A DNA stretch of 64,000 nt from a virus. Lineage: Duplodnaviria; Caudoviricetes. The stretch is from the IMG/VR virus record IMGVR_UViG_3300006045_001036. One strand, written 5' to 3'. This document shows, one piece after another, positions 1 to 64,000 of this stretch (positions are counted from its first letter, which is position 1; each line of letters begins with the position of its first letter). The translations under genes were made by a program, and so were the position numbers. Below the pieces are notes generated by a model that was not told the origin of the DNA, made no database searches, and saw nothing but the letters and a program-made list of their open reading frames with translations.

Positions 1-432
1 CGCTGTTGCGAACGAACCGCCTTTTCCGTCTTCGCCTAATTGCGGTGTTTCAATTTTAAAAGCGTAATTACCCGTTTGTGAAGAAGAAACTGCGTTTATC
101 CTGAGATAGTATGTTGTCCCTGCTGTCAGTTCAGCGAAATATTCATTGGTGTAATAGTCAATTTGTGATTGATTAGCGTTATACAGGGTGAACCGAACAG
201 GCATACTAATGCCGTTTGTTATGATTTGATAACGACCTGTAACCGGTGCGGTAAATACGTAATACACATTTTGATTAACAGATAAGTTTCCTGTCATTGT
301 TTTGTCAAAATGTTCGGTTAAGTCAATTGCATTGGCGAAACTATCGCCCTCATTCGCTGTAATAATCGCAGCGGGGAATATGCCGATAATGATAGTGAAT
401 GCGATAATTCCCGATAATATCCTCTTTTTCAT
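1..432 (-). CDS. Host secreted/surface protein, 5' part (runs off left edge)
   Basis: ATG at 432 with GGAG RBS; MKKRILSGIIAFTIIIGIFPAAIITA looks like a signal peptide, followed by a beta-rich PPC-like segment (YVFTAPVTGRYQI...LTAGTTYYLRI). Not in the ORF track because it is truncated. Confidence 0.75.
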   Translation of the reverse strand, partial: MKKRILSGIIAFTIIIGIFPAAIITANEGDSFANAIDLTEHFDKTMTGNLSVNQNVYYVFTAPVTGRYQIITNGISMPVRFTLYNANQSQIDYYTNEYFAELTAGTTYYLRINAVSSSQTGNYAFKIETPQLGEDGKGGSFATA

Positions 433-503
433 TTTTTGAATTCTCCTACATAGAATAAGATAATTTTCATTCTAATACATCATTTAGCATTAGTTCACTG
501 TAT

Positions 504-532
504 ATTATACCACTATCGTTTACATTTGTCAA
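504..532 (-). promoter_or_regulatory. sigmaA promoter of the host gene
   Basis: TTGACA-17 bp-TATAAT on the - strand. Confidence 0.75.
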
Positions 533-552
533 GTATAAATCACTTTTTTTGC

Positions 553-794
553 CACGGCAAAAGCACTTACTTTTGAAAAAGGATTTTTTCAAGCACCGAA
601 ACATCAAGAGCCGCCATGAACATTTTGCGCTTAATACTCTGTTTTTTACCAACACAGGCGTTACGCAAAATAGGCAAAGCAGTTTTTCTCATCACATTCC
701 AATTAAGCGGCGAATTATCTTTGCGTTTTCTCGAATTATCCTCGCCGAAAGTGACATCAAGATGCCAATGAAGTTGATTTTCAATCGACCAATG
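553..794 (-). pseudogene. ISAs1-family transposase C-terminal remnant with one terminal repeat
   Basis: - strand reads HWSIENQLHWHLDVTFGEDNSRKRKDNSPLN...SIKRKMFMAALD...ILFQK*, the ISAs1 signature, followed by TGCTTTTGCCGTG; N-terminal part absent. Confidence 0.85.
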
Positions 795-963
795 ATACTA
801 TATCATTTACAGGATTATAAAAATGCTACTAATTCTAAATCCGCTTTTTCTCATCTTATACTTGATTGTATGATTGACCCTAAACGTATTTTGCGTTAAA
901 ACTAAATTTCCGTGATGTTTTGCAAAAGATTTTGTAATTTTAAAAAAATTTTATTAAAAAGTG

Positions 964-992
964 TTGCATTTCTAAAAAAAATATGCTATAAT
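964..992 (+). promoter_or_regulatory. sigmaA promoter of tRNA-Gln
   Basis: TTGCAT-17 bp-TATAAT with extended -10 TG. Confidence 0.75.
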
Positions 993-1010
993 TTTTAACA
1001 ATATGATTAA

Positions 1011-1082
1011 TGGGCTATCGCCAAGCGGTAAGGCACCAGACTTTGACTCTGGCATTCTTAGGTTCAAATCCTAATAGCCCAA
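1011..1082 (+). tRNA. tRNA-Gln(TTG), probable prophage attachment site
   Basis: TGGGCTA/TAGCCCA acceptor stem, GCC-AAGCGGTAA-GGC D arm, CCAGA-CTTTGAC-TCTGG anticodon arm, TTAGG-TTCAAAT-CCTAA T arm. Confidence 0.95.
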
Positions 1083-1084
1083 GC

Positions 1085-1123
1085 TCCGCAAACCTGTTCT
1101 ACAAGCGGGTTTGCGGATTTTTT
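1085..1123 (+). terminator. Intrinsic terminator after tRNA-Gln
   Basis: TCCGCAAACCTG/CGGGTTTGCGGA stem followed by a T run. Confidence 0.8.
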
Positions 1124-1185
1124 ATTTTCGTGAAATTTCTTCGGTTTTCGTCAGCTCCGCCACAGCTCCGCCTAAAAATTTGAAA

Positions 1186-1232
1186 AGTGCCAGACCGCAA
1201 GGATTGACAATTTTGAGGCGGTGCGGTATAAT
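1186..1232 (+). promoter_or_regulatory. sigmaA promoter P1 with upstream AGTGCCAGACC box
   Basis: TTGACA(1204)-17-TATAAT(1227); near-duplicate of P2. Confidence 0.7.
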
Positions 1233-1274
1233 CATGATATCATTTACGGAGGGGTTTGTCAAATGAAAGCTTAT

Positions 1275-1559
1275 TTACTTCTTTATCGCCTTAATCGCTT
1301 TTCTCTTGTTAACCCCACGCAAGTAGCTCTTTCGACGTAATTTCATTACATACTCTCGAATATCGTCGTTACTATTGCCAAGATTAATCATTGTTTTTAT
1401 TACAAAAGCATAGTCATCTGACGTTTCGTAAAGACAGTCCTCTCCCCGATGACCCACATCGCAACTGCCGTGACATCTTCCGTCATTAATGTCGGGGCAA
1501 CGTGTGTTTTTCTTGTAGACGTACAGTTTGCATGGACTCAACTTCCACTCTGTCATCAT
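1275..1559 (-). CDS. Hypothetical protein with Cys-rich N-terminus
   Basis: ORF with GAAAGGCGGTGA RBS before ATG 1559. Confidence 0.5.
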   Translation of the reverse strand: MMTEWKLSPCKLYVYKKNTRCPDINDGRCHGSCDVGHRGEDCLYETSDDYAFVIKTMINLGNSNDDIREYVMKLRRKSYLRGVNKRKAIKAIKK

Positions 1560-1593
1560 GTTATTCACCGCCTTTCTACGAACTTTATAAAAG

Positions 1594-1639
1594 AGTGCCA
1601 GACCAAAAGCTTGACAAACTTATGAAAATGTGGTATAAT
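1594..1639 (+). promoter_or_regulatory. sigmaA promoter P2 with upstream AGTGCCAGACC box
   Basis: TTGACA(1611)-17-TATAAT(1634). Confidence 0.75.
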
Positions 1640-1673
1640 TCGCATATAAATACGGAAAGGAATATGTTATATT

Positions 1674-1859
1674 ATGAACAAAGAACAAATTATACACGAC
1701 ATCGCAATAAAGTGCTTGGGAGTCTTTTGGGATGAAAACAATAAACCAAACTACGACGCAACGCTTGAAAGCTACTTAAACCATGTGGAAGCAATCCGTG
1801 AATCTAAATTTTTGGGAAAACTTGAAAAGAGTCTGCGACGTTCTCAATCGTTGGTTTGA
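1674..1859 (+). CDS. Small hypothetical protein
   Basis: Downstream of P2 with GGAAAGGA RBS. Confidence 0.55.
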   Translation: MNKEQIIHDIAIKCLGVFWDENNKPNYDATLESYLNHVEAIRESKFLGKLEKSLRRSQSLV

Positions 1860-2021
1860 AATTTACTGCCGTTTGTCTCAGTATGTCTTGCGAACACGAC
1901 TCAAGTATACGAAGTGCCATACATACCTGTGTGCCTTGAAGAATTTCAAGTATTTGTACGGCTTTCTTTTTGTCTGCTTCTTTAAAAGATATTTCTATTC
2001 TCATAACGTAAAGCCCTCCTT

Positions 2022-2660
2022 TCAAATTATCGTTATCGTCTCTGTATGGTGACATTTCGAGTACATAGCGTAAATTCGTGGTCTGTTTGTAACAGGTACG
2101 GTAGTACGACCAGCAATACCTTTACCCGAGATTTCAACTGTTTTGTCGTCCTCGCTCCCAATATGTCCATGACCGTGACTGTGGCTGCCGAGAACAGCGA
2201 AAATCGCTAACGGCTCTCCTTGCACCGATTCCGCCGAGATTTTAAGTTCGTCAGGTACATCGGCAAGGATTGTTTCACCGAGTAGTAATCTTTGTGTCAA
2301 GTCTTTACGTTGTCCCTTTTCTTCGCCGTATCTCTCAAGCTCATTGCTTATTTGAGTTCGCATATTTTGCAGAGCATCCTCCGTGATTACGCCGTCAGGG
2401 TCGTAAATCGGGTACACCGTGACAGGTTTAAAGGGGTCGGGTACATAATTCGGGCAGTGGGGGTTATTTATCCGATACCATTTATGCGGGATTATCATTT
2501 TGAGCAAACCATCTACGCCGTACCAATAACAAGCGAAGTGCGTTTTATGCGTCCATGACAATCGAGGACACGGTACCCACAACCCCTGTTCTTCGTCGTA
2601 CCTAATCGGAAGTATGACACCTTCCGTATCTTCCACTATATCTTGTAAAACAAAACTCAT
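2022..2660 (-). CDS. Hypothetical phage protein
   Basis: 212 aa ORF, GAGGT RBS, GCATTTATTT motif ~35 nt upstream. Confidence 0.65.
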   Translation of the reverse strand: MSFVLQDIVEDTEGVILPIRYDEEQGLWVPCPRLSWTHKTHFACYWYGVDGLLKMIIPHKWYRINNPHCPNYVPDPFKPVTVYPIYDPDGVITEDALQNMRTQISNELERYGEEKGQRKDLTQRLLLGETILADVPDELKISAESVQGEPLAIFAVLGSHSHGHGHIGSEDDKTVEISGKGIAGRTTVPVTNRPRIYAMYSKCHHTETITII

Positions 2661-2798
2661 TTTGCTTTACCTCACTTTCATGTGTTTATTCTTAAATAAA
2701 TGCTTTCACCACAAAACTATCGAAAGCGTTGTGAATCGCTTATACGGAACCACTAAAAACTTTCACGACATATTGTGAAAGTTTGGTAGAATTTTCGC

Positions 2799-2827
2799 TT
2801 GACCGCACGTGAATTGTCTGTTATAAT
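2799..2827 (+). promoter_or_regulatory. sigmaA promoter P3
   Basis: TTGACC-17-TATAAT. Confidence 0.65.
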
Positions 2828-2981
2828 GAGTATAATGAAAACAGAGAGTTTGGAGAAACCCATAGGATAACTCAACTCTCTGCTTATCAAGGACACCATG
2901 TTAACATCCGCTCGTTCTCAATATGAGTCTAAATCTCTTCACCGCAGAATTTGCCGATGTTCGAATGTCTGAATACCACCC

Positions 2982-3012
2982 CCGCCCGTCATCTCCCGAC
3001 GGGCGGTTTTTT
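2982..3012 (+). terminator. Intrinsic terminator closing the P3 unit
   Basis: CCGCCCGTC/GACGGGCGG stem followed by T6. Confidence 0.8.
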
Positions 3013-3092
3013 ATATTCTTATTTTAAATAAATGCTTTCACCACAACCCTATAAATAGTTACGGCGGTTTTTATTGTCACAACATATCGTGG

Positions 3093-3159
3093 TTGACAGA
3101 CAATCTAAAACGTGTTATAATGGTTATACAGAGGAAAGGTTTCCTCTGTATAACCATTA
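3093..3159 (+). promoter_or_regulatory. sigmaA promoter P4 overlapped by a perfect 20-bp inverted repeat
   Basis: TTGACA(3093)-17-TATAAT(3116); TAATGGTTATACAGAGGAAA-gg-TTTCCTCTGTATAACCATTA at 3118-3159. Confidence 0.75.
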
Positions 3160-3898
3160 ACCATAGTATTCTCCCGAAAGGAGGGTTGCCCCATGAAAGA
3201 CGCTATTCATTATGAAGAGTGTTCTAAAGCCCTCATGAAGGGACGGTTGCAGGGAATAGGTAACGATGTGTAGGCGACCTCGTTAATGCTCAGTTAGTAG
3301 GCACTACACACCGCATTCCACACAGTAGCTAATTGTGTGCCGAATTGGTGAAACCTGTCACCCTCGGAAGTCACTGCCCAAAGCAACTTGAATGTTATTC
3401 CCGATTTTGCCGAAACCTGTCGGCTCTTGTACTAACAACCAAATCCTGTTTGTTGTCGATAAACAAGCAGGATTTGTTTAATTTGAGTTTACAAACCCAT
3501 ATCTTGTGTATAAATCTATGCTATAATAATTTCACCGAGCGAGGTGCAACTCACTCGGTGAATTCCCGACGAAAGGCGGTGATTGCCGTCCAAACTTTGG
3601 TAATGTCGGGTTGCAGGGATTGGCAACGAAAATGGTCAACCGTACTCAGCCCAGTTAGCAACAACCTTTTTCGCAAACTGCGTTTTGGTGAATATACCAC
3701 GTACACGGTGTAATTTGTGTACTGTCAGTTTGTAATCCCTATACACCCTTATGATGTGTACATACGTGCTATGTCAAAGCACATACTACGCTCGAACGTT
3801 AGCTAACAATAAAACTCTGTCTCTAACCAGACGGAGTTTTATATTTCGAGTTTACTGACCCTTCTAAAAATAAATGCTGTTTACTCTTGTCAAATGAT

Positions 3899-4237
3899 TT
3901 AGTACTGAACTCGAAACATTGTGAAATGCCCCATGGATGCCTTAATTACAATCGGCTGACCCTCAAGTGTACCTTCATAGATATCGGCTCCCGACTCACC
4001 CATATATTCCTTTGCAGCAGGGTGGTCGCTAAATTTGCTGTTAATTGTCGCAGCAGCTTGCACAAGTTCGTAGTCTCTTCCGTCATCTTCGTTTGAAACA
4101 TACTCGAAATCAAAATCGTCTCCTAACATCGATTCCAGCATCGCTACCTCATCTTCCTCGAAATAATCGCTGTTCCACGCTACATTTTTCCACGCCGATT
4201 GTTTCTCCTGTTTCGCCGAACTAATTAATTTAATCAT
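3899..4237 (-). CDS. Acidic hypothetical protein (MIKLISSA N-terminus)
   Basis: AAAGGAG RBS, 112 aa. Confidence 0.7.
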   Translation of the reverse strand: MIKLISSAKQEKQSAWKNVAWNSDYFEEDEVAMLESMLGDDFDFEYVSNEDDGRDYELVQAAATINSKFSDHPAAKEYMGESGADIYEGTLEGQPIVIKASMGHFTMFRVQY

Positions 4238-4371
4238 TGGTTTATCTCCTTTGGCTTTTTATAGACTTTTCTGTCAATGCTTTTGTTTTACAGGAGGGTT
4301 GACAGGAGTGGTGCTGCATTACTCCTAATCCCCCAACAACCCATAGAGCAAACATCCTTGCTACACCGAGT

Positions 4372-5469
4372 TTACTCTACTCCATAATCACTCACTGCTT
4401 GAGACAGGGTGTCAACGTCGCCGATATGGGTGTATTTGTCGGTAACGCTCGTGGAGTGATGCCCCAGCAATGCCGCAACCATCGAAATCGGCATACCGTT
4501 CTTTTGCCATAAAGTCGCTGTTGTGTGTCTTATAGCATGAGGGGATTTGGGGTCAATCGGCTCTTCCCCGCTCTCTGTCAAGCTCTTGTTAAATCGGTCA
4601 AAGAAACATTTATACCTGCTCTCAAACCCCGATTTTGAGACGTGGTAGTTGTCACCAAGCACGTAGCAAGCGTTTTTGTCAAGCTTCTCAGACAGATATT
4701 CCGCTATCTCAGGTTTTATCGGGATATAGCGGGTCTTATTGTTTTTAGGCAAACCCAACTCGCCGTTACGCTTTACAGACCTGTCAATCGTGATAACACC
4801 CTTATTAAAGTCAATTTGCTTCGTGGTTAACGCTCTCATCTCGCCCGAGCGAATCCCTGTGTGAAACATAATATAAATCGGTATACCGAAAAGCTCGTCC
4901 GTTTTGGCAAACTCAATAATTCTTCGGACGTCGCTCTCGGCAAAAGCTTCTCTCTGAGGTTCTACTTTCTTTACCGTCATTGCTCGCTTGGCAGGGTTTC
5001 TGTCACAGAGGTCGTTGTCAATCGCACATTCAAAGGAACTCGTAAGTACAAACCGCATACGTTTATGGAATGAGTAGCTGTAATCGGCTTTGCTCCCGAG
5101 GAACTCGGTAATGTGAATCGGCTTGACCTGAGATAACTTCAAACCTCCGATTCGATGTTTCATGACGTGTTTAGCTAACCCGACGTAATCCTCGTAGGTC
5201 CCCTCCGACACGTTATTCTTCTTATAAACCGTCAGCCATAGTTCCAGCCATTCGGCTAACGTATTTTCCTGTGACGCACTTGTTGTTTTTTCACCATCCT
5301 TCACCCACTCCTTATATTTCTTGCGGCATTCTGCCTCGGTTTTGCCGTAAAAACTCTTACGCTGTCGTTTTCCGAATTCGTCAAAACCACTTTCGGTATT
5401 GAGCGTGTACTCAAATGTGCCATTCGGCAGTTTGCGAAAACTTCCGCTACCTCTCTTCTCTCTCGCCAT
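4372..5469 (-). CDS. int: Tyrosine recombinase / phage integrase
   Basis: N-terminal RGSGS arm-binding region; catalytic TGIRSGE, PK, HAIRHT, LLGH and KYTH motifs. Confidence 0.95.
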   Translation of the reverse strand: MAREKRGSGSFRKLPNGTFEYTLNTESGFDEFGKRQRKSFYGKTEAECRKKYKEWVKDGEKTTSASQENTLAEWLELWLTVYKKNNVSEGTYEDYVGLAKHVMKHRIGGLKLSQVKPIHITEFLGSKADYSYSFHKRMRFVLTSSFECAIDNDLCDRNPAKRAMTVKKVEPQREAFAESDVRRIIEFAKTDELFGIPIYIMFHTGIRSGEMRALTTKQIDFNKGVITIDRSVKRNGELGLPKNNKTRYIPIKPEIAEYLSEKLDKNACYVLGDNYHVSKSGFESRYKCFFDRFNKSLTESGEEPIDPKSPHAIRHTTATLWQKNGMPISMVAALLGHHSTSVTDKYTHIGDVDTLSQAVSDYGVE

Positions 5470-5504
5470 ATTTTCTCCTTATTTATCGTTATGCTTAGGA
5501 AATG

Positions 5505-5774
5505 CTAACCACCCCTTCCTTCAATATAAGCGATAAATCGAAGAGGCATGAACTCATAGCGGTATGTGTCGCCTCTGCATTTTCGGGCAACACCGTAATT
5601 ATAACACCCGCTACGTAACTGCTCTTGGACTTTTGTCACTGAGATACCCAAGACCTCGGCTACAATTTCGATAGGCACTTCATAATAAGAGAGTATAAGC
5701 GGTTTGTACTTCGATTCCCACAGGTCGAGGTAGGTTGCACCTTCGGGAACTTGTTTGGGCTTCATTCTTGCCAC
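5505..5774 (-). CDS. Excisionase-like HTH protein
   Basis: Directly upstream of the integrase; VAEVLGISVTKVQEQLRSG HTH-like segment. Confidence 0.55.
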   Translation of the reverse strand: MARMKPKQVPEGATYLDLWESKYKPLILSYYEVPIEIVAEVLGISVTKVQEQLRSGCYNYGVARKCRGDTYRYEFMPLRFIAYIEGRGG

Positions 5775-6260
5775 GGCAAAACCTCCTTGCAGTGTTTATT
5801 AATAAATCTCAAACGTCAGCTTTGAACACCGAGCGTTTACAGACTGAACTCGACTCAATATCAAATGCGTAAAAGCTTCTTCCACTGAAACCTCACCGCT
5901 AAATTTACACTCAATTATCATGGTTGTATTGCCGTCTTGAGGTTCTTGAACCTCAGTTGTAAATGTATTCATTTCATCCTCCTTGCACTTTTGTATGTAA
6001 AAGCGAGATTTTGCAATCTCGCTTTAAATATCTACGTTTCCTAAAACAGCTACCTTTCCGTTTGACGCACCCGCTTATCGCAACTCGCACACAAAGCTAC
6101 CGCCCTTTTTCCCTTACGGTTCCGCAGTAGCTCAACCGAATCAACGGTGTATATACTCGCTGTGCCATAGGCAATCACGGCGTAGTTATCGGGTCGTTGG
6201 AGAATTATTTCTCGCTGTTCGGATATTCAATTGTAGAACTATTATAGCACGTAACAAACA

Positions 6261-6512
6261 TTATAAAGTGCAATCTTTTTGTGTGTCTCTAACGATTGAA
6301 TCACAATCTGCAGTGCTTGATATTATTTCTGCGATTCTGTTGGAATGGTTTATTGTCTGCCGTACAGAGTAACCTATTTCTTGAGCTACAAACTCGACTA
6401 ACATACCCTTACGTCTTAAATCCAAAATCTGTACTTCAAACGGCTTGAGTTGATGTTCTTTTGTCAACCTTTCCACATCTTGTGCTGAAACACTTTTCCA
6501 TTTGAAACGCAA
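6261..6512 (-). CDS. Small HTH protein (sigma70 region 4/LuxR-like)
   Basis: EVQILDLRRKG...VAQEIGYSVRQT. Confidence 0.6.
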   Translation of the reverse strand: MRFKWKSVSAQDVERLTKEHQLKPFEVQILDLRRKGMLVEFVAQEIGYSVRQTINHSNRIAEIISSTADCDSIVRDTQKDCTL

Positions 6513-6740
6513 TTATTCACCCCCTTCCTTCGAAAACTCGATAAAAGGGGATATTATGGATATTTTGCTATGTAGCACAGCCATTCTCTAACCAATGGGG
6601 ATAGTCGCTTTATATTTTTGTCATTTTTACAACTTCTTTCCATGTATTTCAACAAATTTTGTTAATACACACCATTATACACTAAAAACTAAATAATGAA
6701 AATAAAACCCGACCGTCAATAAAAGCGGTCGGGTGATGTT

Positions 6741-7070
6741 CTATGCAATTCCTTGTTTATAATCGGCGACAATCCTTAGTTGGTTCGCATATTTCGTAAG
6801 TCTCTTACGAAGGGCTGTAGTCTGTCCAATCGTACCAATTCGCTTGTCATTCTGCTCATACTGCTCTGCCAGAGAACTCAAGAATCGAGCGTCAAGAGCG
6901 TTGAACCCAACTCCATTGTCATAAACAGTGTCCTCACAGTCCTTCTCTTCCTCGGTTTGATACTGATAGATTGTGTATAGACCTTTCCACAACGCTCGGT
7001 CATCGGTCAAGAGTAGGTCGAGGATATATTGTTTACGAGCTTTCTTAGTCTTAATTTCTTTGTAAATCAT
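6741..7070 (-). CDS. Hypothetical phage protein
   Basis: AAAGGCGGTGA RBS; YQTEEE...NGVGFNALDA motif. Confidence 0.65.
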   Translation of the reverse strand: MIYKEIKTKKARKQYILDLLLTDDRALWKGLYTIYQYQTEEEKDCEDTVYDNGVGFNALDARFLSSLAEQYEQNDKRIGTIGQTTALRKRLTKYANQLRIVADYKQGIA

Positions 7071-7141
7071 ACCATCACCGCCTTTCACAAGAGAAATGCG
7101 TATAGTTTCGCCGTCCCCGAAGGAACGGCGATTTTCTGTAT

Positions 7142-8947
7142 TTATGCTTTCTTATATGCAATCCCGAAGTTTTCGCAGATTGCTTTACAATATGCCTCTG
7201 CTAAAGCGTGGAGTTTAGCGGTTGTATCGTAAAACTTCTGGTCTGTCGGGGAAGTGATAAATCCGCCTTCGCAGTATGCCGCAGGGTAAGTTTGGTTTGT
7301 CATAGCGAAGTTGTAGGTTTTTACACCACGATTACGAATTCCTTTTACATCTTCAAGCACATATTTCAGTATCAATTGACAGAGTTTTGTGCTGGCAGTA
7401 ATATTCGAGTTGCGATTCTGACCGACTTCAAAACCATTTGCACTCGGGTCTGCAAAAGCGTTGAAGTGAACTGCAACAGCGATATCGACTTTACCAACGA
7501 TTTCTGCGGCAAAAGCGGCTTCCCGCCCTGCAGCATCTGTTGTTCTGTTGAGAATTGTTGCAATTCCGTGAGCATGAAGCCTGTCACGCAGACGAAGACC
7601 TACGGTCAAATTCATGTTTTTCTCGACAAAAGCACCACTTACAGCACCTCCGTCCGCACCACCGTGACCGATTGCTATACCAACTGTTTTTCCGCTCGGA
7701 GTAACTACTACAGGAGCAGGGTTAGGTGTAACAGGAGCAACAGGGGTTGTCGGAGAAGTGGGAACAACTCCAACAATATAAGCGTCATTATAACCCGCTT
7801 TTGCCGCCGTCTTAACAGCGTTTTCAGCATTCGCTTGAACAGAGTAAGCACCAATTTGCACACGAAACAAACCGTCACCGTTGTCGGTGATGAAAGCGTC
7901 CTTAAACCCTTTTGCAACCGCTTCTTCCCGACATTTTTCAGCGTTTTCCTTCTTGCTAAATGCTCCGATTTGAACACGCATAAGGCTGGGAGTGGGTATA
8001 GGGGTTATAGGGGTTGGTGCAGGGTTAGCACCAGCACCACCTACCCAGTCTAATGATGACAAAGCTATCCATGAGCTAATACCGGGACCTTCGGGGATAG
8101 CTCCCAAAAGTGCTTCCTGAACACCGTTATGTGTTTTTATGTCTCGTACTCTGTGCTGCGAGGGGGCAAACACATCTTTATTTGTAATCGCTTTCCCACG
8201 ATTAGCAGCGAGACCTCCCCAAACCGCACCGCTCTTAACCGTGACATAAGACTGAACAACGATTGTTCCACCGTTGGTAGTCGGTGTAGTTGAACCGCCT
8301 GTGGAGTTTCCGCCGTTTGAGTCACTGGGAGCTTTCCAGTAGGTGTAAGGGTTAACTCTTGCACCATTAACCGTTATTGAATAATGGCAATGACAGCCTG
8401 TGGAATCGCCTGTTGAACCCATATATCCGAGAAGAGTTTTCCCCGCCGTCACCGTCGCTCCGACAGCAGGTATGTCCATAGGTTCGAGATGTTCGAAACT
8501 GTGCTGGTGTCCATCGCTATCGGTAACAACAACGTAATTACCAAGCGTATTTACGTTGGTACGATTTGTATCAGACTTTGCTATTTGGTCAAAGCGAGCC
8601 GTTACTTTGCCGTTGACAGGCGAGAACAGCTTCGGCATTTTCTGTCCAAACCATCGATTTCCCGCAGGTACACCGAAGTCAATCGCTAAATGAGAATTGC
8701 CTCCTGCGACCGCACCATCTTTACTCGGTTTAGTGGTATATCCGCCGTAGAAACCTGTTTCATCAGCAACTGCATAACATAGAAATCCTTCCATGGTCTG
8801 AGTGAAGTATTCGAGTAACGGTGATTGTACCCGCCCTCTCCTTGTTTCATTTGCGTCTTTAACCTTGACATCGGAAACAACGGTTAAATCATTTACCGTG
8901 TATTTATACGTTTTTCCTGTGACAGGGAGATTTTTCGTAACACTCAT
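7142..8947 (-). CDS. Endolysin: M23 peptidase, two SPOR repeats and N-acetylmuramoyl-L-alanine amidase (Amidase_3)
   Basis: HLAID and GYMGSTGDSTGCHCHY (M23); RVQIGAFS/RVQIGAYS (SPOR); GHGG..D.GA, EK, VHFNA, YCEGGFI (Amidase_3). Confidence 0.9.
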   Translation of the reverse strand: MSVTKNLPVTGKTYKYTVNDLTVVSDVKVKDANETRRGRVQSPLLEYFTQTMEGFLCYAVADETGFYGGYTTKPSKDGAVAGGNSHLAIDFGVPAGNRWFGQKMPKLFSPVNGKVTARFDQIAKSDTNRTNVNTLGNYVVVTDSDGHQHSFEHLEPMDIPAVGATVTAGKTLLGYMGSTGDSTGCHCHYSITVNGARVNPYTYWKAPSDSNGGNSTGGSTTPTTNGGTIVVQSYVTVKSGAVWGGLAANRGKAITNKDVFAPSQHRVRDIKTHNGVQEALLGAIPEGPGISSWIALSSLDWVGGAGANPAPTPITPIPTPSLMRVQIGAFSKKENAEKCREEAVAKGFKDAFITDNGDGLFRVQIGAYSVQANAENAVKTAAKAGYNDAYIVGVVPTSPTTPVAPVTPNPAPVVVTPSGKTVGIAIGHGGADGGAVSGAFVEKNMNLTVGLRLRDRLHAHGIATILNRTTDAAGREAAFAAEIVGKVDIAVAVHFNAFADPSANGFEVGQNRNSNITASTKLCQLILKYVLEDVKGIRNRGVKTYNFAMTNQTYPAAYCEGGFITSPTDQKFYDTTAKLHALAEAYCKAICENFGIAYKKA

Positions 8948-9032
8948 TAATAATATACCCTCTTTCTGGACGCAGTAACGCCCTTGATAAAGAAAACTTT
9001 ACCAAGGGCGATTGTCAAGAGGTTTAATGAGG

Positions 9033-9278
9033 TTATTCTATTTCTTGTTCTAACTTATCAAACTCAGGTGTGGAGAAAAATTCTCCTAAGGTTATGCCGA
9101 AGCCGTCGCAGATGATTTTTACCGTCTTTAAGCCTACTGTTTTCTTTGTCGGGTCGTGTATGTTACGTATCATTGACGAAGTGATACCCGATTTAATTGA
9201 TAATGTAGTTATCGAAATATTATGTTCTTTGCATAACTCTGTTATGCGATTACCGACCGCTCTTTTCAAATCACTCAT
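9033..9278 (-). CDS. XRE-family HTH transcriptional regulator
   Basis: RITELCKEHNISITTLS...KIICDGFGITLGEFF; own TTGACA-17-TATACT promoter at 9314-9342. Confidence 0.85.
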   Translation of the reverse strand: MSDLKRAVGNRITELCKEHNISITTLSIKSGITSSMIRNIHDPTKKTVGLKTVKIICDGFGITLGEFFSTPEFDKLEQEIE

Positions 9279-9338
9279 ACAAATTCACCTACCATACAAA
9301 TACTTCACGGCATAGTATAACAGGTATGACGGTATTTG

Positions 9339-10055
9339 TCAAGTCTCAAGTTTCATCTGCCTATGCTCTAATTCCCAACTTAACCCCGCCGTCTCTACTC
9401 GGTTTTTGGCAACTTCAAAATATTCCTTGTCAATTTCGCAACCTAAGAACCTTCGACCCAGTTCATAGGCGGCAACTCCCGCCGTCCCCGAACCCATACA
9501 TGGGTCAAAAACCAAATCTCCTGCGTCGGTACTTGATTCTACGAGATACTTAAACAGTTTTAACGGTTTCTCTGTCGGGTGTATTTTACTTCGCCCTGCG
9601 GGAAAATCCCATACCGAAGACTTGCATTTTGCATGAAACTTTGTACATCTCCGTTTGGCAAATACGCAGTTCTCCATTGACGACAGCCACATATGCTGAC
9701 CGTTCATAGTGGAAGGGTTAGTTTTTCTCCATGCACATTGCCGAACCATGAAATCAGGATGGTAATGGAAGTACATATAGACTTTGGTAATCTGCGACAA
9801 TCCACAGAAGATATAGATACCGCCGTTGGAGATGCGAGCAATGGAGTCAAGGAACACATCAAGGTCTAAAACGCTTACATCGTTTGCTTTTGTTTTGTCT
9901 TGCTGACGCATACAACCAGGAGCTTTCATACGGTCTATCGCACCTTGAGTTAGCTCCAAGCCGTATGGAATATCGGTAAGTATCATATCAACGCTTTTAT
10001 CCAGCATTGATTTCATGTATTCGTTGCAATCTATGTTAAAAATACTATCTTTCAC
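9339..10055 (-). CDS. DNA N4-cytosine/N6-adenine methyltransferase, beta class
   Basis: ILTDIPY motif IV, HPTEKP, VFDPCMGSGT motif I. Confidence 0.9.
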   Translation of the reverse strand: MKDSIFNIDCNEYMKSMLDKSVDMILTDIPYGLELTQGAIDRMKAPGCMRQQDKTKANDVSVLDLDVFLDSIARISNGGIYIFCGLSQITKVYMYFHYHPDFMVRQCAWRKTNPSTMNGQHMWLSSMENCVFAKRRCTKFHAKCKSSVWDFPAGRSKIHPTEKPLKLFKYLVESSTDAGDLVFDPCMGSGTAGVAAYELGRRFLGCEIDKEYFEVAKNRVETAGLSWELEHRQMKLET

Positions 10056-10537
10056 GCTTTAACCTCCTTATCACCAGACTCTTTATCAGACCATAAACGA
10101 GCGGTTTGGTAGTCGGGGTTGAAGTCCCCAAATTCTTTTCCGCAATCGGGGCAGTGTCTGTACTCATTCGTTCTTTTTCCATAAAACACAGTTGTACCGC
10201 AATGGGGGCAAGGCTCACCTTTATCGAATTTATTGCCGCAATTGTAGCAGTCATCCCGCATACACTCTCCACGGAACACCGTAGCACCACAATCAAGACA
10301 TTTCTGAGCGTCTTTCCCTGGTGGGTCGTACTCTTCGTCTTCATTTTCTGCTTTTTCAGTGCGGTTTTCCGGTTTAATTACATACAATCCCGCTGACTCA
10401 GCTATTTGGATTAACTTAGATAAACTGTCGGGGAACAGATACATTCGATTTTCATCTGATTTACCTGCCGTCAGTTTAACCGAACCATTTGCAACTAATG
10501 CGTAAAGTCCGTGTCCGATATAAGTGGGTTCGTTCAT
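10052..10537 (-). CDS. Multi zinc-ribbon protein
   Basis: Four CxxC motifs in the C-terminal half. Confidence 0.65.
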   Translation of the reverse strand: MNEPTYIGHGLYALVANGSVKLTAGKSDENRMYLFPDSLSKLIQIAESAGLYVIKPENRTEKAENEDEEYDPPGKDAQKCLDCGATVFRGECMRDDCYNCGNKFDKGEPCPHCGTTVFYGKRTNEYRHCPDCGKEFGDFNPDYQTARLWSDKESGDKEVKA

Positions 10538-10723
10538 TCCTCATCCTCCGCACTTGGTGTTTTGACATGACAATCTCGCTCTAAATCAACACCTTGACCT
10601 GCGTTGATATTTTCGACAACCCGACACCTCATACATAAGTGGTCTTCGGAATCAGGTGTTTTAAAACCGCACTTAACACAATTTATCATGTCAAGCCCTG
10701 TTAATTGTTTAATCAAGTTTTTA

Positions 10724-11302
10724 TTACCCATTTTTAACCTCCACTGTTACAATAGTATCGTTGTGTACCGAGCCGTGCGGTACAAGCAGAATTCGCACCA
10801 ACTCGAACCCGAGTTTCTTACCGACACCGCCCGAGTTCCAGCCAAAACATATTACCTTGCCATTAGGCTTAACGATTCTCGCAATCTCTTTCTTCAATTT
10901 TGTGTAGAAACTCGACTGAGTTGTTTCCGAAGTGACTTTAATTCCGACACCTTTGTAGCACTCGCTAACTTGCCGAGGGGAGTAAGGCGGGTCAAAAAGT
11001 ACGCCGTCAACACTCTCATCACGGAATGTTTTGAGAAACTCCAACGCATCGAGATGAAAATCAGCCTTGAACTCAGGGTTAAGGTCGTTTGTTACGTTTG
11101 CGTACTGGTGTCCGCAGTGGTTTACAAATGGGTCAATCCACTGCGGTTTGCAGTCATACCCATATCTGCGGAGTAGGTCTTCATCGTCTTCCCCGCAGAA
11201 ACGGATTTCCTGACTTGGTAACTCTTCTTCAAGCAATTCACGAATTGGCTTTATTGAAAATGTCTGTTTATTCGGCATACACCAAATACGCTCAAATCTC
11301 AT
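10724..11302 (-). CDS. Small adenine-specific DNA methyltransferase
   Basis: WIDPF, TNDLNP, VLFDPPYSPRQ, HGSVHNDTIVTVE. Confidence 0.8.
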   Translation of the reverse strand: MRFERIWCMPNKQTFSIKPIRELLEEELPSQEIRFCGEDDEDLLRRYGYDCKPQWIDPFVNHCGHQYANVTNDLNPEFKADFHLDALEFLKTFRDESVDGVLFDPPYSPRQVSECYKGVGIKVTSETTQSSFYTKLKKEIARIVKPNGKVICFGWNSGGVGKKLGFELVRILLVPHGSVHNDTIVTVEVKNG

Positions 11303-14300
11303 TCGTCGTCCTCTTCTCCGCCACTGTCGTCTTCTTGTGAGTTTTCAACCTGCAAACCTTTGAAATACACGATTGTCTTCAATCCGAGGGAATCGGTTAT
11401 TCCTCTGGTGAACAGGTCGCATAGACTGTATTTGTTGTCCTCAAGCCAATCTGTCCAATCCTCATTCGGATTGTCGTTATTGGTTAGTTCTGCGATAACC
11501 ATACCGAGGCGGAAAACAACAGCCATGACGTTTTCGCTGCTAAACCCGACACAGATGTCTCCGTACATTCCTCTGCCTGAGTAATCTTCATGAACAGTGA
11601 AATCGACATCATTCTGCTCAAGTTCTTCGCAAATATGGTTAAATAATCCCTTCGGTAAGGTCATACTAACTCACCCCCAAAAATTTCTTCGACTGTTGTG
11701 TTGCTTTCTCTGTAATTAGAAAATCTCATTGTTATTCTCCTTATCTGTGATTTATACAATGTTTACGGAGTTTGCAGCGATTGCAATTGCCGCCGAGTCC
11801 GCACTGTATTCTGTTGGTCGAAGGAAATTCGACAACGGCTCTGTTACTCTCAATACGAACGTGAGCGGGGGCGTGTTCGACTTTCGAGGTCGTACCGAAT
11901 TCAATTCTTGGAGTAGTACCGAATACAATCATAGCAGTTCTCCTTTCCTTCATCAAACAAGGAAATGCGGTTGACAAGTCATTTCATTAACCACTTTTCT
12001 GATTGCAGACATCTGTGAGAAACTGGGTAAGGTCAGCGATGCTTTCCGCTTGTCCGTACCCTGCGTAACCATTGTAACGCTCGTAAATAACATCTCGATA
12101 AATCTGAAAAGCACTGTCATCTTTAAACGGTGGTTTGAGACGTGCATCGTTTTTCTGGAAATCTGTAAGCCTCCATAATTCCTCTTGGTCGTAGTCAGGC
12201 GGTTCACCCCAAATACCTACAAACCATAAATCTTCATACGAAGTTATCGACAAAATCGCAGTCGGCTCCACCGTGAAAACAAATCGCCGACCACGAAAAC
12301 GTAAAACCGTGGTCGGTCTGTCGTCCAAATCCACGTGATACATTAACTCAGGATTAATATTTTTACCATCGGTCTTAGCTCTGTCCTCAACAAGCTTGAA
12401 AAACTGCTTAACCGCTTCTTCCCGAAGCTTGACGGTTTCGCACAATATTACCGTGTTTTTGGTGAAGAGGGTATCTTTGTTTGAATCCTCATTCAGAAAA
12501 TCCGTAATCGTTTCTTTGAAATCTACAATTTCCATCTCAATCCTCCAACGGTGATTTAGGTTTTCTCGGTTCAAGAACTATGTTCTTAATCGTGCATTTT
12601 GAAGCAACACATTCTCCCGCAGCGTTGTACACTTTCCGATTGAGCGGAACACAAGTCTGCCCTCTCAGATTGCTGCATCCTTTACAAAAATCAATGTTCA
12701 TTGTTTTCCTCCTTCTCTAATTCAGCGACAAGCCCTTCTACAAGGATTCGTTGCCAATAATTACAGTTATAATTTCTATACTTGGCAATTTTGTACATAC
12801 CGTCCAACTTCGCTCTCAAGACGATTAAACGTCTGTTTTTCGGGTCTTCGCATTCCAATCTTTGAATAGTGTTCTGAGTTTGAACAATTCCCATAACTTG
12901 AGGAAAATCCTTGCTGCGAAAGAACTCTCGATATTCATTTGATTTTCGTTTCAGCATGATTATCACTTATGGCACTTACAGCCACACGACCGCTTTTTCT
13001 TCTTATCAGGTGGCAACATGGGGTTATAGACAATCGAAGAATTTCCTGTTGCACCGCACGGACAGCAAGTTTTAGCGGGTTGAACCGTTTTTATTGTCAT
13101 AATCATAAGCAGTAAAGCAACGGTTGTTATTAATCCAATAAATCGCATCATTTCTCCTTATAATAGCTCTCGCAGCGATTTGGTGACACTGTCGGAAATA
13201 GCTTTACACCAAGACTCAAAGTTCTCGCCGTGAGTAGCGTTTGTGTAGTACACGTCTTTATTAGGGTTGATTATTGCTCGGTAGACTTGAGAGCTTGTAG
13301 AAATATCGTGAGTTTTGGCAAACATCACAAATACTTTTATCATAGTTATCATAGGTTTGTCAGACCAAGCTACCCAATAATCACCGTTTCCATAACCAGA
13401 GATAACCTGTAAATCTAATTTAGGGAAACGGAAATTTTGGCTAACCGCATCTTCCAATTTCCCTAAAACAATCGTACCAAAAGCGTGGGGAATTGTCGTG
13501 GTTTGTGTCCAATCAAGGTCTTTGGGGTTAACCATTGATTTCCCCTCCTTCTGCAACACCGCCTGAAACTTCTTCAGGGATTTCAGCAGGATTGCCAGCA
13601 TTGATAACAACTCTCGTGTACTCTTCGTCAAGTTTAGGAAGTTGAGACAACATTTCTTGACCGAAAATATTCTGGCAATTCTCTTCATCCATACCGAGTA
13701 GCGGTAGAGCAACTGTGAAAATCAGAAACTTCGCTTTCAAATCGGTGATGTCAGGTTTGTATGAGCAGCGGAAGAGAAAACCTTTCTCTCTTGTTTCTTG
13801 GTCTTCGTGTTGGTGAACCTCTATCACGGTTACTCGGGGTTCGTTAGAGAGTTTGTGAGCTTGGATTAACCGTACAAATTTGCGATAACACTTTTTCCAA
13901 TTCTCATAAGTTAATGATGTAGGGGTTGGTATAATTCTTGCTTTCATTTCGGATTCTCCATTTCATATTTATATGCGTTAACTAAACACAGGTCTTGGTT
14001 TTCGTTGAGTTCTGTGTAAAACTCCGAGCGTCCCTTATTAGCGACGTAGCGGGGAATATCAACAAAGTTGCCGTCGGCTAAATCGTTATCAATTATCACC
14101 TCAGCACCGCCAAAATTTGTTAACAAACAGGGGTCAGCGGGGTTGTCTTTCTTTGGAAGTTCGGGAATTTTGCTCACGGTTCTTGAACTGGCTGTAACAA
14201 CGAGAGGGATGACTTTCGGTATTTTTCTGGACGCTTCTATGATATCCTGAAACATTTTCATCGTTTCCTCGTTTGTTCTAATATCACCCCTCCAATAAAT

Positions 14301-14813
14301 CCGCCAACGCTGTCTCACTCTGTGCTTCTGAGGCATTGGCTAACCTTAATTCTTTGTCAATCTTACAGTCAGCGTGTCTAAGTTTGTTAAGTTTAAGAGA
14401 GTTAAATGCTACTAAGTATATGCTGTTAAACGACCCAAGTTCGCAATAAAAATATCGTCCTGACAACCCTACTCTTTCTCGAATCATAGGACACTTTTGG
14501 CAACACTTAGGCAACCGAAACGCATCTGACACAACAACGCTTAATACTTCACCAACTCGACTAAGAGATAGTTGTTTGTTCATGCTTTACCTGCTTTCTT
14601 CTGCAACGCTGCGTTAATTTGCTCAATACACCCTTCCGCCCCTGCGTCAGGTTCGCATAAAGTTTCTGCCGCAGTCAGGATGTAGTTTACTTCGTTAAGA
14701 ATTCCCTCTCGGTCGCAATATTTGTTTATGACGTTATCGGCAGAAAGAAACATATACGCTGCTTTCCGCCTTGTCTCAATTGCCTGTAACACATATTTAG
14801 GTATTTGCGGCAT
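11299..14813 (-). other. Run of small hypothetical phage ORFs (11299-11664, 11987-12574, 12691-12966, 13158-13535, 13528-13947, 13944-14336, 14284-14583, 14580-14813)
   Basis: Co-oriented ORFs, several with overlapping stop/start codons and GGAG-type RBS; no recognisable domains. Confidence 0.6.
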
Positions 14814-15342
14814 TCAAAACCTCCTGTTCTTCTTTCCGCTCTATAACACAACCCTCACTGAAAATATGCTTGCTTACTTCCCGAGCCAACGCTTGCATGA
14901 ATTTAAACTTCAAGGCTTCCTCGTCAATCCCGAGCGATTGTTTCTTCGCTTTCTTCAAACTCACGACGTACAGCTTATTAGCGTTGTCAGAGCCAACACC
15001 GAAGACCCCGACGTGAGAAGGAATATCTTTCTCTACCTTTTCATAGAGTCCAATAGGCATAACAAAGTAATTGTAATGACCGTAGAATGTATGTTTGTGC
15101 TTGCTGTAAAAATCCTTTTTCGTCAGTTTTAACTCGTAAAACCGCCATACTCCTTTGGAATCGTATTGCAGTAAATCAACCCGCTCGTCGCACCTACCGC
15201 CTGTAAGCAACCACTGTTGTGAATGTTCAGAGAAGTAAGGCATTCCAACCTCAAAACAGAGATAAACACCGAGTTTGTGAAGATGTTGAAATATAGCTAT
15301 TTCCATGTGTTTCGTAATCATCCGTGTCTTGACCTCCCACAA
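14797..15342 (-). CDS. PD-(D/E)XK nuclease-like protein (MmcB-like)
   Basis: CFEV...RVDLL...FYELKLTKKDF...YNYFVMP. Confidence 0.6.
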   Translation of the reverse strand: MWEVKTRMITKHMEIAIFQHLHKLGVYLCFEVGMPYFSEHSQQWLLTGGRCDERVDLLQYDSKGVWRFYELKLTKKDFYSKHKHTFYGHYNYFVMPIGLYEKVEKDIPSHVGVFGVGSDNANKLYVVSLKKAKKQSLGIDEEALKFKFMQALAREVSKHIFSEGCVIERKEEQEVLNAANT

Positions 15343-16315
15343 TCGCCAGAGGCTGACCCTGCAGGGACAATCCTCGCCGTAGTAAATCCAAATGGAGTTA
15401 TGTTAGTTTCTATTCCACCCGATTCAATTGATTCTTTTGTCGGGAACATCGACCGAAACATGGTTTCATATGTCACCAACGGACAATCTTCATGGATGTA
15501 CATACCGTCGGGAGAAGCGTTTTCGCCCTCTCTTATCATATTAGTCATGTACGGCATAAGTATATTGCCGAGATAGAAGCACGACTCTTCTCGAAAATCG
15601 TAAAAAGGGCAGCCTCCGCAGTACGAAGGAATGTTAGTCACCACCACTTGAACATCGTCAGGGCGGTATTCGTTGTATTTATTCATCGCCAATCTCCTGT
15701 AACAGCGTTGACAGCTCTTTAGCCAGTTCTACCGCTCGCTCTTTCTTCTCGAATAGAGCGATGCCTTCGGGAGTGTCAGTAATTAACGTATGTCGCCAAC
15801 TTGGAGAGCCGTGGTATGAAATATCTTCTGAACGATACACCCCACGAATCCCTTTTTCTGTTCGGATTGAGACATCAGAATGTCGAGAACTGCTGGTGTG
15901 TTTCTCAATTATCTTTCCTAAAACATCACGAACATCGACCTCAACGTCGAAGCCTCTAATTGTGGCTTTTGTTTGAATTTTCATGTTATACCTCTTTCGC
16001 TGTTTCTTTGAATTTCACGATATGTTCCTCTGCTTTAACAACGCTATTTTTAGCACGGAGAAGCTCTTTCTCCAGAGCATTCAATACCATTTCTTTAAAC
16101 TCTTCCCTCTCATTAGTCAGCGAATACATAACGTAGTAATCGGAAAAGCGTTGCTGTAAAACATCTAATTTGTCTTTCTTAACAATCCGATTTGTTATAC
16201 TGCCGATTTCCTCCCCTAACGCCACTTTGAACCGTGTTTGCGTTTCTTCAGCAGAAACTTCACAAATTACCAAATCATTGCAATCCGTGCTGTATGAGTG
16301 TCTAAAAAGTGTCAT
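15318..16315 (-). other. Three small hypothetical ORFs (15318-15692, 15679-15984, 15986-16315)
   Basis: Abutting or overlapping ORFs. Confidence 0.55.
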
Positions 16316-17732
16316 AACCCTTTTCTCCTTTCACAGTTTCAACGATTCCACCGAGTACGGTTAAAGCACATGGAATGACGATTGAGTTGCCCCACATCGA
16401 AAATTCCGCCGTATCTCCCCTCGGGTCTTTTAACCACGACTGGATAGCTTTTAACGTCTTCGGCTTGTGGTCGGGGTTAACGATTTTTCGGTGAGTTTCA
16501 AATATTTTCGCCCACGCTTCCAAAATTTTCTGTTGTTTAAGTAATGCTTCAGGGTGGTTTGAAAACTCTATGCCAAGCCCTTCACACCAATCGTCAGGAT
16601 ATCCCATAAGCCTACAGCATTCAAGCGGGGTTAGACGGCGGGTAGCATAATCAGATTCACCCTCGGCAAATTTTGACCGACATATCGTTCCATCAACATT
16701 TACACTTTCATAATGTTCCTCGGGATACAACTCGCTCAACCCTCTGTATCTCTCCGACGGTACGCTTTCGACAACTATTTTGTTTTCGTATAAATATTGC
16801 TTACCTATACCCTTAGCATCTCGAGTACAGAGAGTTCCGACAACGTCTGTATATGGCACGATTTCACGTTTAGGGTGAACTACTAACATTCCGCCTTGAT
16901 TGCACATTCCTCCGCACATAAGGTCGAGAGTTCGGGCGGAGTCAGCTTCGTAACACCCACTATCGGGATTTTTCGATTTCCACGAATTTGATGATTTACC
17001 AGACAAGCAATACAATTTCATTTCTTCGAGTGAATAGCCTGATGAACCAGAGCTTTCCAGAGCGGGGCGGGGATTCTCTTCCCTGCAGTAATTACTCGTT
17101 TCAAAGTTCCCAAACAAGACTTCTTGCTCGAATAATATCTTTCCGGCACTCCTACCTCGTAAATCGACAACAAGGAAGATTCTACGTCTTCTCTGGGGGA
17201 CTCCCCAATATTGTGAATTGAGCTGTCTCCACGCAAGGCTAAAGGAGTCTGCCACGATTTCTCCGCTTCGTTCCCACTTGTTAGGTCGAGGAACATGAAC
17301 TTGTTTGTCACAGCACCTGCAGAGGCTTTCCAAGACGGTACGGAAGTCTTCTCCGCCGTTACTGGCGAAAGCTCCTGGCACATTTTCCCAGACAGCGTAT
17401 CTTGGGTATTCATTATTTGTTGCTAACCTCATCTCTTCAATTATTCGGATTGCTTCAAGAAACAACCCTGACCGTGGGTCTTGAAGTCCTTCACGACGAC
17501 CTGCCAAAGAAAGCCCCTGACACGGAGAGCCGAAGGAAATTATATCGACTGGCGGTATTTTTCCGCCGTTAATTAAAGAAACATCACCTAAATGTTTCAT
17601 TTTTGGAAACCGTTTTGACGTTACTCGTACACAGAACGGCTCAATCTCCGAAGCCCAAACAGGAGCTATCCCACACAATGAACCTGCGAGCGGGAATCCA
17701 CCAGCACCATCAAACAGACTGCCGAGCGTCAC
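16302..17732 (-). CDS. DNA (cytosine-5) methyltransferase
   Basis: SLFDGAGG (I), GSPCQ (IV), WENVPG (VI), QRRRRIF (VIII), RRLTPLECCRLMGYPD (IX), WGNSI (X). Confidence 0.95.
   Translation of the reverse strand: MTLGSLFDGAGGFPLAGSLCGIAPVWASEIEPFCVRVTSKRFPKMKHLGDVSLINGGKIPPVDIISFGSPCQGLSLAGRREGLQDPRSGLFLEAIRIIEEMRLATNNEYPRYAVWENVPGAFASNGGEDFRTVLESLCRCCDKQVHVPRPNKWERSGEIVADSFSLAWRQLNSQYWGVPQRRRRIFLVVDLRGRSAGKILFEQEVLFGNFETSNYCREENPRPALESSGSSGYSLEEMKLYCLSGKSSNSWKSKNPDSGCYEADSARTLDLMCGGMCNQGGMLVVHPKREIVPYTDVVGTLCTRDAKGIGKQYLYENKIVVESVPSERYRGLSELYPEEHYESVNVDGTICRSKFAEGESDYATRRLTPLECCRLMGYPDDWCEGLGIEFSNHPEALLKQQKILEAWAKIFETHRKIVNPDHKPKTLKAIQSWLKDPRGDTAEFSMWGNSIVIPCALTVLGGIVETVKGEKGYDTF
17018..17413 (-). 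CDS. Overlapping alternative-frame ORF resembling the M.EcoHK31I beta polypeptide
   Basis: Nested in the C5 MTase in another frame; GAGG just upstream; SSLLSIYEVGVPERYYSSKKSCLGTLKR...GKRIPAPLWKAL. Confidence 0.65.
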   Translation of the reverse strand: MNTQDTLSGKMCQELSPVTAEKTSVPSWKASAGAVTNKFMFLDLTSGNEAEKSWQTPLALRGDSSIHNIGESPREDVESSLLSIYEVGVPERYYSSKKSCLGTLKRVITAGKRIPAPLWKALVHQAIHSKK

Positions 17733-17984
17733 GGTTTAACCTCGATTGTATTGTCAATCGCTTCCCTAATCGCTGACCTAATGTCGGAATCCAAACCGTC
17801 TTCAAACGAAGCACCGCCGTGTAAAGGATGACCGTCCTGAACTCCTTGTGTGTACGCATCTTTAGCGATATCTACGAGTTTCTCCATAAGCATATCTACT
17901 TGTTTCTCAGTCATATTAGCACCTCCGCATAGTTTCTAAATAAGAAATGCGAGGAATGTACATCCCTCGCAAATCAATATTGTG

Positions 17985-19532
17985 TTATGGCTCGTCAGGA
18001 AGGCTCGCAGTTAGCGTGAATAGCCTTGTCGTACTTTCATCTAATCCTAACTGGTTGCTTTGAACTCTCATTTCCCTTCGGTTAAAAGTTCCGGAAACAG
18101 TCACAGCCGTCCACCCTTGACCTGTGCTACCACGACCACGAATTTCGGTGTTATCATTTAATCTTTTAGCAAACTCTTGGATTATATTGTTTGCCGCACT
18201 TGAAGCACTTGGCAGTGGTAAAGTTTCGGAGATTAAATTGTCTAATATTTCGCTTATTTCTGTCCGAATTTCGCTCTCAGCAGGTCGCAATAATTCAATA
18301 TTTTGACGTCCGTTATCGTCCGAAAGAACAAAACGCAGATGACTTGGAGCTACCGATGGCGGTGGGGATTGGTGAATTTGAGTTAATCCTTCTGATGTCG
18401 ATTCATCCGTACCGTTAACCCAAACACCTGTGTACTGTGCATTTATCGGCACGGCGGGTAGAGCAACATCACAGGTAAAGCGGAAACGGACACTCGACGT
18501 AATTACGGCAGTCGAAGATTCAGGGGTAGCAGGTAATTTCAATGAACTCAGAGAAGTCGTTCCCTCAAACATATTGCTCATCTGATTAACTTTGCGTAAA
18601 TCCCAACCGCTTATGTCTAACTTTGTTAAACTCTCACAGCCTGAGAATAAGTTACGGATGTCGGTCACGTCTGCAGTTTTAAGTCGGGTGATATTATCAA
18701 TTCCCTCTAACTTTGACAAACCATGAAACAGCCCTGTAATACTGTTTCCCGCAACAATATCCCCTGTTAAATTAATTCGCTTAATGTCATTTTGCCAAGC
18801 TAACCAAGGACTTTGTCCGTTTTCTAAACCGACTATTCGATTTGAACCTAATGTCTGCTGAACACGAAGAGTGCCGCAACTACATAATCTCCATGCAGGT
18901 AATTTTGGAGTAGCGTCTGCTTCATGTTTAACCGAAGGATTACTATTACCTGCGTTGCGAGCTGTAACACTGAATAAAGATTCGTTACTTATATCCCAAC
19001 TGTCATTTGAACTACGACGATATCGAACCCGAGTTCGCCTTCCGTCAAGTGACATGGTGATATTTTTTACTGTTATAGCTCTTGTGTTTGTTCCTGTTGT
19101 TGTGTTTGTCGTAGCAGTGGAATTTGTTGTATTTCTCCAGTGACATTCACATTCACAACTATCTCCCTGACAAGTTGTCGAGTCACTGCAAGAAGAATGG
19201 TGAGTTCCTGAGAAAGCAGGGGCAGATTGTCGAGTTCCTCTATGTTGCCATTGGAACTCAGGTGTGCTGGTTCCTGATACTGTAATAGAAAATCGGGCTG
19301 TTTCGCCCTCTAAAACTTTTGATGGTTGTTGCTCAATAAATAAGGTTTCACAGCAAGGTCTACATATCTCACAGAATGCTGATTCCAAAGGTCGAGTTGT
19401 TTCATTACAACGAACATTACCTCCGCTATGCACAAGACAACAAAGGCGTGTACACCCGCTCGTATTGCAGATATTTTCGTTGCTAAAACCGATTCTTTCC
19501 TTCCATTTCCACTCTCTGTTACCTACATCCAT
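17985..19532 (-). CDS. Ig-like plus BspA/DUF285-like leucine-rich repeat protein
   Basis: QQPSKVLEGETARFSITVSG...FQWQ (Ig); LFSGCESLTKLDISGWDLRKVNQMSNMFEG (DUF285-like). Confidence 0.7.
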   Translation of the reverse strand: MDVGNREWKWKERIGFSNENICNTSGCTRLCCLVHSGGNVRCNETTRPLESAFCEICRPCCETLFIEQQPSKVLEGETARFSITVSGTSTPEFQWQHRGTRQSAPAFSGTHHSSCSDSTTCQGDSCECECHWRNTTNSTATTNTTTGTNTRAITVKNITMSLDGRRTRVRYRRSSNDSWDISNESLFSVTARNAGNSNPSVKHEADATPKLPAWRLCSCGTLRVQQTLGSNRIVGLENGQSPWLAWQNDIKRINLTGDIVAGNSITGLFHGLSKLEGIDNITRLKTADVTDIRNLFSGCESLTKLDISGWDLRKVNQMSNMFEGTTSLSSLKLPATPESSTAVITSSVRFRFTCDVALPAVPINAQYTGVWVNGTDESTSEGLTQIHQSPPPSVAPSHLRFVLSDDNGRQNIELLRPAESEIRTEISEILDNLISETLPLPSASSAANNIIQEFAKRLNDNTEIRGRGSTGQGWTAVTVSGTFNRREMRVQSNQLGLDESTTRLFTLTASLPDEP

Positions 19533-19535
19533 ATC

Positions 19536-19793
19536 CTACACCTCACCCGAATCTAACACAACACGAGCATCCCATCTTGTGACTTGGTCGGTGTAAGGAT
19601 ACTCCGTACCACCGTATTCATCTGTAATCTCGATAGGATATTGACCGAACTCGTCTGCCTTACCCTGCCATTCGTTGGTTACTGTATAGAGTTTGCCGTA
19701 AGGTCTGTAGCCTTCAAGCTTTCGCACGGTCTCGCCTATTAAAGACCGTGCTGACTGTATTGCAACCCCTGTTGAGCTTCGTATTTTAATCAT
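19536..19793 (-). CDS. Small hypothetical protein (MIKIRSS N-terminus)
   Basis: GGAGG RBS. Confidence 0.65.
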   Translation of the reverse strand: MIKIRSSTGVAIQSARSLIGETVRKLEGYRPYGKLYTVTNEWQGKADEFGQYPIEITDEYGGTEYPYTDQVTRWDARVVLDSGEV

Positions 19794-19801
19794 ATTGCCT
19801 C

Positions 19802-22438
19802 CTAAGTCAGTGTAACAACACCGAGCTTATTGAACTCGTTATTTGAGCCTCCACCCCTTTGGTTTGTAACAAGAGTACCGTCCGTAGCGTCAGTTGTAAT
19901 AATAAGGTATATTTTGTTGGCAGAACGACTTCCATTCCACAATAATTGTCCCGGAATTGGCACAGTTGCTGATGTTTCTGCGGTAGTTGTGACAGGAGTG
20001 CTACGGCGAACAACACGGTCTAAGTTCGCAGTGCCGTCGCCTGTTCTCGCTGTTGTTGCAAAGGTGAAATTCTCAATTTCAGGCGGATTTCCTGATAAAT
20101 CTGTCCAAACCCGATAACGTCTGCTTGAACCTGCGGTTTGTCCTTCGCCGTACTGAATTCGAAGAGTAACCGTTCCGGGATTAGCCGTGTAAGGTTGAAT
20201 GTTAGACAAGACTAAAACATGGTTAGATTCTCCAGTCTTTGATACATTTCTGTCTGCAGGATTAATTACCCATGAACGAGCATATGTGATAGGCACATCT
20301 GTACCTAATACGGTGACTTCAACGGTTGCCGTCAGTTCTATATTGTCAGGATTATCAACCTCAATCGGTCTAACCACTCCTGTTACAGTAAAAGTTTGGT
20401 CGTTGGAGTCGTTAGGGTCGTAGTCTAAAGCACTTATATCCCACTTAATAGGAACAGGTACAATCCCTGCTGTGTCTGTTTCTATTGACCCGCCGAAAGG
20501 CAACTGCAACCCCAACGTGTCAATATCCAGTGGGGCATCAACATTAGCAACAGGTGAAATTGGGCGGACTGCTGTAATCTTCGGTCTTGTTCTCTCGCTT
20601 CCCTTTCTCTGAATTAAGAAAGGCTGTGTGTACAAAACGCCATAGTCGCTATGGCATATTGCTGCTCTTACATACCCATTTATCACATTTTGATTAGCGG
20701 CAAGGTCAAGAATGTTTCCTTGTGCAATTTCTACGCCATCGGCAATCCACCTGATGACTTGGAAATTTTCGGCTTCAATCTCAATTTTGTCTCGGCGAAC
20801 AACAATACTGCGAACAAGGGGAGTCGGAAGTTCACGAACGCTGTCTTGTCCGCCTGCATAATTGTCTTCGGGGTTAAGACCCGCAGGGGTGATTCCGTAC
20901 TCTCTGTCTCGGCGAGAGAAACAGAAATATTGCCCCGCTTGCAAAGCGTATCTGACTTCCCTCAAAGACAGTTCGGGTAAGCATACATACTCAAACGAAA
21001 ATCCTATCGACCCTAAAGCGTGAGAATCGTCCGTGGCATCCCCAAGAACTCGTATTCCCTCGGGTGCAAGTATTTTCAAAATATTATCCCACAGTACACG
21101 GTCTCCTTGCGACTGGTTGTCAATGCCGTTAATAATCTCCATCGCTCTATAGAATCTTCGAGTGCGAAACAGTGTTGTCAGCATATTCACAAAGTCTGTG
21201 CGGTTCGAAGCCGTTACCGCTTGAGCATAAGTTTCGGCTGGCGGTGTTGCCACTCGAGACGCTCCAGTGTTTCGCCCTGGATGATTAACGGTTAAAAGCC
21301 CTTCGCCAGCATTCGCAACTTTTAATCCCCAAGAAGCCAGCGTTTCTGCACTCCACGAACCCCACGCTATTTTAACTCCATTCCCCTGTACGTCAATAGT
21401 GTTCGACAGAGTTCCACTATTCAAAGCATCACCACGGGGACCCGAAAATTCATTTGTACTCGGCAAGAAAATCATTCCGCTTTCCCCTGCAGGACGACCA
21501 ACCGCAGACTTCATTTCAGCCATTCGAGTATCAGGAAGAGAAGCTCGGGGTAAAGAACCTCCCCCGCCGATAACTCCACCGCCTGTAGGATTGTCAGGGG
21601 TTAAATTCGGTGATTTTGTTGTGAAGTCATGGTCTGTAATCGCAACCAGATTATAGCCACAACGGTAATGTTCTTCCGCCGTTTGTAACAAGGTTGCTAT
21701 GCCGTCTGAGTTTGTTGTATGAGCATGGGGAGCGTGTTTGAACTGCTTGTAGACACCCCATTCAACATTCTTATACGGATTGTCAATATCAAATACTTCG
21801 TGTCCTGGAGTGATTTCTGTTAATATCAGTTTGTTGATATCCATAGTCGTGACACTTGCTGTCCCTCCAAGGTTAATCCCTTGCCCTTGTCGTACCAACT
21901 CTAATACTTCTGCGTATGTGAAAATATAGCTAATCTCAAATGAACCATCGCTCTCGGTTTCCTCTGTTACGTAGAATGTAACAGGTTGTTCTTGCAACCT
22001 GAGATGAACAATGTTACCAAAGGAATTACCCAGTTTACCCCCTGCTTCAATTTTGTACAGATGGTCGGGTTTTACAGGGAAATTTATTAATCGTAGTGTT
22101 AATCCATTCCCAATACTGTTACGGTCATAAATATTGATAACTTTTGGAACGCTGTCTACATTGACTTCACGCACCGCACCACTACCGATTACGTAAGGTT
22201 TTCCGTCAGCAGGTGAACCCCCTTGCTTCCCTGGTGGATACCCGCCGTTTGCTTGAACAATAGCCGAAGAAGTGATATAATATGCGTCAGGGTCAGTTTG
22301 CAAATCCCAAAACACAATTGCTTGAGGGTCTTGGGGTTTCGGCGGGTCAGGCGGTTTTATCGGGCTTCCTCCACCGCCTCTACGTACATTAGTTACTAAC
22401 ATTTTCGCCCTCCCAGTTAAATTGGTCGGCTCTGACAT
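19802..22438 (-). CDS. PHP-domain metallohydrolase with Ig-like (Big_4-like) domain; start may be 22402
   Basis: HAHTTNSDG, AITDHD, NHP and DDSH metal ligands; VPIKWD...QTFTVTG Ig-like segment. Confidence 0.75.
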   Translation of the reverse strand: MSEPTNLTGRAKMLVTNVRRGGGGSPIKPPDPPKPQDPQAIVFWDLQTDPDAYYITSSAIVQANGGYPPGKQGGSPADGKPYVIGSGAVREVNVDSVPKVINIYDRNSIGNGLTLRLINFPVKPDHLYKIEAGGKLGNSFGNIVHLRLQEQPVTFYVTEETESDGSFEISYIFTYAEVLELVRQGQGINLGGTASVTTMDINKLILTEITPGHEVFDIDNPYKNVEWGVYKQFKHAPHAHTTNSDGIATLLQTAEEHYRCGYNLVAITDHDFTTKSPNLTPDNPTGGGVIGGGGSLPRASLPDTRMAEMKSAVGRPAGESGMIFLPSTNEFSGPRGDALNSGTLSNTIDVQGNGVKIAWGSWSAETLASWGLKVANAGEGLLTVNHPGRNTGASRVATPPAETYAQAVTASNRTDFVNMLTTLFRTRRFYRAMEIINGIDNQSQGDRVLWDNILKILAPEGIRVLGDATDDSHALGSIGFSFEYVCLPELSLREVRYALQAGQYFCFSRRDREYGITPAGLNPEDNYAGGQDSVRELPTPLVRSIVVRRDKIEIEAENFQVIRWIADGVEIAQGNILDLAANQNVINGYVRAAICHSDYGVLYTQPFLIQRKGSERTRPKITAVRPISPVANVDAPLDIDTLGLQLPFGGSIETDTAGIVPVPIKWDISALDYDPNDSNDQTFTVTGVVRPIEVDNPDNIELTATVEVTVLGTDVPITYARSWVINPADRNVSKTGESNHVLVLSNIQPYTANPGTVTLRIQYGEGQTAGSSRRYRVWTDLSGNPPEIENFTFATTARTGDGTANLDRVVRRSTPVTTTAETSATVPIPGQLLWNGSRSANKIYLIITTDATDGTLVTNQRGGGSNNEFNKLGVVTLT

Positions 22439-22943
22439 GAAGAGTTCCGTCTACATCAATAACAGAAGCTCTGTCTGCATAAACGGTGTATTTGCCTGTC
22501 AAATCAGCTTCAGGTACAGTTTTTGAAAAGAACCGCACTCTTCCGTCAAAGGTTTCTCCCGCCGACGCAACCTCTGCCGCTTCAGCTTGCAAAACAGATT
22601 GAAAATCAAAATCTGCACGAACTAAGTCATAAGACTTTAACCCCGAAATTGTTAAATCGCAGTGATAGGAAAAGCCATTATAAGTTTCAGCAATCCAATC
22701 TGTCATAAGTATCGTGAAATCAACGGCGACTATAGGATAACCCCCTTCGCCTCCTTCAACATTAAACGGCAACGCATTCCAACGTGTAATACCGTCTCCG
22801 AACTTGTGTTTTCTGGGGTTTGTATCTGTAACATATCCGATTTCATCTTTCATCAAAATCGGATTGTGTAACTCCCAATTCGCAGCAGTATCCGCTCTCG
22901 GTTTATAACGGACGTCAACATTGTGAACTTTCTTATCACTCAT
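22389..22943 (-). CDS. Tail-fibre-associated protein with Mtd_N/hyaluronidase-N-like domain
   Basis: RADTAANW...NPIL..DEIGYVTD...KFGDGITRWNALP. Confidence 0.75.
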   Translation of the reverse strand: MSDKKVHNVDVRYKPRADTAANWELHNPILMKDEIGYVTDTNPRKHKFGDGITRWNALPFNVEGGEGGYPIVAVDFTILMTDWIAETYNGFSYHCDLTISGLKSYDLVRADFDFQSVLQAEAAEVASAGETFDGRVRFFSKTVPEADLTGKYTVYADRASVIDVDGTLHVRADQFNWEGENVSN

Positions 22944-23016
22944 TCGAGAAAGCCTCCTTATATCTTAATGTGAATACTGGCTACGGCTCTCTGCCGTAGC
23001 CAGTACGTTGTGTTTC

Positions 23017-24345
23017 TTAATCTTCTATCGGTTCGCCTGTTGAAGCGTTTCCGCCGTCGAGTACGAGAATGTCCGTGCTTCGAAGTATCTTATCATCCGC
23101 TTCCAACACGCTTTTCGCTACTTCCTTTGCTCTTGCTTCTGTGAAGTATAAGTTAACAGTTCCTTCGGGGACATTGTCTGTGTTTAGCTTTATAACAGCA
23201 CCTTGCTTACCATTGACTTCAATCACCGCACCCGCAGGAATATTGATTCGAGCCCAGTTATTCTTATCAGTAAGGTCAAGATTCCGTCCCTTCGCAATAA
23301 ATACAAGAGTGTATCCGTCTTCGTTATCATCGTCGTCAGGGTCTGCGTCGTAGTTAACGATTGCTACGTCACCTGCTTCGGCGGGGTTATCACTGTCATT
23401 CGCCCATTGAAGCCAATCGTCTTCTGAGTCAAACTCACGAACATCTACGATACTGATTGAGGGGAGAAGCCCTTCGTCAATCTCGCCGTCATCATTAACC
23501 ACAACGACTTTTCCTTCACCTGTACTCGGATTGTGGACATCTTCTTTTGCTGCTGTGCCGAGGTCTTCGACCTTATCAAATGGAATATCGGGAAGGTCTT
23601 TTGCCTCGATAACTTCAAGCTTTGTTACACGCCCTTTGGAATCTACCGTGATTTTGTAGATACCTTCTTCACCGACTAAATCCGCTCCGTCAATCGTATC
23701 AGTCAGGATTTCCGCCAGCGTGGTTTGAATGATTACACCGTCTTCAAGGTCAGAAGAAGCTTCACCCTCAACATCACCCTCGACAGCGAAGTTGCGGTTT
23801 GAAGACAATTTTTCTGCGAGAGCGGCAAGTTTCACTACACCTTTGCGGAATCCCTGATTGTTCTCAATTTCGTCGGGGTCAGCGGAAGTCGGAACGAATT
23901 CGAGTCTGAGCATATCACCTGCACCGAGTTCGGACAACATTCCTTCAAGCTGAGATTTAGTAATAATCTCTTCCCAATTCGCTTGGTCGGTCATCACACC
24001 GCCGATATCTTTCTTAGAAATATCGGTGAGAATAAAGATTTTGTTTTTACCTACTCCCGCAATGACAACCGCCATAGCACCAACAGAAAAATCAACATCG
24101 TCTGCATTTGGAGCGGAAGTAAATAGCTTTGCTCCGCCTTCGTTGCCGTAATCAAGGTCTTCCCATCTCGTTTTTCCGTCACCGAACTTAAATAAGCCGA
24201 CATCTTTACCGCCTTTTTCGCCTGTGACCAATCCCATTTCACCGTCTTGCAGTATGGGATTTACATTTTGCCATTCTGTCAGAGTGTCTCTGCGGACTTT
24301 AATTCTCACGTTCTCGAGAATTTGGATAATTTGTTCTAAGTTCAT
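23017..24345 (-). CDS. Tail-fibre-like protein with Mtd_N-like domain
   Basis: RRDTLTEWQNVNPILQDGEMG...FKFGDGKTRWEDL; YKITVDSKGRVT; VNGKQGAV; EGTVNLYFTEAR. Confidence 0.75.
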   Translation of the reverse strand: MNLEQIIQILENVRIKVRRDTLTEWQNVNPILQDGEMGLVTGEKGGKDVGLFKFGDGKTRWEDLDYGNEGGAKLFTSAPNADDVDFSVGAMAVVIAGVGKNKIFILTDISKKDIGGVMTDQANWEEIITKSQLEGMLSELGAGDMLRLEFVPTSADPDEIENNQGFRKGVVKLAALAEKLSSNRNFAVEGDVEGEASSDLEDGVIIQTTLAEILTDTIDGADLVGEEGIYKITVDSKGRVTKLEVIEAKDLPDIPFDKVEDLGTAAKEDVHNPSTGEGKVVVVNDDGEIDEGLLPSISIVDVREFDSEDDWLQWANDSDNPAEAGDVAIVNYDADPDDDDNEDGYTLVFIAKGRNLDLTDKNNWARINIPAGAVIEVNGKQGAVIKLNTDNVPEGTVNLYFTEARAKEVAKSVLEADDKILRSTDILVLDGGNASTGEPIED

Positions 24346-24368
24346 CGTATTTCTCCTTTTAATAATTA

Positions 24369-24737
24369 CTATTTATCTTCGCTACTCGCTTTACCGCCGT
24401 CTATAGCGGAGATATTAAACATATTACTGCTTAACAGCCTATAGGCACTGGTTTCGTTACACCATTCGTAGAAAGCTTCGTTTTTAGCACCGTTCGTTAT
24501 ATACAAGGTGAATTCATTCCCTTCTGACGGAAACTCGCCTTTGTGTTTCTTAGTCACAACTTTGAAATCGTTACCCGAGTCCCCGCTATTAGCGTCAATC
24601 CAATCTTGAACTTTCTTGAACCGTTGTTCTACATTATCGCCATTTTTCAATCGCACAAGGTCGGCAGATGTTTCTTTATGCACTACTACATAACGTCCGT
24701 TGACCTTGATACGCTCTCTAACTCTTTTAATCTCCAT
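24369..24737 (-). CDS. Putative tail-associated protein
   Basis: VVHKETSADLV...NVEQ motif and C-terminal IDGG shared with the neighbouring LDGG. Confidence 0.55.
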   Translation of the reverse strand: MEIKRVRERIKVNGRYVVVHKETSADLVRLKNGDNVEQRFKKVQDWIDANSGDSGNDFKVVTKKHKGEFPSEGNEFTLYITNGAKNEAFYEWCNETSAYRLLSSNMFNISAIDGGKASSEDK

Positions 24738-25413
24738 CGGTGTCGCCTCCAGTCGTATGAATACAGCCGTACACTCCACGTCCGCAATAATCGCAACTGA
24801 CTAATCTGTGAGTATGGGGGGATATCGGTTCATCGTCTTCTTCCGACTCTTCGTCTAACTCTTCGTCTGTATCTTCGAGAGGTTCGGCGGGAGTGCATTT
24901 TTCACAATCCTCACAGTCACAACCGTCTTCGCAATCACAATCGTCGGAATCATCAGTCGGTTCTTCGGTTTCATCAGGTTCAACGGTTTCTTCTGGTGGG
25001 TCTTGAGGTTCAGGCGGTTCAACCGCTTCACCGTCTCCAAGGTCTTCATACCACACATCACCGTCTTGTTGGTCGGTCGGCTCTTCAACCGAAAGAACCA
25101 AGGAAAAAGGTTTTCCGTTGATAATGTGAAGCCATTTTGCACCTGTTTCATCAAGGATACTTAACCGCTTATTTGTTGTATCCACATAGAGCTTTCCGGG
25201 AATAGCACGTTTCGGTTTTGGGAGTCGCTCTACCACAACCACGAACTCGGTGTAGTTCACTCTCCCCTTGTAGATACGCAGTGTGTCTATTGTAAAGAAC
25301 AGCAGCCCATCATCAACGACTGCATTCTCTTCAAAAGCTTTCTGTGTACCAAACTGAAAACGACCGTCTATATCCTCTAAAAGCAGCTCTTTCAGGAGTT
25401 TCTTTATATCCAA
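24727..25413 (-). CDS. Putative tail-associated protein with acidic/Cys-rich C-terminus
   Basis: DGLLFFTIDTLRIYKG; EPTDQQDGDVW. Confidence 0.55.
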   Translation of the reverse strand: MDIKKLLKELLLEDIDGRFQFGTQKAFEENAVVDDGLLFFTIDTLRIYKGRVNYTEFVVVVERLPKPKRAIPGKLYVDTTNKRLSILDETGAKWLHIINGKPFSLVLSVEEPTDQQDGDVWYEDLGDGEAVEPPEPQDPPEETVEPDETEEPTDDSDDCDCEDGCDCEDCEKCTPAEPLEDTDEELDEESEEDDEPISPHTHRLVSCDYCGRGVYGCIHTTGGDTDGD

Positions 25414-25509
25414 GACAGTTCCTCCAATCCGCTTAATATTGCACTGATAAGTATTTTAGAGAGTTGAAGGGTATAGAAAACCGCCGTTCTGTGAAGAACG
25501 GCGGGGCGT

Positions 25510-26673
25510 CTAATTTTTACGGTTGTCCCACCAAAATGAAGTCGCCGCAGATTTGTTGTTAACGATATATGATTTTGCCACTCTGCGAATATACTCTTCG
25601 GCGTGAATTCTTCGCTCGTCCTCAGGAAGTTCGGGGGCAGAACACCATTCACCGAATATAACAGGGACTTCGAGGGTTCTTGCTCTGTCGCATACACGGT
25701 TTATATCATCGTTGATAATAGAAGCACCGTGACGAATATTACCATATTCGTCGGGGCAACTGGCAAAATCTCCTTGTTTGTCATGACACCAGTTATGCGG
25801 CGAATATATGTGTACCGAGAATATGAACTTACTTACTCCGTGATAGTGGGTTTCCTCGGGCTCAAGCGGCAACCGAAAACTATCTAATTGACGTGCATGA
25901 CCTTGAGCACCGTAAGGACATAACATCAAAAACCGATTTTTATTGTTGTCACCGCCTACCGCTCGTACTGTGTTAACAAAGATTTGATTCCACTCGTTAA
26001 CAATGATATAATCAGGAGTGCTTCCGTTCCAATCCCAATCTTTATCATCGTTGGCTGCTTCGTTCCAGAGCTTATTTCGACGTCTCGGTTCGTTAAAACC
26101 TTCAAAAATCACTCTGCAATCGTAATCATTGAACGCTTCGGCAATCTGACTCCAGATTTGATAAACAGCTATCTTTGCACTGTCGGGTGTGTCGAACCGA
26201 AACATAAACCCATCGTGGTGAGTGTTGAGTATAACATACATTCCTCGATTGTAAGCGAGGTCAACCACGCTTTTAATATACTCCATCCACTCTTTGTTTA
26301 TTTCGTGAGCCATTCCGTCTTTTCCACCGTTGGTATTTTCAACCATTTTGTACCATGTAACAGGAACACGGACAGCATTGAACCCCGCTTTGTGTACTTC
26401 ATCAATGAGATTTTCAATACTCGGTGTATCCTCATCCAACCACATATTAGCAATGCTGGGTATGTTAGGGTCTTTGCAATACGACGGAATTTTCTGGCTT
26501 GGCTTTTCACTGTTGTAAGCGTCAAGAGTATTCCCGATATTCCAGCCAACATTGATGTCTCCGACGATATCGAATGCTGTTTTATCCCAAAGCTCTTCAA
26601 GATTCGACCCAGAGCAGATTACGCCTTGTACAACACAAGCGTGTTTTGCCGACATTATAGCATTTCTACTCAC
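25510..26673 (-). CDS. Glycoside hydrolase family 5 (endoglucanase-like)
   Basis: GWNIGNTLDA, GFNAVRVPVTW, ILNTHHD, FEGFNEP (acid/base), SVHIY, IFGEW (nucleophile), FWWDN. Confidence 0.92.
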   Translation of the reverse strand: MSRNAIMSAKHACVVQGVICSGSNLEELWDKTAFDIVGDINVGWNIGNTLDAYNSEKPSQKIPSYCKDPNIPSIANMWLDEDTPSIENLIDEVHKAGFNAVRVPVTWYKMVENTNGGKDGMAHEINKEWMEYIKSVVDLAYNRGMYVILNTHHDGFMFRFDTPDSAKIAVYQIWSQIAEAFNDYDCRVIFEGFNEPRRRNKLWNEAANDDKDWDWNGSTPDYIIVNEWNQIFVNTVRAVGGDNNKNRFLMLCPYGAQGHARQLDSFRLPLEPEETHYHGVSKFIFSVHIYSPHNWCHDKQGDFASCPDEYGNIRHGASIINDDINRVCDRARTLEVPVIFGEWCSAPELPEDERRIHAEEYIRRVAKSYIVNNKSAATSFWWDNRKN

Positions 26674-28366
26674 CTTCTATCGTCACACCCTCTCCTATCG
26701 TAATTTTGCCGTATTTGTCTAATGTTTTCCCAAGCCGTGTGCGAGCAGCTCCTGCTTTCATCTCTTTTACTGAAGCAAGTGCCGCAAGGAAAAGCTCACC
26801 GCCAGCCAACCGAATATCTTCATATTCGTCCAGTTCTTTAACAGGGATGGAAATGTGGTCGGATTTATCGTCCGAATAAGCGTTGGGCAGTACAAATCGC
26901 TCCCTATTCTCAACAAGCACGAGTGTCATAGGCACTGAATCAGTATGTTGTGTATCGCTCTTTTGCTTTTCGTCACAACCCTTACACCGCCACAACTTCG
27001 TGTAGTATTCAACAGCGTCTTTGAGCCAGATTGTGTCACCGCAATGATTGCATTTGACGGTTGTTTCGTAACGTAGCTTACGACCGTCTAAAGTGGTATA
27101 ATACTGGCAAATAAGTGAGTTAGGGACAGTGGAAGCCTTTTTCACGCCGTAATCATACTCATCCAAAACCTCGATAGTCGTCTTCAGTGGGGTAACTTCC
27201 AACACCATAAATGTTGTATTTCGGCGACGAATTCTCATCCCTTTACGAATAGGCATAAATGAATTCGCTTGAGTTCCGCTAACAAGCGAGCGTTTTCTGC
27301 CTTTCGGCACTTCCTTAACGTCTTCTTTAATATCGTTTGTTGGCGGGTGTAACCGCTCTTGGTATTTCTCCGATTCGATATCTGCGTTTTGCTTACAGTA
27401 ATTATTGACTGCTTGAACAAGATTTCTGACAATTGAATCGGGGGCATCGGGATATGCGAACGGCTTGAAATGAATCTTTTGCTCGGATTCTGTTAAAACG
27501 AGCTTATTAGCTCGAAGTAAATTACCAAGCTCCATTAGCGAAAGTTCCCCCGAAGATTTGTCAGACTGCAAATCGACAAACCGATACAATCCTGTCGAGT
27601 TAAGAAGACGAACATTCTCTTGAAGGCAGTCAAAACACATACGAGAATTTCCCACTTGGCTCTTGCTGTTTGCCGAGTCTTCCACCTTTATAGCCGTACT
27701 CTTGTTCGGCATTTTAACGTGTTTATATGACGTTGATGTTAACCACTTGCCACACTGACAGCAATGAGTTTGGTGGATGATGAGGTGTTTCGCCAGAGTT
27801 TTTCCGCTGACATATCCAAATTTTGTCTTATCATCAGGATGTTCCCACGCCACGTAGAATGAGGGGAGAATGTCGTCTTTTATAATCTGAATAATTGTTC
27901 CCTCGGTCTGCCCGACTTTATTGTCAAGAGTGCGGTTAATTGTCAGGTTGTCGCCGACTTGGAATCCTCTAAGAATTGTTGCTACTTTCATTGTTTTCTC
28001 GCTTTCTTTAGGTATATAATGAGGACATTCAGTCCAGCATCGAGCGGGTTTGTTCAATCCCTGTATTCGACGCCACTCCGCCGAATCCACCGCAGCACAC
28101 GACTCTGCCAGACACTTCGAGTTCTTAGCTCCGCCCAGCCGACAACTACCGTGGTCGGGATAAAACAGGTCTAAAACACCGAACACACGTGCGGAATCGG
28201 GTTTGCAAAACGTCGGTTTGAGTTTGCTGTCGGCATAATGACGAATACTTTTAGGAATTTGTTCCCGCTTTTCGTAGATGTTGAAGCTCGGCGGACTCTG
28301 TGAACTGTCCCGCACGGTAAACACTTCCTTTTCTCCATTGGTTAAAAATCTGATATCAAGACTCAT
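26666..28366 (-). CDS. Large hypothetical protein with several CxxC motifs
   Basis: GAGGA RBS; overlaps both neighbours. Confidence 0.65.
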   Translation of the reverse strand: MSLDIRFLTNGEKEVFTVRDSSQSPPSFNIYEKREQIPKSIRHYADSKLKPTFCKPDSARVFGVLDLFYPDHGSCRLGGAKNSKCLAESCAAVDSAEWRRIQGLNKPARCWTECPHYIPKESEKTMKVATILRGFQVGDNLTINRTLDNKVGQTEGTIIQIIKDDILPSFYVAWEHPDDKTKFGYVSGKTLAKHLIIHQTHCCQCGKWLTSTSYKHVKMPNKSTAIKVEDSANSKSQVGNSRMCFDCLQENVRLLNSTGLYRFVDLQSDKSSGELSLMELGNLLRANKLVLTESEQKIHFKPFAYPDAPDSIVRNLVQAVNNYCKQNADIESEKYQERLHPPTNDIKEDVKEVPKGRKRSLVSGTQANSFMPIRKGMRIRRRNTTFMVLEVTPLKTTIEVLDEYDYGVKKASTVPNSLICQYYTTLDGRKLRYETTVKCNHCGDTIWLKDAVEYYTKLWRCKGCDEKQKSDTQHTDSVPMTLVLVENRERFVLPNAYSDDKSDHISIPVKELDEYEDIRLAGGELFLAALASVKEMKAGAARTRLGKTLDKYGKITIGEGVTIEGE

Positions 28367-28871
28367 TTTCGATTTCCTCCGAATTTTCTGGTTTTTCTTC
28401 AATTATAGGCAATACTCCTTCGATGACAACATCATCAGTAAATACCGCAGATTCTCCGCTAACGAGGTCGATTGACAGTAATTTCAATTCTTTGACTGTA
28501 ACACCGTCTCTTGCGGGTTTGCCTAATATTCGAGGGGCAAATCTGACATCAGACAAAGGAATGGTTTTAGCCAACTCTTCCCCTGCGTCGGTGTCAAGAA
28601 TATCGACTCCCGCTTTTAACTTTCCATCTTCAATACGCAATTCTGTGATTTTGTGGCTGAGTCGGTTAAGGCTGATATAATCAGGCAGTGTTGCCGTGGT
28701 CACAGGCTCTGCTTGACTTACAACATACTCTCCGAGCAAACCGTTGTCTTCGACTTGTTTTTTCAGTTCTTCCACGACTGACATAACCTCGATTTCAGGG
28801 AATATGTTGCCGTTTAGATTTGGCTTGTTGATTTCGAAAACCGTCCCGAATGCAGATTTAATAACTTTCAT
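28356..28871 (-). CDS. T4 gp21-like prohead protease homolog, possibly inactive
   Basis: NLNGNIF, LLGE, LSHKITEL, ILDTDAG; the SSRG motif reads APRI. Confidence 0.6.
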   Translation of the reverse strand: MKVIKSAFGTVFEINKPNLNGNIFPEIEVMSVVEELKKQVEDNGLLGEYVVSQAEPVTTATLPDYISLNRLSHKITELRIEDGKLKAGVDILDTDAGEELAKTIPLSDVRFAPRILGKPARDGVTVKELKLLSIDLVSGESAVFTDDVVIEGVLPIIEEKPENSEEIENES

Positions 28872-28885
28872 TTTTCCTCCAATTA

Positions 28886-28916
28886 TAAAGAATCAAGGCG
28901 GTCGAAACCACCTTGA
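28886..28916 (-). terminator. Terminator closing the RNA island
   Basis: TCAAGGTGGT-TTCG-ACCGCCTTGA followed by TTCTTT on the - strand. Confidence 0.7.
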
Positions 28917-29078
28917 CCGCTATGTACTAACCCACTGTCGTCGTCAGTACTGACGACGTCAACCCTACTCTCGTTGACAACCTTTTCACCTTGTACTTCG
29001 GTTCGATGACTGTCTTGATTTTCAAGTTGAATCCACGGTTTTAGGCATACACGCTTACTCGCCGTGGCAGGGGTTAAA

Positions 29079-29199
29079 TGGCTTAGGTGGGATTCGAACC
29101 CACGACTTTCGTGTACAGCGAGCGACCTAATCCTTTCAAGGTATACATTTATAGCTCTGTCATCTACCGCACGACCCTCTACCGCTGAGGTACACAGCC
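29079..29199 (-). ncRNA. tRNA-like RNA A with a 56-nt segment in place of the anticodon loop
   Basis: CCTC-AGCGGTA-GAGG D arm, TCGTG/CACGA stem, GTGGG-TTCGAAT-CCCAC T arm, acceptor GGCTGTG/CTAAGCC with 2 mismatches. Confidence 0.7.
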
Positions 29200-29270
29200 A
29201 TCTATGTGCGAAACAAAACCAAAGCACAGCGTCTCGCACAAAAGATTACGTACAAATTAAGAAATGCTAA

Positions 29271-29600
29271 TGGAGTCGAGGGGAATCGAACCCCTGTCCA
29301 AACCCAGTTCGGAAACATCATTTATCACCGTAGTCTGTTTATCTTTAACAGACAAAGCCGTCCCGATATTCCGAGAAGTCGGGCAACACTCATGGTGAGC
29401 GACAATTTAACAGCAGTTATTACCGCTATCACGACCCGCTCGTACCGTTAACTGACGGAATTCTTTAACCGCAAGCACTTACCTCCGTCGGTGTGCTGTT
29501 TTGGATGTTGCTGCGTTTAGGCAGCGACTAATGCTCCAACAGGAGCAAAAGCGATAATCTTAGTTTGTTTAGCGTTTAAGATTTAATTGCCAGATTGAAA
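29271..29600 (-). ncRNA. ssrA: tmRNA: tag frame, pseudoknots and 3' tRNA-like half present; 5' strand not found in its normal place
   Basis: 3' end GGAC-AGGGG-TTCGATT-CCCCT-CGACTCC-A; tag AKQTKIIAFAPVGALVAA* at 29573-29517 after TTAAAC; pk2-like AGCAC/GTGCT crossed by GACGGAG/TTCCGTC. Confidence 0.85.
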
Positions 29601-29732
29601 TGGCTTAGAATCCCCGCAATACGTACCTTTCGGGAATGGACGAGCGAAACAATACCCTTGATGGTTGCCTTCTGATATCGGCTCAAACTCAGCACAATCA
29701 CGACACTTTGGTTTGTTGTTATTTGCCATCAT
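29583..29732 (-). CDS. 49-aa Cys-rich peptide
   Basis: GAAAGGA RBS; KCRDCAEF...GYC...YC. Confidence 0.55.
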   Translation of the reverse strand: MMANNNKPKCRDCAEFEPISEGNHQGYCFARPFPKGTYCGDSKPFQSGN

Positions 29733-29742
29733 TGTAATCCTT

Positions 29743-30015
29743 TCATAAACTGCTTTTACGCTCGAAACAATGACTGCAATACACAGGCTTGTCGTCTCGG
29801 GGCTTGAACGGCACTTTAGCTTCACCGCCACATTCCGCACATATCGCTGTGAAAGTTTCTCGATTTTCAAAAGAAGCTTTCTTAGCATCACGGCAGGGTT
29901 TGCAACGTTGCGGTTGATTAGTTAGTCCTTTTTCTGCGTAGAACGCTTGTTCACCTTCAGTGAAAATAAAGTCACGTCCGCAGTCTTTACAGTTAAGGGT
30001 CTTGTCTTCGTACAT
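29743..30015 (-). CDS. Zinc-ribbon protein (zf-trcl plus CxxC-x17-CxxC)
   Basis: MYEDKTLNCKDCGRDFIFTEGEQAFYAEKG...PQRCKPCR...CAECG...VPFKP...VYCSHCF. Confidence 0.9.
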   Translation of the reverse strand: MYEDKTLNCKDCGRDFIFTEGEQAFYAEKGLTNQPQRCKPCRDAKKASFENRETFTAICAECGGEAKVPFKPRDDKPVYCSHCFERKSSL

Positions 30016-30146
30016 TTTTGGATACCTCATAATTTTTCTTAGTAGGCTCAGTAATTCATATTAAGAACCGAAGCACCGCCGAGCCATCAGCGACCTCGAT
30101 AATATTAAAGATTTTGACGGCGGATATATCGTTTCACCGACCGATA

Positions 30147-30866
30147 CTAACCTTGTAACCTTGTGTATTGGACTTTGCCGTTAATCACTTTTCTCTCCTT
30201 CGCCGAGGAAAGAATTGCTTTATCAGAATTCAAAATATCATCAAGCGTAGCGTTCTCGAAGTATGTCTTGTATCCGTTCACGCTCTCTCGAGATATAGAA
30301 AACCTCTTATTTTTCAGTCCATAACTTGAATTCAAAATCACCTTATCAATGATAACTTTGTTCCAATCAAAACCATCTGAGGAAATTCGGAAGTCTATTG
30401 TATTTCCGTATACAGCTACTTTGACAAACTGTTGTACGAGGTAATCGTACCACTTTGAGTTGATTTCGTCGAAAGATGGTAAGGTTGACGCAAGTGCTTC
30501 AAGCTCTGTCAAAGTCTGATTTAACAACAAATCCATCGACAAATCTCTCATCTTAGGAGCATATCGCCCGAGTTCGGCAAGATATTTGAATTTCGTCATT
30601 TCCACAATACCGAGTTCGGCGGAGTCTGTCTCATTTAGAAAATCTATTCCGTTGGCAACAATTATCGCTGAAGCTTCGTCATCGGTGATTCGACCTGTGT
30701 TTAATAAGAATTCTGCGTCAATTGGTGCAAGAAACTCCTTGCCTCGACCAACCCATTTTGTAGAAGGAACATGAAGATAAACAGGAGTTAGTTTGCCGTC
30801 TCTATCAAGAAGATAAGAGCCTGATAAAGTTTCTTGAACACCCGCAGCACTTCTAATCGTAATCAT
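30147..30866 (-). CDS. Hypothetical protein (MITIRSAA N-terminus)
   Basis: 239 aa; start overlaps the rpsU stop. Confidence 0.65.
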   Translation of the reverse strand: MITIRSAAGVQETLSGSYLLDRDGKLTPVYLHVPSTKWVGRGKEFLAPIDAEFLLNTGRITDDEASAIIVANGIDFLNETDSAELGIVEMTKFKYLAELGRYAPKMRDLSMDLLLNQTLTELEALASTLPSFDEINSKWYDYLVQQFVKVAVYGNTIDFRISSDGFDWNKVIIDKVILNSSYGLKNKRFSISRESVNGYKTYFENATLDDILNSDKAILSSAKERKVINGKVQYTRLQG

Positions 30867-31099
30867 CTTGAATTTCCTCTACTTTCGTACCGTGCTTGAC
30901 GTAATTTCGCAAGTTTCTCTTCCTTCAATCGTCTTTCCTCGGCACGACGAGCTTTATTTTTACGCTTGACAGAGGGTTTCTCGTAATGCTGTCTTCGTTG
31001 AAGTTCCTCGTAAAGCCCTGCCCGACGACAAGCTTGCTTGAAACGGCTAATCGCAGTTTCCAATGACTCATTTCTGCCGACACGGATTTCTATATTCAT
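30863..31099 (-). CDS. rpsU: Ribosomal protein bS21, phage-encoded
   Basis: IRVGRNESLETAISRFKQACRRAGLYEELQRRQHYEKPSVKRK; ATG 31099 chosen because the longer ORF-track start overlaps a tRNA-like gene. Confidence 0.9.
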   Translation of the reverse strand: MNIEIRVGRNESLETAISRFKQACRRAGLYEELQRRQHYEKPSVKRKNKARRAEERRLKEEKLAKLRQARYESRGNSR

Positions 31100-31193
31100 G
31101 CTTGGATACTTCGCTTTCCTTATATTAAAAAGCAACCTCACCACGTTTCTTCGCCCATTTGCGTCATCGCTCAGGCAGGTTCTGGTTGCTAAT

Positions 31194-31264
31194 CGGAGCG
31201 GGTGGGACTCGAACCCACGACTCTGTGCTGGTACACCCACTCTAACCGCCTGAGTTACCGCCCC
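31194..31264 (-). ncRNA. tRNA-like RNA B with shortened anticodon arm
   Basis: GGGGCGG/CCGCTCC acceptor, ACTC-AGGCGGTTA-GAGT D arm, GTGGG-TTCGAGT-CCCAC T arm; anticodon arm only GTGT-ACCA-GCAC. Confidence 0.75.
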
Positions 31265-31347
31265 TGAATGAGCTTCAACAGATTCGCATTTCGTCTCGAG
31301 CCTACTTTGCTATCAATCTTAGAGAGTGTCATTCTAATACTCCCTTT

Positions 31348-31451
31348 CTGCAATGGTGGGATTCGAACCCACGTGCCTCCCAGTATCGGTCTACAGCACC
31401 ACTGGTCTGCTATAGCTGTAGTCACGCTTATAGCCTCTTGCGTACATTACA
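31348..31451 (-). ncRNA. tRNA-like RNA C with expanded anticodon/variable region
   Basis: TGTAATG/CATTGCA acceptor, CGC-AAGAGGCTATAA-GCG D arm, GTGGG-TTCGAAT-CCCAC T arm; CTACAGC/GCTGTAG stem around a 17-nt loop. Confidence 0.7.
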
Positions 31452-31456
31452 GAAAA

Positions 31457-31530
31457 TCGAGACAACAGGATTCGAACCTGCGGCATCTTGCTCCCAAAGC
31501 AAGCACTCTACCAAACTGAGCTATGTCTCG
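31457..31530 (-). tRNA. tRNA-Pro(TGG)
   Basis: CGAGACA/TGTCTCG acceptor; CTTGC-TTTGGGA-GCAAG anticodon arm; canonical D and T arms. Confidence 0.95.
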
Positions 31531-31632
31531 GATGAGTAGACGCTCGGTAAACCACGGCGGAATCGGGCTTACCGAGAAACAGCCACAGTGACTCAGGCTA
31601 TCCGCAACCTGAGTTTGCGTCTTCGCCTACAA

Positions 31633-31706
31633 ATGAGGTAGCAGGATTTGAACCTACGAATACAGCAGTCAAAGTGCTGTGCCTTACCAGACTTGGCGAT
31701 ACCTCA
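31633..31706 (-). tRNA. tRNA-Gln(TTG)
   Basis: TGAGGTA/TACCTCA acceptor; CAGCA-CTTTGAC-TGCTG anticodon arm. Confidence 0.95.
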
Positions 31707-32066
31707 GTAATTGTCGGCGAAGCGGTTAGGTCACTTCTTAATGCCGACTATACCGCAATTTGCTGCTTTAGTTTTAACGAGTGGCTAAAGCTGTGTTGCG
31801 AAACAAAGAACATTCCTCGGGTATACGTTAATCAGTTTGAATTCGTTGATGGAGTATACCAGTCTGTAGTTAGAATAATCCTCACCGTCATGCCTAACTG
31901 TCAGGCAAAGCCTATTCGGGCATTAGGGGTATTGGATTTGTATAATAACTCCGAAGAGATATTACCTTGCTCCGTTATCGCAGCAGTGCGACATACGATA
32001 ACGGAGGGACAAAGCCTTATTGCATAACAACCTCTATCCGCACTCTTAACAAGGTTAACGCCGATT

Positions 32067-32333
32067 TTAAGGATGACTGCGAGTTTCTGTCGGATTACTT
32101 CCGGCACCATTCTTCTCAACCCGCACATCTTCGGGTTTTATTCCTTCGCCTATAACCTCAATACGTCCGATGTCAAACCAGTGAGAGTCCTGTATTTTGC
32201 CATCTTTGTCGAGCGATGGAGATAAACCAACCGTGTCACAGCCGTATAGGTGAGTGGCTACACCTGTAACAATTCCTGTAAAGCCTGTTATCTTGTCTTT
32301 GCCTTGTTTTCCAAGTAATTCCTTAGTATCCAT
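32067..32333 (-). CDS. Small hypothetical phage protein
   Basis: DKITGFTGIVTG...LYGC...WFD; AAAGGAG RBS. Confidence 0.7.
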   Translation of the reverse strand: MDTKELLGKQGKDKITGFTGIVTGVATHLYGCDTVGLSPSLDKDGKIQDSHWFDIGRIEVIGEGIKPEDVRVEKNGAGSNPTETRSHP

Positions 32334-32371
32334 GTTTGGGCTCCTTTCAATTCATGTAAGAATAAATGCGT

Positions 32372-32590
32372 TTATTTCGCTCTCCACGAAATACGCCCTT
32401 TAGTCAAATCATACGGCGACATCTCCACCGTAACCTTATCACCCCGAATAACCTTAATGTGGTTCATTCGAAGTCGTCCCGAGATATTACAGCGAACCTT
32501 GTGACCGTTGCCGAAAATTACGTTAAAGAATCCGCTCGGCAGTACCTCGTCAACTACACCGTCAACCTCAATTACATCGTCTTTAGCCAT
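32372..32590 (-). CDS. infA: Translation initiation factor IF-1, phage-encoded
   Basis: MAKDDVIEVDGVVDEVLP...ISGRLRMNHIKVIRGDKVTVEMSPYDLTKGRI. Confidence 0.97.
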   Translation of the reverse strand: MAKDDVIEVDGVVDEVLPSGFFNVIFGNGHKVRCNISGRLRMNHIKVIRGDKVTVEMSPYDLTKGRISWRAK

Positions 32591-33104
32591 TTAACCCTCC
32601 CCATCTTTCGCCGTCGTGCTTAAAAAGCCACTCGGCAGCTTCATTAACCCCTCGGAATTCAATAGGATATCCTTTATCGTTGGTTTCAAACACCCCTGTA
32701 TCAGGATTGCGTAGAGCATATCCATACTTGCCTAAGCTTTTCAACCGCCCACCTTTCACAGCCGATGCGGTGAGCATCGCTCTGTAAAGATTTCGTTTTG
32801 AATCCGTTTTAGAAATCACCTGAGCTTTCTTGAAATTGACGTCAGGTTTCGGGTTTGATTTCGCAGACGGTTGCGGAGAACCCTTAGACTTCGGCGGTCG
32901 GTTCAAATTCATCGACTTACGATAAGTTTTTGGCTTTTCCACAGTGTTATCAGGCAGTTCAGTGTTAGGTAACTGCCTGAATTCCATAACTTCGATGTCT
33001 TTAAATTTGTCAGGATAACGTCGCTCGTAGTCCATAGCTTTCTGGCGAGCTTCTTGATACAGCTCACTTTCGCTCTTGTATTTGTATTTCATATTCTCCA
33101 CCAA
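32583..33104 (-). CDS. Basic hypothetical protein
   Basis: ORF overlapping the infA start. Confidence 0.6.
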   Translation of the reverse strand: MVENMKYKYKSESELYQEARQKAMDYERRYPDKFKDIEVMEFRQLPNTELPDNTVEKPKTYRKSMNLNRPPKSKGSPQPSAKSNPKPDVNFKKAQVISKTDSKRNLYRAMLTASAVKGGRLKSLGKYGYALRNPDTGVFETNDKGYPIEFRGVNEAAEWLFKHDGERWGGLNG

Positions 33105-33120
33105 AGTACGGAAGGCTTGG

Positions 33121-33838
33121 TTAGCCGTCCAAAGTATCAGTTTCTGTTGTGCCGATACACGGAACAGAAACCGCTTGACCGCCGATTAAAGCGTTCGGAT
33201 TCTTCAAAATTTCGCCTTGAGCCAGCGATATGATACGGTTCTGAGTAAATGCTTCAATCTCTGACTTTGCTTGTGTTGTGGTCTTATCCATTGCCTGATT
33301 GAACTGTTTAGACAGAAACGGTATCGAATCCTGATAGGATTTCTGTGCCTTGTGAAGCAACTCAATAACTTGGGATTTCTCGGATTTGTTTAAAGCCTTT
33401 CCGCTAACGAACAGTGCTTCGACTTTCTCGAGAGCATCGTTAATTGCCTGAGTGCCTTCCTCGCAATCCGTCCTGAAATCTTCAGCAAACTTATTTCTTT
33501 GGTCTTCAAACGGACACCGTTCTGTAATCTTACCTTGGAATCGAGTTAACGTAACAGGTACTCCGTCTCCGCAATTCATCGAGGTGATTGCTTCAGCAAA
33601 CTGAGCTTGAGACATCTCGACCTCAATGAGTTGTTCGCCGCCAAAATACCACTCTCTGGAGAGGTCTCGTTGAAGTTCACTGCGACAAATCCGCATAGTG
33701 ATAGTGTTTATATGTTCTATAGAAGACCCATACAAATGAACCCCGCTACTGCGTTGATTACGACTGAAAGATAACTGTGCGTAGCTCTCATGTGTTGATT
33801 TAGATTCATTCCATTTACTCGTATCTACACTTGGCATA
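33121..33838 (-). CDS. Hypothetical phage protein
   Basis: AAGGAG RBS before MPSVDT; EVEMSQAQFAEAITSMN.GDGVPVT. Confidence 0.65.
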
Positions 33839-33856
33839 TTAAAAATACTCCTTACA

Positions 33857-34837
33857 TCAAAATTCCCAGCAACCAATCCACTCGGCTTGTGTTGTTCGTA
33901 GGTTACGGTGGTGGCGGTCAACAGCGTCTTGGGATGCTCTTTTAGCACCACCGACTCCCCAGCCGTTTGCTGCCAAAAGCTTTGCTTGACTCCAACCATA
34001 ATATTCCCCGACAGCTTGGTACCTTGTTAGATAGTACTCAGTCAATTGTTGTACATTAAATGGGTCGAGTCCGTCGGGATAATAAAGCAATGCGAGTTTT
34101 GCTTGAGATTCTGTTGGATAAGCAATCGTCTGCTCACGATATATTGCAACAGGCTTAAATCCTGTAATTTCTGTGTTATTGTTTGTATACCAGAGTGTGT
34201 TATCGTAGTTATTGCATTGAATAAGACCTGCCGACAAGAAGCCGTTGGTGTCCCTCCCATATAGATTTGGGTCTCCGCCAGTCTCTCGAATGAAGATAGA
34301 TAGTAAATTATCAAAATCAGGTTTGATGACATATTTCTCTTTAGACCACTCGGCATAAACAGTATCGAGAACATCCACAGTGAAGGGAATGCCGTTGTAT
34401 AATCCTGTGTACCGTGAATTTTCCAACGTGTTGTATATAAATGAGAACTTGCCGTCTGACGAAACCCAAATTCCGTTTTCTGTATCGGTAGTCGGTATAT
34501 CCACTGCCTCGGGTTCTGCTTCAAGTTCCGCCTCGGTAATTAGCTCCACTCTCTCAATCGGTTCTCTTTTAAGTTTGGTCGTCGGTGTTACTTCAGGCGG
34601 GTTTTCGATTTGTATTAGTTCTTGTTCAATTGTCATTTCTGTTTCAATCGTAGACGTATTATCACCAAAAATCATTCCGACGATAATAAGGACAAAAGCA
34701 ACAGGGATGGCTAAAGCTCCTGACTTCTCAATGATTCTCGATTTCCAGAGCCACCTCCCAAACATCCAAATTACTATTCCCGCAACCTGAAGAGTGGATA
34801 ATACTGCTGTGGTTACTTTCCTTGTAAGACTTCGCAT
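33857..34837 (-). CDS. Membrane-anchored lytic transglycosylase-like protein
   Basis: N-terminal hydrophobic segments; IFIRETGGDPN...SAGLIQ SLT-like motifs. Confidence 0.55.
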   Translation of the reverse strand: MRSLTRKVTTAVLSTLQVAGIVIWMFGRWLWKSRIIEKSGALAIPVAFVLIIVGMIFGDNTSTIETEMTIEQELIQIENPPEVTPTTKLKREPIERVELITEAELEAEPEAVDIPTTDTENGIWVSSDGKFSFIYNTLENSRYTGLYNGIPFTVDVLDTVYAEWSKEKYVIKPDFDNLLSIFIRETGGDPNLYGRDTNGFLSAGLIQCNNYDNTLWYTNNNTEITGFKPVAIYREQTIAYPTESQAKLALLYYPDGLDPFNVQQLTEYYLTRYQAVGEYYGWSQAKLLAANGWGVGGAKRASQDAVDRHHRNLRTTQAEWIGCWEF

Positions 34838-34947
34838 ATAAATACCTTTTCCCTTTCCGACCCATTCAAATAATATCAGACACGTATTCAGACTGTTGGC
34901 AGTATGTATACGTGTCTAAATAAGTTTGTCGGGCGGGTCATTGGCTG

Positions 34948-35589
34948 TTACCCGACGTATTCTTTGTAGTTGGCTTCCTGCTCTTTCTTCAAAATCTCAA
35001 TGAACTCTGTCATTGCAACACTGAGATTGAATACAACAACCTCTTCGCCGTACTTCGGAGACGACATGGATTTAACAACTTTAGTCTCTGCTGTTGAGCA
35101 GTAGTCTGTTAAAAACTTTACCAAGTCTATACCACAGAGCTTGTGTCGATAGTGGTTTCCGTAAACCTTGGCAATAATCTCACTGCAAACAGGAAACGGC
35201 GAGTTCGGGTCATCTGATGTCCCGATGGTTACATAGACTGTGCCGTTAGCGAGTTCAGACCAGATGTTACCGCCGACAATATCCTTGTAACCTGCGACAG
35301 CAAGTTCTAAGAAATAGCGGATAACACCGAGAAAATTGAATCGTCTGGAAAATATGTTGTCTCTAACTGATGTGGGAAATCCCGAGTAATACAGGTCGCC
35401 GTACCAGTCTTGGCACTGGTCGATAATGTGAAGGGCATCCCATACGTTGTGAACGTACTTCTTACCGAAATTCGGATTACCGTAATTTCCGCTATCACAG
35501 AGTTCCTTAAACCCCTCCAACTCAATTGCTTTTAAAGCTTTGAGTAGCTTGGTATTGAGGGCGGGGTTCATCCAACGCTTATTATCCAT
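34948..35589 (-). CDS. Hypothetical protein, paralog-like to 35884-36507
   Basis: Shared NF(L/V)G(V/I)IRYFL segment. Confidence 0.6.
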   Translation of the reverse strand: MDNKRWMNPALNTKLLKALKAIELEGFKELCDSGNYGNPNFGKKYVHNVWDALHIIDQCQDWYGDLYYSGFPTSVRDNIFSRRFNFLGVIRYFLELAVAGYKDIVGGNIWSELANGTVYVTIGTSDDPNSPFPVCSEIIAKVYGNHYRHKLCGIDLVKFLTDYCSTAETKVVKSMSSPKYGEEVVVFNLSVAMTEFIEILKKEQEANYKEYVG

Positions 35590-35659
35590 TCTCAAACTCC
35601 TTTCCAGTCGAGCAGATTCGACCAACTCGTAAATAAATGCTGATTACATTAACCGCATA

Positions 35660-35887
35660 CTACGAGTTCTTCGCTTTCAAAATTCGTACAATCTCTTTGG
35701 AAGAGACCAATTTCGCACCTCGGCGAACTGCCAACGCTCGCATCCGAGCTGTCGTTAAATCGTAATGCGGATACTTCTTGTCTTGAAACCACTCATATTT
35801 CAGGGTTAGAGTACCGACAGCGAACTTATGAAGCTCGTGGATTTCGCCATCGGTAATCAAATGCCCGACTTTATCTACGTATATTAT
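35660..35887 (-). CDS. DUF4031-like protein; start uncertain, possibly ATA
   Basis: YVD...HLITD...ELHKFA...WFQ...PHYDLT...RALAVRRGA. Confidence 0.7.
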   Translation of the reverse strand: MIYVDKVGHLITDGEIHELHKFAVGTLTLKYEWFQDKKYPHYDLTTARMRALAVRRGAKLVSSKEIVRILKAKNS

Positions 35888-36507
35888 CCTAACCCGCTTT
35901 CGTGTCGTTGTTCATGAGTGACAACGTGAAGGAAAGCTGCGACAGCGTTCACAAGGTTGATGTAACGGCGATTATCGGAAGGGTCGTCTTCGTTCTCGTA
36001 CAGCGTGTAAATAACGGGTTCATAGTCGGCGAGATACTTGATAAAGCGGTCTTCGCAAACCTTCATAACTACCGTATTGACATCTATACCGAAACACTCT
36101 TTGTATATAGGACAACCTGGATTGATATAGTTAGTAGGGTCGATAATTATCCAAGCATCGGGGTTTGGACGTTTGAGTAGATTTGAAGGAAGCTGCTCTT
36201 TCGGCACAAAATCATTATCCACTGTTAACTCACCTTCTTGGAGCATTTGTCGAAGAAAATAACGTATAATACCGACAAAATTCTTTCTCAGCACAGCCCT
36301 CTCCCGATGACTCTCGCTACGAATAACACCCATATCGTTAAATAATTCGCTGCTCCAGTCGTAGGTCTGCAACAACCACAAGGCTTTAAGCATTTCGGTA
36401 GCGAACGGTGATGGGAGTTCCTTCGCTCCCGCCGACCGTTTACCCGCATGACGAGCGATGTTCTTCATTACACGATTAAGAGTCTGTTCTTGGTCTTTAG
36501 TTATCAT
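35884..36507 (-). CDS. Hypothetical protein
   Basis: 207 aa ORF overlapping its neighbours. Confidence 0.6.
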   Translation of the reverse strand: MITKDQEQTLNRVMKNIARHAGKRSAGAKELPSPFATEMLKALWLLQTYDWSSELFNDMGVIRSESHRERAVLRKNFVGIIRYFLRQMLQEGELTVDNDFVPKEQLPSNLLKRPNPDAWIIIDPTNYINPGCPIYKECFGIDVNTVVMKVCEDRFIKYLADYEPVIYTLYENEDDPSDNRRYINLVNAVAAFLHVVTHEQRHESGLG

Positions 36508-37216
36508 TGTTCTTCTCCATTTCTTCCCAGTAATCCTCTATCAGCATCAGCTCACTTGTCGTGTACTTATAGAGATTGTCGTTGTGTCGGTTCTCTTCCA
36601 CAGCGTTGTCTCTATAATTCAACTCATCAGCAACTTCGGCAAGAGTGACACCACTGTTCTTTAGCGATTGAATCCAGTGAGGGATGGCATATTGCTTAAT
36701 TTGGTAAAACTGACTTTCCCTGACTCGCTCCGTCTCAAAAACCAACCCACCGTCAATAAGTTTCTTTGCTATATTATAGCTTGTCGGTCGAGGGAATTTG
36801 CCGTAGATAAACGCTGACTCCTTGTCGTGCCACACTTGAAGATTACCACGCTTTCCACCGCTCTTAATGTCATCAAAAGCCTTCTGTAAAAACTTATTCA
36901 TACCAAAACATCCTCCTTGTACGTTCCAATGGTTTCCCCGCCAGTCAAAATAGCTAATGCGTCTTTGGCAACAATCAAATCCGCTCGAAGAAAAATTACG
37001 CTCATCTTGCTGTTGCGGGTTCTCTTGTCAGTTCTCTTAATCTTTCCTTCGAGTTCGGCGATATTTGACCGTACCCATGCTTCACCCTTAGCGATTCTAC
37101 ATTTCAAAGAAATATCTTGCCATCCTGCCATAATCTTTCTCCTTTCACATCATAACACTTATCGCTCTATAGAAAGTAATGCTAAAGTTTTAACCGCTCC
37201 GTAGAGCGGTTAGAAT

Positions 37217-37876
37217 TTATTTGTCTTTTAGTGTGTTTATCAAATCCGATTTGATTATCAGTGCGACTCCGAGCGGAATAAGCAACGCTGCCTCCAGTAT
37301 CCATACAATCAAACTGTCTTGAATATCAAATGTCGCCGTCATACTGCCAACCATGCCGTGTTCGAGTAAAGCAAACAAAGCACAAAGAGATATAAAACCC
37401 AGTATAAAGTACACAATTTTTCGGGTCTTGTTTTTCCCTTTGGTAAATAAGTACATGACCCACAACACCATTGCTGCAAATCCGACCCCCGCTCCTATAC
37501 AATGAACTATCGTCGATATCTTTGGAGTTAACCCGAATAGTCCTAATTTGTCAAGTTCTTCTGTCCATCGACTTTCTACAGGCTGAACGACTGTGAAGAA
37601 CATCCCGATACCGATTACATTTGTTATCCAGTTGTCGAGGTTGCTGTACCCTTTGTAAACGATACAAAACAGAAGGACTATACCCAGTCCGAGCGGCAGT
37701 ATCATACTTGTTGTCGCTGTGGTTGTTGCTGAGGCAGATATCGAAGGAAACAAACCGTAATCCTTATAAAACAACAAGGTCTGTATCTGCGGCACAATCC
37801 CAACCAGTATTGAAACAATCCCCATAACAAACAGAGAAATACGGTCTTGTTTAGTAATCATAACTTCAACCTCCAT
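37217..37876 (-). CDS. Multi-pass membrane protein (DUF998-like)
   Basis: About six hydrophobic segments, SISAS and VHCIGA. Confidence 0.65.
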   Translation of the reverse strand: MEVEVMITKQDRISLFVMGIVSILVGIVPQIQTLLFYKDYGLFPSISASATTTATTSMILPLGLGIVLLFCIVYKGYSNLDNWITNVIGIGMFFTVVQPVESRWTEELDKLGLFGLTPKISTIVHCIGAGVGFAAMVLWVMYLFTKGKNKTRKIVYFILGFISLCALFALLEHGMVGSMTATFDIQDSLIVWILEAALLIPLGVALIIKSDLINTLKDK

Positions 37877-38536
37877 ATAAATTCAACTGACTTAAAGTTT
37901 ATCGCTTCAAGTCAGTTGAGAATATGAAGGTCGTCCGTAATTGTTGAATTTAAGTACCGCTTTTCTTATCTGCACCAGTGGTTTTTGCAGACGGTTTTCT
38001 TGACGGCGGTTTCTTTGTCGGAGGTTTCGGAGGTTCATCGTTGTTGAGTAACCTTTGCAAAGTTTCGATAGAACCTTGTTTTCTTGTCAATTCAGCACTG
38101 ATTGCTACCATCTGTTCTTGGATTCTCTGTGCCTCGGTAGCTAAAGCATTGTACTGCTTGCCTAATTCCGCATAAGCCTTGGTTTCGGTTTCCAATTGTT
38201 TTTTAATATTTGCTTCCATAATTCCTCCTACTGCGGAGCAGCGACAAGAGCGTAGATGAAATCCGCTCTCTTTGCCGTAGCTCTCGCCCACTCAACTAAC
38301 TGCCAGTCTTTAGGACATTCACGACACAGATAATTACAAGCAATCTCTTGCATCCGAGCATGGGTTATTTCAAGTTTTTCGCCGACCTCCATGTCTTCCT
38401 TTTTCATTACCTCAAGTACAGAATTGTGTACATGAACGTCGTCGAGCCAGCACTGAACATCATCGTGTTCGTGAGCACCGACCACATACAATTTCGCTTT
38501 GTAGTTCATAATTTTCTCCTTATTACTATTACTTTG

Positions 38537-39355
38537 TTAAGAAAATGCGTTTTGTGACGCATTGTATATTTGCATTTCGACTTCCCGCTCTCGGTTTTTG
38601 AGGTAACGACGCCAATCTCTGTCTATCCAAAGCTCTTGACCCACAACATTAGAACAAAGCGGACAAGGTTTTCGAAACTTAGGCGGACTCATTTTCCAAA
38701 CTTTCGCACCTCGGTCATCAGGATGTAAGTCTAAATCCCCTTCCACGTTATACTTCTTACACATCGTACACTGGTTGATATCGCCATTAGAGTATACCAA
38801 CGTCCATGATTTGAAAAAAGAAACAGGTTTTCCTTGCAGTTTCCCGTAAATCTTACCTTTATCTTTACCGTGAAATATTTGGTATTCTCCGAGTTTGTAA
38901 GGAATTCCGTTTTCTTCGCAGTACTTTACTTTGGCGAGCCAGTCCTGTTGAGGATTCTGGAGAATCAAAATCCAATCGTAATTATTTGGGTCGGGAACGA
39001 AAGAAATGTCTCGATGCCAAGCACAGATACGGATAAACCCTTTTGTCTTTGGGATGTGAACGATTCCATTGGTTTTTATCAAGCCATTATAGCCAACGGA
39101 TTCCATCCAAGCCAACCATTTCTCTAACCACCACGCCAGTGAAGGTTCTCCCCCCCGCACTTCAACAACAGTTTTATGTGCGGGAAAATATTCAATCATC
39201 CACGGCTTCAGCATCTCAAAATTAAGCTTGTTCCACGGATGGTTAATTGGAATTTGCCCCTCCGTTGCAGGACACTGTACACAACGGAGGTTGCAAGATT
39301 GAATTGGATATATTGTAAGCAGTCGTTGAGCCATGTTAATGCCCCAATAACTCAT
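38537..39355 (-). CDS. Radical SAM protein
   Basis: CNLRCVQC, GGEP, TNG; C-terminal Cys residues. Confidence 0.85.
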   Translation of the reverse strand: MSYWGINMAQRLLTIYPIQSCNLRCVQCPATEGQIPINHPWNKLNFEMLKPWMIEYFPAHKTVVEVRGGEPSLAWWLEKWLAWMESVGYNGLIKTNGIVHIPKTKGFIRICAWHRDISFVPDPNNYDWILILQNPQQDWLAKVKYCEENGIPYKLGEYQIFHGKDKGKIYGKLQGKPVSFFKSWTLVYSNGDINQCTMCKKYNVEGDLDLHPDDRGAKVWKMSPPKFRKPCPLCSNVVGQELWIDRDWRRYLKNREREVEMQIYNASQNAFS

Positions 39356-39857
39356 CTACGGTTGCTTGAACCACCGCTTGTTCAGATTCGGGTATATCAC
39401 GAATATCAAGCTCTTCTTTGATAATCAATTCCGCTTGAATCGCTGACACAGGAACAGGCTCGACATTTCCGCCAAGACGTTCTACTTCTTGCATGAGATT
39501 TGCCACAACTAATTGGAGTTGTGTTATCTGGTCAGCTTGCGAAGAACTGGATGTAATTTCTTCGGGTGTTTGGGCTTTAATAGCTTCTGCTATCGTTTCT
39601 TGTTCTTTCTTTGACGCTCCCTCAATCCAAGTGCCGTCAGCTTTGCGTTTAGCAATCCTGAACCCTTGAATCTTTAAAAGCTCTTCTTGATTTACTTCAA
39701 CAATTTCATGTCCTTTAGGAGTACATCCACCTCCTTCGTAACAGGTATACTCAATTTGACCGATAAAGTAATCAATTTCAGACGAATCAAAACTATTTCT
39801 CAGTCTCTGAGTTTTAGTGTTTAAAAACAAGCAGGTCGTAACTTCAATATTATTCAT
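39336..39857 (-). CDS. Putative tail-fibre accessory protein
   Basis: Follows the tail-fibre-like gene; WIEGAS.KE then a coiled coil. Confidence 0.5.
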   Translation of the reverse strand: MNNIEVTTCLFLNTKTQRLRNSFDSSEIDYFIGQIEYTCYEGGGCTPKGHEIVEVNQEELLKIQGFRIAKRKADGTWIEGASKKEQETIAEAIKAQTPEEITSSSSQADQITQLQLVVANLMQEVERLGGNVEPVPVSAIQAELIIKEELDIRDIPESEQAVVQATVDELLGH

Positions 39858-39879
39858 TGTTCATTCTCCTTTCTCCTTT

Positions 39880-40758
39880 CTAAGAACCGGATTGACGTTG
39901 ATTTCCGTATGAAAACCAAAAAGCGGTGATGTGAATGTCTGAAGGTAGAATTACCGTTGCTCCACTGCTACCTCTTCCCAAAGTAACATAGACTACTCCA
40001 TTCCCATCAATAGTCAACCCCATCGGAAAGTCGTTGGTAAGCGGATTGCCGCACGTTGCAACTTGTGAAAAAACACCTTGCTGCCAAAACGGAAGTAAAT
40101 AAGACGGAATTTTTGCGATTAAAGTTGACTGTCCAGAACCCTCTGAATGGGTTAATCTTGCGTGCCATACAACTAATTTCAAATGCCCAAAATCTAACAC
40201 TTGATATGTGTTTCTGTTTGCAGGATAACCTTGAGCTTGCCAACCGCTAAGAAGTTCAAAAGATAGCTTACTTACTTCGGCATCCGTAGACACCCCACTG
40301 AATTTCATCTTAGTCCATCCCCAGTTACCCTCCAGGTCCTTCATATAAGCTCGCATATGTTTTTGACCTGCTTGAGGTTTTAACCCCAAACCACCGCCTT
40401 CAGATTCATATACCGTATTCGTGGTGAAGGTCTGAACTGTCACCTCTTTGTCCTCAAACACCAGAACATCAATTTCAAGATTAAAAGGAGAAGAAACTAA
40501 CCCATCTTCTGAATTTGTTGGACCCAAAACAGAAAGGTCACTTCCACGATGCCCGAAACTGTATTTTCCTTCCCACTCTCTTCCACGCATATTGTCAATG
40601 TTGTAAGAGCCTTCTGTGATGACTTTTGTGCTACCATCTGCGGCACCGAGAAGCTCATCAATCAACGCCATATCAGCGTTGTAATCGCCCAAAAACGTCG
40701 GTTTATCCGAGCCAACAAACTGACTTAAACCTTTTGCGGTTTTATGGGTACTTGCCAT
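39880..40758 (-). CDS. Tail-fibre-like protein
   Basis: MASTHKT..GLSQFVGSDKPTFLGDYNADMALID N-terminus; C-terminal LLSGW...IAKIP...LTIDGNGVVYV beta domain. Confidence 0.7.
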   Translation of the reverse strand: MASTHKTAKGLSQFVGSDKPTFLGDYNADMALIDELLGAADGSTKVITEGSYNIDNMRGREWEGKYSFGHRGSDLSVLGPTNSEDGLVSSPFNLEIDVLVFEDKEVTVQTFTTNTVYESEGGGLGLKPQAGQKHMRAYMKDLEGNWGWTKMKFSGVSTDAEVSKLSFELLSGWQAQGYPANRNTYQVLDFGHLKLVVWHARLTHSEGSGQSTLIAKIPSYLLPFWQQGVFSQVATCGNPLTNDFPMGLTIDGNGVVYVTLGRGSSGATVILPSDIHITAFWFSYGNQRQSGS

Positions 40759-40906
40759 TATAATACCTCCAAACTTTATTCTAAATTACCTTAATTCAAT
40801 AAAAATTTTAATCGAATTATTCCGAAAGAACAGAGCTGTTAAATTGGTTAGCGAGAATTTTCCGAGCATAAAAATGAGTTATTGTCATATACATACCGTC
40901 AAATTG

Positions 40907-43507
40907 TTATGCCGTGATACTCTCAAAATCAGGGTGGTTAAAATCTTCAGCTCTTACTTCAATGTTATCGAATTGCTCTGCTGTCAAACGTATGTCATCG
41001 AATTGTTGAGCAGTTATCGGATTAAAACAATACTCAGGTAAAGGATTTTTGATTTCTTTGTAGAAAGTATCTACAACCCTAAACACACCTGGAGCAACTT
41101 CCTGTTTTTTATCGTGAATTGTTATGTGATACCCCTCGGGAACTGATTCGAATTGTTCGGGTACCCATCCTTGTCCTCCGAGGTCAACAGGGTCTCCCCA
41201 GTTGAAACCATCTGCGGTTATGTCAAAATTCCTGAAATTTGAAGCAGTCAAACCAAGGTCATCAAACTCCTGAGCAGTAATCGGATTAAACTGCGAAGAA
41301 TACGCAAGCGGGAAAGAAATTATATTTCCGTCCCCAGCCCCTTCGCTACACTCACAAGGCTCTGTACATACTTTTTCTCCGTTGTAGAATAATCCTTCAT
41401 CGCCGTGTGCTTGTAAATCTGAATCACCGACCATAAGGAAGTAGGGGTCTCCGTCAACTTTCTTTGGAATATTATTTGGTGTGCCTTGACTTAAATCAGT
41501 CGCATTATAATCATGGAAAATCTCATCACTTCTCCGCATAATAAAGCGAGAAGAGTTTTGAATATCTACTATAGAGCTGTCAAGAACAGACAGGAACGGA
41601 CTTCCTTTGGTATAATGTTGCCAATGTCTTGAAGGCAAACGATGCTCAAAATTGTTAATAGGAGAATATTCGCCGTCCATTATGAATTTAGCGTTACAGT
41701 GCATAACTGACTGAGTGTTGTCGCCATGCAGTAACCGTGTATTTCCGCCGAGTGATACAAGTGTGTTTTCGTGGAAGAAAACCCTTGCCTCGTTGTGAAG
41801 TGCTAATATTGAAGCTCCTGTCAAATGCAGATTTGAAATATCGTGCATGGAAAATTTCGATTGTCCCGACATACTCAATATCGCACTATTGTTGAGATTT
41901 AATTTCGCACCATCTGTCATAGCAAACTGAGTAGAATTATTCATGGCGAAATGTGCAGAATCCGTCATGTGTAGTTGTGAACTTCCCATCAGGGTTTGGC
42001 GAGCGTAGTTACCCATATGGAATTCTGACCAGTCAATCATAGACTTTCGTGCGTAATGAGACATATAGGATGAAGACCGTCCGTACATCTCCATCTTTGT
42101 CTCAGTATATGAGTGACCGCTTCCACCAGCCATCAAGTCTGAACGCATGATAATTCGTGCATCTCCGACCATTGCCTGATAAGGACTATTACCGCTCGGC
42201 AACGGAAGCGAAAAAGGATAATCAGAATCCATACTCCTTCCCCGCATAACAAACCGTGAATAGTCGTGCATTTCCGAATGTGAATTTCCTGTCATTTGCA
42301 GAAAAGCATGGTTCTGCATATAAGTTCTTGACCACTCTTCAAGGTGGAGACGAGAGAAACCGCTAATATTAACAACTACTCGACCAGCTCCGCCGTTTCC
42401 GTCTCCGTCCCAGCCACCGCCGATTTTAACACTGGTTGCCCCTCTTAAATGTAATCGTGTCTTTCCCTGACCCCCGTGTTCGTCTGTTGTTCCGTTAAGG
42501 TAATCAACCTCGTTTCCAATAACTATATCGGCATCCGCATTAATCGCCATCTTTGCGTTTCTTGTCATGGTGAAATCTATTGTGTCGTGTAGGTGCATTT
42601 TTGCCGCACCTGTCATAACAAAGTCGATAATATCGTGTAAGTTGATGTAAGGACTGCCTGTGATGTTAAGTGTTGGAGAGCCGTGGAAACTGAATTTACC
42701 GCTTCCACTTGCTTGCCAATTTACTTCATCTGCAAACACCAGCTTTGCTCTGCCGTTAAGAGTTAAGGAAGTATCATCCCATGAAATGTTGTCCCAATCC
42801 CCATATCCTCCCGCTATTACAACGTGCAGGGGAGCGAGATGTAGCATCCCGCCTTTTAACATGATTTCGCCTGTTGTTGCGTGGAATCGAGACTCTCCGT
42901 GCATAAACATTTCTGCACCGCCCGACATAGCGAACCGTGCATTGTATTTAGGTATTTGCGGTTTTCCCCAGTCTTCGATACTTGACGGTGGAGTTGTTTC
43001 AAAAGCTTCAATGTTAATACTTCCCGCTTGACCAAAAATCATTAAATCGTCAAGCGTGGAATATTCGCCGTACATTCCGGCTTTAGGGCTGTAAGACCAG
43101 TATCCCGAATTGTATACAAGGGTTTCGGCAGGGCGGATTTTTCCCCATACTCCGCTGTCTTTTACCTGACCTTTATCGTCGAAGGTTGCAATAATATTTT
43201 CCCGAGCCGACGGAACGAGCTTCATAAATAATAAATCGTTCAGCTTGGCAAGCCGACGAAGCAGAATAATATTGAAATTTGTATCATCAATATCATACCT
43301 GTCTTCTTGGAATGGTGCGAGAAGAAGGTCTAAGTATTGACTCTGCCATTCTAATATCTGCTCAAACTGTTCTGCAGAAAACGGAGGTTCAGGCAGCTCG
43401 GGCAGTTTCGCATCAATATCATCATGACGTGAAACTATGGTACTTTCGATATTAGTCGGGTCGAGCGGTTTATTAATCGCTTTATGGCGGATTATATTCC
43501 TGTTCAT
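40907..43507 (-). CDS. Large protein with Met/His-rich beta-helix-like repeats, probably virion structural
   Basis: About 8-residue periodicity (SQLHMTDS/AHFAMNNS/TQFAMTDG); two FNPITAQ(E/Q)FDD repeats at the C-terminus. Confidence 0.6.
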   Translation of the reverse strand: MNRNIIRHKAINKPLDPTNIESTIVSRHDDIDAKLPELPEPPFSAEQFEQILEWQSQYLDLLLAPFQEDRYDIDDTNFNIILLRRLAKLNDLLFMKLVPSARENIIATFDDKGQVKDSGVWGKIRPAETLVYNSGYWSYSPKAGMYGEYSTLDDLMIFGQAGSINIEAFETTPPSSIEDWGKPQIPKYNARFAMSGGAEMFMHGESRFHATTGEIMLKGGMLHLAPLHVVIAGGYGDWDNISWDDTSLTLNGRAKLVFADEVNWQASGSGKFSFHGSPTLNITGSPYINLHDIIDFVMTGAAKMHLHDTIDFTMTRNAKMAINADADIVIGNEVDYLNGTTDEHGGQGKTRLHLRGATSVKIGGGWDGDGNGGAGRVVVNISGFSRLHLEEWSRTYMQNHAFLQMTGNSHSEMHDYSRFVMRGRSMDSDYPFSLPLPSGNSPYQAMVGDARIIMRSDLMAGGSGHSYTETKMEMYGRSSSYMSHYARKSMIDWSEFHMGNYARQTLMGSSQLHMTDSAHFAMNNSTQFAMTDGAKLNLNNSAILSMSGQSKFSMHDISNLHLTGASILALHNEARVFFHENTLVSLGGNTRLLHGDNTQSVMHCNAKFIMDGEYSPINNFEHRLPSRHWQHYTKGSPFLSVLDSSIVDIQNSSRFIMRRSDEIFHDYNATDLSQGTPNNIPKKVDGDPYFLMVGDSDLQAHGDEGLFYNGEKVCTEPCECSEGAGDGNIISFPLAYSSQFNPITAQEFDDLGLTASNFRNFDITADGFNWGDPVDLGGQGWVPEQFESVPEGYHITIHDKKQEVAPGVFRVVDTFYKEIKNPLPEYCFNPITAQQFDDIRLTAEQFDNIEVRAEDFNHPDFESITA

Positions 43508-43598
43508 AATTACTCCTTAAACAAAAATGAAGAACTGTATCGAGTTTACAGTTCTTCACGAGTTTTGTTAGAGTTAAGAGGGTGTCTTAATAAAAACT

Positions 43599-44768
43599 TC
43601 AATCGAGATAATCAAGATTCAGAGAGTAGTAGTTAACCCGATTAAGTGTCTTCTTAATTATTAAATCAGGGGAAACAGACGACAATTCTTTCAACCTTTT
43701 TGATACGGTAGAGTCGCTGATTCCACAATCCTTTGCTATATCATATCGTGAAACTCCGTCGTCTGAAAACAATGTTGCTTGTAGCAACGTATAACACAAT
43801 TGATTGTCGCTGAAAAGATTCTCTATCCGCTCTGCATACGCTTTTAACTTAGACAATCGAGTTTCTAATGCCTCTATTAAATTCAATGTCGAGGTTTCAA
43901 CGATATCCAAGAACATACAGATAAACGGCGTCAAATCACCCTTGCTTTTTGCATCGTTACAAATTTCAAAAGACTTGTAGTATTTGTTAATGTTCTCTTT
44001 AATTGCATAAGACAGTCGATATCCTACAATGCTCTCCAGCTCGTTGGCAAGAATATAACTGCTGATAAATCGGCTCGTTCTTCCGTTACCGTCATAGAAT
44101 GGATGAATATATCCAAACAAATAATGAAATACTGCAATGCGAAATAAGATGTTAATGCTTTTGTTATCAAGAATTTCTATTGCCTTTGTCATGTATTCGC
44201 ATATCTTAGTTTCAGGCGAAACTCCTGTGTGGATTTCTTTGTCGGTGACTGTGTGAACGCTAACACTTTCTTTTCTGAAAATCTTTCCGTCAGGTTTATC
44301 GGTTACTTCGTCTCCGACAAGTTCATCATATACTTGCCGAACATCGTCACAAGATTCGAGAAATAACATCTCTTCTTCCATCATGTTATATCGGTTTACA
44401 AGACCTTGAAATCTTTGTTTCTTTTTCGGATTTTTCAAAACCTTGTCGATTTCTTTCCTTGTACTGCGAATACCCTCAATATTATTAGTAAGCATCACTT
44501 CATCGAACAAACACTTATTCAGATATTGTTTCAATGCCGATTCGGGGAGTTCTGCACGCAAAGAAGCTATTGTTTTGTCATTTTTTCGTATACGGTCAAC
44601 CTTTTCATATAGAGTAGGTTCACGCATGAAGAACGCTTCGTTTGTGCCGATGTTTACCCCTAACTTAACAGCATAATCGCTGTTGAATCTATCTTCATAT
44701 AATTGGCGATAGCGTTCAGTATCTTTGTAAAACAGCTTGTTTAACTGTTCATAAGACATAAATTTCAC
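43599..44768 (-). CDS. Fic-family protein with C-terminal HTH
   Basis: HPFYDGNGRTSR; own TTGACA-17-TATGAT promoter at 44848-44876. Confidence 0.92.
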   Translation of the reverse strand: MKFMSYEQLNKLFYKDTERYRQLYEDRFNSDYAVKLGVNIGTNEAFFMREPTLYEKVDRIRKNDKTIASLRAELPESALKQYLNKCLFDEVMLTNNIEGIRSTRKEIDKVLKNPKKKQRFQGLVNRYNMMEEEMLFLESCDDVRQVYDELVGDEVTDKPDGKIFRKESVSVHTVTDKEIHTGVSPETKICEYMTKAIEILDNKSINILFRIAVFHYLFGYIHPFYDGNGRTSRFISSYILANELESIVGYRLSYAIKENINKYYKSFEICNDAKSKGDLTPFICMFLDIVETSTLNLIEALETRLSKLKAYAERIENLFSDNQLCYTLLQATLFSDDGVSRYDIAKDCGISDSTVSKRLKELSSVSPDLIIKKTLNRVNYYSLNLDYLD

Positions 44769-44892
44769 CTCTTTGGTTAAAAACGATATTTATTAGTTTG
44801 TTTTGTCGATTATTGCAATGTCTTTTGCAAAAACGCTTGTTTTTACTATCATAACACAATAAATGCCGAATGTCAAGATGTTTTCGCACCTG

Positions 44893-46218
44893 TTAAATAT
44901 CATCCTCTGTCGCAGGAAAACGCTGAATATAATTAGGTATTTCATCCTCTGCCGAGCCGTTAACGTAAACCGCTTGTTGAAATTCGTAGGTGTTTCCTCT
45001 GTATCGCCATGTCAGATATACCGCTATTCGGTCTCCTGCTTCACGAAGCTTATCACCGTAAATCCGTATTGCTTTCGAGCCGTCAGGGTTTGTTGATACT
45101 GCTGACACAGCGAGACAGGAAGTCATCTGTGTTGCAATACCGTCACCGCCTGACTGTCTGCCCGATTTAACGTCTGATTGAGAGCGGTTTTCTTGCATTA
45201 CTCCGATAAGAGCGAGATGATGCTTAGTACACAACTGCTTGAGCTTTATCCCGAGTTCACGCTGTTCACCCCAGTCTTTTTGGTCTTTAACCATGAGATA
45301 AATACCGTCTATGAAGAGAACACCGATATTGTTGTCAAGACAAAATTGTTCTACGGTTTCTACACTTGTTCCGTGTTCAAGGAAGCTCACGAAAATGTCA
45401 CCCATTTCTCCTGTCGGGTCTTCAAAAGGGTTATCGTCACCGATATTAAACCGTGCTTCTTTCTCCTGTGTCAGTATGCGGAGAGCCATACGGCGGATAG
45501 ACAACTCGGGAGACATCACTGCCACATTCCGCTTGTCTAACGCTCGCTGTTGTGCCGAGCGGATTGCTGCCTGTATCATCTTCATCAGGAGGAATGTTTT
45601 ACCGTCTCCTGTGCGTCCTTGGATAATGAGAAATTCTTCTTCTGAGAAATACCCGCATTCTGGGTTATCTTCAGTCCACCACAGAGCGTCTACAGCCAAA
45701 ATACCTGTACTCTGGCGGGGAGGGTCTTCGTATTCTAACAGTTTGTTTACAGCGTCTGTATCTCTGAGATTGACGGTTTCCATCTGTACCGCCGTCTTCT
45801 CTTGCTTATTTATAACTTCTTGAACCCGCTCAAATTCTTTCTTCGGGTCTTTGGAAAAATCAATAGATAGTTCGCCGAGTCGATTATAGTAGAATTCTGT
45901 TTCGAGGTCTTGCGTGATTTTGCCAAGAAGCTCAGGGTTTGCGATAGCAGGGCTGAGATTGATTTCATAGGTTTGGTTTAATTCGTCAAGATTTAGCGGA
46001 GTTTTGCTTTTGTGTGAGTTAATGATAACACTACCGACCGCTTGTAGTTTCGGGTCAATTAAATTTGCATATTGTGAAATATCAATATCAGCGTTGACCG
46101 CCAAAGCGAGAAGTGCAAGGGTTTTAGCGTATCGGGGAGTGTCTTTAACAATCGGTGTTTCTTGAGTAGGATTGGTTTGAACAGAGTTAGCTTGAACAGG
46201 GGCGGTTTGGTTATCCAT
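44893..46218 (-). CDS. DnaB-like (SF4) replicative helicase
   Basis: GRTGDGKT Walker A, SPEL, LFIDGIYL Walker B, QENR, KLRE. Confidence 0.8.
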   Translation of the reverse strand: MDNQTAPVQANSVQTNPTQETPIVKDTPRYAKTLALLALAVNADIDISQYANLIDPKLQAVGSVIINSHKSKTPLNLDELNQTYEINLSPAIANPELLGKITQDLETEFYYNRLGELSIDFSKDPKKEFERVQEVINKQEKTAVQMETVNLRDTDAVNKLLEYEDPPRQSTGILAVDALWWTEDNPECGYFSEEEFLIIQGRTGDGKTFLLMKMIQAAIRSAQQRALDKRNVAVMSPELSIRRMALRILTQEKEARFNIGDDNPFEDPTGEMGDIFVSFLEHGTSVETVEQFCLDNNIGVLFIDGIYLMVKDQKDWGEQRELGIKLKQLCTKHHLALIGVMQENRSQSDVKSGRQSGGDGIATQMTSCLAVSAVSTNPDGSKAIRIYGDKLREAGDRIAVYLTWRYRGNTYEFQQAVYVNGSAEDEIPNYIQRFPATEDDI

Positions 46219-47662
46219 TTCGATTACCTCCTTCCCTTGTTAGAACTATTGTCCTTCTATGCGAAAACGCTCGTGAGGTTGCCGCACTACGTACAGTAGA
46301 AAGCTGGTTTTCAGTGCTTGCTCCGTAGACAATCAATACAGGAGTTTCGGCAAGTGTGTCTGCATTACTTCGACGTATGATTTCTGAAATTCCTAAAACC
46401 TCGGTTCTCTGTTTCCACACCCGACTCAAGAAATGAGCGAGAGCAGTAATTGTTTCAGCGTTCTGAGGTTCGGGAACATAAACAGCCGTGTCATCGTTCA
46501 TAAGGATATTTTGAACAAGCGGGGAAAGTTCTTTGTCATTGTACCGCTTGGGGTTGCTTAAATTTGCATAACCGAGAGAAGGACAAGTTCGACATTCAAA
46601 GTATGTGGGATTTAGTACAGGACAATTTGGGCATTTCATCTGTATTCCCTCGGTGAATGGCGGTTTACCCGCTCTCTGGTAAAGAAGCAATCTACCTGTT
46701 TGCGGTTTTACCGATTCGGTGTATGCTTTACGAGCGGTTAAAAACTGCGAAGGTGTGCCTTTGTGCGGGTGGAGTAATGCCATATAGGGTTTGATTACCG
46801 CTCCTAAAACCACGTGTTTTTCGACCCATTGAGCGACTTCGGGGACAAGACGCAGATTTAAGTCTTGACACTGGTTAATCGCCCAAAGAAAGAAAAAGAA
46901 CTGGTCTGACGGAGAGTTTGAAGAGAACTCCATGTCAATATCCACAACACTCGGTTTTCCTGTCGCTGTTGAAACAGTTTGTTTTAGAGCGTTGTGTTTG
47001 TTTAAAACGTATACGTTGTACCCGAGGAATGGGTAGCGATAAGCGACTTTCTCTAAATCTTCAACACCATAGTCGAGGCATTCGTTGATATCGGGAAGCC
47101 ATATATCTCCGATTTGAACAGCGTTGTCCTTACCCAGTGCCGAATACGGCGGTTGCGGTGTTTTAGGAATAAGCCGTTGCACATATGTAACACTTTCCGT
47201 ACCTGTGAAATTACATTGATGTGTCGGGTTAGGTGAAAACGGTACTGTACCAAACAACTCGGGCGGTGTGATTTTCTGCACCTTAGTTGTTTTAGACAGC
47301 AGAGTTTTAGGCGGGGTTGATACAACTGTGTAAGATGGTTGTGGTTTAGCGTTCGGGGTTATTGAAACCGATTGAACTTTTTTCGGAGTTAGGGGTTTTT
47401 CGAAAGCCTCTTCGTCTATTTCGCCGTCTTGCCGCTCTTCCCACACATCTAACATCAGTCTGAGGTTGTCGCCGTCTATTTCTTTGTTTTCGACCATTTC
47501 AAAGAAATTACCACACTCGTCTTCTGACATAGCGAGGAATCGTTTTAACACCATACCGTCAGCCGACCGATGAAGAGAGTCTCTTACTTTCCTATGAACA
47601 TTGAGTGCGGTTATTCGCTTTTTCAAATCTTTTGCATTCATTAAGACACTCCTTTCATTCAT
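46211..47662 (-). CDS. Hypothetical replication-module protein with Zn-finger-like CxxC motifs
   Basis: Lies between the two helicases; CPNC...CRTC. Confidence 0.55.
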   Translation of the reverse strand: MNERSVLMNAKDLKKRITALNVHRKVRDSLHRSADGMVLKRFLAMSEDECGNFFEMVENKEIDGDNLRLMLDVWEERQDGEIDEEAFEKPLTPKKVQSVSITPNAKPQPSYTVVSTPPKTLLSKTTKVQKITPPELFGTVPFSPNPTHQCNFTGTESVTYVQRLIPKTPQPPYSALGKDNAVQIGDIWLPDINECLDYGVEDLEKVAYRYPFLGYNVYVLNKHNALKQTVSTATGKPSVVDIDMEFSSNSPSDQFFFFLWAINQCQDLNLRLVPEVAQWVEKHVVLGAVIKPYMALLHPHKGTPSQFLTARKAYTESVKPQTGRLLLYQRAGKPPFTEGIQMKCPNCPVLNPTYFECRTCPSLGYANLSNPKRYNDKELSPLVQNILMNDDTAVYVPEPQNAETITALAHFLSRVWKQRTEVLGISEIIRRSNADTLAETPVLIVYGASTENQLSTVRSAATSRAFSHRRTIVLTREGGNRNG

Positions 47663-47712
47663 TGTTAGAGCGGGAGAAGCAGATTCTCCCGCTAATAAAA
47701 TAATGCGTTTGT

Positions 47713-49176
47713 CTATGAAACCAACCCTTGTCCGCTTGCCATCTTTCTATAGTCGTCGTTCGAGAATTTCGCCAGTTGTTGCTTACCCTCAACAGCTCTG
47801 AAAACAGCGTAATCGACTGACTTCTCGACAAGTAAGTAATAATACGTACACTTTTCTTTCTGTCCGTTTCGGTGCGTTCTACATTTTGCTTGGTCGAACG
47901 ACACATAGGAGTAGTCGAAAGAGTAGAAGATAGTGATATGAGCTTGGGTAAGCGTTATACACTCTGACGCTGCTTTGATTTGCCCGATAAACAGTAACAT
48001 ATCATCGTCTTGCTGCATACCGTCTTCAATCCTTGTCCTCTCTTCTGCGGATACTCCGCCGTGGATAACTCCGTATTTCACTTTCATTTTCTTCGCAAGC
48101 TCTTCTATTGCCGCAATCTCGGCTCGGAATCGGACGAAAACACAAACCTTTTGCCGAGAGGAAAACGCTTCTTCGAGCAATCCTTCGAGAGCTTCTAATT
48201 TCGCTGTACTGGCTTGATGCTCAAATTTAACGTCGTTTTCGTCTTTACCGACGTGAAAACCTCCACATAACTGTGACAGTCGGAGCAGACGCTCAAGAAC
48301 ATTCTGTGATACTTGCGTATTTACGGTCTGAAGCTCTGCCGTATCTTGTTTAACGAGCTTTTCATACAGTCGTCGAGCAGAGGGTTCGAGTGCGATAGGG
48401 ACAATATTATGTGACACATCAGGCAAGTCGAGGGCTTCGTCTTTTGTGACCCGCATACAAGCTGAGTGCATTTTGGCAAGTATCTTAGACATGGTTAGTT
48501 TGTTCTTGACTTTCCACGTATATCCGCCGTAACCGACCTGCATAAAGTTGGCTTTTCTCCAAGCATAGAACTTGTCGCCATAGATAGACGAATCCATGTA
48601 CTGATACTGGGAAAAGATATCCATGACCGAGTTCGTTATAGCAGTCCCCGTCAACAGAAGATTAAAACGGCTTGCTGCCCCAATCACGTGCATTCGCTTA
48701 CTCTGTTGTGTTGTCGGGGTCTTCATCTTATGACCTTCGTCAGCGATAACCGCATCGTACTTCAATCCCCACTTCTCAATATTCTTGAGAATATCATAGT
48801 TGATTACGTAGATGACAAGTTTTCCGTTATAACAAGTCTGCGGATAAATCGTTGACTTGCTGTCGAGAACTTGAACATGAACAGGAACATTCAAGAATTT
48901 TGCTATCTCACGTTTCCATACCCCGAGAGCAGTTTTCGGACATACGACCAACCCAGTTTTAATAAGCCCTGCTTTATATAACACAGCCCACGTATAAATT
49001 GCCGTCAAACTTTTCCCTGTCCCCATCTCAAATAAATATGCAAACCCCCGATAGTTTTGGAAACGCTGTAAAGCCTTTTCCACTCCTTCAAGCTGGTGAG
49101 TCATCATCTTGCCGTCTGTAAGGTTCTCAACTTTGATAAGGTCGGTGTAAGGGAAAGCGTCTATGATTCTTGCCAT
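47713..49176 (-). CDS. SNF2-family helicase
   Basis: EMGTGKS, DEGH, LTGT, QAKCRTHRNGQ. Confidence 0.92.
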   Translation of the reverse strand: MARIIDAFPYTDLIKVENLTDGKMMTHQLEGVEKALQRFQNYRGFAYLFEMGTGKSLTAIYTWAVLYKAGLIKTGLVVCPKTALGVWKREIAKFLNVPVHVQVLDSKSTIYPQTCYNGKLVIYVINYDILKNIEKWGLKYDAVIADEGHKMKTPTTQQSKRMHVIGAASRFNLLLTGTAITNSVMDIFSQYQYMDSSIYGDKFYAWRKANFMQVGYGGYTWKVKNKLTMSKILAKMHSACMRVTKDEALDLPDVSHNIVPIALEPSARRLYEKLVKQDTAELQTVNTQVSQNVLERLLRLSQLCGGFHVGKDENDVKFEHQASTAKLEALEGLLEEAFSSRQKVCVFVRFRAEIAAIEELAKKMKVKYGVIHGGVSAEERTRIEDGMQQDDDMLLFIGQIKAASECITLTQAHITIFYSFDYSYVSFDQAKCRTHRNGQKEKCTYYYLLVEKSVDYAVFRAVEGKQQLAKFSNDDYRKMASGQGLVS

Positions 49177-49187
49177 AGCTATTCTCC

Positions 49188-50627
49188 CTATTTTCTCGGT
49201 TTCTTCTTGGACACGAGTTTCATTTGATTTTCAGGTTTCTCAATAGGAACTGCTTCCGAGTTTTCAGCAACATCGTTTACTCCGAGCGGTTCTTGTAGCT
49301 CCATATCCGTATCTGTAATGGGTTTCCCTGTAATGTATTCCATCTGCTCACGAGTCAAAGCGTCTATAACACAACCGTTGTTTTCGAGTATTGACCGAGC
49401 GACCGCAGCATCCACTTGCTGAGGAACTTGTAGAATTCCCGCTATCCGAGCTTCAGGCGGTGCGTTCGGAGGTAATTGAGCTTTGAAATCATTCTTGGCA
49501 ATAAACTGAGCGGAAAGGGTTTGGAGAGTGAAAGACACGTCCATGATTTCGGCGGGGTGTCCGTCTCCCGAAGCCAAGTTCACTAACCGTCCGTCTGCCA
49601 GAATATCAATCCGCTTGTTTGTTCCATCGGCGTCCTCGATAACGTAACCGTGTACATTAGGACGAAGTTCATCGTGTTCAATACACATATCTTTAAGACC
49701 TGCGACATCAACCTCACAATCAAAATGACCTGCGTTACAACAGACTGCTCCGTGTTTCATAAGTATAAAGTGTTCGGGCGTAATAACGTCCTTGCACCCT
49801 GTTACCGTGATGAAGAAGTCACCGTACTTCGCTGCTTGGTTCATAGACATAACCGTAAAACCGTCCATCATTGCTTCAAGAGCGGGAAGGTGTTGAACCT
49901 CGGTCACAATAACTTGCATTCCGAGACCTTTAGCTCTCATAGCGACACCTTTACCGCAGTTGCCGTAACCAGCAACAACCGCCGTCTTACCCACAAGCGA
50001 TAAGTTTGTAGTCGCAGTAATCGCAGTCCACACCGACTGACCTGTTCCGTATCGGTTATCACAGAGATTTTTACACACGGCATCATTAACAGCGACCATA
50101 GGGAACATCAGTTTCTTTGCTTGTTGCAAAGCAATAAGCCGAGTTATTCCTGTGGTTGTTTCTTCGCAACCACCTTTGACATTTGCGGCGATTTCGGTAA
50201 AAGCTTCGTCATTGTGAAGAATATCGAGCAAATCCCCTCCATCGTCAATTACAATGTCGGGAGCGTGTTTTAAGACGGCTTTTAAGTCCTCGACATATTG
50301 TTCTCCAGAACAGTTGTGTGAGGCATAAACCGTCATTCCCTGAGCAACCAACGCTGCCGCAACATCATCTTGAGTTGACAAGGGGTTAGAGCCTGCAATG
50401 TACATATCCGCCCCGCCAGCTTTCAGGACTTCGCACAGTCGGGCAGTCTTGGCTTCAAGATGAATACAAAGGGCTATTTTCATCCCTTTGAACGACATAT
50501 CTTGCATTAAACCGACTTCGGTTTCTTTGAGTAAGGGCATATGCTCCCCAACCCACCGTATTTTCTTCGTCCCATCTTGGACGGCTTGAGCGTACTTCTC
50601 GTGGTCTTGACCGTAAGTGATTCTCAT
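49188..50627 (-). CDS. ahcY: Adenosylhomocysteinase (SAH hydrolase)
   Basis: HLEAKT, SNPLSTQD, DDGGD, EETTTG, DNRYGTGQS, GYGNCGKG, NAGHFD, GRLVNL, GHPAEIMD; AAGGAG RBS before ATG 50627. Confidence 0.96.
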   Translation of the reverse strand: MRITYGQDHEKYAQAVQDGTKKIRWVGEHMPLLKETEVGLMQDMSFKGMKIALCIHLEAKTARLCEVLKAGGADMYIAGSNPLSTQDDVAAALVAQGMTVYASHNCSGEQYVEDLKAVLKHAPDIVIDDGGDLLDILHNDEAFTEIAANVKGGCEETTTGITRLIALQQAKKLMFPMVAVNDAVCKNLCDNRYGTGQSVWTAITATTNLSLVGKTAVVAGYGNCGKGVAMRAKGLGMQVIVTEVQHLPALEAMMDGFTVMSMNQAAKYGDFFITVTGCKDVITPEHFILMKHGAVCCNAGHFDCEVDVAGLKDMCIEHDELRPNVHGYVIEDADGTNKRIDILADGRLVNLASGDGHPAEIMDVSFTLQTLSAQFIAKNDFKAQLPPNAPPEARIAGILQVPQQVDAAVARSILENNGCVIDALTREQMEYITGKPITDTDMELQEPLGVNDVAENSEAVPIEKPENQMKLVSKKKPRK

Positions 50628-50638
50628 TCGGATTCTCC

Positions 50639-51118
50639 TTAGTTTTGTGGTTTTATACAGACTGGTTTGATTTCTGACTGGACGGCTTTCGAAATCGCAT
50701 TGTTCTTCGGTGTACGACATTTGATATTAAACTCGGGGTGGTCTTCCCAACGCAATGATTTCTTTTCCTCCCGCTCAATACGAAAGAGTTCTTCCGCAGG
50801 TATCCACTTAACACCTCTGTCGGTGTAACCAAAGACTACAACGCCAAACACATTGTTTTCAGATGATTTCGGCGTTAATGTATCAAGCTGACAGTTTCGT
50901 TGGTGTTGGGTTAAGGCGGAAAAATCGAGGCGGTCTTTAGTCGTACACTTGACCTCGATAAGATAGACTTCACCCTTGATGACGGCGAGAAAATCACCGT
51001 CATTGACCGACCCTGCGTATCCGCTCTGCTGGTCGTGGAACCGAAATACCGTGTATCCCTTCTTTTCAAGATACTTCTTGAGATAATTCTGCATTTGAGT
51101 ACCGTGGTCTTGTTTCAT
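50639..51118 (-). CDS. RecU-like Holliday junction resolvase
   Basis: GDFL...LIEVKCTTKDRLDFSALTQHQ; located in the replication module. Confidence 0.7.
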   Translation of the reverse strand: MKQDHGTQMQNYLKKYLEKKGYTVFRFHDQQSGYAGSVNDGDFLAVIKGEVYLIEVKCTTKDRLDFSALTQHQRNCQLDTLTPKSSENNVFGVVVFGYTDRGVKWIPAEELFRIEREEKKSLRWEDHPEFNIKCRTPKNNAISKAVQSEIKPVCIKPQN

Positions 51119-51599
51119 AATCAGACTCCTGTAGGTCTTAAATAAATGCGGGAATGGCTAACCTATATCCGTTGGCAGCGGAGGTTATCGCCGTAGCTTT
51201 GTTACTCGGTCTCTTCGTTTCTTTGTATTCGATGTTTGCTTCCCACAGCGAGTTGTTCCCTTGTCCGCAGACGAGCTATACAAGGTGGGTATTACAACCT
51301 GAGCTTTTACCTGAAATCCAACAGTGTCATATACCTCTGCGTCAGCTAATTGACATTGCTCTGTTGTTTCCAATCCCCAGTCGGTGTACTTATCGGGCGG
51401 TTGTGCTTATCGGTCGGACGAGAATTCCGACTTCTCGTCCACGGACTTCTCAGGAATTTCACCTGAACCATAGCGTGAGTATTGTGTCAACAGGGAAGAG
51501 TCGGCACTCCGCCTATATGACCCGCAAACAACGACAACCGAGTTACCAATTCGGCAGTTCGTTGCGTCCGTAACGGTTTCTCAAATTATCACACCAACC

Positions 51600-51790
51600 G
51601 AATCAGGGAGAGGGGGTAAGGGGGAGAGGGTAATCACGTTTTTAATTTTCTTTTAAACAGACGATAGTCTGTTCGTAAACGAAAATTTTGTTTGATTGAT
51701 TATTTGATTGATTTAATTGGTTAGTTAAATTTGAGAATTTTCTCAAATCTCATGAAGGAAATTCGTAGCTTGCTTCGCTTGCTTCTTTTT
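51600..51790. other. Candidate replication origin (AT-rich, short repeats)
   Basis: G-rich duplication GGGAGAGGG x2, TTTGATTGATT repeats, ATTTGAGAA/TTCTCAAAT inverted repeat, GCTTGCTTC x2; sits at a strand switch next to replication genes. Confidence 0.4.
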
Positions 51791-52430
51791 GGGTTTCGAA
51801 GTCGGGTGATACATCTCTCTGTTTATTACTCACGGTCGGATAATCCCGCCGACCCGCTTTCAAAGGTCATTTTCCAAGTTATCTGTCCGGTCTTCCGACA
51901 CTAACTCACGACTGTCTGTTCTTGGACACGCTGTTAGTACCCTAACTAACACTCGGTAACGTTTCTTCTTACCAGAACCACCATTTCATGGTAAGTGGGT
52001 CTCACCTAAATAATTTCGGATATGTGTTAGTATACCGTCACTAAGCGTGGAGTTGGTAATTCAGGTCTTAGGACACTTTTGGGAAGCTTACTGTCTGCCT
52101 GTACTACCACTTTCTATTACCTGCTTGTTCTTTGATACTCCTTACCCGCTCCCGAAGTTGCTACGGCTTCGGGGTAGCAATAGCGTATAAGGACTCGTTA
52201 AAGAAATGCTCAAGATATAAATATCCTCCAAGACACCTACCCCGCATACTCCGCATAATCTCTCAACCACGAATTACACAGAGAAAGTAGGCATCTCAGA
52301 GGATACTCCATTCTCATAGTTAAGAAAATAATGCGAAGTACGCTGCGGGTCGCACTTCCTGTTATTTATTTTACCAAAACACATACAACTCGCATTGTGT
52401 GTTTTTGAAATATAGTGAAAGAGGTTAAAC

Positions 52431-54038
52431 ATGAAATTACCCGAAGAGTATTACCCCACGCCAACGGAGTTGGCGACAAAGATGCGAAGTAAGGTTGATA
52501 TGAAAACCGTAGCTTCCGTTCTCGAACCGTCTGCAGGTGACGGCGGTCTCATCGCAGTTTTTGCGAAATCACAGTATAATTTAGATTATTCCGCTGTTGA
52601 CGCAATCGAGATTGATGGCGACTTGCAAGCGATTCTGAAGAGTAAAGGAATTCGAGTTGTTTATAACGATTTTCTCACTTACCACTCTTACAAACAGTAT
52701 GACCTAATTGCAATGAACCCGCCGTTCTCCGAAGGAGATAAACACCTGCTTAAAGCTCTCGACATACAAAAGCACGGCGGTCAAATCGTCTGTTTACTTA
52801 ACGCTGAAACCCTACGTAACCCTTACACCAATACCCGCAAGGATTTGGTTAAGCAGTTGGAGAAATACGAAGCCGATATTGAGTATATCGAAGGAGCTTT
52901 TTCCACTGCTGACCGCTCTACCGATGTAGAAATCGCTCTTGTTTACGTCAATATCTCGAGTTCGTTTGATGATTGCGATATCTTGAAGAATTTAGAGAAA
53001 GCTCGGGAAGTCGCTTCGGAAACCGTTGAAGAAACACAACTGACAGACAGGCTTGAGAGTTATCTAAACGCTATCGTCAAACAATACGAAGCTGAAACTG
53101 CCGCAGGTGTCAGGCTAATTCGTGAGTATATGGCTTTTGCTCCACAGTGTTTGAATTCATTCGATGAGCAGTACACAAGCACTATCCTTGAGATGAAAAT
53201 TTACGATGGGAGTAGTGACCGCAGTCTTGTCAATGATTTCTTAGAGAAAGTTCGGTATAAATACTGGGCGGTGTTGTTTGGTCGTAAGGAGTTCTACGAG
53301 CTGATGACCGAGAACCAACGCAGTCAGTATTTTAAACGGTTATATGAGTTGGCTCACTACGAGTTCAACCTCTCAAACATCAAGCAAATACAGCTTGATT
53401 TGTCGAAAAGCAGTATTAAGAGTATCGAAGACACCATCCTCGACCTGTTTGACGACTTCGCCATCAAGTACACATGGTACAAGGAGTGCGACAATAACAT
53501 CCATTACTACAACGGTTGGGCGACAAACAAAGTAGGGAAAGTGAACAAGAAGGTAATTATTCGGTTGGATGCTTTCGAGCGTTACGACAAAACATTTGAA
53601 CCTCGATACACAACCAGAGGAAAAGTAACTGATATTGAGAAAGTCTTCAATTTCCTTGATTGTAACCATACTCCGCCGTTCGACAGTGTCGAAGATGTGT
53701 TAGATTACGCTACTCGGTGCGGTCAAACAGCGAAAATCGAGTTCAAGTACTTCTATATAACTTTCTACAAGAAAGGCACAGCACATATCACATTCAAAGA
53801 CATGGAGCTTATTAAACGGTTCAACATCTTTGTCGGGTTGCGAAAAAGCGGATTACCGCCGTCATACGGCAAGAAATCGTATTCCGATATGACGAATGCC
53901 GAGCAGCAAGTTGTCAACGAGTTTGACGGCGGAGAGAAAGAGTACACCAAGGTGTACAACAACCCAAGCAAGTACATTATTGAGTCCGAGAGTATGTTAA
54001 TGCTTGAGAGCAAAGAAGATTCGGGGGAGGTGTTGTAG
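52431..54038 (+). CDS. DUF4942-type N6-adenine methyltransferase
   Basis: YYPTP, VLEPSAGDG, MNPPF; C-terminal FYKKGTAHITF. Confidence 0.85.
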   Translation: MKLPEEYYPTPTELATKMRSKVDMKTVASVLEPSAGDGGLIAVFAKSQYNLDYSAVDAIEIDGDLQAILKSKGIRVVYNDFLTYHSYKQYDLIAMNPPFSEGDKHLLKALDIQKHGGQIVCLLNAETLRNPYTNTRKDLVKQLEKYEADIEYIEGAFSTADRSTDVEIALVYVNISSSFDDCDILKNLEKAREVASETVEETQLTDRLESYLNAIVKQYEAETAAGVRLIREYMAFAPQCLNSFDEQYTSTILEMKIYDGSSDRSLVNDFLEKVRYKYWAVLFGRKEFYELMTENQRSQYFKRLYELAHYEFNLSNIKQIQLDLSKSSIKSIEDTILDLFDDFAIKYTWYKECDNNIHYYNGWATNKVGKVNKKVIIRLDAFERYDKTFEPRYTTRGKVTDIEKVFNFLDCNHTPPFDSVEDVLDYATRCGQTAKIEFKYFYITFYKKGTAHITFKDMELIKRFNIFVGLRKSGLPPSYGKKSYSDMTNAEQQVVNEFDGGEKEYTKVYNNPSKYIIESESMLMLESKEDSGEVL

Positions 54039-54040
54039 TC

Positions 54041-54997
54041 ATAGCACGTAATAGAGTTGTAATCAAACAAGGGCAGGAACACCGCCGTGAATTCGTAAAT
54101 CTGTTCAAGAAATTTGACAACGGCGGACACAGTGACTGGCGAGTATGGCAGGATTTTGTTTACATGGCGTCGTCGGCACTCGCCCAACCCGCCGACTTTC
54201 GGCAAAGCCGTGAAGACGAATATATGCAGATTATCAGCAGATATAACAAAGAAGAACAAGACAGATTCCCGAAAATGTTCTTAGAGATTGTCGAAGCGTT
54301 TGAGGAAGAGAAGTTCGCTGACATACTTGGCGACCTATATATGCAGTTGGATATGGGAAGTAAGTGGAGAGGTCAATTCTTCACCCCATATAATGTTTGC
54401 GTAATGATGGCGAAAATGTCAGCAACCAATGTTCAGGAAGAAATCGACAAAAGCGGTTATATGTCTGTGTGTGACCCTTGCTGCGGAGGCGGTGCAATGT
54501 TAATAGGTTTTGCTCAACACTGCATGGAGCAGAAAGTGAATTATCACAACAACGTACTGTTTGTCGGACAAGACATCGACCCAATTGTAGCAAGAATGTG
54601 TTATATTCAGATGTCGTTACTCGGCTGTCCCGGATACGTAGTAATCGGTAATTCGCTGACTCAGCCGATTGTCGGAAACCCTCTGTTTCCCCAAACAGAC
54701 AAAGTTAATCCTGATTTGCCTGATGCCGACATCTGGTATACTCCGTTCTGGTTTACCGAAGCATGGCATTACCGCCGAGCGTTGTATCAAGTCACATCTC
54801 TGGTGCAGTCTTGTGTTTCTTCTGAAAAACAAGACGAACCTACCCCACCTGTCGTACCACCAGTTGAACCGCTTTCTCCGCCAGCCAAAGGGATTTTGTT
54901 TGACGAAGAAACCAAGAAAGCGGCATTCCAGCAGATGAATTTGTTTGAGGATTCCGAAGACCTTGACCCTAATGACATTGACGAGTTGGACGGATAA
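54041..54997 (+). CDS. N-6 DNA methylase (HsdM-like fragment family); probable ATA start at 54041
   Basis: GQFFTPY, DPCCGGG, GQDID...MCYIQ; frame open from GGAGGTG-8 nt-ATA. Confidence 0.8.
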   Translation: MARNRVVIKQGQEHRREFVNLFKKFDNGGHSDWRVWQDFVYMASSALAQPADFRQSREDEYMQIISRYNKEEQDRFPKMFLEIVEAFEEEKFADILGDLYMQLDMGSKWRGQFFTPYNVCVMMAKMSATNVQEEIDKSGYMSVCDPCCGGGAMLIGFAQHCMEQKVNYHNNVLFVGQDIDPIVARMCYIQMSLLGCPGYVVIGNSLTQPIVGNPLFPQTDKVNPDLPDADIWYTPFWFTEAWHYRRALYQVTSLVQSCVSSEKQDEPTPPVVPPVEPLSPPAKGILFDEETKKAAFQQMNLFEDSEDLDPNDIDELDG

Positions 54998-55008
54998 TTT
55001 TTAAGAAA

Positions 55009-55998
55009 GTGAGATTATTAATGAAAGAAAATAAACCAATAAAAGCGGTTAACCCTATTGTTGTCGGAACTAAAGAGGACGGCGGTTTCGTCGGATTCGA
55101 TGCTTGCGACGAATTGTGCAGTCATTGTATGTGTGAAACCTACAACATACCTGTTGACGCAGTCAGTTTATGTTCACATTGCGGAGCCGAGTTACTTCCT
55201 TGTGCCACTTGTGAAGACTCTTATTGTGACTTTGACATGGCTAAAGGCGGTTGTCACCGATTCCAATATTCCGACAACTACATTGCCAAGCAAAAAGCGA
55301 GAATGATGGATAAAGAGGTTCCACTGTTTATCGGCGACGATGTTTACGTGAAAACTACGCACTATACTGGGAAGGCAAAAATTGTCGGGACTGCCGACGA
55401 TGAGTACGATAATTTCCCCGACGTAAAAGCAGGAGCTTACGACGATTGTTTCATAGTTGACTGCGGGGAAGATGTCGGGACTATGACAGTTCATAAGAGC
55501 GAGATGGAAACATTCTATATCCATGTTGAGAACAACGGATTTCCTATTCAACCAAGCGAATTAATACTTGAAGTCCCTTTTGTGTCTGTTTGGGACGGCG
55601 GAGTTGAAGTCGAAACACAGTGCCGTGTCAACATCAAAACAGGCGAGGTTCATGCTATCGAGAAATCAGGCTTGCGTGGGATGGCATATGTGCGGGGATT
55701 AGATGTTTGTGAAGAGCAGTATATCGTTATGAACGATGAGAAGGTTATCGTTTACGAAGACGAAAACGGCTTTGATTACTGGGCGGATTTGAAAGGAATA
55801 GACGTAACGGCTAATCCCTCTATAGATTTCACAAACAAGGATAACAGCAGTTCTGTTGTCAATATCAGCATTACCGTTGATGGTGTTAATCATCGAGTCA
55901 CCGCCAACAGCGTCAACGAAGCAATCGGCGGGTTTCTTGTCGATAATCCCGATTTGTGTTACAATGAATTACAGGTAGATTTGGGGGAAGACGAATGA
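55009..55998 (+). CDS. Hypothetical protein with Zn-ribbon N-terminus
   Basis: CSHC...CSHCGAELLPCATC. Confidence 0.65.
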   Translation: MRLLMKENKPIKAVNPIVVGTKEDGGFVGFDACDELCSHCMCETYNIPVDAVSLCSHCGAELLPCATCEDSYCDFDMAKGGCHRFQYSDNYIAKQKARMMDKEVPLFIGDDVYVKTTHYTGKAKIVGTADDEYDNFPDVKAGAYDDCFIVDCGEDVGTMTVHKSEMETFYIHVENNGFPIQPSELILEVPFVSVWDGGVEVETQCRVNIKTGEVHAIEKSGLRGMAYVRGLDVCEEQYIVMNDEKVIVYEDENGFDYWADLKGIDVTANPSIDFTNKDNSSSVVNISITVDGVNHRVTANSVNEAIGGFLVDNPDLCYNELQVDLGEDE

Positions 55999-56252
55999 GA
56001 TTATTACAGTTTTTGTTTGAAACAGGCGAGACCTCCTGTCCGTATTGGCAAGAATGGGTTGTGGTTAAGTCGGAAAATCCCATTGATTACGATGAACTCA
56101 AAGACTCTATAACTTCGTACATGGAGAGTAATTGCGGAGAAGAAAGCGATTTCAAAGACTATGTTGCGGATATCATGGATGCCTCGGGACTGTCGTGGTC
56201 GTGCTTCAGTGGCGGGGTCGTGATAAATCAGATTCACACGTTTTGGGTTTGA
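55995..56252 (+). CDS. Small hypothetical protein
   Basis: ATGA overlap with the upstream gene. Confidence 0.6.
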   Translation: MRLLQFLFETGETSCPYWQEWVVVKSENPIDYDELKDSITSYMESNCGEESDFKDYVADIMDASGLSWSCFSGGVVINQIHTFWV

Positions 56253-56267
56253 TAAAACCGTGAAATT

Positions 56268-56299
56268 GACTCCGTCCCCTCGAATTCGGGGACGGAGTC
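56268..56299 (+). terminator. Strong hairpin ending the + strand methyltransferase operon
   Basis: GACTCCGTCCCC/GGGGACGGAGTC 12-bp stem; no clear U tract. Confidence 0.55.
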
Positions 56300-56397
56300 G
56301 CTGTAAATGAATCCGATGTTTTGCAATTAGCCCTTGACAAATGTATGTTTCTATGATAGAATGATAATTGTGAAAATATTACTGCAAGGAGAGTCGA

Positions 56398-56769
56398 ATG
56401 TTTCTTTTTAAGTGCGAATGTGGTTGCTGCTTTACGGTTAAGGAAGAGACGTTGAAAAACATCACCAAAAACTATCATTGCCAAAACTGTAATACAGAAA
56501 TGTGTCATGTTATCGAAAACTATGACAAGCTCGACTTTAATAATTCAAACTCTGTTAAGCCAATAGGAGTGAAGATAGAATCCATGTCTGAGCCTAATGC
56601 AGATGAGATAAATAAGAAACTACGGACTGCTCCGATGTTAAAGTCGTCTTCACGATTATGGACAAAACACGTTCAGGACGACTTATTGTCTAAGTTCTTA
56701 TCCTCACTGTTAGCTCTGTGTTGTCTGGTATCTGTACAACCGATAAACCCGATACAGGTAATTGCATAA
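56398..56769 (+). CDS. Cys-rich hypothetical protein
   Basis: TTGACA-17-TAGAAT promoter at 56334-56362, AAGGAG RBS; CECGCC...CQNC. Confidence 0.6.
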   Translation: MFLFKCECGCCFTVKEETLKNITKNYHCQNCNTEMCHVIENYDKLDFNNSNSVKPIGVKIESMSEPNADEINKKLRTAPMLKSSSRLWTKHVQDDLLSKFLSSLLALCCLVSVQPINPIQVIA

Positions 56770-57130
56770 CGGACAGTCCTGAAGCTAATAAATGTGTTGT
56801 AGTTGAATTCAAGCTAAGCAAAACTTCGCTTTTTCCGCCCATTATCACCCTGCTGTCACTCGAAAACAAATCTCGGAATGACTCTAACTCATTTATCAAA
56901 ATATTTATACCGCAATTCTTACAAAAAGCGAAATCTTTGTACTCAGCGACACAACCGCAGATGGTGCAAATTGATGAAATTTCTTCTTTTAATTCATTAT
57001 TTTCCGTTGTTTTATTGTCCATTTATTTAGTTTTGCCTTTCATGTATTTAAGAAATAAATGCTATCCTTGACAAATCCGCATTTCTGTAGTAGAATATAA
57101 AAGATGAAATCATAGAATGGGGGTAACTCA

Positions 57131-57625
57131 ATGAAACCCAGTTTGTATCTGGAAACTACGATACCGAGTTATTTGGCAGCTCGCACAAGCAATGACCTCA
57201 TCATTGCAGGAAGACAGGCTGTAACGCATGAGTTTTATGAAGCTGAGAGGTATAGATATGAACTCTGTATATCAGATTATGTCTTACAAGAATGTAGCGG
57301 TGGCGATTCCGAAGCGTCCAAACGACGTTTGAATTGGTTGAAAGGTGTCACTGTGTTAGAGAATATTCCGGAAATTGCACCTTTGGCGGAAACCTATCTG
57401 CAATTACTCTCAATTCCTCAGAAATCCAAAATTGATGCTTTTCATCTTGCGGTCTGTTGTGTGTATAGAGTCAATATTTTGTTAAGTTGGAACTGTACAC
57501 ATTTGGGTGTTGAGAGTATGCAAATTATTCAAAAATACAACGATACGCACGGTTTATCAACACCACAGATGATAACACCCGACTCACTTGTCGGCAAGTA
57601 TAAGGAGGTGGATTTTAATGGTTGA
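57131..57625 (+). CDS. PIN-domain (VapC-like) toxin
   Basis: YLETTIPSYL, S..VLQE, DAFHLA, LLSWNCTH; TTGACA-17-TAGAAT promoter at 57068-57096. Confidence 0.88.
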   Translation: MKPSLYLETTIPSYLAARTSNDLIIAGRQAVTHEFYEAERYRYELCISDYVLQECSGGDSEASKRRLNWLKGVTVLENIPEIAPLAETYLQLLSIPQKSKIDAFHLAVCCVYRVNILLSWNCTHLGVESMQIIQKYNDTHGLSTPQMITPDSLVGKYKEVDFNG

Positions 57626-57791
57626 CCCTATCGTTACAGAAGTGCGAAAAAACCGTGAGAAACTTCTTGAAAAGTTTGATGGAGATATAAACAAGCTTCG
57701 CACACATCTTGACGAACAGCGTCCCAAATGGGAGGATTTGGGATTTCGTTACGAAACCGTGGCAGAGCGGCAATCACGTTTTGCACAGTGA
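57618..57791 (+). CDS. Putative antitoxin downstream of the PIN gene
   Basis: AAGGAGGTG RBS; DPIVTEVRKNREKL; overlaps the PIN stop. Confidence 0.7.
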   Translation: MVDPIVTEVRKNREKLLEKFDGDINKLRTHLDEQRPKWEDLGFRYETVAERQSRFAQ

Positions 57792-57890
57792 TTCACAAAA
57801 GTAAGGTTAAGTTATGCCGTCACCTCTCGGGGTGACGGCTATTGCTTGACAAAGTGGCGGGAGTAACGATACTATCGAAGAGCGGAAAAA

Positions 57891-58148
57891 TTATCCATCC
57901 AACTCATCTATATCATCGGGATTCATCGGTTTCGGAGGTTGAGGCGGTTTAGGCGGTGTCCAACCCTTATACTGACTCTCTGTCTGGTGTTTAGCAAAGA
58001 AATACGTAATCACTGAGAAAAATATGTTGCCGAGCAGTTCACTTGATATCGACACATTCTGAGCTACTGCCAGATAACAAAATGTAACGGTTATCATGAT
58101 TGTAACAACGCTCTTTATAGTGCCTACATGGTTTTTCGGTGGTTTCAT
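57891..58148 (-). CDS. Holin-like two-TM membrane protein
   Basis: IKSVVTIMITVTFCYLAV...IFFSVITYFF. Confidence 0.6.
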   Translation of the reverse strand: MKPPKNHVGTIKSVVTIMITVTFCYLAVAQNVSISSELLGNIFFSVITYFFAKHQTESQYKGWTPPKPPQPPKPMNPDDIDELDG

Positions 58149-58168
58149 ATTCTTCTCCTTTCGAGAAG

Positions 58169-58546
58169 CTACCCGCCGAACCCGAATTTTGATATAACGA
58201 ACCCGACGACTGCTGCGACTACGAGTGTGATAATCTGAGCTGTAACACTCTCCCATTTCTTGGCAGGTTTCTGCTCAATGTCTGTGACACGCTTGGAAAC
58301 TTCGGCAAGGTCTTTGGCGTTTTTCTCACCCTGCTTTTCAATCTTGTCATAAATACGTTGAATATGCTCGTTGAAGCGAGTGTTCATCTCCTTTATCTGT
58401 TGTACCATAGTCTCAACATTACTCGAGATTTTCCACACGGCTTCATGTATTTCTTCTATCTTGTCAACTCTTTTTTCGAGTGCGTCGTCCCTCTTTTTAA
58501 GGTCTTCGACGTCACGTCCTAAGAGTGCAAATTCCTTTTCGTTCAT
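58169..58546 (-). CDS. XhlA/BhlA-like coiled-coil protein with C-terminal TM
   Basis: Coiled coil then IEQKPAKKWES and a hydrophobic helix. Confidence 0.65.
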   Translation of the reverse strand: MNEKEFALLGRDVEDLKKRDDALEKRVDKIEEIHEAVWKISSNVETMVQQIKEMNTRFNEHIQRIYDKIEKQGEKNAKDLAEVSKRVTDIEQKPAKKWESVTAQIITLVVAAVVGFVISKFGFGG

Positions 58547-59399
58547 AGCGAACCCCTCTTTTCTTCGCAAATTAATGTAACAGATGTCTACAGTTGATTT
58601 TAACTCTTCAACAAAATTTTAAACAATCCCCCGATTTCCGAAGGATTGTTCGTCAAAATTCGATTATTTGAGAGGGTTGAGGTTCTCTAAGTCGGAGTCG
58701 GCGAAGAAATATCAACTCGGTCGAGAGGACAAGTATTGTTAGCAACCCCGCACAATCCTGTACAATCTCTGCCATCGTAATCACAAGCGACGATAACCTT
58801 GTCATCAATCGCTTTCTTAGTCTTGTGCACGACTTCGGCAGTTACTGTTTCAGGAATCTTAGCCTTGTATATCATGCTATTTCCTCCATTTCAAAATATT
58901 GTTCCCGAAGCCAATGCTCTAACGAGTTATATAGCGTTGCTCCTAAACTCCGAGCGTGTGAAAGACCTTGCTCTAACATTGATTTCACCGTATCGTATTC
59001 GAGGTCGTAGGCGATGCCGTCGTGGGTGACTACTCTTCCGCCATAGTGCTTATTTCCGACCGATTTAGACACTTCACAAGAACAGCCTGTTCCCAAACCT
59101 GATTTAAATTGCTTTCTCGTATATAACAGAGTGAACCGATAACCGCCAAAATATTCGTTAGAGATTGACAAAATTGGAGTGGATGAGGATTCACCTCCGT
59201 CATCCGAGGTCGGTAACACTACACAACCCCACGATATTGAATTGTTGGGACGCTCGTCGTTCTCGTATATAAACGCTTTGCAACCGTGGTTGTGAACGAG
59301 ATTCTCAAGAGCAGCCCTCAATTTCTGTGCTTTGGTCATAGCCTTCTCCTTTCTCAATAAACAAGGACGGCGAGCGACTCCCACCGTCCTGTGACTTTC

Positions 59400-60485
59400 T
59401 TATGCCGCAATCTTAACAGGTCTTTCGTAGGTCTTCGCACTGGTGTTGTGGAGGATTCTCCACCCGAGCTGTTGCAGTTCAATGTTGCGGTCGTAATCCT
59501 TCGCCGTGTGTGCTGCTTTCGTAACAGCGTTCATTACCGAGTAAACGGAGGTCGGTCCCGCTACGTCAGATTCGTCAATGTGACTTGCGATGAGGTCAGC
59601 TTCTTTGTCGGTGAGAACGATTTCTTTGCGGAGGTTTGCAACAATCTGGATGGTCGGAGCATCAATAATTTGTTCCGCTTTCTCCTTGATTTGAGCCATA
59701 ATCTTCTCAATCTTATCTTGAGACAGGAGTTCGGCAACTTTCTCACGAATGACCTTAGGGCTAAGTCTGCGTTCTTCGGTCGCTACTTCGCAAGCGGGAA
59801 GGAGTTCGCCGAGTTCCTGTTTCTTGCCGATGTGGAAACGGCGGTAAACCCCGAGACCGTCCGAAGAGGCGGCAACCATGCCGTTAGAGCAAACAAGTCG
59901 GTATACGAAAGGCACAATGCGGAAAGACGAAAGCCCGACTTCACTGTTGTGGATTGACACGCCGAATTGGAGTTCGTCGCCGACTGTTACGGATTCGGTG
60001 AGTTTCTCCGACACAAAGCTCATTTGGAGATAGTCATCGGTAATATTCGCCGACTTCATTGTAAGCCCGAAGTCGCCGAGCTTGGAATCCTCGATTGCTT
60101 CAATGACTTCCATGTTGTCAAGTCTTTCGTAGCTGTTTGACAGGAAGGCACGAGCGATAGGATTGCCGTCTTTGTCTGTCGTATAGCGTATCATTCTCGG
60201 AGTGTCGGGGATTTCTTTCGAGATGTCGCTGATGGTGTTCATGAGGGTTGTTGAGCCGAGACCGAGCTTCTCAAGCTTTGAAGCAAACCCGCAGGGGATG
60301 CCGTGGTGAGCAAGGATTTGTCTGTATGCGTTGTCTGAAACCCGCTCTTTACCCCCGCCGAGTGCCGTGCCTAAAACGTAGTCGGCGATGTATTCACGGT
60401 TGTTGACGATAACGTCTTTGCAAGTCTTAGCGTAGTCAGTTGCTTTCGCTTTGAGGTCAGCGTATTTGTCCAATGCAATAATCAT
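59400..60485 (-). CDS. DUF932/DUF945-like phage protein
   Basis: ARAFLSNSYERLDN, GVSIHNSEVG, RLVCSNGM. Confidence 0.8.
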   Translation of the reverse strand: MIIALDKYADLKAKATDYAKTCKDVIVNNREYIADYVLGTALGGGKERVSDNAYRQILAHHGIPCGFASKLEKLGLGSTTLMNTISDISKEIPDTPRMIRYTTDKDGNPIARAFLSNSYERLDNMEVIEAIEDSKLGDFGLTMKSANITDDYLQMSFVSEKLTESVTVGDELQFGVSIHNSEVGLSSFRIVPFVYRLVCSNGMVAASSDGLGVYRRFHIGKKQELGELLPACEVATEERRLSPKVIREKVAELLSQDKIEKIMAQIKEKAEQIIDAPTIQIVANLRKEIVLTDKEADLIASHIDESDVAGPTSVYSVMNAVTKAAHTAKDYDRNIELQQLGWRILHNTSAKTYERPVKIAA

Positions 60486-60549
60486 AATTCATTCTCCTTT
60501 ATTATTGGTTGTTAATCTTACTGGGGAATCTCTGCTTGAGTAATGCGAA

Positions 60550-63088
60550 TTAGAAAGGGTAATCTTCACAGGTAAATTCTTGCTCGATTTCACCTTTGCT
60601 GTTGAGGACTGTTAAAGATTTGTACGGAGCAATATTATATGAGTTTCCGACAAACTTACAAACCCGCTCAATATCTCTTGTACAGAAGTAGGTTGGTTTG
60701 CGGGGTTCGCAAGAAATGGTCTTGATTGCCCGAGTGGACGAAGACGTTACGTAAGCGGTGTTGCCGTCCCGAGTAACAACTTTCAAGGTTCTCTTGCGAA
60801 GTTTGAATTGTGCAACGTGGTGTTCAACCAATCCAGTGAACTCCGCCATCTCTTCGTCAGTAGGGTTGCGGTAAACACGACAATCATCCCAACCCATGTC
60901 GTGAAGTTCCTTCCACGACATCGCTTTGAACTTATCAACGCTTAACCCACACTCTTTGCAGTAAGCATCAATAGCTCTGTCGTTAACCACTTTCGCCCAG
61001 TTACCTGCGAGTTCTACTGCCGTCTTGTGTTTCTCTTCGTAGTATTTGTCACCGCAATAAGCCGAAGTCAGCATCCACTTCGCATATAGTTGAATGTCAC
61101 TCATGCCGTAGTAAATGTTGTCGAAGTCTTCCCCCGACGAATTCTTGCGTGTTATGTCATTGACACAGAAATCGTGCGTGTGACGATTAAATATCAGACT
61201 CTCATGCTGTCTTCCATTACGGTCGTAGCTGACATTGAATAAGTTCGATTCCGCATCGAGCATCGTTGCTTTGCCGTTCTTGATGTTGAAAGCTTTGTAA
61301 ATGTTGTAACTCATTTCATTCTCCTATCTCATTCGGTTTGGGGAGTTCCCCCGCTCACACTTAAAGTAATGCTAACAATGTAAGGAGTTAGCACTCCAAA
61401 AATAAAACGAGGTCAACAGCGTCCCCGAAGTTCTGTGTTTCCAGCACAGCGAATATCTTGTCTTGTGCATCAGGGTCAGCATTCTCGATTGATTCCAGCA
61501 TTCTGCCGTAACTCCCTTGGGATTGTGCGAGGTTGCGAATAGCGTTCATAATTTGTTCTCTGTTCATGATGACATCCTTTCTCCTACAGCGAACTCACGA
61601 AGGAGTTCTATGGCTTTATCTAATTCCGCATCAGCGGTAGCTTGGGAACCGTAATTAGCGTGTTCGTAGAAAAGTCTGGTCGATTCGGCTTTAGCATCTA
61701 ACACGTTATCCAACAATTTCTCAAATTTATCGTTTCTGTTCATGGTTAGCTCCTTTCTAAGCCAGTGCGGGGTTATTCTTCGTGATTGATTTATACAGGT
61801 CGTAAGCAGCTTGGAATTCAATGCGGTAATCATCGTTGCGAACTTTGCCGTCCCGAGTTCCTTGTCCGATAAGACCGTTCATAATGCCCTTAATAGCAGA
61901 TACGGCTTCCTGAGGGTCGCAAGACATTGTGCAGTCGATGATACAGTCCGTGTGTGTTTGGTAAGTCGGAGCAGTGCGGAGAGTTGCCGAAACCCCTCTG
62001 TCTTCGAAAGACTGACCGATTCTTCTGAAATCAAATTTGTTCATGCTGAACTCCTTTCTAAACCGTGAATTCTTTATACTCTTCGTCAGCCGAAGTGCGA
62101 ACTCGCACACTAACTGAAACCGTTGCTTCAATGTCGTTAACCCCTGTGTAAATACTTTCATTATTCGCCACTATCGTGATTAATCCTTCATCCATGCAAG
62201 AAGCAAACATATCGGCAAATTGTTGATTAGTCATACCCAAATCATCCATTCTCTTTGTCGGGATTACTCCCGCTCACAATTAAAGTAATGCTATATGTGC
62301 TACACTATGAAACATAGACGAGGATTTCGTAGGGATTGTCAAGACCACGGAGGAAGTATTTGGTTGCCGAGAGGTAGCCGACTGTTCTTTCGTCCTCTTC
62401 TTCGAAGTTCTCGACAACACGGTAGTGGTATTCCTTGCGGGACATATCGTCGGTGTAATCAACTTTGCCGTCAACGAGAGCCATTCCCGAACCGTAACCG
62501 TAGATAGTCTTCATCATTGCGGTGAAGTGGTAATCTTCCTTGTTGTAACCGTTAAACACGTCAATCGCTTTGTTGAGTTGCTTTCTTATATTAGTTAATG
62601 TAATCATATCTTTCCTCCGTTCTACAGGCGGTCGATTATTCCGACCACGTTCCATTCGCCTTATCTGCGTTAACAAGATTTCTCAGCACCGTTTGTCTTT
62701 CAGTGTCGCTTGCATTGAGTAACCAATACACCGCTTTCTTTACATCGGATTTCTTTACCGTCTTGGCAGTGCCGTTCAACACCTTTTGCAAGTCTTCGTA
62801 TTTACCCATCTCTATCACCTCCATTCTTACTGTCGAGGTCGCCCTCTCGCTCTCTGAGAAAAGTAATGCGACTTCCAACAAAGTTAGAAGTCGCTGTTTG
62901 TGTTATTTAATTTAGAAAGGGCAGTACTCGACAACTTCATATTCATTGTCGGGAAACAACTTTCGTCGTTGACTTGCATGAGTACGAGCTGCTTTCTCGC
63001 TGTGAAACGTCATAACGGAACTTGAAAGCTCTTCTGTTACAAACCGTCCTTCAGGAAATAACTTTGACACACATTTAATAGCGAACAT
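60550..63088 (-). other. Cluster of small hypothetical ORFs, several preceded by a GCATTACTTT motif
   Basis: 60550-61314, 61564-61743, 61757-62044, 62058-62249, 62305-62607, 62636-62809, mostly with AAGGAG/GGAGG RBS. Confidence 0.6.
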
Positions 63089-63100
63089 CTAAATACCTCC

Positions 63101-63634
63101 TTAATTTTTCGGAGCAGGGATTTCAAGAAATTCATAACTGTCGGCGATGTAGGTTATTCTTTCCCTGCGTTTCTTGCCGACCGAGCTTGCAATATTGAGT
63201 CCCATTAAACCCCTGACATCGGTCTGCTTTACCTCATTTCCTGTGTTAAGACGAACATCGGCATACTTGTGAAACTCGTTCTCGGTTACGTCTTTAGCCC
63301 AGTGAAACAGATAGTCTTGCTGACTACTTCTTAAATTAAAGCACTGGATTGACCACAAATCGTTTCGAGGAATGTAGCGAATCCGAATCCACCCTCGCTT
63401 CAACAGGTCGGTCATAATTTCTTCACGAGCCTTGCCCTCGACCCCGAGCCGTTCGCCGTGCTTCTCGTAGATTGCTTCGAGTTGTTCTCGGCGAAAACTG
63501 TAGGATTCGGGGTTTGCTAAGACTTCGGTTATATGCAGGGTTGATACAGGTAAGACTTTTCCTGTCGGTGAAATCCAGTATGCGTCTGCTTTGGGGAAGT
63601 TACCCGAACCCGCAGAACTAATCAATCTAATCAT
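63101..63634 (-). CDS. Hypothetical protein (MIRLISSA N-terminus)
   Basis: AYWISPTG...H...LLKRGWIRIR; AAGGAG RBS. Confidence 0.7.
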   Translation of the reverse strand: MIRLISSAGSGNFPKADAYWISPTGKVLPVSTLHITEVLANPESYSFRREQLEAIYEKHGERLGVEGKAREEIMTDLLKRGWIRIRYIPRNDLWSIQCFNLRSSQQDYLFHWAKDVTENEFHKYADVRLNTGNEVKQTDVRGLMGLNIASSVGKKRRERITYIADSYEFLEIPAPKN

Positions 63635-64000
63635 AGTGTTCTCCTTATTAATAAGTATTGATAGGTATCAAATCCCCACATTTCGGGCAAGGACATGAAC
63701 CGCCTTTACCGCCGTGTTTATCAATATCGGCTTGAAAATTTGTATTACACTGCTTACAATGAAATTGGCGGTCTCGTGGAAATCCTTCGTTGTGAATTGT
63801 TCCATCAGAATTATACATCTTGGTTTCTCCTTTCTATTTCGGCACTCCGTAATCCCCGCTCTCGTACCGAGCCATAATCATTTGCATATCGGGGTTAGAA
63901 TACATAGGCTCATTCGGACGTTTACGCAGAGCAACGATATCTTCGATTAAAGCCGTCCGCCTTGCTGAGTTATCGGGGTGAAAGAACTCGTTCCCCAATC

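Follow-up and report, generated by a model that had tools for sequence, protein, structure and literature searches.

Does the close packing of translation genes, tRNAs and further RNA elements within 3.7 kb of a phage genome denote one coordinated system, or does it correspond to an accessory region of a known kind? IF-1, S21 and tmRNA are known in huge phages (Al-Shayeb et al., 2020; PMC7162821), in agreement with what the initial annotation of this locus had said of bS21, IF-1 and tmRNA in large phages, and viral ribosomal proteins have been described (Mizuno et al., 2019, as cited in PMC7162821). The features of the island, all of them on the minus strand, are listed in Table 1 together with two landmarks located elsewhere in the window, that is, in the whole 64,000-nt stretch of DNA that was analysed.

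Table 1. Features of the island, and an integrase and a tRNA gene from the left part of the window.
Feature	Position	Strand	Evidence
infA, IF-1, 72 aa	32372..32590	-	Pfam eIF-1a 1.1e-22, full length; phrog_30201
88-aa phage protein, phrog_16275	32067..32333	-	PHROG 4e-25
360-nt non-coding segment; several hairpins, among them a perfect 11-bp stem	31707..32066	-	z -3.13 minus, -2.22 plus
tRNA-Gln(UUG), canonical	31633-31706	-	ARAGORN; Rfam 60.2 bits
102-nt spacer, two long hairpins (10 + 11 bp) within a closing stem	31531..31632	-	MFE -44.1 kcal/mol
tRNA-Pro(UGG), canonical	31457-31530	-	ARAGORN; Rfam 69.1 bits
tRNA-like C	about 31345-31455	-	T arm and hand-read stems; fold z -2.52
Candidate micro-ORF, 25 codons	31255..31332	-	read from sequence
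tRNA-like B	31194-31264	-	Rfam tRNA 43.1 bits
Spacer ahead of rpsU	31103..31193	-	fold z -1.2
rpsU, bS21, 79 aa	30863..31102	-	Pfam Ribosomal_S21 1.7e-17; phrog_21469
239-aa conserved phage protein	30147..30866	-	34 homologues
Intergenic element, 116 nt, conserved, ahead of the zinc-protein gene	30031..30146	-	L013 comparison
Zinc protein, 95 aa, double treble-clef, zf_Tbcl + zf_Tbcl_2	29743..30030	-	Pfam 1.9e-23, 2.2e-18
Cys-rich ORF, 49 aa	29583..29732	-	translation
5′-truncated tmRNA, body and 3′ tRNA-like half	29268-29598	-	Rfam RF00023 36 bits, E 5.5e-12
Hairpin directly after the tmRNA 3′ end	29204..29247	-	fold z -2.24
tRNA-like A	29079-29199	-	Rfam tRNA 19.4 bits
Non-coding tail with hairpins	28872..29078	-	z -3.33 (28872-28990), -0.07 (28950-29078)
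Integrase	4372-5469		
tRNA-Gln	1011-1082		

Setting and gene content

The island belongs to a large temperate phage with a T4 gp23-type capsid gene; the contig that carries it measures 219.5 kb and comes from the metagenome of a termite gut. Right of the island lie genes of the T4 gp23 and gp13 families, together with a sigma factor and nucleotide-metabolism genes, whereas MalT-like, HipA and transposase genes are on its left. The latter genes, together with the integrase and the tRNA-Gln gene at the left, make the label "prophage" a reasonable one. A Logan contig, from a run that is possibly the source of this DNA, is identical over 28300-31494. Hence, the tmRNA junction described below is not peculiar to one assembler, an agreement that does not count as independent support.

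Pfam, ARAGORN and Rfam confirmed that infA, rpsU, the zinc-protein gene, tRNA-Gln and tRNA-Pro are located together as initially annotated. A 7.6-kb JGI contig, L013, is the only close relative found, so that the direction and the age of the changes between the two loci rest on parsimony. L013 contains infA, tRNA-Pro, rpsU, a 238-aa gene, the zinc protein, a tRNA-like element, a complete tmRNA and a further tRNA-like element, rpsU coming directly after tRNA-Pro. The 88-aa gene, the 360-nt and 102-nt segments, tRNA-Gln, B and C are not present in it. tRNA-Pro is the sole tRNA common to the two loci (74% identity between orthologues); the infA copies share 75% of their nucleotides, and the zinc-protein orthologue occupies the same position. 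For bS21, 64 of 80 amino acids are identical; the window protein has no N-terminal extension and begins at an ATG (31102) common to L013. The start of the 239-aa gene overlaps the rpsU stop (ATGA). Its product found no match in Pfam and PHROG searches, and has an AlphaFold model with a pLDDT of 85. None of the 18 IMG/VR relatives of the 88-aa gene lies beside a tRNA and, in other phages, no RNA genes were found near the homologues of the 88-aa and 239-aa genes.

As in huge and T4-like phages, IF-1, bS21, tRNAs and tmRNA are here phage-borne, the role proposed for such regions being to redirect host translation. The present set differs from theirs in being gathered within 3.7 kb of a termite-gut temperate phage and in having a tmRNA truncated at its 5′ end. 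Overall, the island has the appearance of a known type of phage region, a tRNA and translation accessory region that changes fast, rather than of a new coordinated system. It probably represents an accessory region of a temperate phage in which a truncated tmRNA and tRNA-family material are in flux.

A tmRNA truncated at its 5′ end

A tmRNA tag and 3′ half had been annotated, and both are indeed present. The tag, AKQTKIIAFAPVGALVAA*, is encoded at 29517-29573 on the minus strand. The match to RF00023 is under the gathering score of this family (47), the model flagging the acceptor pairs as non-pairs, and ARAGORN made no call. As in standard tmRNAs (RF00023), a tag ending in ALVAA, a pseudoknot region, P2b, a T arm and a 3′ acceptor strand with U70 (CGACUCC-A) are recognised; the tag frame and the 3′ part of PK1 are also retained. 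Missing are the first 63 nt, corresponding to the 5′ acceptor strand, the D-loop analogue, helix P2a and half of PK1. In contrast, the L013 tmRNA is complete, in one piece, and a full member of RF00023 (84 bits). Alignment of the two loci shows that, compared with L013, these 63 nt and the upstream tRNA-like element are lost, the Cys-rich ORF standing in place of both. This ORF occupies the site of the tmRNA 5′ part and its stop codon falls inside the tmRNA sequence; its L013 homologue is located elsewhere, at 934-1155, between rpsU and the 238-aa gene. As read from this alignment, the window tmRNA is a 5′-truncated derivative of the gene that is complete in L013. The small Cys-rich ORF probably recombined into the front of the tmRNA with loss of the first 63 nt, a loss that is probably recent.

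The shared part of the tmRNA is 81% identical to L013 and contains 10 compensatory pairs, as compared with 71-75% identity for neighbouring genes, which fits a tmRNA under selection until recently. Moreover, the last 77 nt of the 3′ part reach 93.5% identity. With its tag frame intact and its helices unbroken, the truncated RNA could still be selected for some role. Without the 5′ acceptor strand, however, the alanine-accepting stem cannot form, so that the capacity for trans-translation has most likely been lost.

Alternatively, the tmRNA gene may be split yet still functional, if the 5′ acceptor strand and P2a are provided in trans or downstream. Phages with two-piece tmRNA genes are on record (PMC9004378), and two sites in the window can be proposed, AGGGUCG at 29178, inside A, and GAGGUCG at 30097, upstream of the zinc-protein gene. 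The first pairs 6/7 with CGACUCC, including G3:U70; after it comes UGCGGUAGAUGAC, which is similar to the D-loop analogue of tmRNA. However, GAGGGUC corresponds to the D-stem/anticodon-stem junction of a tRNA-like element and is conserved in L013, and the similarity of the A insert to the true L013 5′ part is not significant (876 of 2000 shuffles score equally well). The second site exists in L013 as GAUGUUG, beside a complete tmRNA, and is paired there in a conserved helix. With the permuted-tmRNA model of Rfam, the junction scores 25 bits (E 0.028), but this is far under the gathering score of 47, and L013, with its complete standard gene, reaches 21 bits at the same place. In addition, the duplex energies of the candidates are indistinguishable from background, and the order seen here, with the tag preceding the T arm, is not the known permuted one. 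A replacement 5′ piece, with a 7/7 acceptor partner followed by the tmRNA D-loop motif, was not found within the 64-kb window; one could lie in the remaining part of the contig, about 155 kb. Altogether, a functional split gene appears quite improbable.

tRNA-like elements A, B and C

Three tRNA-like RNAs with abnormal anticodon arms had been annotated. B is solid, with a score to be compared with an Rfam tRNA gathering score of 29; A is weak when taken alone but has a homologue in L013, and C is read from its T arm and hand-read stems. B has a 7/7 acceptor stem with G3:U70, a 4/4 D stem and a 5/5 T stem, the anticodon arm being replaced by a 4-bp stem and a 4-nt loop (6 nt in the loop region vs 9 expected). 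It was not called by ARAGORN and has no match in 50,697 phage records. C associates an 11-bp acceptor-type stem, a 3-bp D stem and a canonical T arm with a 7-bp stem and a 17-nt loop at the anticodon-arm position; both ARAGORN and the Rfam tRNA model missed it. Because they have no usable anticodon loop, B and C are non-decoding, and A is likewise unable to read codons. With elbows and acceptor stems intact, B and C appear to be lineage-specific tRNA derivatives.

In A (acceptor stem 5/7, D stem 4/4, T stem 5/5), a 5-bp anticodon-type stem closes a 56-nt insert. A occupies the position of L013 3000-3147, to which it is homologous, and between the two the acceptor, anticodon-type and T stems show compensatory changes; folded by itself, A is no more stable than shuffles (z 0.03). 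From these comparisons, the L013 counterpart is the larger of the two, a nested double tRNA-like RNA of which A is a degraded homologue and may be a run-down copy. The A-type insert of L013 shows the order T arm, closed acceptor-like hairpin, D arm, as in YrlA, the bacterial and phage Y RNA-like tRNA mimics (RF02553; Chen et al., 2014; PMC4201824), and it weakly matches that family (33 bits, E 2.7e-4; gathering score 69). Unlike YrlA, however, the L013 module is nested in a second tRNA-like frame, and the inner T and D arms are gone from the window copy. The large ORFs of the window include no Ro60/TROVE protein.

All three elements share one near-identical T-arm sequence (repeat family D1) and retain U8, A14, the D-loop GG and the T loop UUCGA(A/G)U. 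The anticodon region alone is damaged, the other stems being still paired, a pattern that simple decay does not predict. This raises the possibility that A, B, C and the nested L013 RNA are functional non-decoding tRNA mimics under selection, which might act as decoys, or as sponges, against those host enzymes or defences whose target is the tRNA body or its 3′ end. B might then be an alanine-accepting mini-tRNA, and the truncated tmRNA an inhibitor of host trans-translation. The perfect stems and complete elbow of B, in which the anticodon loop alone is destroyed, its G3:U70 pair, the closed stem of C, the common T arm and the compensatory changes preserving the stems of A and its homologue all point this way. 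For the tmRNA, a precedent is the TLD-only tmRNA of mycobacteriophage DS6A, a reported inhibitor of host trans-translation (cited in PMC11915505); in DS6A, however, the tRNA-like part is kept and the message is absent, whereas the window RNA retains its message along with half of the tRNA-like part. On the other hand, the sole relative has nothing equivalent to B and C, A has two acceptor mismatches and a shuffle-level fold, the phage records yielded no match, and pseudogenes arising from recent duplication would look equally intact. Selected mimicry is therefore considered unlikely, and tRNA-family material in flux within an accessory region is preferred.

The T4 tRNA region also contains small stable RNAs of unknown role, RNAC and RNAD (PMC3014915). 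In both cases, a phage with a T4-type capsid carries a tRNA cluster with extra small RNAs, presumably from a common precursor. In contrast to RNAC and RNAD, a tRNA origin can be recognised in the extra elements of the island, which are predicted RNAs.

Folded spacers and expression of the island

The statement that almost every intergenic stretch can fold proved too broad. Stretches 31265-31347, 31103-31193, 30031-30146, A and 28950-29078 have z values of +0.4 to -1.2. Those beating shuffles are 31531-31632 (z -5.18; 0/200 shuffles as stable), 28872-28990, 31707-32066, the C region and the post-tmRNA hairpin. Neither the 102-nt spacer nor the 360-nt segment has relatives in any fetched locus, and the latter matches no Rfam family. 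In an Rfam search with E up to 10, no segment matched a family other than tRNA or tmRNA; the large ornate RNAs GOLLD and ROOL, as well as other large families, gave no match. The only conserved intergenic element, as judged against the sole close relative, is 30031-30146, which is 84% identical to L013 (neighbouring genes 71-75%). RNAalifold predicts 20 pairs in it, 6 with a one-sided pair-keeping change and none broken; its single-sequence fold is unexceptional (z -0.16).

These data bear on the initial proposal of one coordinated, undescribed ribosome-takeover or anti-defence system including large ornate RNAs. Tight one-strand clustering of translation and RNA genes, and the good folding of the 102-nt and 360-nt segments, are consistent with it. 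Nevertheless, the set is not kept together in L013, whose make-up differs, the tmRNA is broken, A is degraded, no large RNA family is matched and the homologues of the 88-aa and 239-aa genes stand away from RNA genes in other phages, which renders such a system highly improbable.

Within an accessory region, phage-borne IF-1 and bS21 would probably favour phage messages when host ribosomes initiate, and the phage also supplies two decoding tRNAs, Gln-UUG and Pro-UGG. Since the genes share one direction and are separated by short gaps, long transcripts are probable. Host RNase P, RNase Z and CCA-adding enzyme would then cut and finish the tRNAs and the tRNA-shaped elements. The tRNA-shaped elements share one strand and mark the limits of genes, which makes it plausible that the tRNA-processing enzymes of the host cut there; such cutting may also separate the flanking mRNAs.

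In the spacer ahead of rpsU, a long-range stem, GCAACC/GGUUGC, is followed by UUUUU, as in a terminator, and then by the rpsU ribosome-binding region. Another terminator-like structure, a 12-bp hairpin, is located at 28891-28918. Finally, the candidate micro-ORF is preceded by a Shine-Dalgarno-like AAAGGGAG, is in frame with the listed ORF 31255..31425 and ends inside tRNA-like B.

Composition of the island

Genes for IF-1 and bS21 and two tRNAs able to decode are present in this phage, along with relatives of tRNA and tmRNA that are broken or do not decode. IF-1 has a full-length S1-like OB domain (PF01176; residues 7-70 of 72, 79.9 bits against a cut-off of 30.2). bS21 also has a full-length domain (PF01165; 63.3 bits against a Pfam cut-off of 27) and corresponds to phrog_21469, 'ribosomal protein S21'. 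According to ARAGORN and Rfam, tRNA-Gln and tRNA-Pro both have the decoding type of cloverleaf, its anticodon stem being 5 bp long and its loop 7 nt. At gathering scores, Rfam finds only tRNAs in the whole window, the tRNA-shaped element B being among them; at E up to 10, the tmRNA is added and no other match of substance. The initial annotation had evoked large RNAs of the GOLLD or ROOL type. This idea is not borne out, since no GOLLD, ROOL or riboswitch match is obtained with Rfam, either in 28500-33000 at E up to 10 or in the whole window at gathering scores.

Genes and RNA elements of the island
Feature	Position	Strand	Evidence
infA	32372-32590	minus	Pfam eIF-1a, 1.1e-22
88-aa phage gene	32067-32333	minus	phrog_16275
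Non-coding segment, 360 nt	31707-32066	minus	
tRNA-Gln(UUG)	31633-31706	minus	ARAGORN, Rfam
Spacer, 102 nt	31531-31632	minus	
tRNA-Pro(UGG)	31457-31530	minus	ARAGORN, Rfam
tRNA-like C	about 31345-31455	minus	Fold and listed stems
tRNA-like B	31194-31264	minus	Rfam tRNA, 43 bits
rpsU (bS21)	30863-31102	minus	Pfam, 1.7e-17
239-aa gene, start overlapping the rpsU stop	30147-30866	minus	
Intergenic element, 116 nt	30031-30146	minus	
Double treble-clef zinc protein	29743-30030	minus	Pfam
Cys-rich ORF, 49 aa	29583-29732	minus	Translation
tmRNA-like region	29268-29598	minus	Rfam
tRNA-like A	29079-29199	minus	Rfam and listed stems
Non-coding tail, 207 nt, terminator-like hairpin at its end	28872-29078	minus	

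The structure of the 239-aa protein was predicted with a pLDDT of 85. The model has no Foldseek match with an E-value of 0.001 or below; VIA-align gives at best a Z of 5.4, which is within noise. A micro-ORF of 25 codons (MTLSKIDSKVGSRRNANLLKLIQGR; 31255-31332), preceded by a strong Shine-Dalgarno-like AAAGGGAG, is located between the tRNA-like elements C and B, its stop falling within B.

Relatives were sought in IMG/VR and in JGI metagenome contigs using flanking proteins and tmRNA patterns, in GTDB genomes by tmRNA pattern, in the protein database with three proteins and in GenBank phages by DNA. In those collections, the sole close relative carrying the island is L013, a 7,567-bp JGI contig from a sister phage, whose 238-aa protein is 72% identical to the 239-aa protein of the window. 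Its gene order is infA, tRNA-Pro, rpsU, Cys-rich ORF, 238-aa gene, conserved intergenic element and zinc protein, then about 225 nt with a tRNA-like cloverleaf. After these come the complete tmRNA, a large RNA of tRNA-like form and the homologue of the window's 578-aa gene. L013 has no 88-aa gene, 360-nt segment or tRNA-Gln, and it also lacks the 102-nt spacer, C, B and the 171-aa gene. Thus, the make-up of the island is fluid. Contig L001 and the more distant L014-L016 possess the 239-aa gene and no RNA genes, and no tRNA lies close to the relatives of the 88-aa gene (L017-L034). MT837064 was discarded as a relative, as it matches the zinc-protein gene alone and is uninformative.

According to the initial annotation, almost every intergenic stretch can fold. 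This stands for five segments, namely the 102-nt spacer (z -5.2), 28872-28990 (z -3.3), the 360-nt segment (z -3.1 on the minus strand, -2.2 on the plus strand), the C region (31340-31456; z -2.5) and the hairpin following the tmRNA (29200-29267; z -2.2). It does not stand for five others (31265-31347, 31103-31193, the 116-nt intergenic element, A and 28950-29078), which range from z +0.4 to -1.2. In a background scan of 30 kb, which is rough only with 15 shuffles per window, the 1% tail lies near z -4.4. Within its closing stem, the 102-nt spacer contains hairpins of 10 and 11 bp, and none of 200 shuffles is as stable. The well-folding segments have no homologue in any fetched locus. The sole conserved non-coding element is the 116-nt intergenic one, 84% identical to its L013 counterpart as compared with about 73% for the flanking genes. 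Its single-sequence fold is unremarkable; among its 20 predicted pairs, six one-sided changes keep pairing and none breaks it, and a 13-nt loop is invariant. This element may be a leader of the zinc-protein gene.

The truncated tmRNA gene

In L013, the tmRNA gene is of the standard one-piece type (2500-2922; 84 bits with Rfam) and is called by ARAGORN, with the tag AKSAKIIAFAPPVGALAAA*. In the window, ARAGORN calls no tmRNA, and the match to RF00023 reaches 36 bits, below the gathering score of 47, with the acceptor pairs flagged as non-pairs. Alignment of the two phages shows that tmRNA homology begins at AAUCUGGCAA, 63 nt inside the L013 gene. The window copy therefore lacks the 5′ acceptor strand GGGGUCG and the D-loop analogue, as well as helix P2a and the 5′ half of PK1. 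The 3′ acceptor strand CGACUCC-A is present, and the 7-bp acceptor stem with G3:U70 is not formed. The tag and 3′ half seen by the initial annotation are indeed there: the tag AKQTKIIAFAPVGALVAA* has an intact frame with a hydrophobic, Ala-rich degron end followed by a stop, and the T arm and the P2b strand align to the 3′ part of the model with high posterior probability.

The site of the 5′ part of the tmRNA, and of the tRNA-like element upstream of it, is occupied in the window by the Cys-rich ORF, the stop of which lies within tmRNA sequence. In L013, this ORF is found between rpsU and the 238-aa gene (934-1155). The two phages thus form an intact/broken pair, in which the arrival of a small ORF breaks a phage tmRNA gene. 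A Logan contig from the possible source run covers 28300-31494 with no difference, so that the truncation junction is not confined to one assembler. Two termite-gut DNA runs contain the stretch; the second represents the same strain at low depth and gives no cover over the tmRNA junction. No RNA sequencing run containing the stretch is listed. It may be added that the L013 Cys-rich ORF is in two frames, broken at an A5 run by either a frameshift or an assembly error.

The rest of the tmRNA is well kept. Identity between the window and L013 amounts to 81% over the shared part, 89% in the tag region and 93.5% in the last 77 nt, whereas neighbouring genes reach 71-75%. In the predicted helices, 10 pairs have changed in a compensatory manner and none is broken, and the tag frames differ by substitutions and one whole-codon indel. 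This conservation fits either of two cases: the 5′ end was lost recently, or the RNA is still under selection for a different role.

It can be asked whether the gene is split, with the 5′ strand supplied from another site. An AGGGUCG at 29178, within element A, could form 6 of 7 pairs with the 3′ strand, G3:U70 included, and is followed by a D-loop-like motif. Moreover, the permuted-tmRNA model (RF04321) gives 25 bits across the element A junction. However, this is below the gathering score of 47, and L013, which has a complete standard gene, scores 21 bits at the same junction. The order is also at variance with that of a permuted gene (T arm, 3′ acceptor, intervening segment, 5′ acceptor, P2a, tag), since in the window the tag is upstream of the T arm. 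In addition, GAGGGUC is, in both phages, the conserved junction at which the D stem of the tRNA-like element meets the stem after it, and the resemblance of the A insert to the true 5′ part is not significant (876 of 2000 shuffles score equally). A permuted or two-piece tmRNA with its 5′ strand in A was therefore rejected on the L013 score, the shuffles and the duplex energies, the latter not separating true from false acceptor partners. A second candidate, GAGGUCG at 30097, would imply a tmRNA split by two inserted ORFs. It was rejected because L013 has the same intergenic element plus a complete tmRNA; the strand, which reads GAUGUUG in L013, is paired in the conserved helix of this element. 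A 7/7 acceptor match at 58749 is inside a small ORF, and the 64 kb contain no 7/7 partner that has a tmRNA D-loop motif. As judged from these 64 kb of the 219,530-bp contig, a split gene is unlikely. As for the truncated tmRNA itself, trans-translation is unlikely, because without the 5′ acceptor strand no stem is available for AlaRS.

The tag is read in the same frame as the Cys-rich ORF upstream of it (29517-29732), and a UAA plus three codons lie between the two. Read-through of this ORF would attach a degradation tag in cis; an accidental frame match is expected about one time in three.

Other viral contigs contain unusual tmRNA genes. In four IMG/VR contigs (L002, L003, L007, L008), circularly permuted genes have tags resembling ...ANNIVRFSRQAAPVAA and a T arm plus acceptor 29-mer identical to that of the window. 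Each has tRNA-Thr on one side and tRNA-Ala on the other, with an overlap between tRNA-Thr and the ARAGORN call. In viral contig L005, 23 tRNAs and a tmRNA call are found within 4.3 kb (1-4300), the tmRNA having an odd 28-residue tag without the Ala-rich degron end.

tRNA-shaped elements

As the initial annotation proposed, three tRNA-like RNAs have abnormal anticodon arms: A, B and C lack the 5-bp stem and 7-nt loop, and none is called by ARAGORN. One T-arm sequence is common to the three. B forms a regular cloverleaf, with acceptor 7/7 including G3:U70, D stem 4/4 and T stem 5/5; U8, A14, the D-loop GG and the T loop UUCGAGU are all present. Its anticodon-arm site contains a 4-bp stem with a 4-nt loop, and B cannot decode. 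G3:U70 is an established identity element of AlaRS, so that B could in principle be charged with alanine. C, which has no match to the Rfam tRNA model at E up to 10, starts directly after tRNA-Pro with an 11-bp acceptor-type stem and comprises a short D stem, a 7-bp stem with a 17-nt loop at the anticodon-arm site, and a T arm. In A, the acceptor is 5/7, the D stem 4/4 and the T stem 5/5, and a 5-bp stem closes a 56-nt insert; its own fold is no better than that of shuffles.

L013 has a more elaborate homologue of A at the same position (3000-3147). An outer acceptor (AAAGCAG/CUGUUUU, 7/7) and outer D and T arms, the D arm being nearly identical to that of A, enclose an inner module after the stem UCUG/CAGA, in the order T arm, closed hairpin, D arm. 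Its halves score 31.9 and 28.2 bits against the Rfam tRNA model. A reading as two tandem tRNA-like RNAs was rejected on account of poor acceptor stems (3/7 and 4/7). Two-sided changes keep pairing between A and the L013 RNA in the outer acceptor, the anticodon-type stem and the T stem, which argues that the frame of the A-type element is conserved; window A has lost the inner T and D arms. The comparison of the two phages also illustrates the turnover of tRNA-derived elements inside a tRNA region.

The inner module of the L013 RNA matches YrlA (RF02553) weakly (33 bits, E 2.7e-4, gathering score 69), and the window gives no YrlA match at E up to 10. Among 30 window proteins, including every ORF of at least 400 aa, no Pfam match to TROVE/Ro60 was found, and no Ro60 gene is present on the L013 contig. 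We consider it improbable that A, B, C and the nested L013 RNA are selected phage tRNA mimics and that the truncated tmRNA is retained to inhibit or sense ribosome rescue in the host. If true, these RNAs together would constitute a phage toolkit against the host tRNA-handling or rescue machinery, not one for codon decoding.

Immediately upstream of the complete tmRNA, L013 also shows a cloverleaf (2409-2494; fold z -4.3) whose acceptor stem has 9 bp and whose 8-nt anticodon loop, UAUUCAGU, contains UCA. It is not called by ARAGORN and could be an odd suppressor-type or non-decoding tRNA.

Proposed working, known systems and phage context

Since the genes share one strand with short gaps, their co-transcription is probable. 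RNase P and RNase Z would cut at the tRNA-shaped structures, thereby separating mRNAs too. CCA is encoded by none of the elements, so that the host CCA-adding enzyme would be required. By analogy, the phage IF-1 and bS21 probably enter host 30S subunits, favouring phage messages. Such a bias has been proposed for IF-1 and bS21 of huge phages, and the presence of IF-1, bS21, tRNAs and tmRNA in large phages is already published (PMC7162821). The tRNA region of T4 includes two small RNAs whose role is not known (PMC3014915), and YrlA-type tRNA mimics have been found in phages (PMC4201824). A phage tmRNA cut down to its tRNA-like part is reported to inhibit host tmRNA (PMC11915505). The locus adds a further example to these known kinds.

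The window is part of a 219,530-bp contig (ENA ERZ27257320). The same DNA occurs in two termite-gut metagenome runs from two studies and in JGI sample 3300002505. Window genes include those for an endolysin, DNA methyltransferases, tail-fibre-like proteins, a DnaB-like helicase and an SNF2 helicase. Genes of the T4 Gp23 (major capsid) and T4 gp13 families lie to the right of the window, as do those for a sigma-70-type factor, dCMP deaminase and thymidylate kinase. At 4372-5469 the left end has an integrase, and at 1011-1082 a second tRNA-Gln; outside the window on that side are a MalT-like regulator, a HipA-like gene and a transposase. This left junction also exists on JGI contig L037. With an integrase and host-type genes on the left and a T4-type capsid on the right, the element looks like an integrated phage with a T4-type capsid. 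A temperate phage with such a capsid would be unusual. The island adds a temperate, T4-capsid-type termite-gut phage to the known carriers of IF-1, bS21, tRNAs and tmRNA.

A T9SS hint from one ORF was withdrawn, the ORF being probably antisense to the MalT-like gene. Genes of the GH5 cellulase family follow the island in both phages (window 25510-26673; L013 4697-6842), which fits a cellulolytic termite-gut host. Finally, an S-adenosylhomocysteine hydrolase gene (49188-50720) lies beside several DNA methyltransferase genes (16302-17732, 52431-54997).

Follow-up and report, generated by a model that had tools for sequence, protein, structure and literature searches.

Within the 64,000-nt stretch of phage DNA analyzed here (the window), the minus strand encodes a 121-nt RNA, designated RNA A (5' end at 29199, 3' end at 29079), which is probably a tRNA-derived, non-decoding tRNA mimic. 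Its cloverleaf shell would have been kept by selection, while the anticodon loop has been replaced by a variable filling. Such a mimic had been suggested in the first-pass annotation as one of two readings, and the proposal now finds support in a syntenic orthologue on a sister contig (L016), in which the shell is maintained with 8 compensatory pairs and the filling has been free to change.

Detection and anatomy of RNA A

The window belongs to a large, apparently temperate, Clostridia-type phage and is part of a 219.5-kb ENA contig. The RNA A region is 100% identical in a 1350-nt JGI contig (L001), and a third contig of 10-20 kb encodes an identical product of the ORF which overlaps RNA A. 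All of the features originally described are present on the minus strand (Table 1): the D and T arms are canonical, 56 nt are enclosed by a 5-bp stem, and the acceptor stem has two mismatches. The acceptor helix contains the internal mismatches G5.A68 and U6.U67, the discriminator A at 29079 is followed by UUU, and the T arm proper occupies 29103-29087. Positions 8-9 are U8 and A9, position 26 is G26, and the nucleotides of the tRNA elbow and core, as read from the sequence, are all canonical (U8-A14, G15-C48, G18G19/U55C56, G26-A44, and U54-A58).

Table 1. Coordinates of RNA A, its parts and the neighboring RNA elements in the window
Feature	Coordinates	Strand	Remarks
RNA A, whole: tRNA shell with 56-nt filling	29079..29199	-	sequence; ARAGORN -i call c[29078,29200]; orthologue L016:3000-3147
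Acceptor 5' strand	29193..29199	-	pairs with 29080-29086 at 5/7 positions
Acceptor 3' strand and discriminator A	29079..29086	-	without encoded CCA; U-rich trailer next
D arm	29176..29190	-	4-bp stem, 7-nt loop with GG; stem identical in L016
Anticodon-stem 5' strand	29170..29174	-	5 bp with 29109-29113; 2/5 pairs compensatory vs L016
Filling replacing the anticodon loop	29114..29169	-	56 nt, weakly structured, without T-loop or D-loop motif
Variable loop (5 nt) and T arm	29087..29108	-	5-bp stem, canonical 7-nt T loop; 2 compensatory pairs vs second T arm of L016
tRNA-like B	31194-31264	-	G3.U70 acceptor, shortened anticodon arm
tRNA-like C	31348-31451	-	forced ARAGORN reading also without U33
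tmRNA-like gene upstream of RNA A	29268..29643	-	Rfam RF00023 36 bits, cut-off 47; tag frame 29573-29517
Intrinsic-terminator-like hairpin, 12-bp stem and T run	28891..28918	-	closes island downstream of RNA A

With introns allowed and at default stringency, ARAGORN called RNA A as a 'tRNA-Tyr(gta), 49-nt intron at 37/38', and 30 shuffled versions of the 64-kb window with their dinucleotides preserved yielded 0 calls under identical settings. The cloverleaf is thus far from what chance would give, and the call together with the empty shuffles confirms the initial observation. RNA A was missed by ARAGORN in its default mode and by a Rfam scan at gathering thresholds; in a sensitive scan, the Rfam tRNA model RF00005 matched its 3' half only, at 19.4 bits (cut-off 29). 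A motif had also been placed about 60 nt upstream, and GCATTTCTTA is indeed found there, 57-66 nt from RNA A and directly past the 3' end of the tmRNA-like gene. The 'promoter' motif TAGCATT upstream of RNA A is not enriched (10 occurrences vs 7.65 expected) and is not conserved in L016.

The additional pairings which had been proposed within the insert (GAGC/GCTC and CCTT/AAGG) are present but weak. The folding energy of the 66-nt arm formed by insert and stem, -12.8 kcal/mol, is on a par with that of shuffles (z -0.21). The judgment that the insert is far too short for a group I intron holds (56 nt vs ~200 nt or more), and no Rfam intron or ribozyme family was matched at E values up to 10; a hammerhead or other small ribozyme was likewise considered for the insert and dropped. 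Possible targets or further copies of the insert were sought by k-mers, and only one 11-mer was returned, which is about chance level, and an exon BLAST for the tRNA isotype of RNA A returned generic T-arm matches only.

The RNA island and its counterpart in a sister contig

The order of the island along the minus strand is tRNA-Gln, tRNA-Pro, tRNA-like C, tRNA-like B, bS21, a 239-aa gene, a host-like zinc-ribbon gene, a 49-codon Cys-rich ORF, the tmRNA-like gene and RNA A, after which come ~190 nt able, as read from the sequence, to form several hairpins, and then the terminator-like hairpin. A T stem and variable-loop core is common to A, B and C, while the tRNA-Pro and tRNA-Gln of the phage have other T stems, and on the basis of this shared core A, B and C look like paralogues. 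A 114-codon ORF reported by a public gene caller (28883-29227, minus strand) runs through RNA A, the hairpins and the terminator. Because it has no Pfam match and crosses both the cloverleaf and the terminator, it is regarded as spurious and is probably no gene. The zinc-ribbon gene, located upstream of the tmRNA, has a product sharing ~70% identity with a host protein common in Oscillospiraceae/Ruminococcus, and a host of this group is thereby suggested. GH5 cellulase-family genes are located just downstream of the RNA island, with one copy in the window (25510-26673) and two in the sister contig (L016:4697-6842).

Relatives of RNA A were sought by several routes. BLASTN of an 850-nt region against the INPHARED phages gave no match, and exact or gapped patterns applied to IMG/VR, JGI metagenomes and GTDB genomes returned analogues or chance matches only (L011, L017-L020). 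Among the neighboring proteins, the 578-aa product had no relatives and the 171-aa product matched only itself; relatives of the 239-aa protein were without an RNA island, relatives of the 292-aa protein were without tRNAs, and the zinc-ribbon protein, being common among Oscillospiraceae hosts, was unhelpful as a search route. Only bS21 (83% identical) succeeded, leading to L016, a 7.6-kb JGI contig which holds the sole relative of RNA A found. The gene order in L016 is infA, tRNA-Pro, bS21, a small ORF, a 238-aa gene, a zinc-ribbon gene, 1.1 kb of non-coding sequence and a GH5 block, and no counterpart of B or C is present between infA and bS21. The 1.1-kb non-coding stretch contains an intact one-piece tmRNA at 2500-2922 and, ~80 nt further on, a 148-nt element at 3000-3147. 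Directly upstream of the intact tmRNA there is an odd tRNA-like sequence (L016:2407-2494), which ARAGORN calls only at lowered stringency; its acceptor has 7 bp, its anticodon stem has 5 bp and closes a loop of 8 nt, and a T arm is present.

In a MAFFT alignment, RNA A and the 148-nt element align end to end. The D arm is almost identical, its stem fully so, and conservation extends to the T arm, the variable loop, the discriminator A and the following UU. The acceptor strands have only the innermost pair in common, with pairs 1-4 replaced on both sides; the acceptor helix of L016 is nevertheless paired at 7/7 positions, including the pairs at which the window copy mismatches. Over the 21 pairs of the outer cloverleaf, 92.9% of the cells in the two-sequence alignment are paired. 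Eight of these 21 pairs have changed on both sides and still pair (4 in the acceptor, 2 in the anticodon stem, and 2 in the T stem), while control alignments in which the 3' partners were slid by 1-3 columns gave 1-2 such pairs. As the covariation rests on two sequences only, the compensation is not assignable to one lineage, and selection on the window copy may have ended recently.

For the L016 element, ARAGORN independently reports a tRNA with a 77-nt 'intron' and the triplet AAT, as compared to GTA in the window. Thus, the shell is kept by compensation while the acceptor sequence and the triplet are not, which is the pattern of a structural tRNA mimic rather than of a tRNA with an amino-acid identity. 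In the first-pass annotation, a random, unconserved insertion combined with decay of the D and T arms in homologues was taken as the mark of a plain pseudogene. While the first part of this applies, as the insert is unconserved, the second does not: D arm, T arm and all four stems are kept, so that RNA A is not a plain pseudogene by this measure.

The filling of the L016 element consists of 82 nt between the anticodon-stem strands. The first of its elements is a second variable-loop/T-arm unit, followed by a hairpin of 9 bp with a loop of 7 nt, then by UA with another D arm, and finally by a 4-bp helix which stacks on the outer anticodon stem. All 42 pairs proposed for the element are canonical. 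The Rfam tRNA model matches both of its half-cores, and the Rfam YrlA model (RF02553) matches the core of T arm, hairpin and D arm with 33.2 bits (E value 2.7e-4), below the cut-off of 69. When the arms are enforced, a nested topology is predicted at -43.9 kcal/mol vs -38.6 kcal/mol for a tandem one. The favored model is therefore that of a two-headed 'tRNA-in-tRNA', in which a permuted YrlA-like inner body would be joined to the outer shell through the anticodon stems. The T arm of the window, in both stem and loop, is slightly closer to the first T arm of L016 than to the second, and with this alternative T-arm alignment a tandem reading of L016 is possible, with six instead of eight compensatory pairs.

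No inner T arm and D arm were found in the 56-nt filling of the window, while both are found in L016. Derivation of the 56 nt from the L016 inner module by decay was considered, and a suggestive alignment was obtained, but the similarity is not significant (z 0.25 vs shuffles). Since it stays at the level of shuffles, only a positional equivalence of the two fillings is claimed. The poor structure of the 56-nt filling makes RNA A a reduced, one-headed form in comparison to the two-headed L016 element.

RNA A is located 68 nt from the tmRNA-like gene, whose tag is convincing and ends with VAA. This gene is without a 5' acceptor strand, a D-loop analogue and the 5' strand of P2, and its homology to the tmRNA of L016 extends only from ~29605 to the 3' end. 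In L016, the tmRNA scores 84.4 bits, is called by ARAGORN at default settings, and encodes the tag AKSAKIIAFAPPVGALAAA. About 100 nt of the tmRNA 5' end (the acceptor strand, the D-loop analogue, the P2 strand and most of PK1) have been replaced in the window. As this comparison of sequences shows, the tmRNA of the window phage is 5'-truncated, and with a clearly damaged tmRNA next to RNA A the island is partly decaying. The replacement sequence carries the 49-codon Cys-rich ORF (29732-29583), which has a ribosome-binding site and no family match.

Weighing of the alternative explanations

The other reading offered at first pass was that of an intron-bearing tRNA-Tyr(GUA), from which the 49 nt after position 37 would be spliced out, in the manner proposed for the 'enigmatic introns' in tRNAs of Lak megaphages, to give a product decoding UAY. 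The output of ARAGORN with the -i option is in accord with this, and a Lak phage tRNA-Tyr(GTA) has a 93-nt insert at the same 37/38 position (PMC6784885). Folding of RNA A with the cloverleaf enforced (-30.2 kcal/mol vs -32.7 kcal/mol unconstrained) gives an arm comprising a helix, a 2-nt bulge, a 4-bp helix with two G.U pairs, an 8-nt bulge, and another 4-bp helix. The arrangement loosely resembles a bulge-helix-bulge, with the ARAGORN splice sites inside the bulges, but the bulges are of 2 and 8 nt instead of the 3 and 3 nt which flank the 4-bp helix in that motif. The loop does begin with the Tyr-like CGGTAGA, as had been pointed out; position 33, however, is G rather than U. U33 is nearly universal in elongator tRNAs. 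Each of the 18 single contiguous excisions from the 66-nt arm which leave 17 nt gives G33, and an anticodon loop of 7 nt having U33 together with a purine at position 37 is unobtainable in RNA A, either directly or after removal of one segment. Furthermore, bacterial tRNA-Tyr belongs to class II, whereas the variable loop of RNA A has 5 nt, and the L016 orthologue, with its AAT triplet and an almost wholly replaced and unrelated acceptor sequence, gives no stable amino-acid identity. The intronless combination of D arm and anticodon stem occurs in 0 of 185,579 species genomes, and Pfam scans of 34 window products revealed no splicing endonuclease, RtcB, or RNA ligase. Lacking both a stable triplet and an excision which restores U33, the spliced tRNA-Tyr was rejected as improbable. 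Still more improbable is a reading of RNA A as the 5' domain of a permuted, two-piece tmRNA, in which the 7-nt stretch 29178-29172 would pair with the tmRNA 3' acceptor strand. The Rfam model RF04321 gives 25 bits here (E value 0.038 in 6 kb and 0.4 in 64 kb), an ARAGORN run of lowered stringency arrives at this pairing as well, and 6 of the 7 positions, among them a G3.U70, do pair. Both scores, however, are under threshold (RF04321 has a cut-off of 47), and 33 other 7-mers within ~5.5 kb pair equally well. The stretch sits inside the D stem and anticodon stem of RNA A, so that the pairing would destroy the 21-bp cloverleaf, and no partner for P2 was found, duplex folding of P2 being uninformative. 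The permuted tmRNA is effectively refuted by L016, in which a one-piece tmRNA has its own 5' end and the homologue of RNA A is still located downstream.

A serious rival to a working mimic, unlikely as we consider it to be, is that RNA A is a recently dead relic of an L016-like two-headed mimic, which would have lost the inner module and would now be decaying as a pseudogene alongside the tmRNA. It is the truncation of this adjoining tmRNA, with the 49-codon ORF in place of ~100 nt of its 5' end, which keeps the possibility of a recent relic alive. The two acceptor mismatches of RNA A at pairs intact in L016, a filling which folds no better than shuffles, and the fact that other relatives were not found in IMG/VR, JGI metagenomes, GTDB genomes or INPHARED are consistent with it as well. 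On the other hand, the D and T arms and all of the nucleotides involved in tertiary contacts are intact, and the damage is found only where the shell does not need the sequence. Moreover, this T arm has been retained in the paralogues B and C, whose anticodon regions have been remodeled differently. The identity of the sequence in three independent assemblies is uninformative either way. We thus retain the non-decoding mimic with a selected shell as the probable explanation of RNA A.

Possible role, analogues in other phages and relation to known systems

As a working mimic, RNA A would be produced from its position between the tmRNA remnant and the putative terminator (28918-28891) in the tRNA/bS21/tmRNA island, and would be expected to fold into an L shape. 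RNase P and RNase Z could release it from the transcript, and it might receive CCA in the same way as a CCA-less Firmicute tRNA. RNase P, RNase Z, the CCA-adding enzyme, TruB and TrmA recognize the acceptor/T-arm minihelix and the elbow, and the anticodon is not needed. Unable to read codons, the RNA might engage tRNA-binding proteins through its elbow and its acceptor end, either as a decoy or as an adaptor. A scaffold, or a decoy for tRNA-targeting defenses, had been put forward as a candidate role in the first-pass annotation.

Several phages contain RNAs which are analogous to parts of this system. A 22-nt stretch over the D arm of RNA A is identical in the Ralstonia jumbo phage phiRSL1 and in two relatives from IMG/VR, where it lies in permuted YrlA-like RNAs (30-32 bits) with a closed acceptor hairpin that covaries between the relatives. 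In phiRSL1 (L003:300-650 and 993-1116; NC_010811.2:188801-189600), the space between ORF270, ORF269 and ORF268 holds unannotated RNAs. They comprise two tandem permuted YrlA-like tRNA mimics and a tRNA-like sequence of standard order (41 bits) with a 62-nt insert, which ARAGORN reads as Thr(ggt) with the insert at 31/32. No counterpart of this insert-bearing tRNA-like was found in two relatives, and a TROVE gene was not found in phiRSL1 or in one relative, both of which have the YrlA-like RNAs. A 170.6-kb IMG/VR contig (L008) has two tRNA-likes with 43-44-nt inserts at position 33 (L008:4170-4288 and 10787-10904) within a 19-tRNA array; by eye, the inserts are similar to one another, with a hairpin and an A-rich tail which both have in common, and they are reminiscent of a repeated module or a small mobile insert. 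In a 122.6-kb IMG/VR contig (L024:1784-2040, minus strand), a YrlA-like permuted mimic (24.1 bits, E value 0.11) has the same D-arm sequence as RNA A. Directly upstream of it, a shell of standard order with a 9-bp acceptor and a ~62-nt center was read by eye; neither ARAGORN nor Rfam called this shell.

Two building blocks, one a shell of standard order filled by ~56-62 nt and the other a permuted YrlA-like module carrying the same D-arm sequence, thus occur side by side in phiRSL1 and in the 122-kb IMG/VR phage, and nested in L016. This occurrence of the same blocks in both arrangements would suggest one functional system which engages the host tRNA-binding machinery by one or two elbows. It is possible, and we propose it only tentatively, that RNA A and its L016 orthologue represent a lineage of an undescribed class of phage RNA, i.e., a tRNA shell with a swappable slot on the anticodon side, the window copy being a working one-headed version. 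The slot would, in some phages, be filled by a permuted YrlA-like second tRNA head. Because the window copy is reduced and possibly decaying, it is a supporting example and not the best exemplar of such a class; RNA A is a variant, and only a modest example, of a known kind of RNA which is little understood.

The 'odd tRNAs' of large phages are skipped by annotation pipelines or labeled as pseudo-tRNAs or intron-containing tRNAs. The present case, with its syntenic orthologue, indicates that a tRNA shell can be selected while the anticodon region is freely replaced, which is the signature of a mimic and neither of a decoding tRNA nor of a gene that is spliced. The case further connects the enigmatic tRNA introns of megaphages, the YrlA-like permuted mimics and the phage tmRNA loci, which are usually treated apart. 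If such RNAs titrate or recruit factors binding the elbow or the acceptor, they would constitute a new layer of phage control over host translation, and the candidate factors would include RNase P, the CCA-adding enzyme, modification enzymes, and tRNA-directed defense nucleases.

Among the known systems, the intron-containing tRNA-Tyr of archaea and eukaryotes shares with RNA A the class-I body, GUA at positions 34-36 and an insert after position 37. RNA A differs from it in G33, in the irregular bulges, in the triplet which is not conserved in the orthologue, and in its setting in a bacterial phage, where the 34 window products scanned included no splicing endonuclease. The tRNA-like domain of tmRNA resembles RNA A in being a shell without an anticodon whose anticodon stem is continued by other RNA. 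In contrast to this domain, RNA A has a true D arm, no G3.U70 and no tag frame, and it is a separate cloverleaf in both phages.

The Lak megaphages are reported to have tRNAs with 'enigmatic introns', one of them in the tRNA-Tyr(GTA) (Devoto et al. 2019, PMC6784885). The insert of this tRNA contains a T arm, and another Lak insert is said to encode a possible tRNA (PMC6784885). Like these insert-bearing tRNAs, RNA A has a shell of standard order in which tens of bases are inserted at the anticodon loop, and it is located in a large phage inside a cluster of tRNA and translation genes. The Lak and L016 inserts, however, contain tRNA arms, while the insert of RNA A is without recognizable inner arms. 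In phiRSL1 and L008, ARAGORN finds loops with U33, whereas no canonical loop is restorable in RNA A, and RNA A has no sequence similarity to the insert-bearing tRNAs of Lak, phiRSL1 or L008.

RNA A is also similar to the Y RNAs YrlA and Yrn1 (RF02553; Chen et al. 2014, PMC4201824), which are tRNA-derived and non-decoding and have kept the D/T elbow. Unlike YrlA, RNA A has open acceptor ends, is without a Ro-binding stem and gives no match to RF02553; a TROVE/Rsr gene was not seen among the window products scanned. The matches to RF02553 outside RNA A, in L016 and the other phages, are of 24-33 bits, far under the cut-off of 69. Nevertheless, the order of elements in YrlA, i.e., T arm, closed acceptor hairpin and D arm, is that of the L016 inner module, and Yrn1 has the standard arm order, as does RNA A.

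Follow-up and report, generated by a model that had tools for sequence, protein, structure and literature searches.

Phage-encoded tmRNAs have been described in the mycobacteriophage Bxz1 group and in Bacillus phage G, and phage DS6A carries a form reduced to the tRNA-like domain (TLD-only) (PMC4131195). A molecule similar to this TLD-only form is reported to inhibit tmRNA strongly, perhaps by titrating SmpB (PMC4131195). In huge phages, tmRNA is carried together with SmpB (PMC7162821). Here we describe a phage locus at which a tmRNA gene lacks its 5' end, and compare it with the intact gene of a relative.

The DNA analyzed (hereafter the window) is a stretch of 64,000 nucleotides belonging to a 219,530-bp contig, from a phage of about 220 kb. 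The neighbors of the tmRNA locus comprise genes for IF-1 (PF01176) and bS21 (PF01165), several tRNAs, a head-protease-like protein and tail-fibre-like proteins. The locus is a translation-gene island within a large phage and not a prophage junction.

Positions 29596-29272 of the minus strand contain a real tmRNA remnant whose 5' acceptor strand is missing. The first-pass annotation had described a tmRNA body without its 5' strand, and the tag, the T arm and the acceptor end CGACTCC-A on which that description was based are confirmed. It had also proposed a check with ARAGORN and with the Rfam tmRNA family. This check recovered the remnant with ARAGORN at a lowered threshold (80%) and as a sub-threshold Rfam match, but default ARAGORN and the gathering score both failed. 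Indeed, ARAGORN with default settings reported three tRNAs and no tmRNA over the window, and Rfam at gathering thresholds gave four tRNA hits and no tmRNA. When hits were reported by E-value, the tmRNA family RF00023 matched 29268-29643 with 36.0 bits, against a gathering score of 47. In this alignment the 3' third was placed with high confidence, and the positions of the 5' acceptor strand, D-loop and helix 2 were gapped or mispaired.

The retained part contains the 3' half of pseudoknot 1 (PK1), the resume region, the tag frame, the pseudoknot region, the helix-2 3' strand, the T arm and the 3' acceptor strand (Table 1). As expected of a member of RF00023, the tag frame has an alanine resume codon, a hydrophobic C-terminal degron and a stop codon, and the T arm, with its GTTCGATTC-type loop, adjoins the acceptor 3' strand. 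The acceptor stem with its G3-U70 pair and helix 2 are each represented by their 3' strand only. Upstream of the resume codon, neither the sequence itself nor ARAGORN nor RF00023 revealed a 5' acceptor strand, a D-loop analogue or a helix-2 5' strand.

Table 1. Features at the tmRNA locus of the window, with the basis of each assignment.
Feature	Position	Strand	Basis or remark
Candidate 5' piece of the first-pass annotation	30045..30097	-	lies in the 239-aa gene/zf_Tbcl intergenic space, in a hairpin region conserved in L011
zf_Tbcl treble-clef zinc-ribbon gene, 90 aa	29743..30015	-	PF13451 1.9e-23; PF23477 2.2e-18
Segment at the place of the L011 spacer and the first 62 nt of tmRNA	29597..29742	-	no similarity to L011:2275-2499
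Orphan 49-codon Cys-rich ORF	29732-29583	-	14 nt overlap into the retained tmRNA part
Retained tmRNA part	29272..29596	-	aligned to L011:2562-2919, the 3' 358 nt of the intact tmRNA
Tag frame GCT...TAA, reading AKQTKIIAFAPVGALVAA and stop	29573-29517	-	ARAGORN at lowered threshold (80%)
Helix-2 3' strand, ending GGAC, 5' partner gone	29329-29296	-	identical to L011
T arm	29294-29280	-	sequence and Rfam alignment, high posterior probability
3' acceptor strand CGACTCC	29278-29272	-	sequence and Rfam alignment
Discriminator A	29271	-	CCA not encoded
Permuted-type candidate: AGGGTCG, 13-nt linker ending GAC, AGAGCTA	29140..29178	-	RF04321 25 bits vs gathering score 47

Other substitutes for the missing domain were considered and rejected. 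A 5' domain at 29798, proposed by ARAGORN at the lowered threshold, lies inside the zf_Tbcl coding sequence and came with dozens of other low-score calls; it was considered as noise. In the MFE fold of 29745-29272, GAGTT inside the 49-codon ORF pairs with GACTC of the 3' end, and GTCCA..CCCG pairs with TGGG..TGGAC. This was not retained as an alternative tRNA-like domain, as its register has G3-C70 instead of G3-U70 and it lacks a D-loop analogue. Finally, a search for a group I intron or another known RNA between the candidate 5' piece at 30097 and the tag gave no Rfam hit at E <= 10.

The Cys-rich ORF reported upstream of the resume codon is present. It is preceded by AAGGA, 5-6 nt before its ATG, and displays a CxxC...C...C pattern. 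No homologue was found at E <= 0.001 among 1.84 billion representative proteins, it belongs to no Pfam or PHROG family, and it was not called as a gene in the two source records. Its stop codon falls inside the PK1 remnant. The ORF is in the frame of the tag, separated from it by its TAA stop and three codons (29583-29573, minus strand); this shared frame is probably due to chance (1 in 3). The conclusion that the tmRNA gene is truncated is independent of whether this ORF is a gene.

An intact version of the gene was found in L011, a 7.6-kb JGI metagenome contig reached via a 72%-identical homologue of the locus-adjacent 239-aa protein. L011 is syntenic with the window, with flanking proteins 68-81% identical. 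Its order is IF-1, tRNA-Pro, bS21, a 238-aa gene, zf_Tbcl, a gene-free stretch of 1.1 kb, an orthologue of the 566-aa protein and GH5 cellulases. In the gene-free stretch, at the same position as the remnant, default ARAGORN called a 420-nt one-piece tmRNA (2500-2919). This tmRNA also exceeds the gathering score of RF00023, with 84.4 bits, and so passes the two tests that the window copy fails. Its tag, AKSAKIIAFAPPVGALAAA followed by a stop, is orthologous to the window tag AKQTKIIAFAPVGALVAA. The 5' end, GGGGTCG, pairs 7/7 with CGACTCC, including G3-U70. It is followed by a 13-nt linker ending TTCGAC and then by AGACTCA, which pairs 7/7 with TGGGTTT just before GGAC. In the MFE fold the ends of the molecule are closed and the T arm is formed. 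Positional and sequence homology to this intact gene establish that the window copy descends from a bona fide tmRNA gene.

The zf_Tbcl gene, which also has an orthologue in L011, is genuine and no part of the tmRNA. Its closest homologues are 70-74% identical and occur in Oscillospiraceae, Ruminococcus, Eubacterium and Clostridia MAGs. Going by these homologues only, Clostridia/Oscillospiraceae are the likely hosts of this clade of large phages. The zf_Tbcl homologues and the GH5 cellulase genes beside the L011 locus together hint at a gut or rumen Clostridia host.

The bS21 and IF-1 genes (30863-31105 and 32372-32590 of the window, minus strand) flank a tRNA cluster, and the same pair is found in L011. 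Just upstream of bS21, a tRNA-like RNA at 31194-31264 (minus strand; no counterpart reported in L011) scores 43 bits with the Rfam tRNA model. Its acceptor stem is fully paired and includes G3-U70, and its anticodon loop counts only 6 nt instead of the 9 of the model. Such an RNA would mimic a tRNA of alanine identity but lack an anticodon.

The pairwise alignment locates the loss precisely. The window and L011 align through the end of the 239-aa gene, the intergenic region and zf_Tbcl. Similarity then vanishes over 29742-29597 of the window and is abruptly back at 29596, which corresponds to L011 position 2562 inside PK1, from where it extends to the 3' end. The segment in between gave a local alignment score of 16 against L011:2275-2499, with a shuffle mean of 16.0. 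Positions 2500-2561 of L011 (62 nt) have no counterpart in the window. They comprise the 5' acceptor strand, the D-loop analogue, the entire helix-2 5' strand, from AGACTCA onward, and the 5' half of PK1. With homology restarting inside PK1, the window has a short alternative GCCA/TGGC pairing that is not comparable with L011.

The first-pass annotation had proposed a search of the whole prophage for a better 5' piece. None was found within the 64-kb window by pattern, blastn, nhmmer or tmRNA-family searches, which covered 64 kb of the approximately 219.5-kb phage genome. The 20-nt tmRNA 5' end of L011 had no match with up to 3 mismatches, blastn and nhmmer searches with the L011 5' part returned only noise, and no other tmRNA-family hit had E <= 1.

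A six-base match, CATTTC, abuts the gap on its left side in both the window and L011. It is compatible with a simple deletion of about 63 nt beside a spacer that has diverged beyond recognition. Replacement of the spacer together with the 5' end is equally possible.

From these comparisons, the remnant is probably a 5'-truncated phage tmRNA pseudogene that was formerly a standard one-piece gene. This agrees with the fallback reading of the first-pass annotation, a truncated or decaying ssrA, which gains support from the L011 homology and the breakpoint. The ancestor would have been arranged as in L011, with the zf_Tbcl gene, a spacer and a complete tmRNA. In the window phage the first ~62 nt would then have been lost, either by a clean deletion or by replacement along with the upstream spacer. 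Deprived of this part, the RNA should be unable to form the tRNA-like domain or an acceptor stem with G3-U70. AlaRS recognition depends on the G3-U70 pair in the acceptor helix. According to established tmRNA biology, an RNA lacking the acceptor stem and the tRNA-like domain would thus be neither charged nor active in trans-translation.

One close relative, L011, was found in the collections searched, and the truncation is not directly datable from it. A homologue search with the 566-aa downstream protein returned L011 alone. In IMG/VR, DNA patterns and the 171-aa protein gave no relatives of the window phage, one pattern matching unrelated tmRNAs only, and the 239-aa protein recovered a single relative, L002 (61% identical). 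L002 has a methyltransferase at the tmRNA position and no tmRNA; relatives at 47% have no tmRNA within 10 kb. DNA pattern searches in metagenome contigs and GTDB genomes, and a search among INPHARED phages, found no further relatives. With an intact copy in L011, a truncated one in the window phage and none in L002, the tmRNA is clearly accessory in this group, which suggests that it is dispensable. Separately, L006 (IMGVR_UViG_3300045988_147693, positions 1-4300), an unrelated 123-kb viral contig with at least 23 tRNAs, contains a 409-nt tmRNA scoring 82.5 bits with RF00023, whose tag as predicted by ARAGORN is unusual and non-degron-like.

The retained part has hardly decayed. In the stretch that opens with the helix-2 3' strand and closes just beyond the acceptor end, 60 of 61 nt are identical between the window and L011, the lone difference being in the T loop. 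The remnant also contains a 27-nt identical block, and the tag region is 77-93% identical. At fourfold-degenerate sites of four flanking genes, p is 0.57, corresponding to a Jukes-Cantor K of about 1.09 substitutions per site, and the non-coding flanks of the two phages are unalignable. By a rough Poisson estimate, neutral drift during a fraction f of the lineage would give about 33f substitutions in the 61 nt. With at most one substitution, f would be below about 0.14, or roughly the last one-seventh of the lineage divergence. The truncation is therefore recent, unless the remnant remains under constraint. Since the tRNA-like domain needs the 5' strand, AlaRS needs G3-U70 and the tmRNA is accessory in the group, recent inactivation is favored, and we infer that the remnant most likely became an inactive pseudogene only recently. 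The near absence of decay (60/61 despite the high neutral K) argues against this reading, as do the single close relative and the search scope of 64 out of about 219.5 kb, since a trans-acting 5' piece or a second, intact copy could lie in the rest of the genome.

The conservation could instead reflect selection for a non-canonical role, for example as a structured 3' region of the zf_Tbcl/ORF transcript, as a processing signal, or as a partial decoy that would engage SmpB or some other factor that binds tmRNA. Such a role would account for the near-perfect retained blocks at a neutral K of about 1.1. It is also in line with the remnant region folding better than its shuffles (z = -4.2), and with the TLD-only molecule of DS6A, to which an inhibitor of tmRNA is similar (PMC4131195). 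However, SmpB binds the folded tRNA-like domain, which the window RNA could not form without its 5' strand. Moreover, a recent deletion explains the conservation equally well, and there is no second truncated relative to show that the state is stable over time. Judged from these sequence comparisons, we consider a selected remnant unlikely.

The missing strand could also be supplied by another molecule. In a two-piece tmRNA, it would come from the stretch at 29178, as a new kind of circular permutation, or from a piece outside the window. The 29178 stretch begins 94 nt downstream of the remnant and would keep the G3-U70 pair. It belongs to five sites in the window that pass a joint filter (acceptor pairing of at least 6/7, a 13-nt linker ending GAC and helix 2a of at least 6/7), against a shuffle mean of 2.2. 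Its match to the permuted-tmRNA model RF04321 has a window-wide E-value of 0.4. However, the stretch would leave an A1-C72 mismatch and the rest of helix 2 unpaired, and in a comparison with the true 5' end, that of the L011 tmRNA, it ranked 3138 of 8522 and showed no resemblance. The stretch lies in a downstream tRNA-like element, of which it forms the D-arm and anticodon-stem region. A homologue of this element occupies the same place in L011, beside the intact tmRNA, where the same configuration still scores 21 bits with RF04321. The 29178 stretch was rejected as a 5' piece on this ground, and its match is treated as a coincidence of tRNA-like sequence. A two-piece molecule is very unlikely. 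Also very unlikely is a working tmRNA made of two transcripts or processed pieces, a long one with the tag and the 3' half of the tRNA-like domain and a short one with the 5' acceptor and helix-2 strands, derived from 29178 or from elsewhere in the 220-kb genome. If a two-piece form did exist, its break would lie between helix 2 and pseudoknot 1, unlike in all known permuted tmRNAs.

The tRNA-like element downstream of the remnant spans 29079-29200 of the window (minus strand) and 3006-3140 of L011. With introns allowed and a lowered threshold, ARAGORN reads the window element as a tRNA-Tyr(GTA) in which position 37 is followed by an insert of 49 nt. Its alignment to L011 spans two tRNA-like modules in tandem, which together match the Rfam YrlA family with 33 bits (E = 2.7e-4; gathering score 69). 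The element may represent a family of Y-RNA-like RNAs or tRNA mimics in phages.

A chimeric join inside the tmRNA gene was also considered, given that the record is a metagenome assembly and that the breakpoint falls inside a structured RNA. However, a second contig from another assembly and assembler (Logan SRR6220664) has the same gene order and spacing with the same 516-nt gap, and both flanks are syntenic with L011, making an assembly artefact extremely improbable.

The first-pass annotation had considered a different origin for the missing strand, namely a colinear split in which the 5' strand, at 30097-30045, and the body would be brought together over the intervening zf_Tbcl gene and 49-codon ORF. 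Its observation that GAGGTCG at 30097 pairs 6/7 with the acceptor strand is correct, but this pairing is no more than chance: the window contains 609 acceptor-like 7-mers pairing at 6/7 or better, about one per 210 nt. Moreover, the candidate is part of an intergenic element conserved in L011 (about 1908-1960, 50-90% identity), where the homologous 7-mer, GATGTTG, pairs only 5/7 and the 3' acceptor strand is unchanged. A T/C difference between the two phages (CTGAGCC vs CCGAGCC) keeps the local hairpin with GGCTCGG, as a G-U or a G-C pair. The hairpin is thus kept where the acceptor-like 7-mer is not, so the conserved structure at 30045-30097 is local. Despite the G3-U70 pair and three short blocks of complementarity that follow in the correct order, the colinear split is refuted by the complete and unrelated 5' end that L011 has in addition to the homologous element, and keeps next to no probability. 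An intact one-piece tmRNA of this kind in a related phage is what the first-pass annotation had itself named as a refutation.

A ranking of the 609 7-mers by duplex energy with the helix-2 3' strand, in which the 30097 candidate came 231st and the 29178 candidate 167th, was discarded as powerless, since the true L011 helix 2 (-20.0 kcal/mol) was like random candidates. The idea of an attP-type ssrA fragment serving for integration was likewise rejected, because L011 has an intact gene at the same internal locus with phage genes on both sides. The intergenic stretch at 30071-30131 (minus strand; L011 about 1875-1935) is 80-90% identical between the two phages, though neutral sites are near saturation, and no other intergenic sequence of the region is as well conserved. 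Next to it comes the hairpin that the G-U/G-C change preserves. The stretch probably serves zf_Tbcl as a promoter or another regulatory element.

Altogether, the apparent split tmRNA dissolves once a relative with an intact gene is found, which makes this locus a clean negative. It illustrates that chance alone is expected to place short acceptor-like matches close to a tmRNA fragment. It also records how tmRNA has been gained and lost among large phages of a clade with sparse sampling.

Compared with known systems, the window copy is closest to the standard one-piece tmRNA (RF00023) as found at L011:2500-2919. It lies at the same locus, and its sequence is homologous from inside pseudoknot 1 as far as the 3' end. 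The two share an alanine resume codon, a hydrophobic tag end of the form ...AL(V/A)AA, a T arm, a 3' acceptor strand with U70 and a discriminator A. What the window copy lacks relative to the L011 tmRNA is the 5' strand of both the acceptor stem and helix 2, together with the D-loop analogue and one half of PK1.

The resemblance to the permuted two-piece tmRNAs of alpha- and beta-proteobacteria and cyanobacteria (RF04321, RF01851) is superficial and comes from the acceptor-like 5' strand downstream of the T arm. Unlike permuted genes, the window copy has the one-piece order, with its tag upstream of the T arm, and its RF04321 score is below the gathering score. The acceptor-like strand itself is part of a distinct tRNA-like element, which L011 also has next to its intact gene.

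As in the Bxz1 group, phage G and the huge phages, the gene is found in a large phage in the company of tRNAs and translation factors (here IF-1 and bS21). Other phage tmRNAs have been reported as complete, or as TLD-only in DS6A, whereas the window copy has retained its mRNA-like part and, of the TLD, the 3' half only. In lacking one terminus, it is like the tmRNA gene copies at island junctions of bacterial chromosomes. Unlike these, it is surrounded by the genes of a phage translation island, and neither an integrase nor an att context is seen beside it. Thus, the window case is a phage instance of the known terminus-lacking tmRNA gene copies and not a new architecture.
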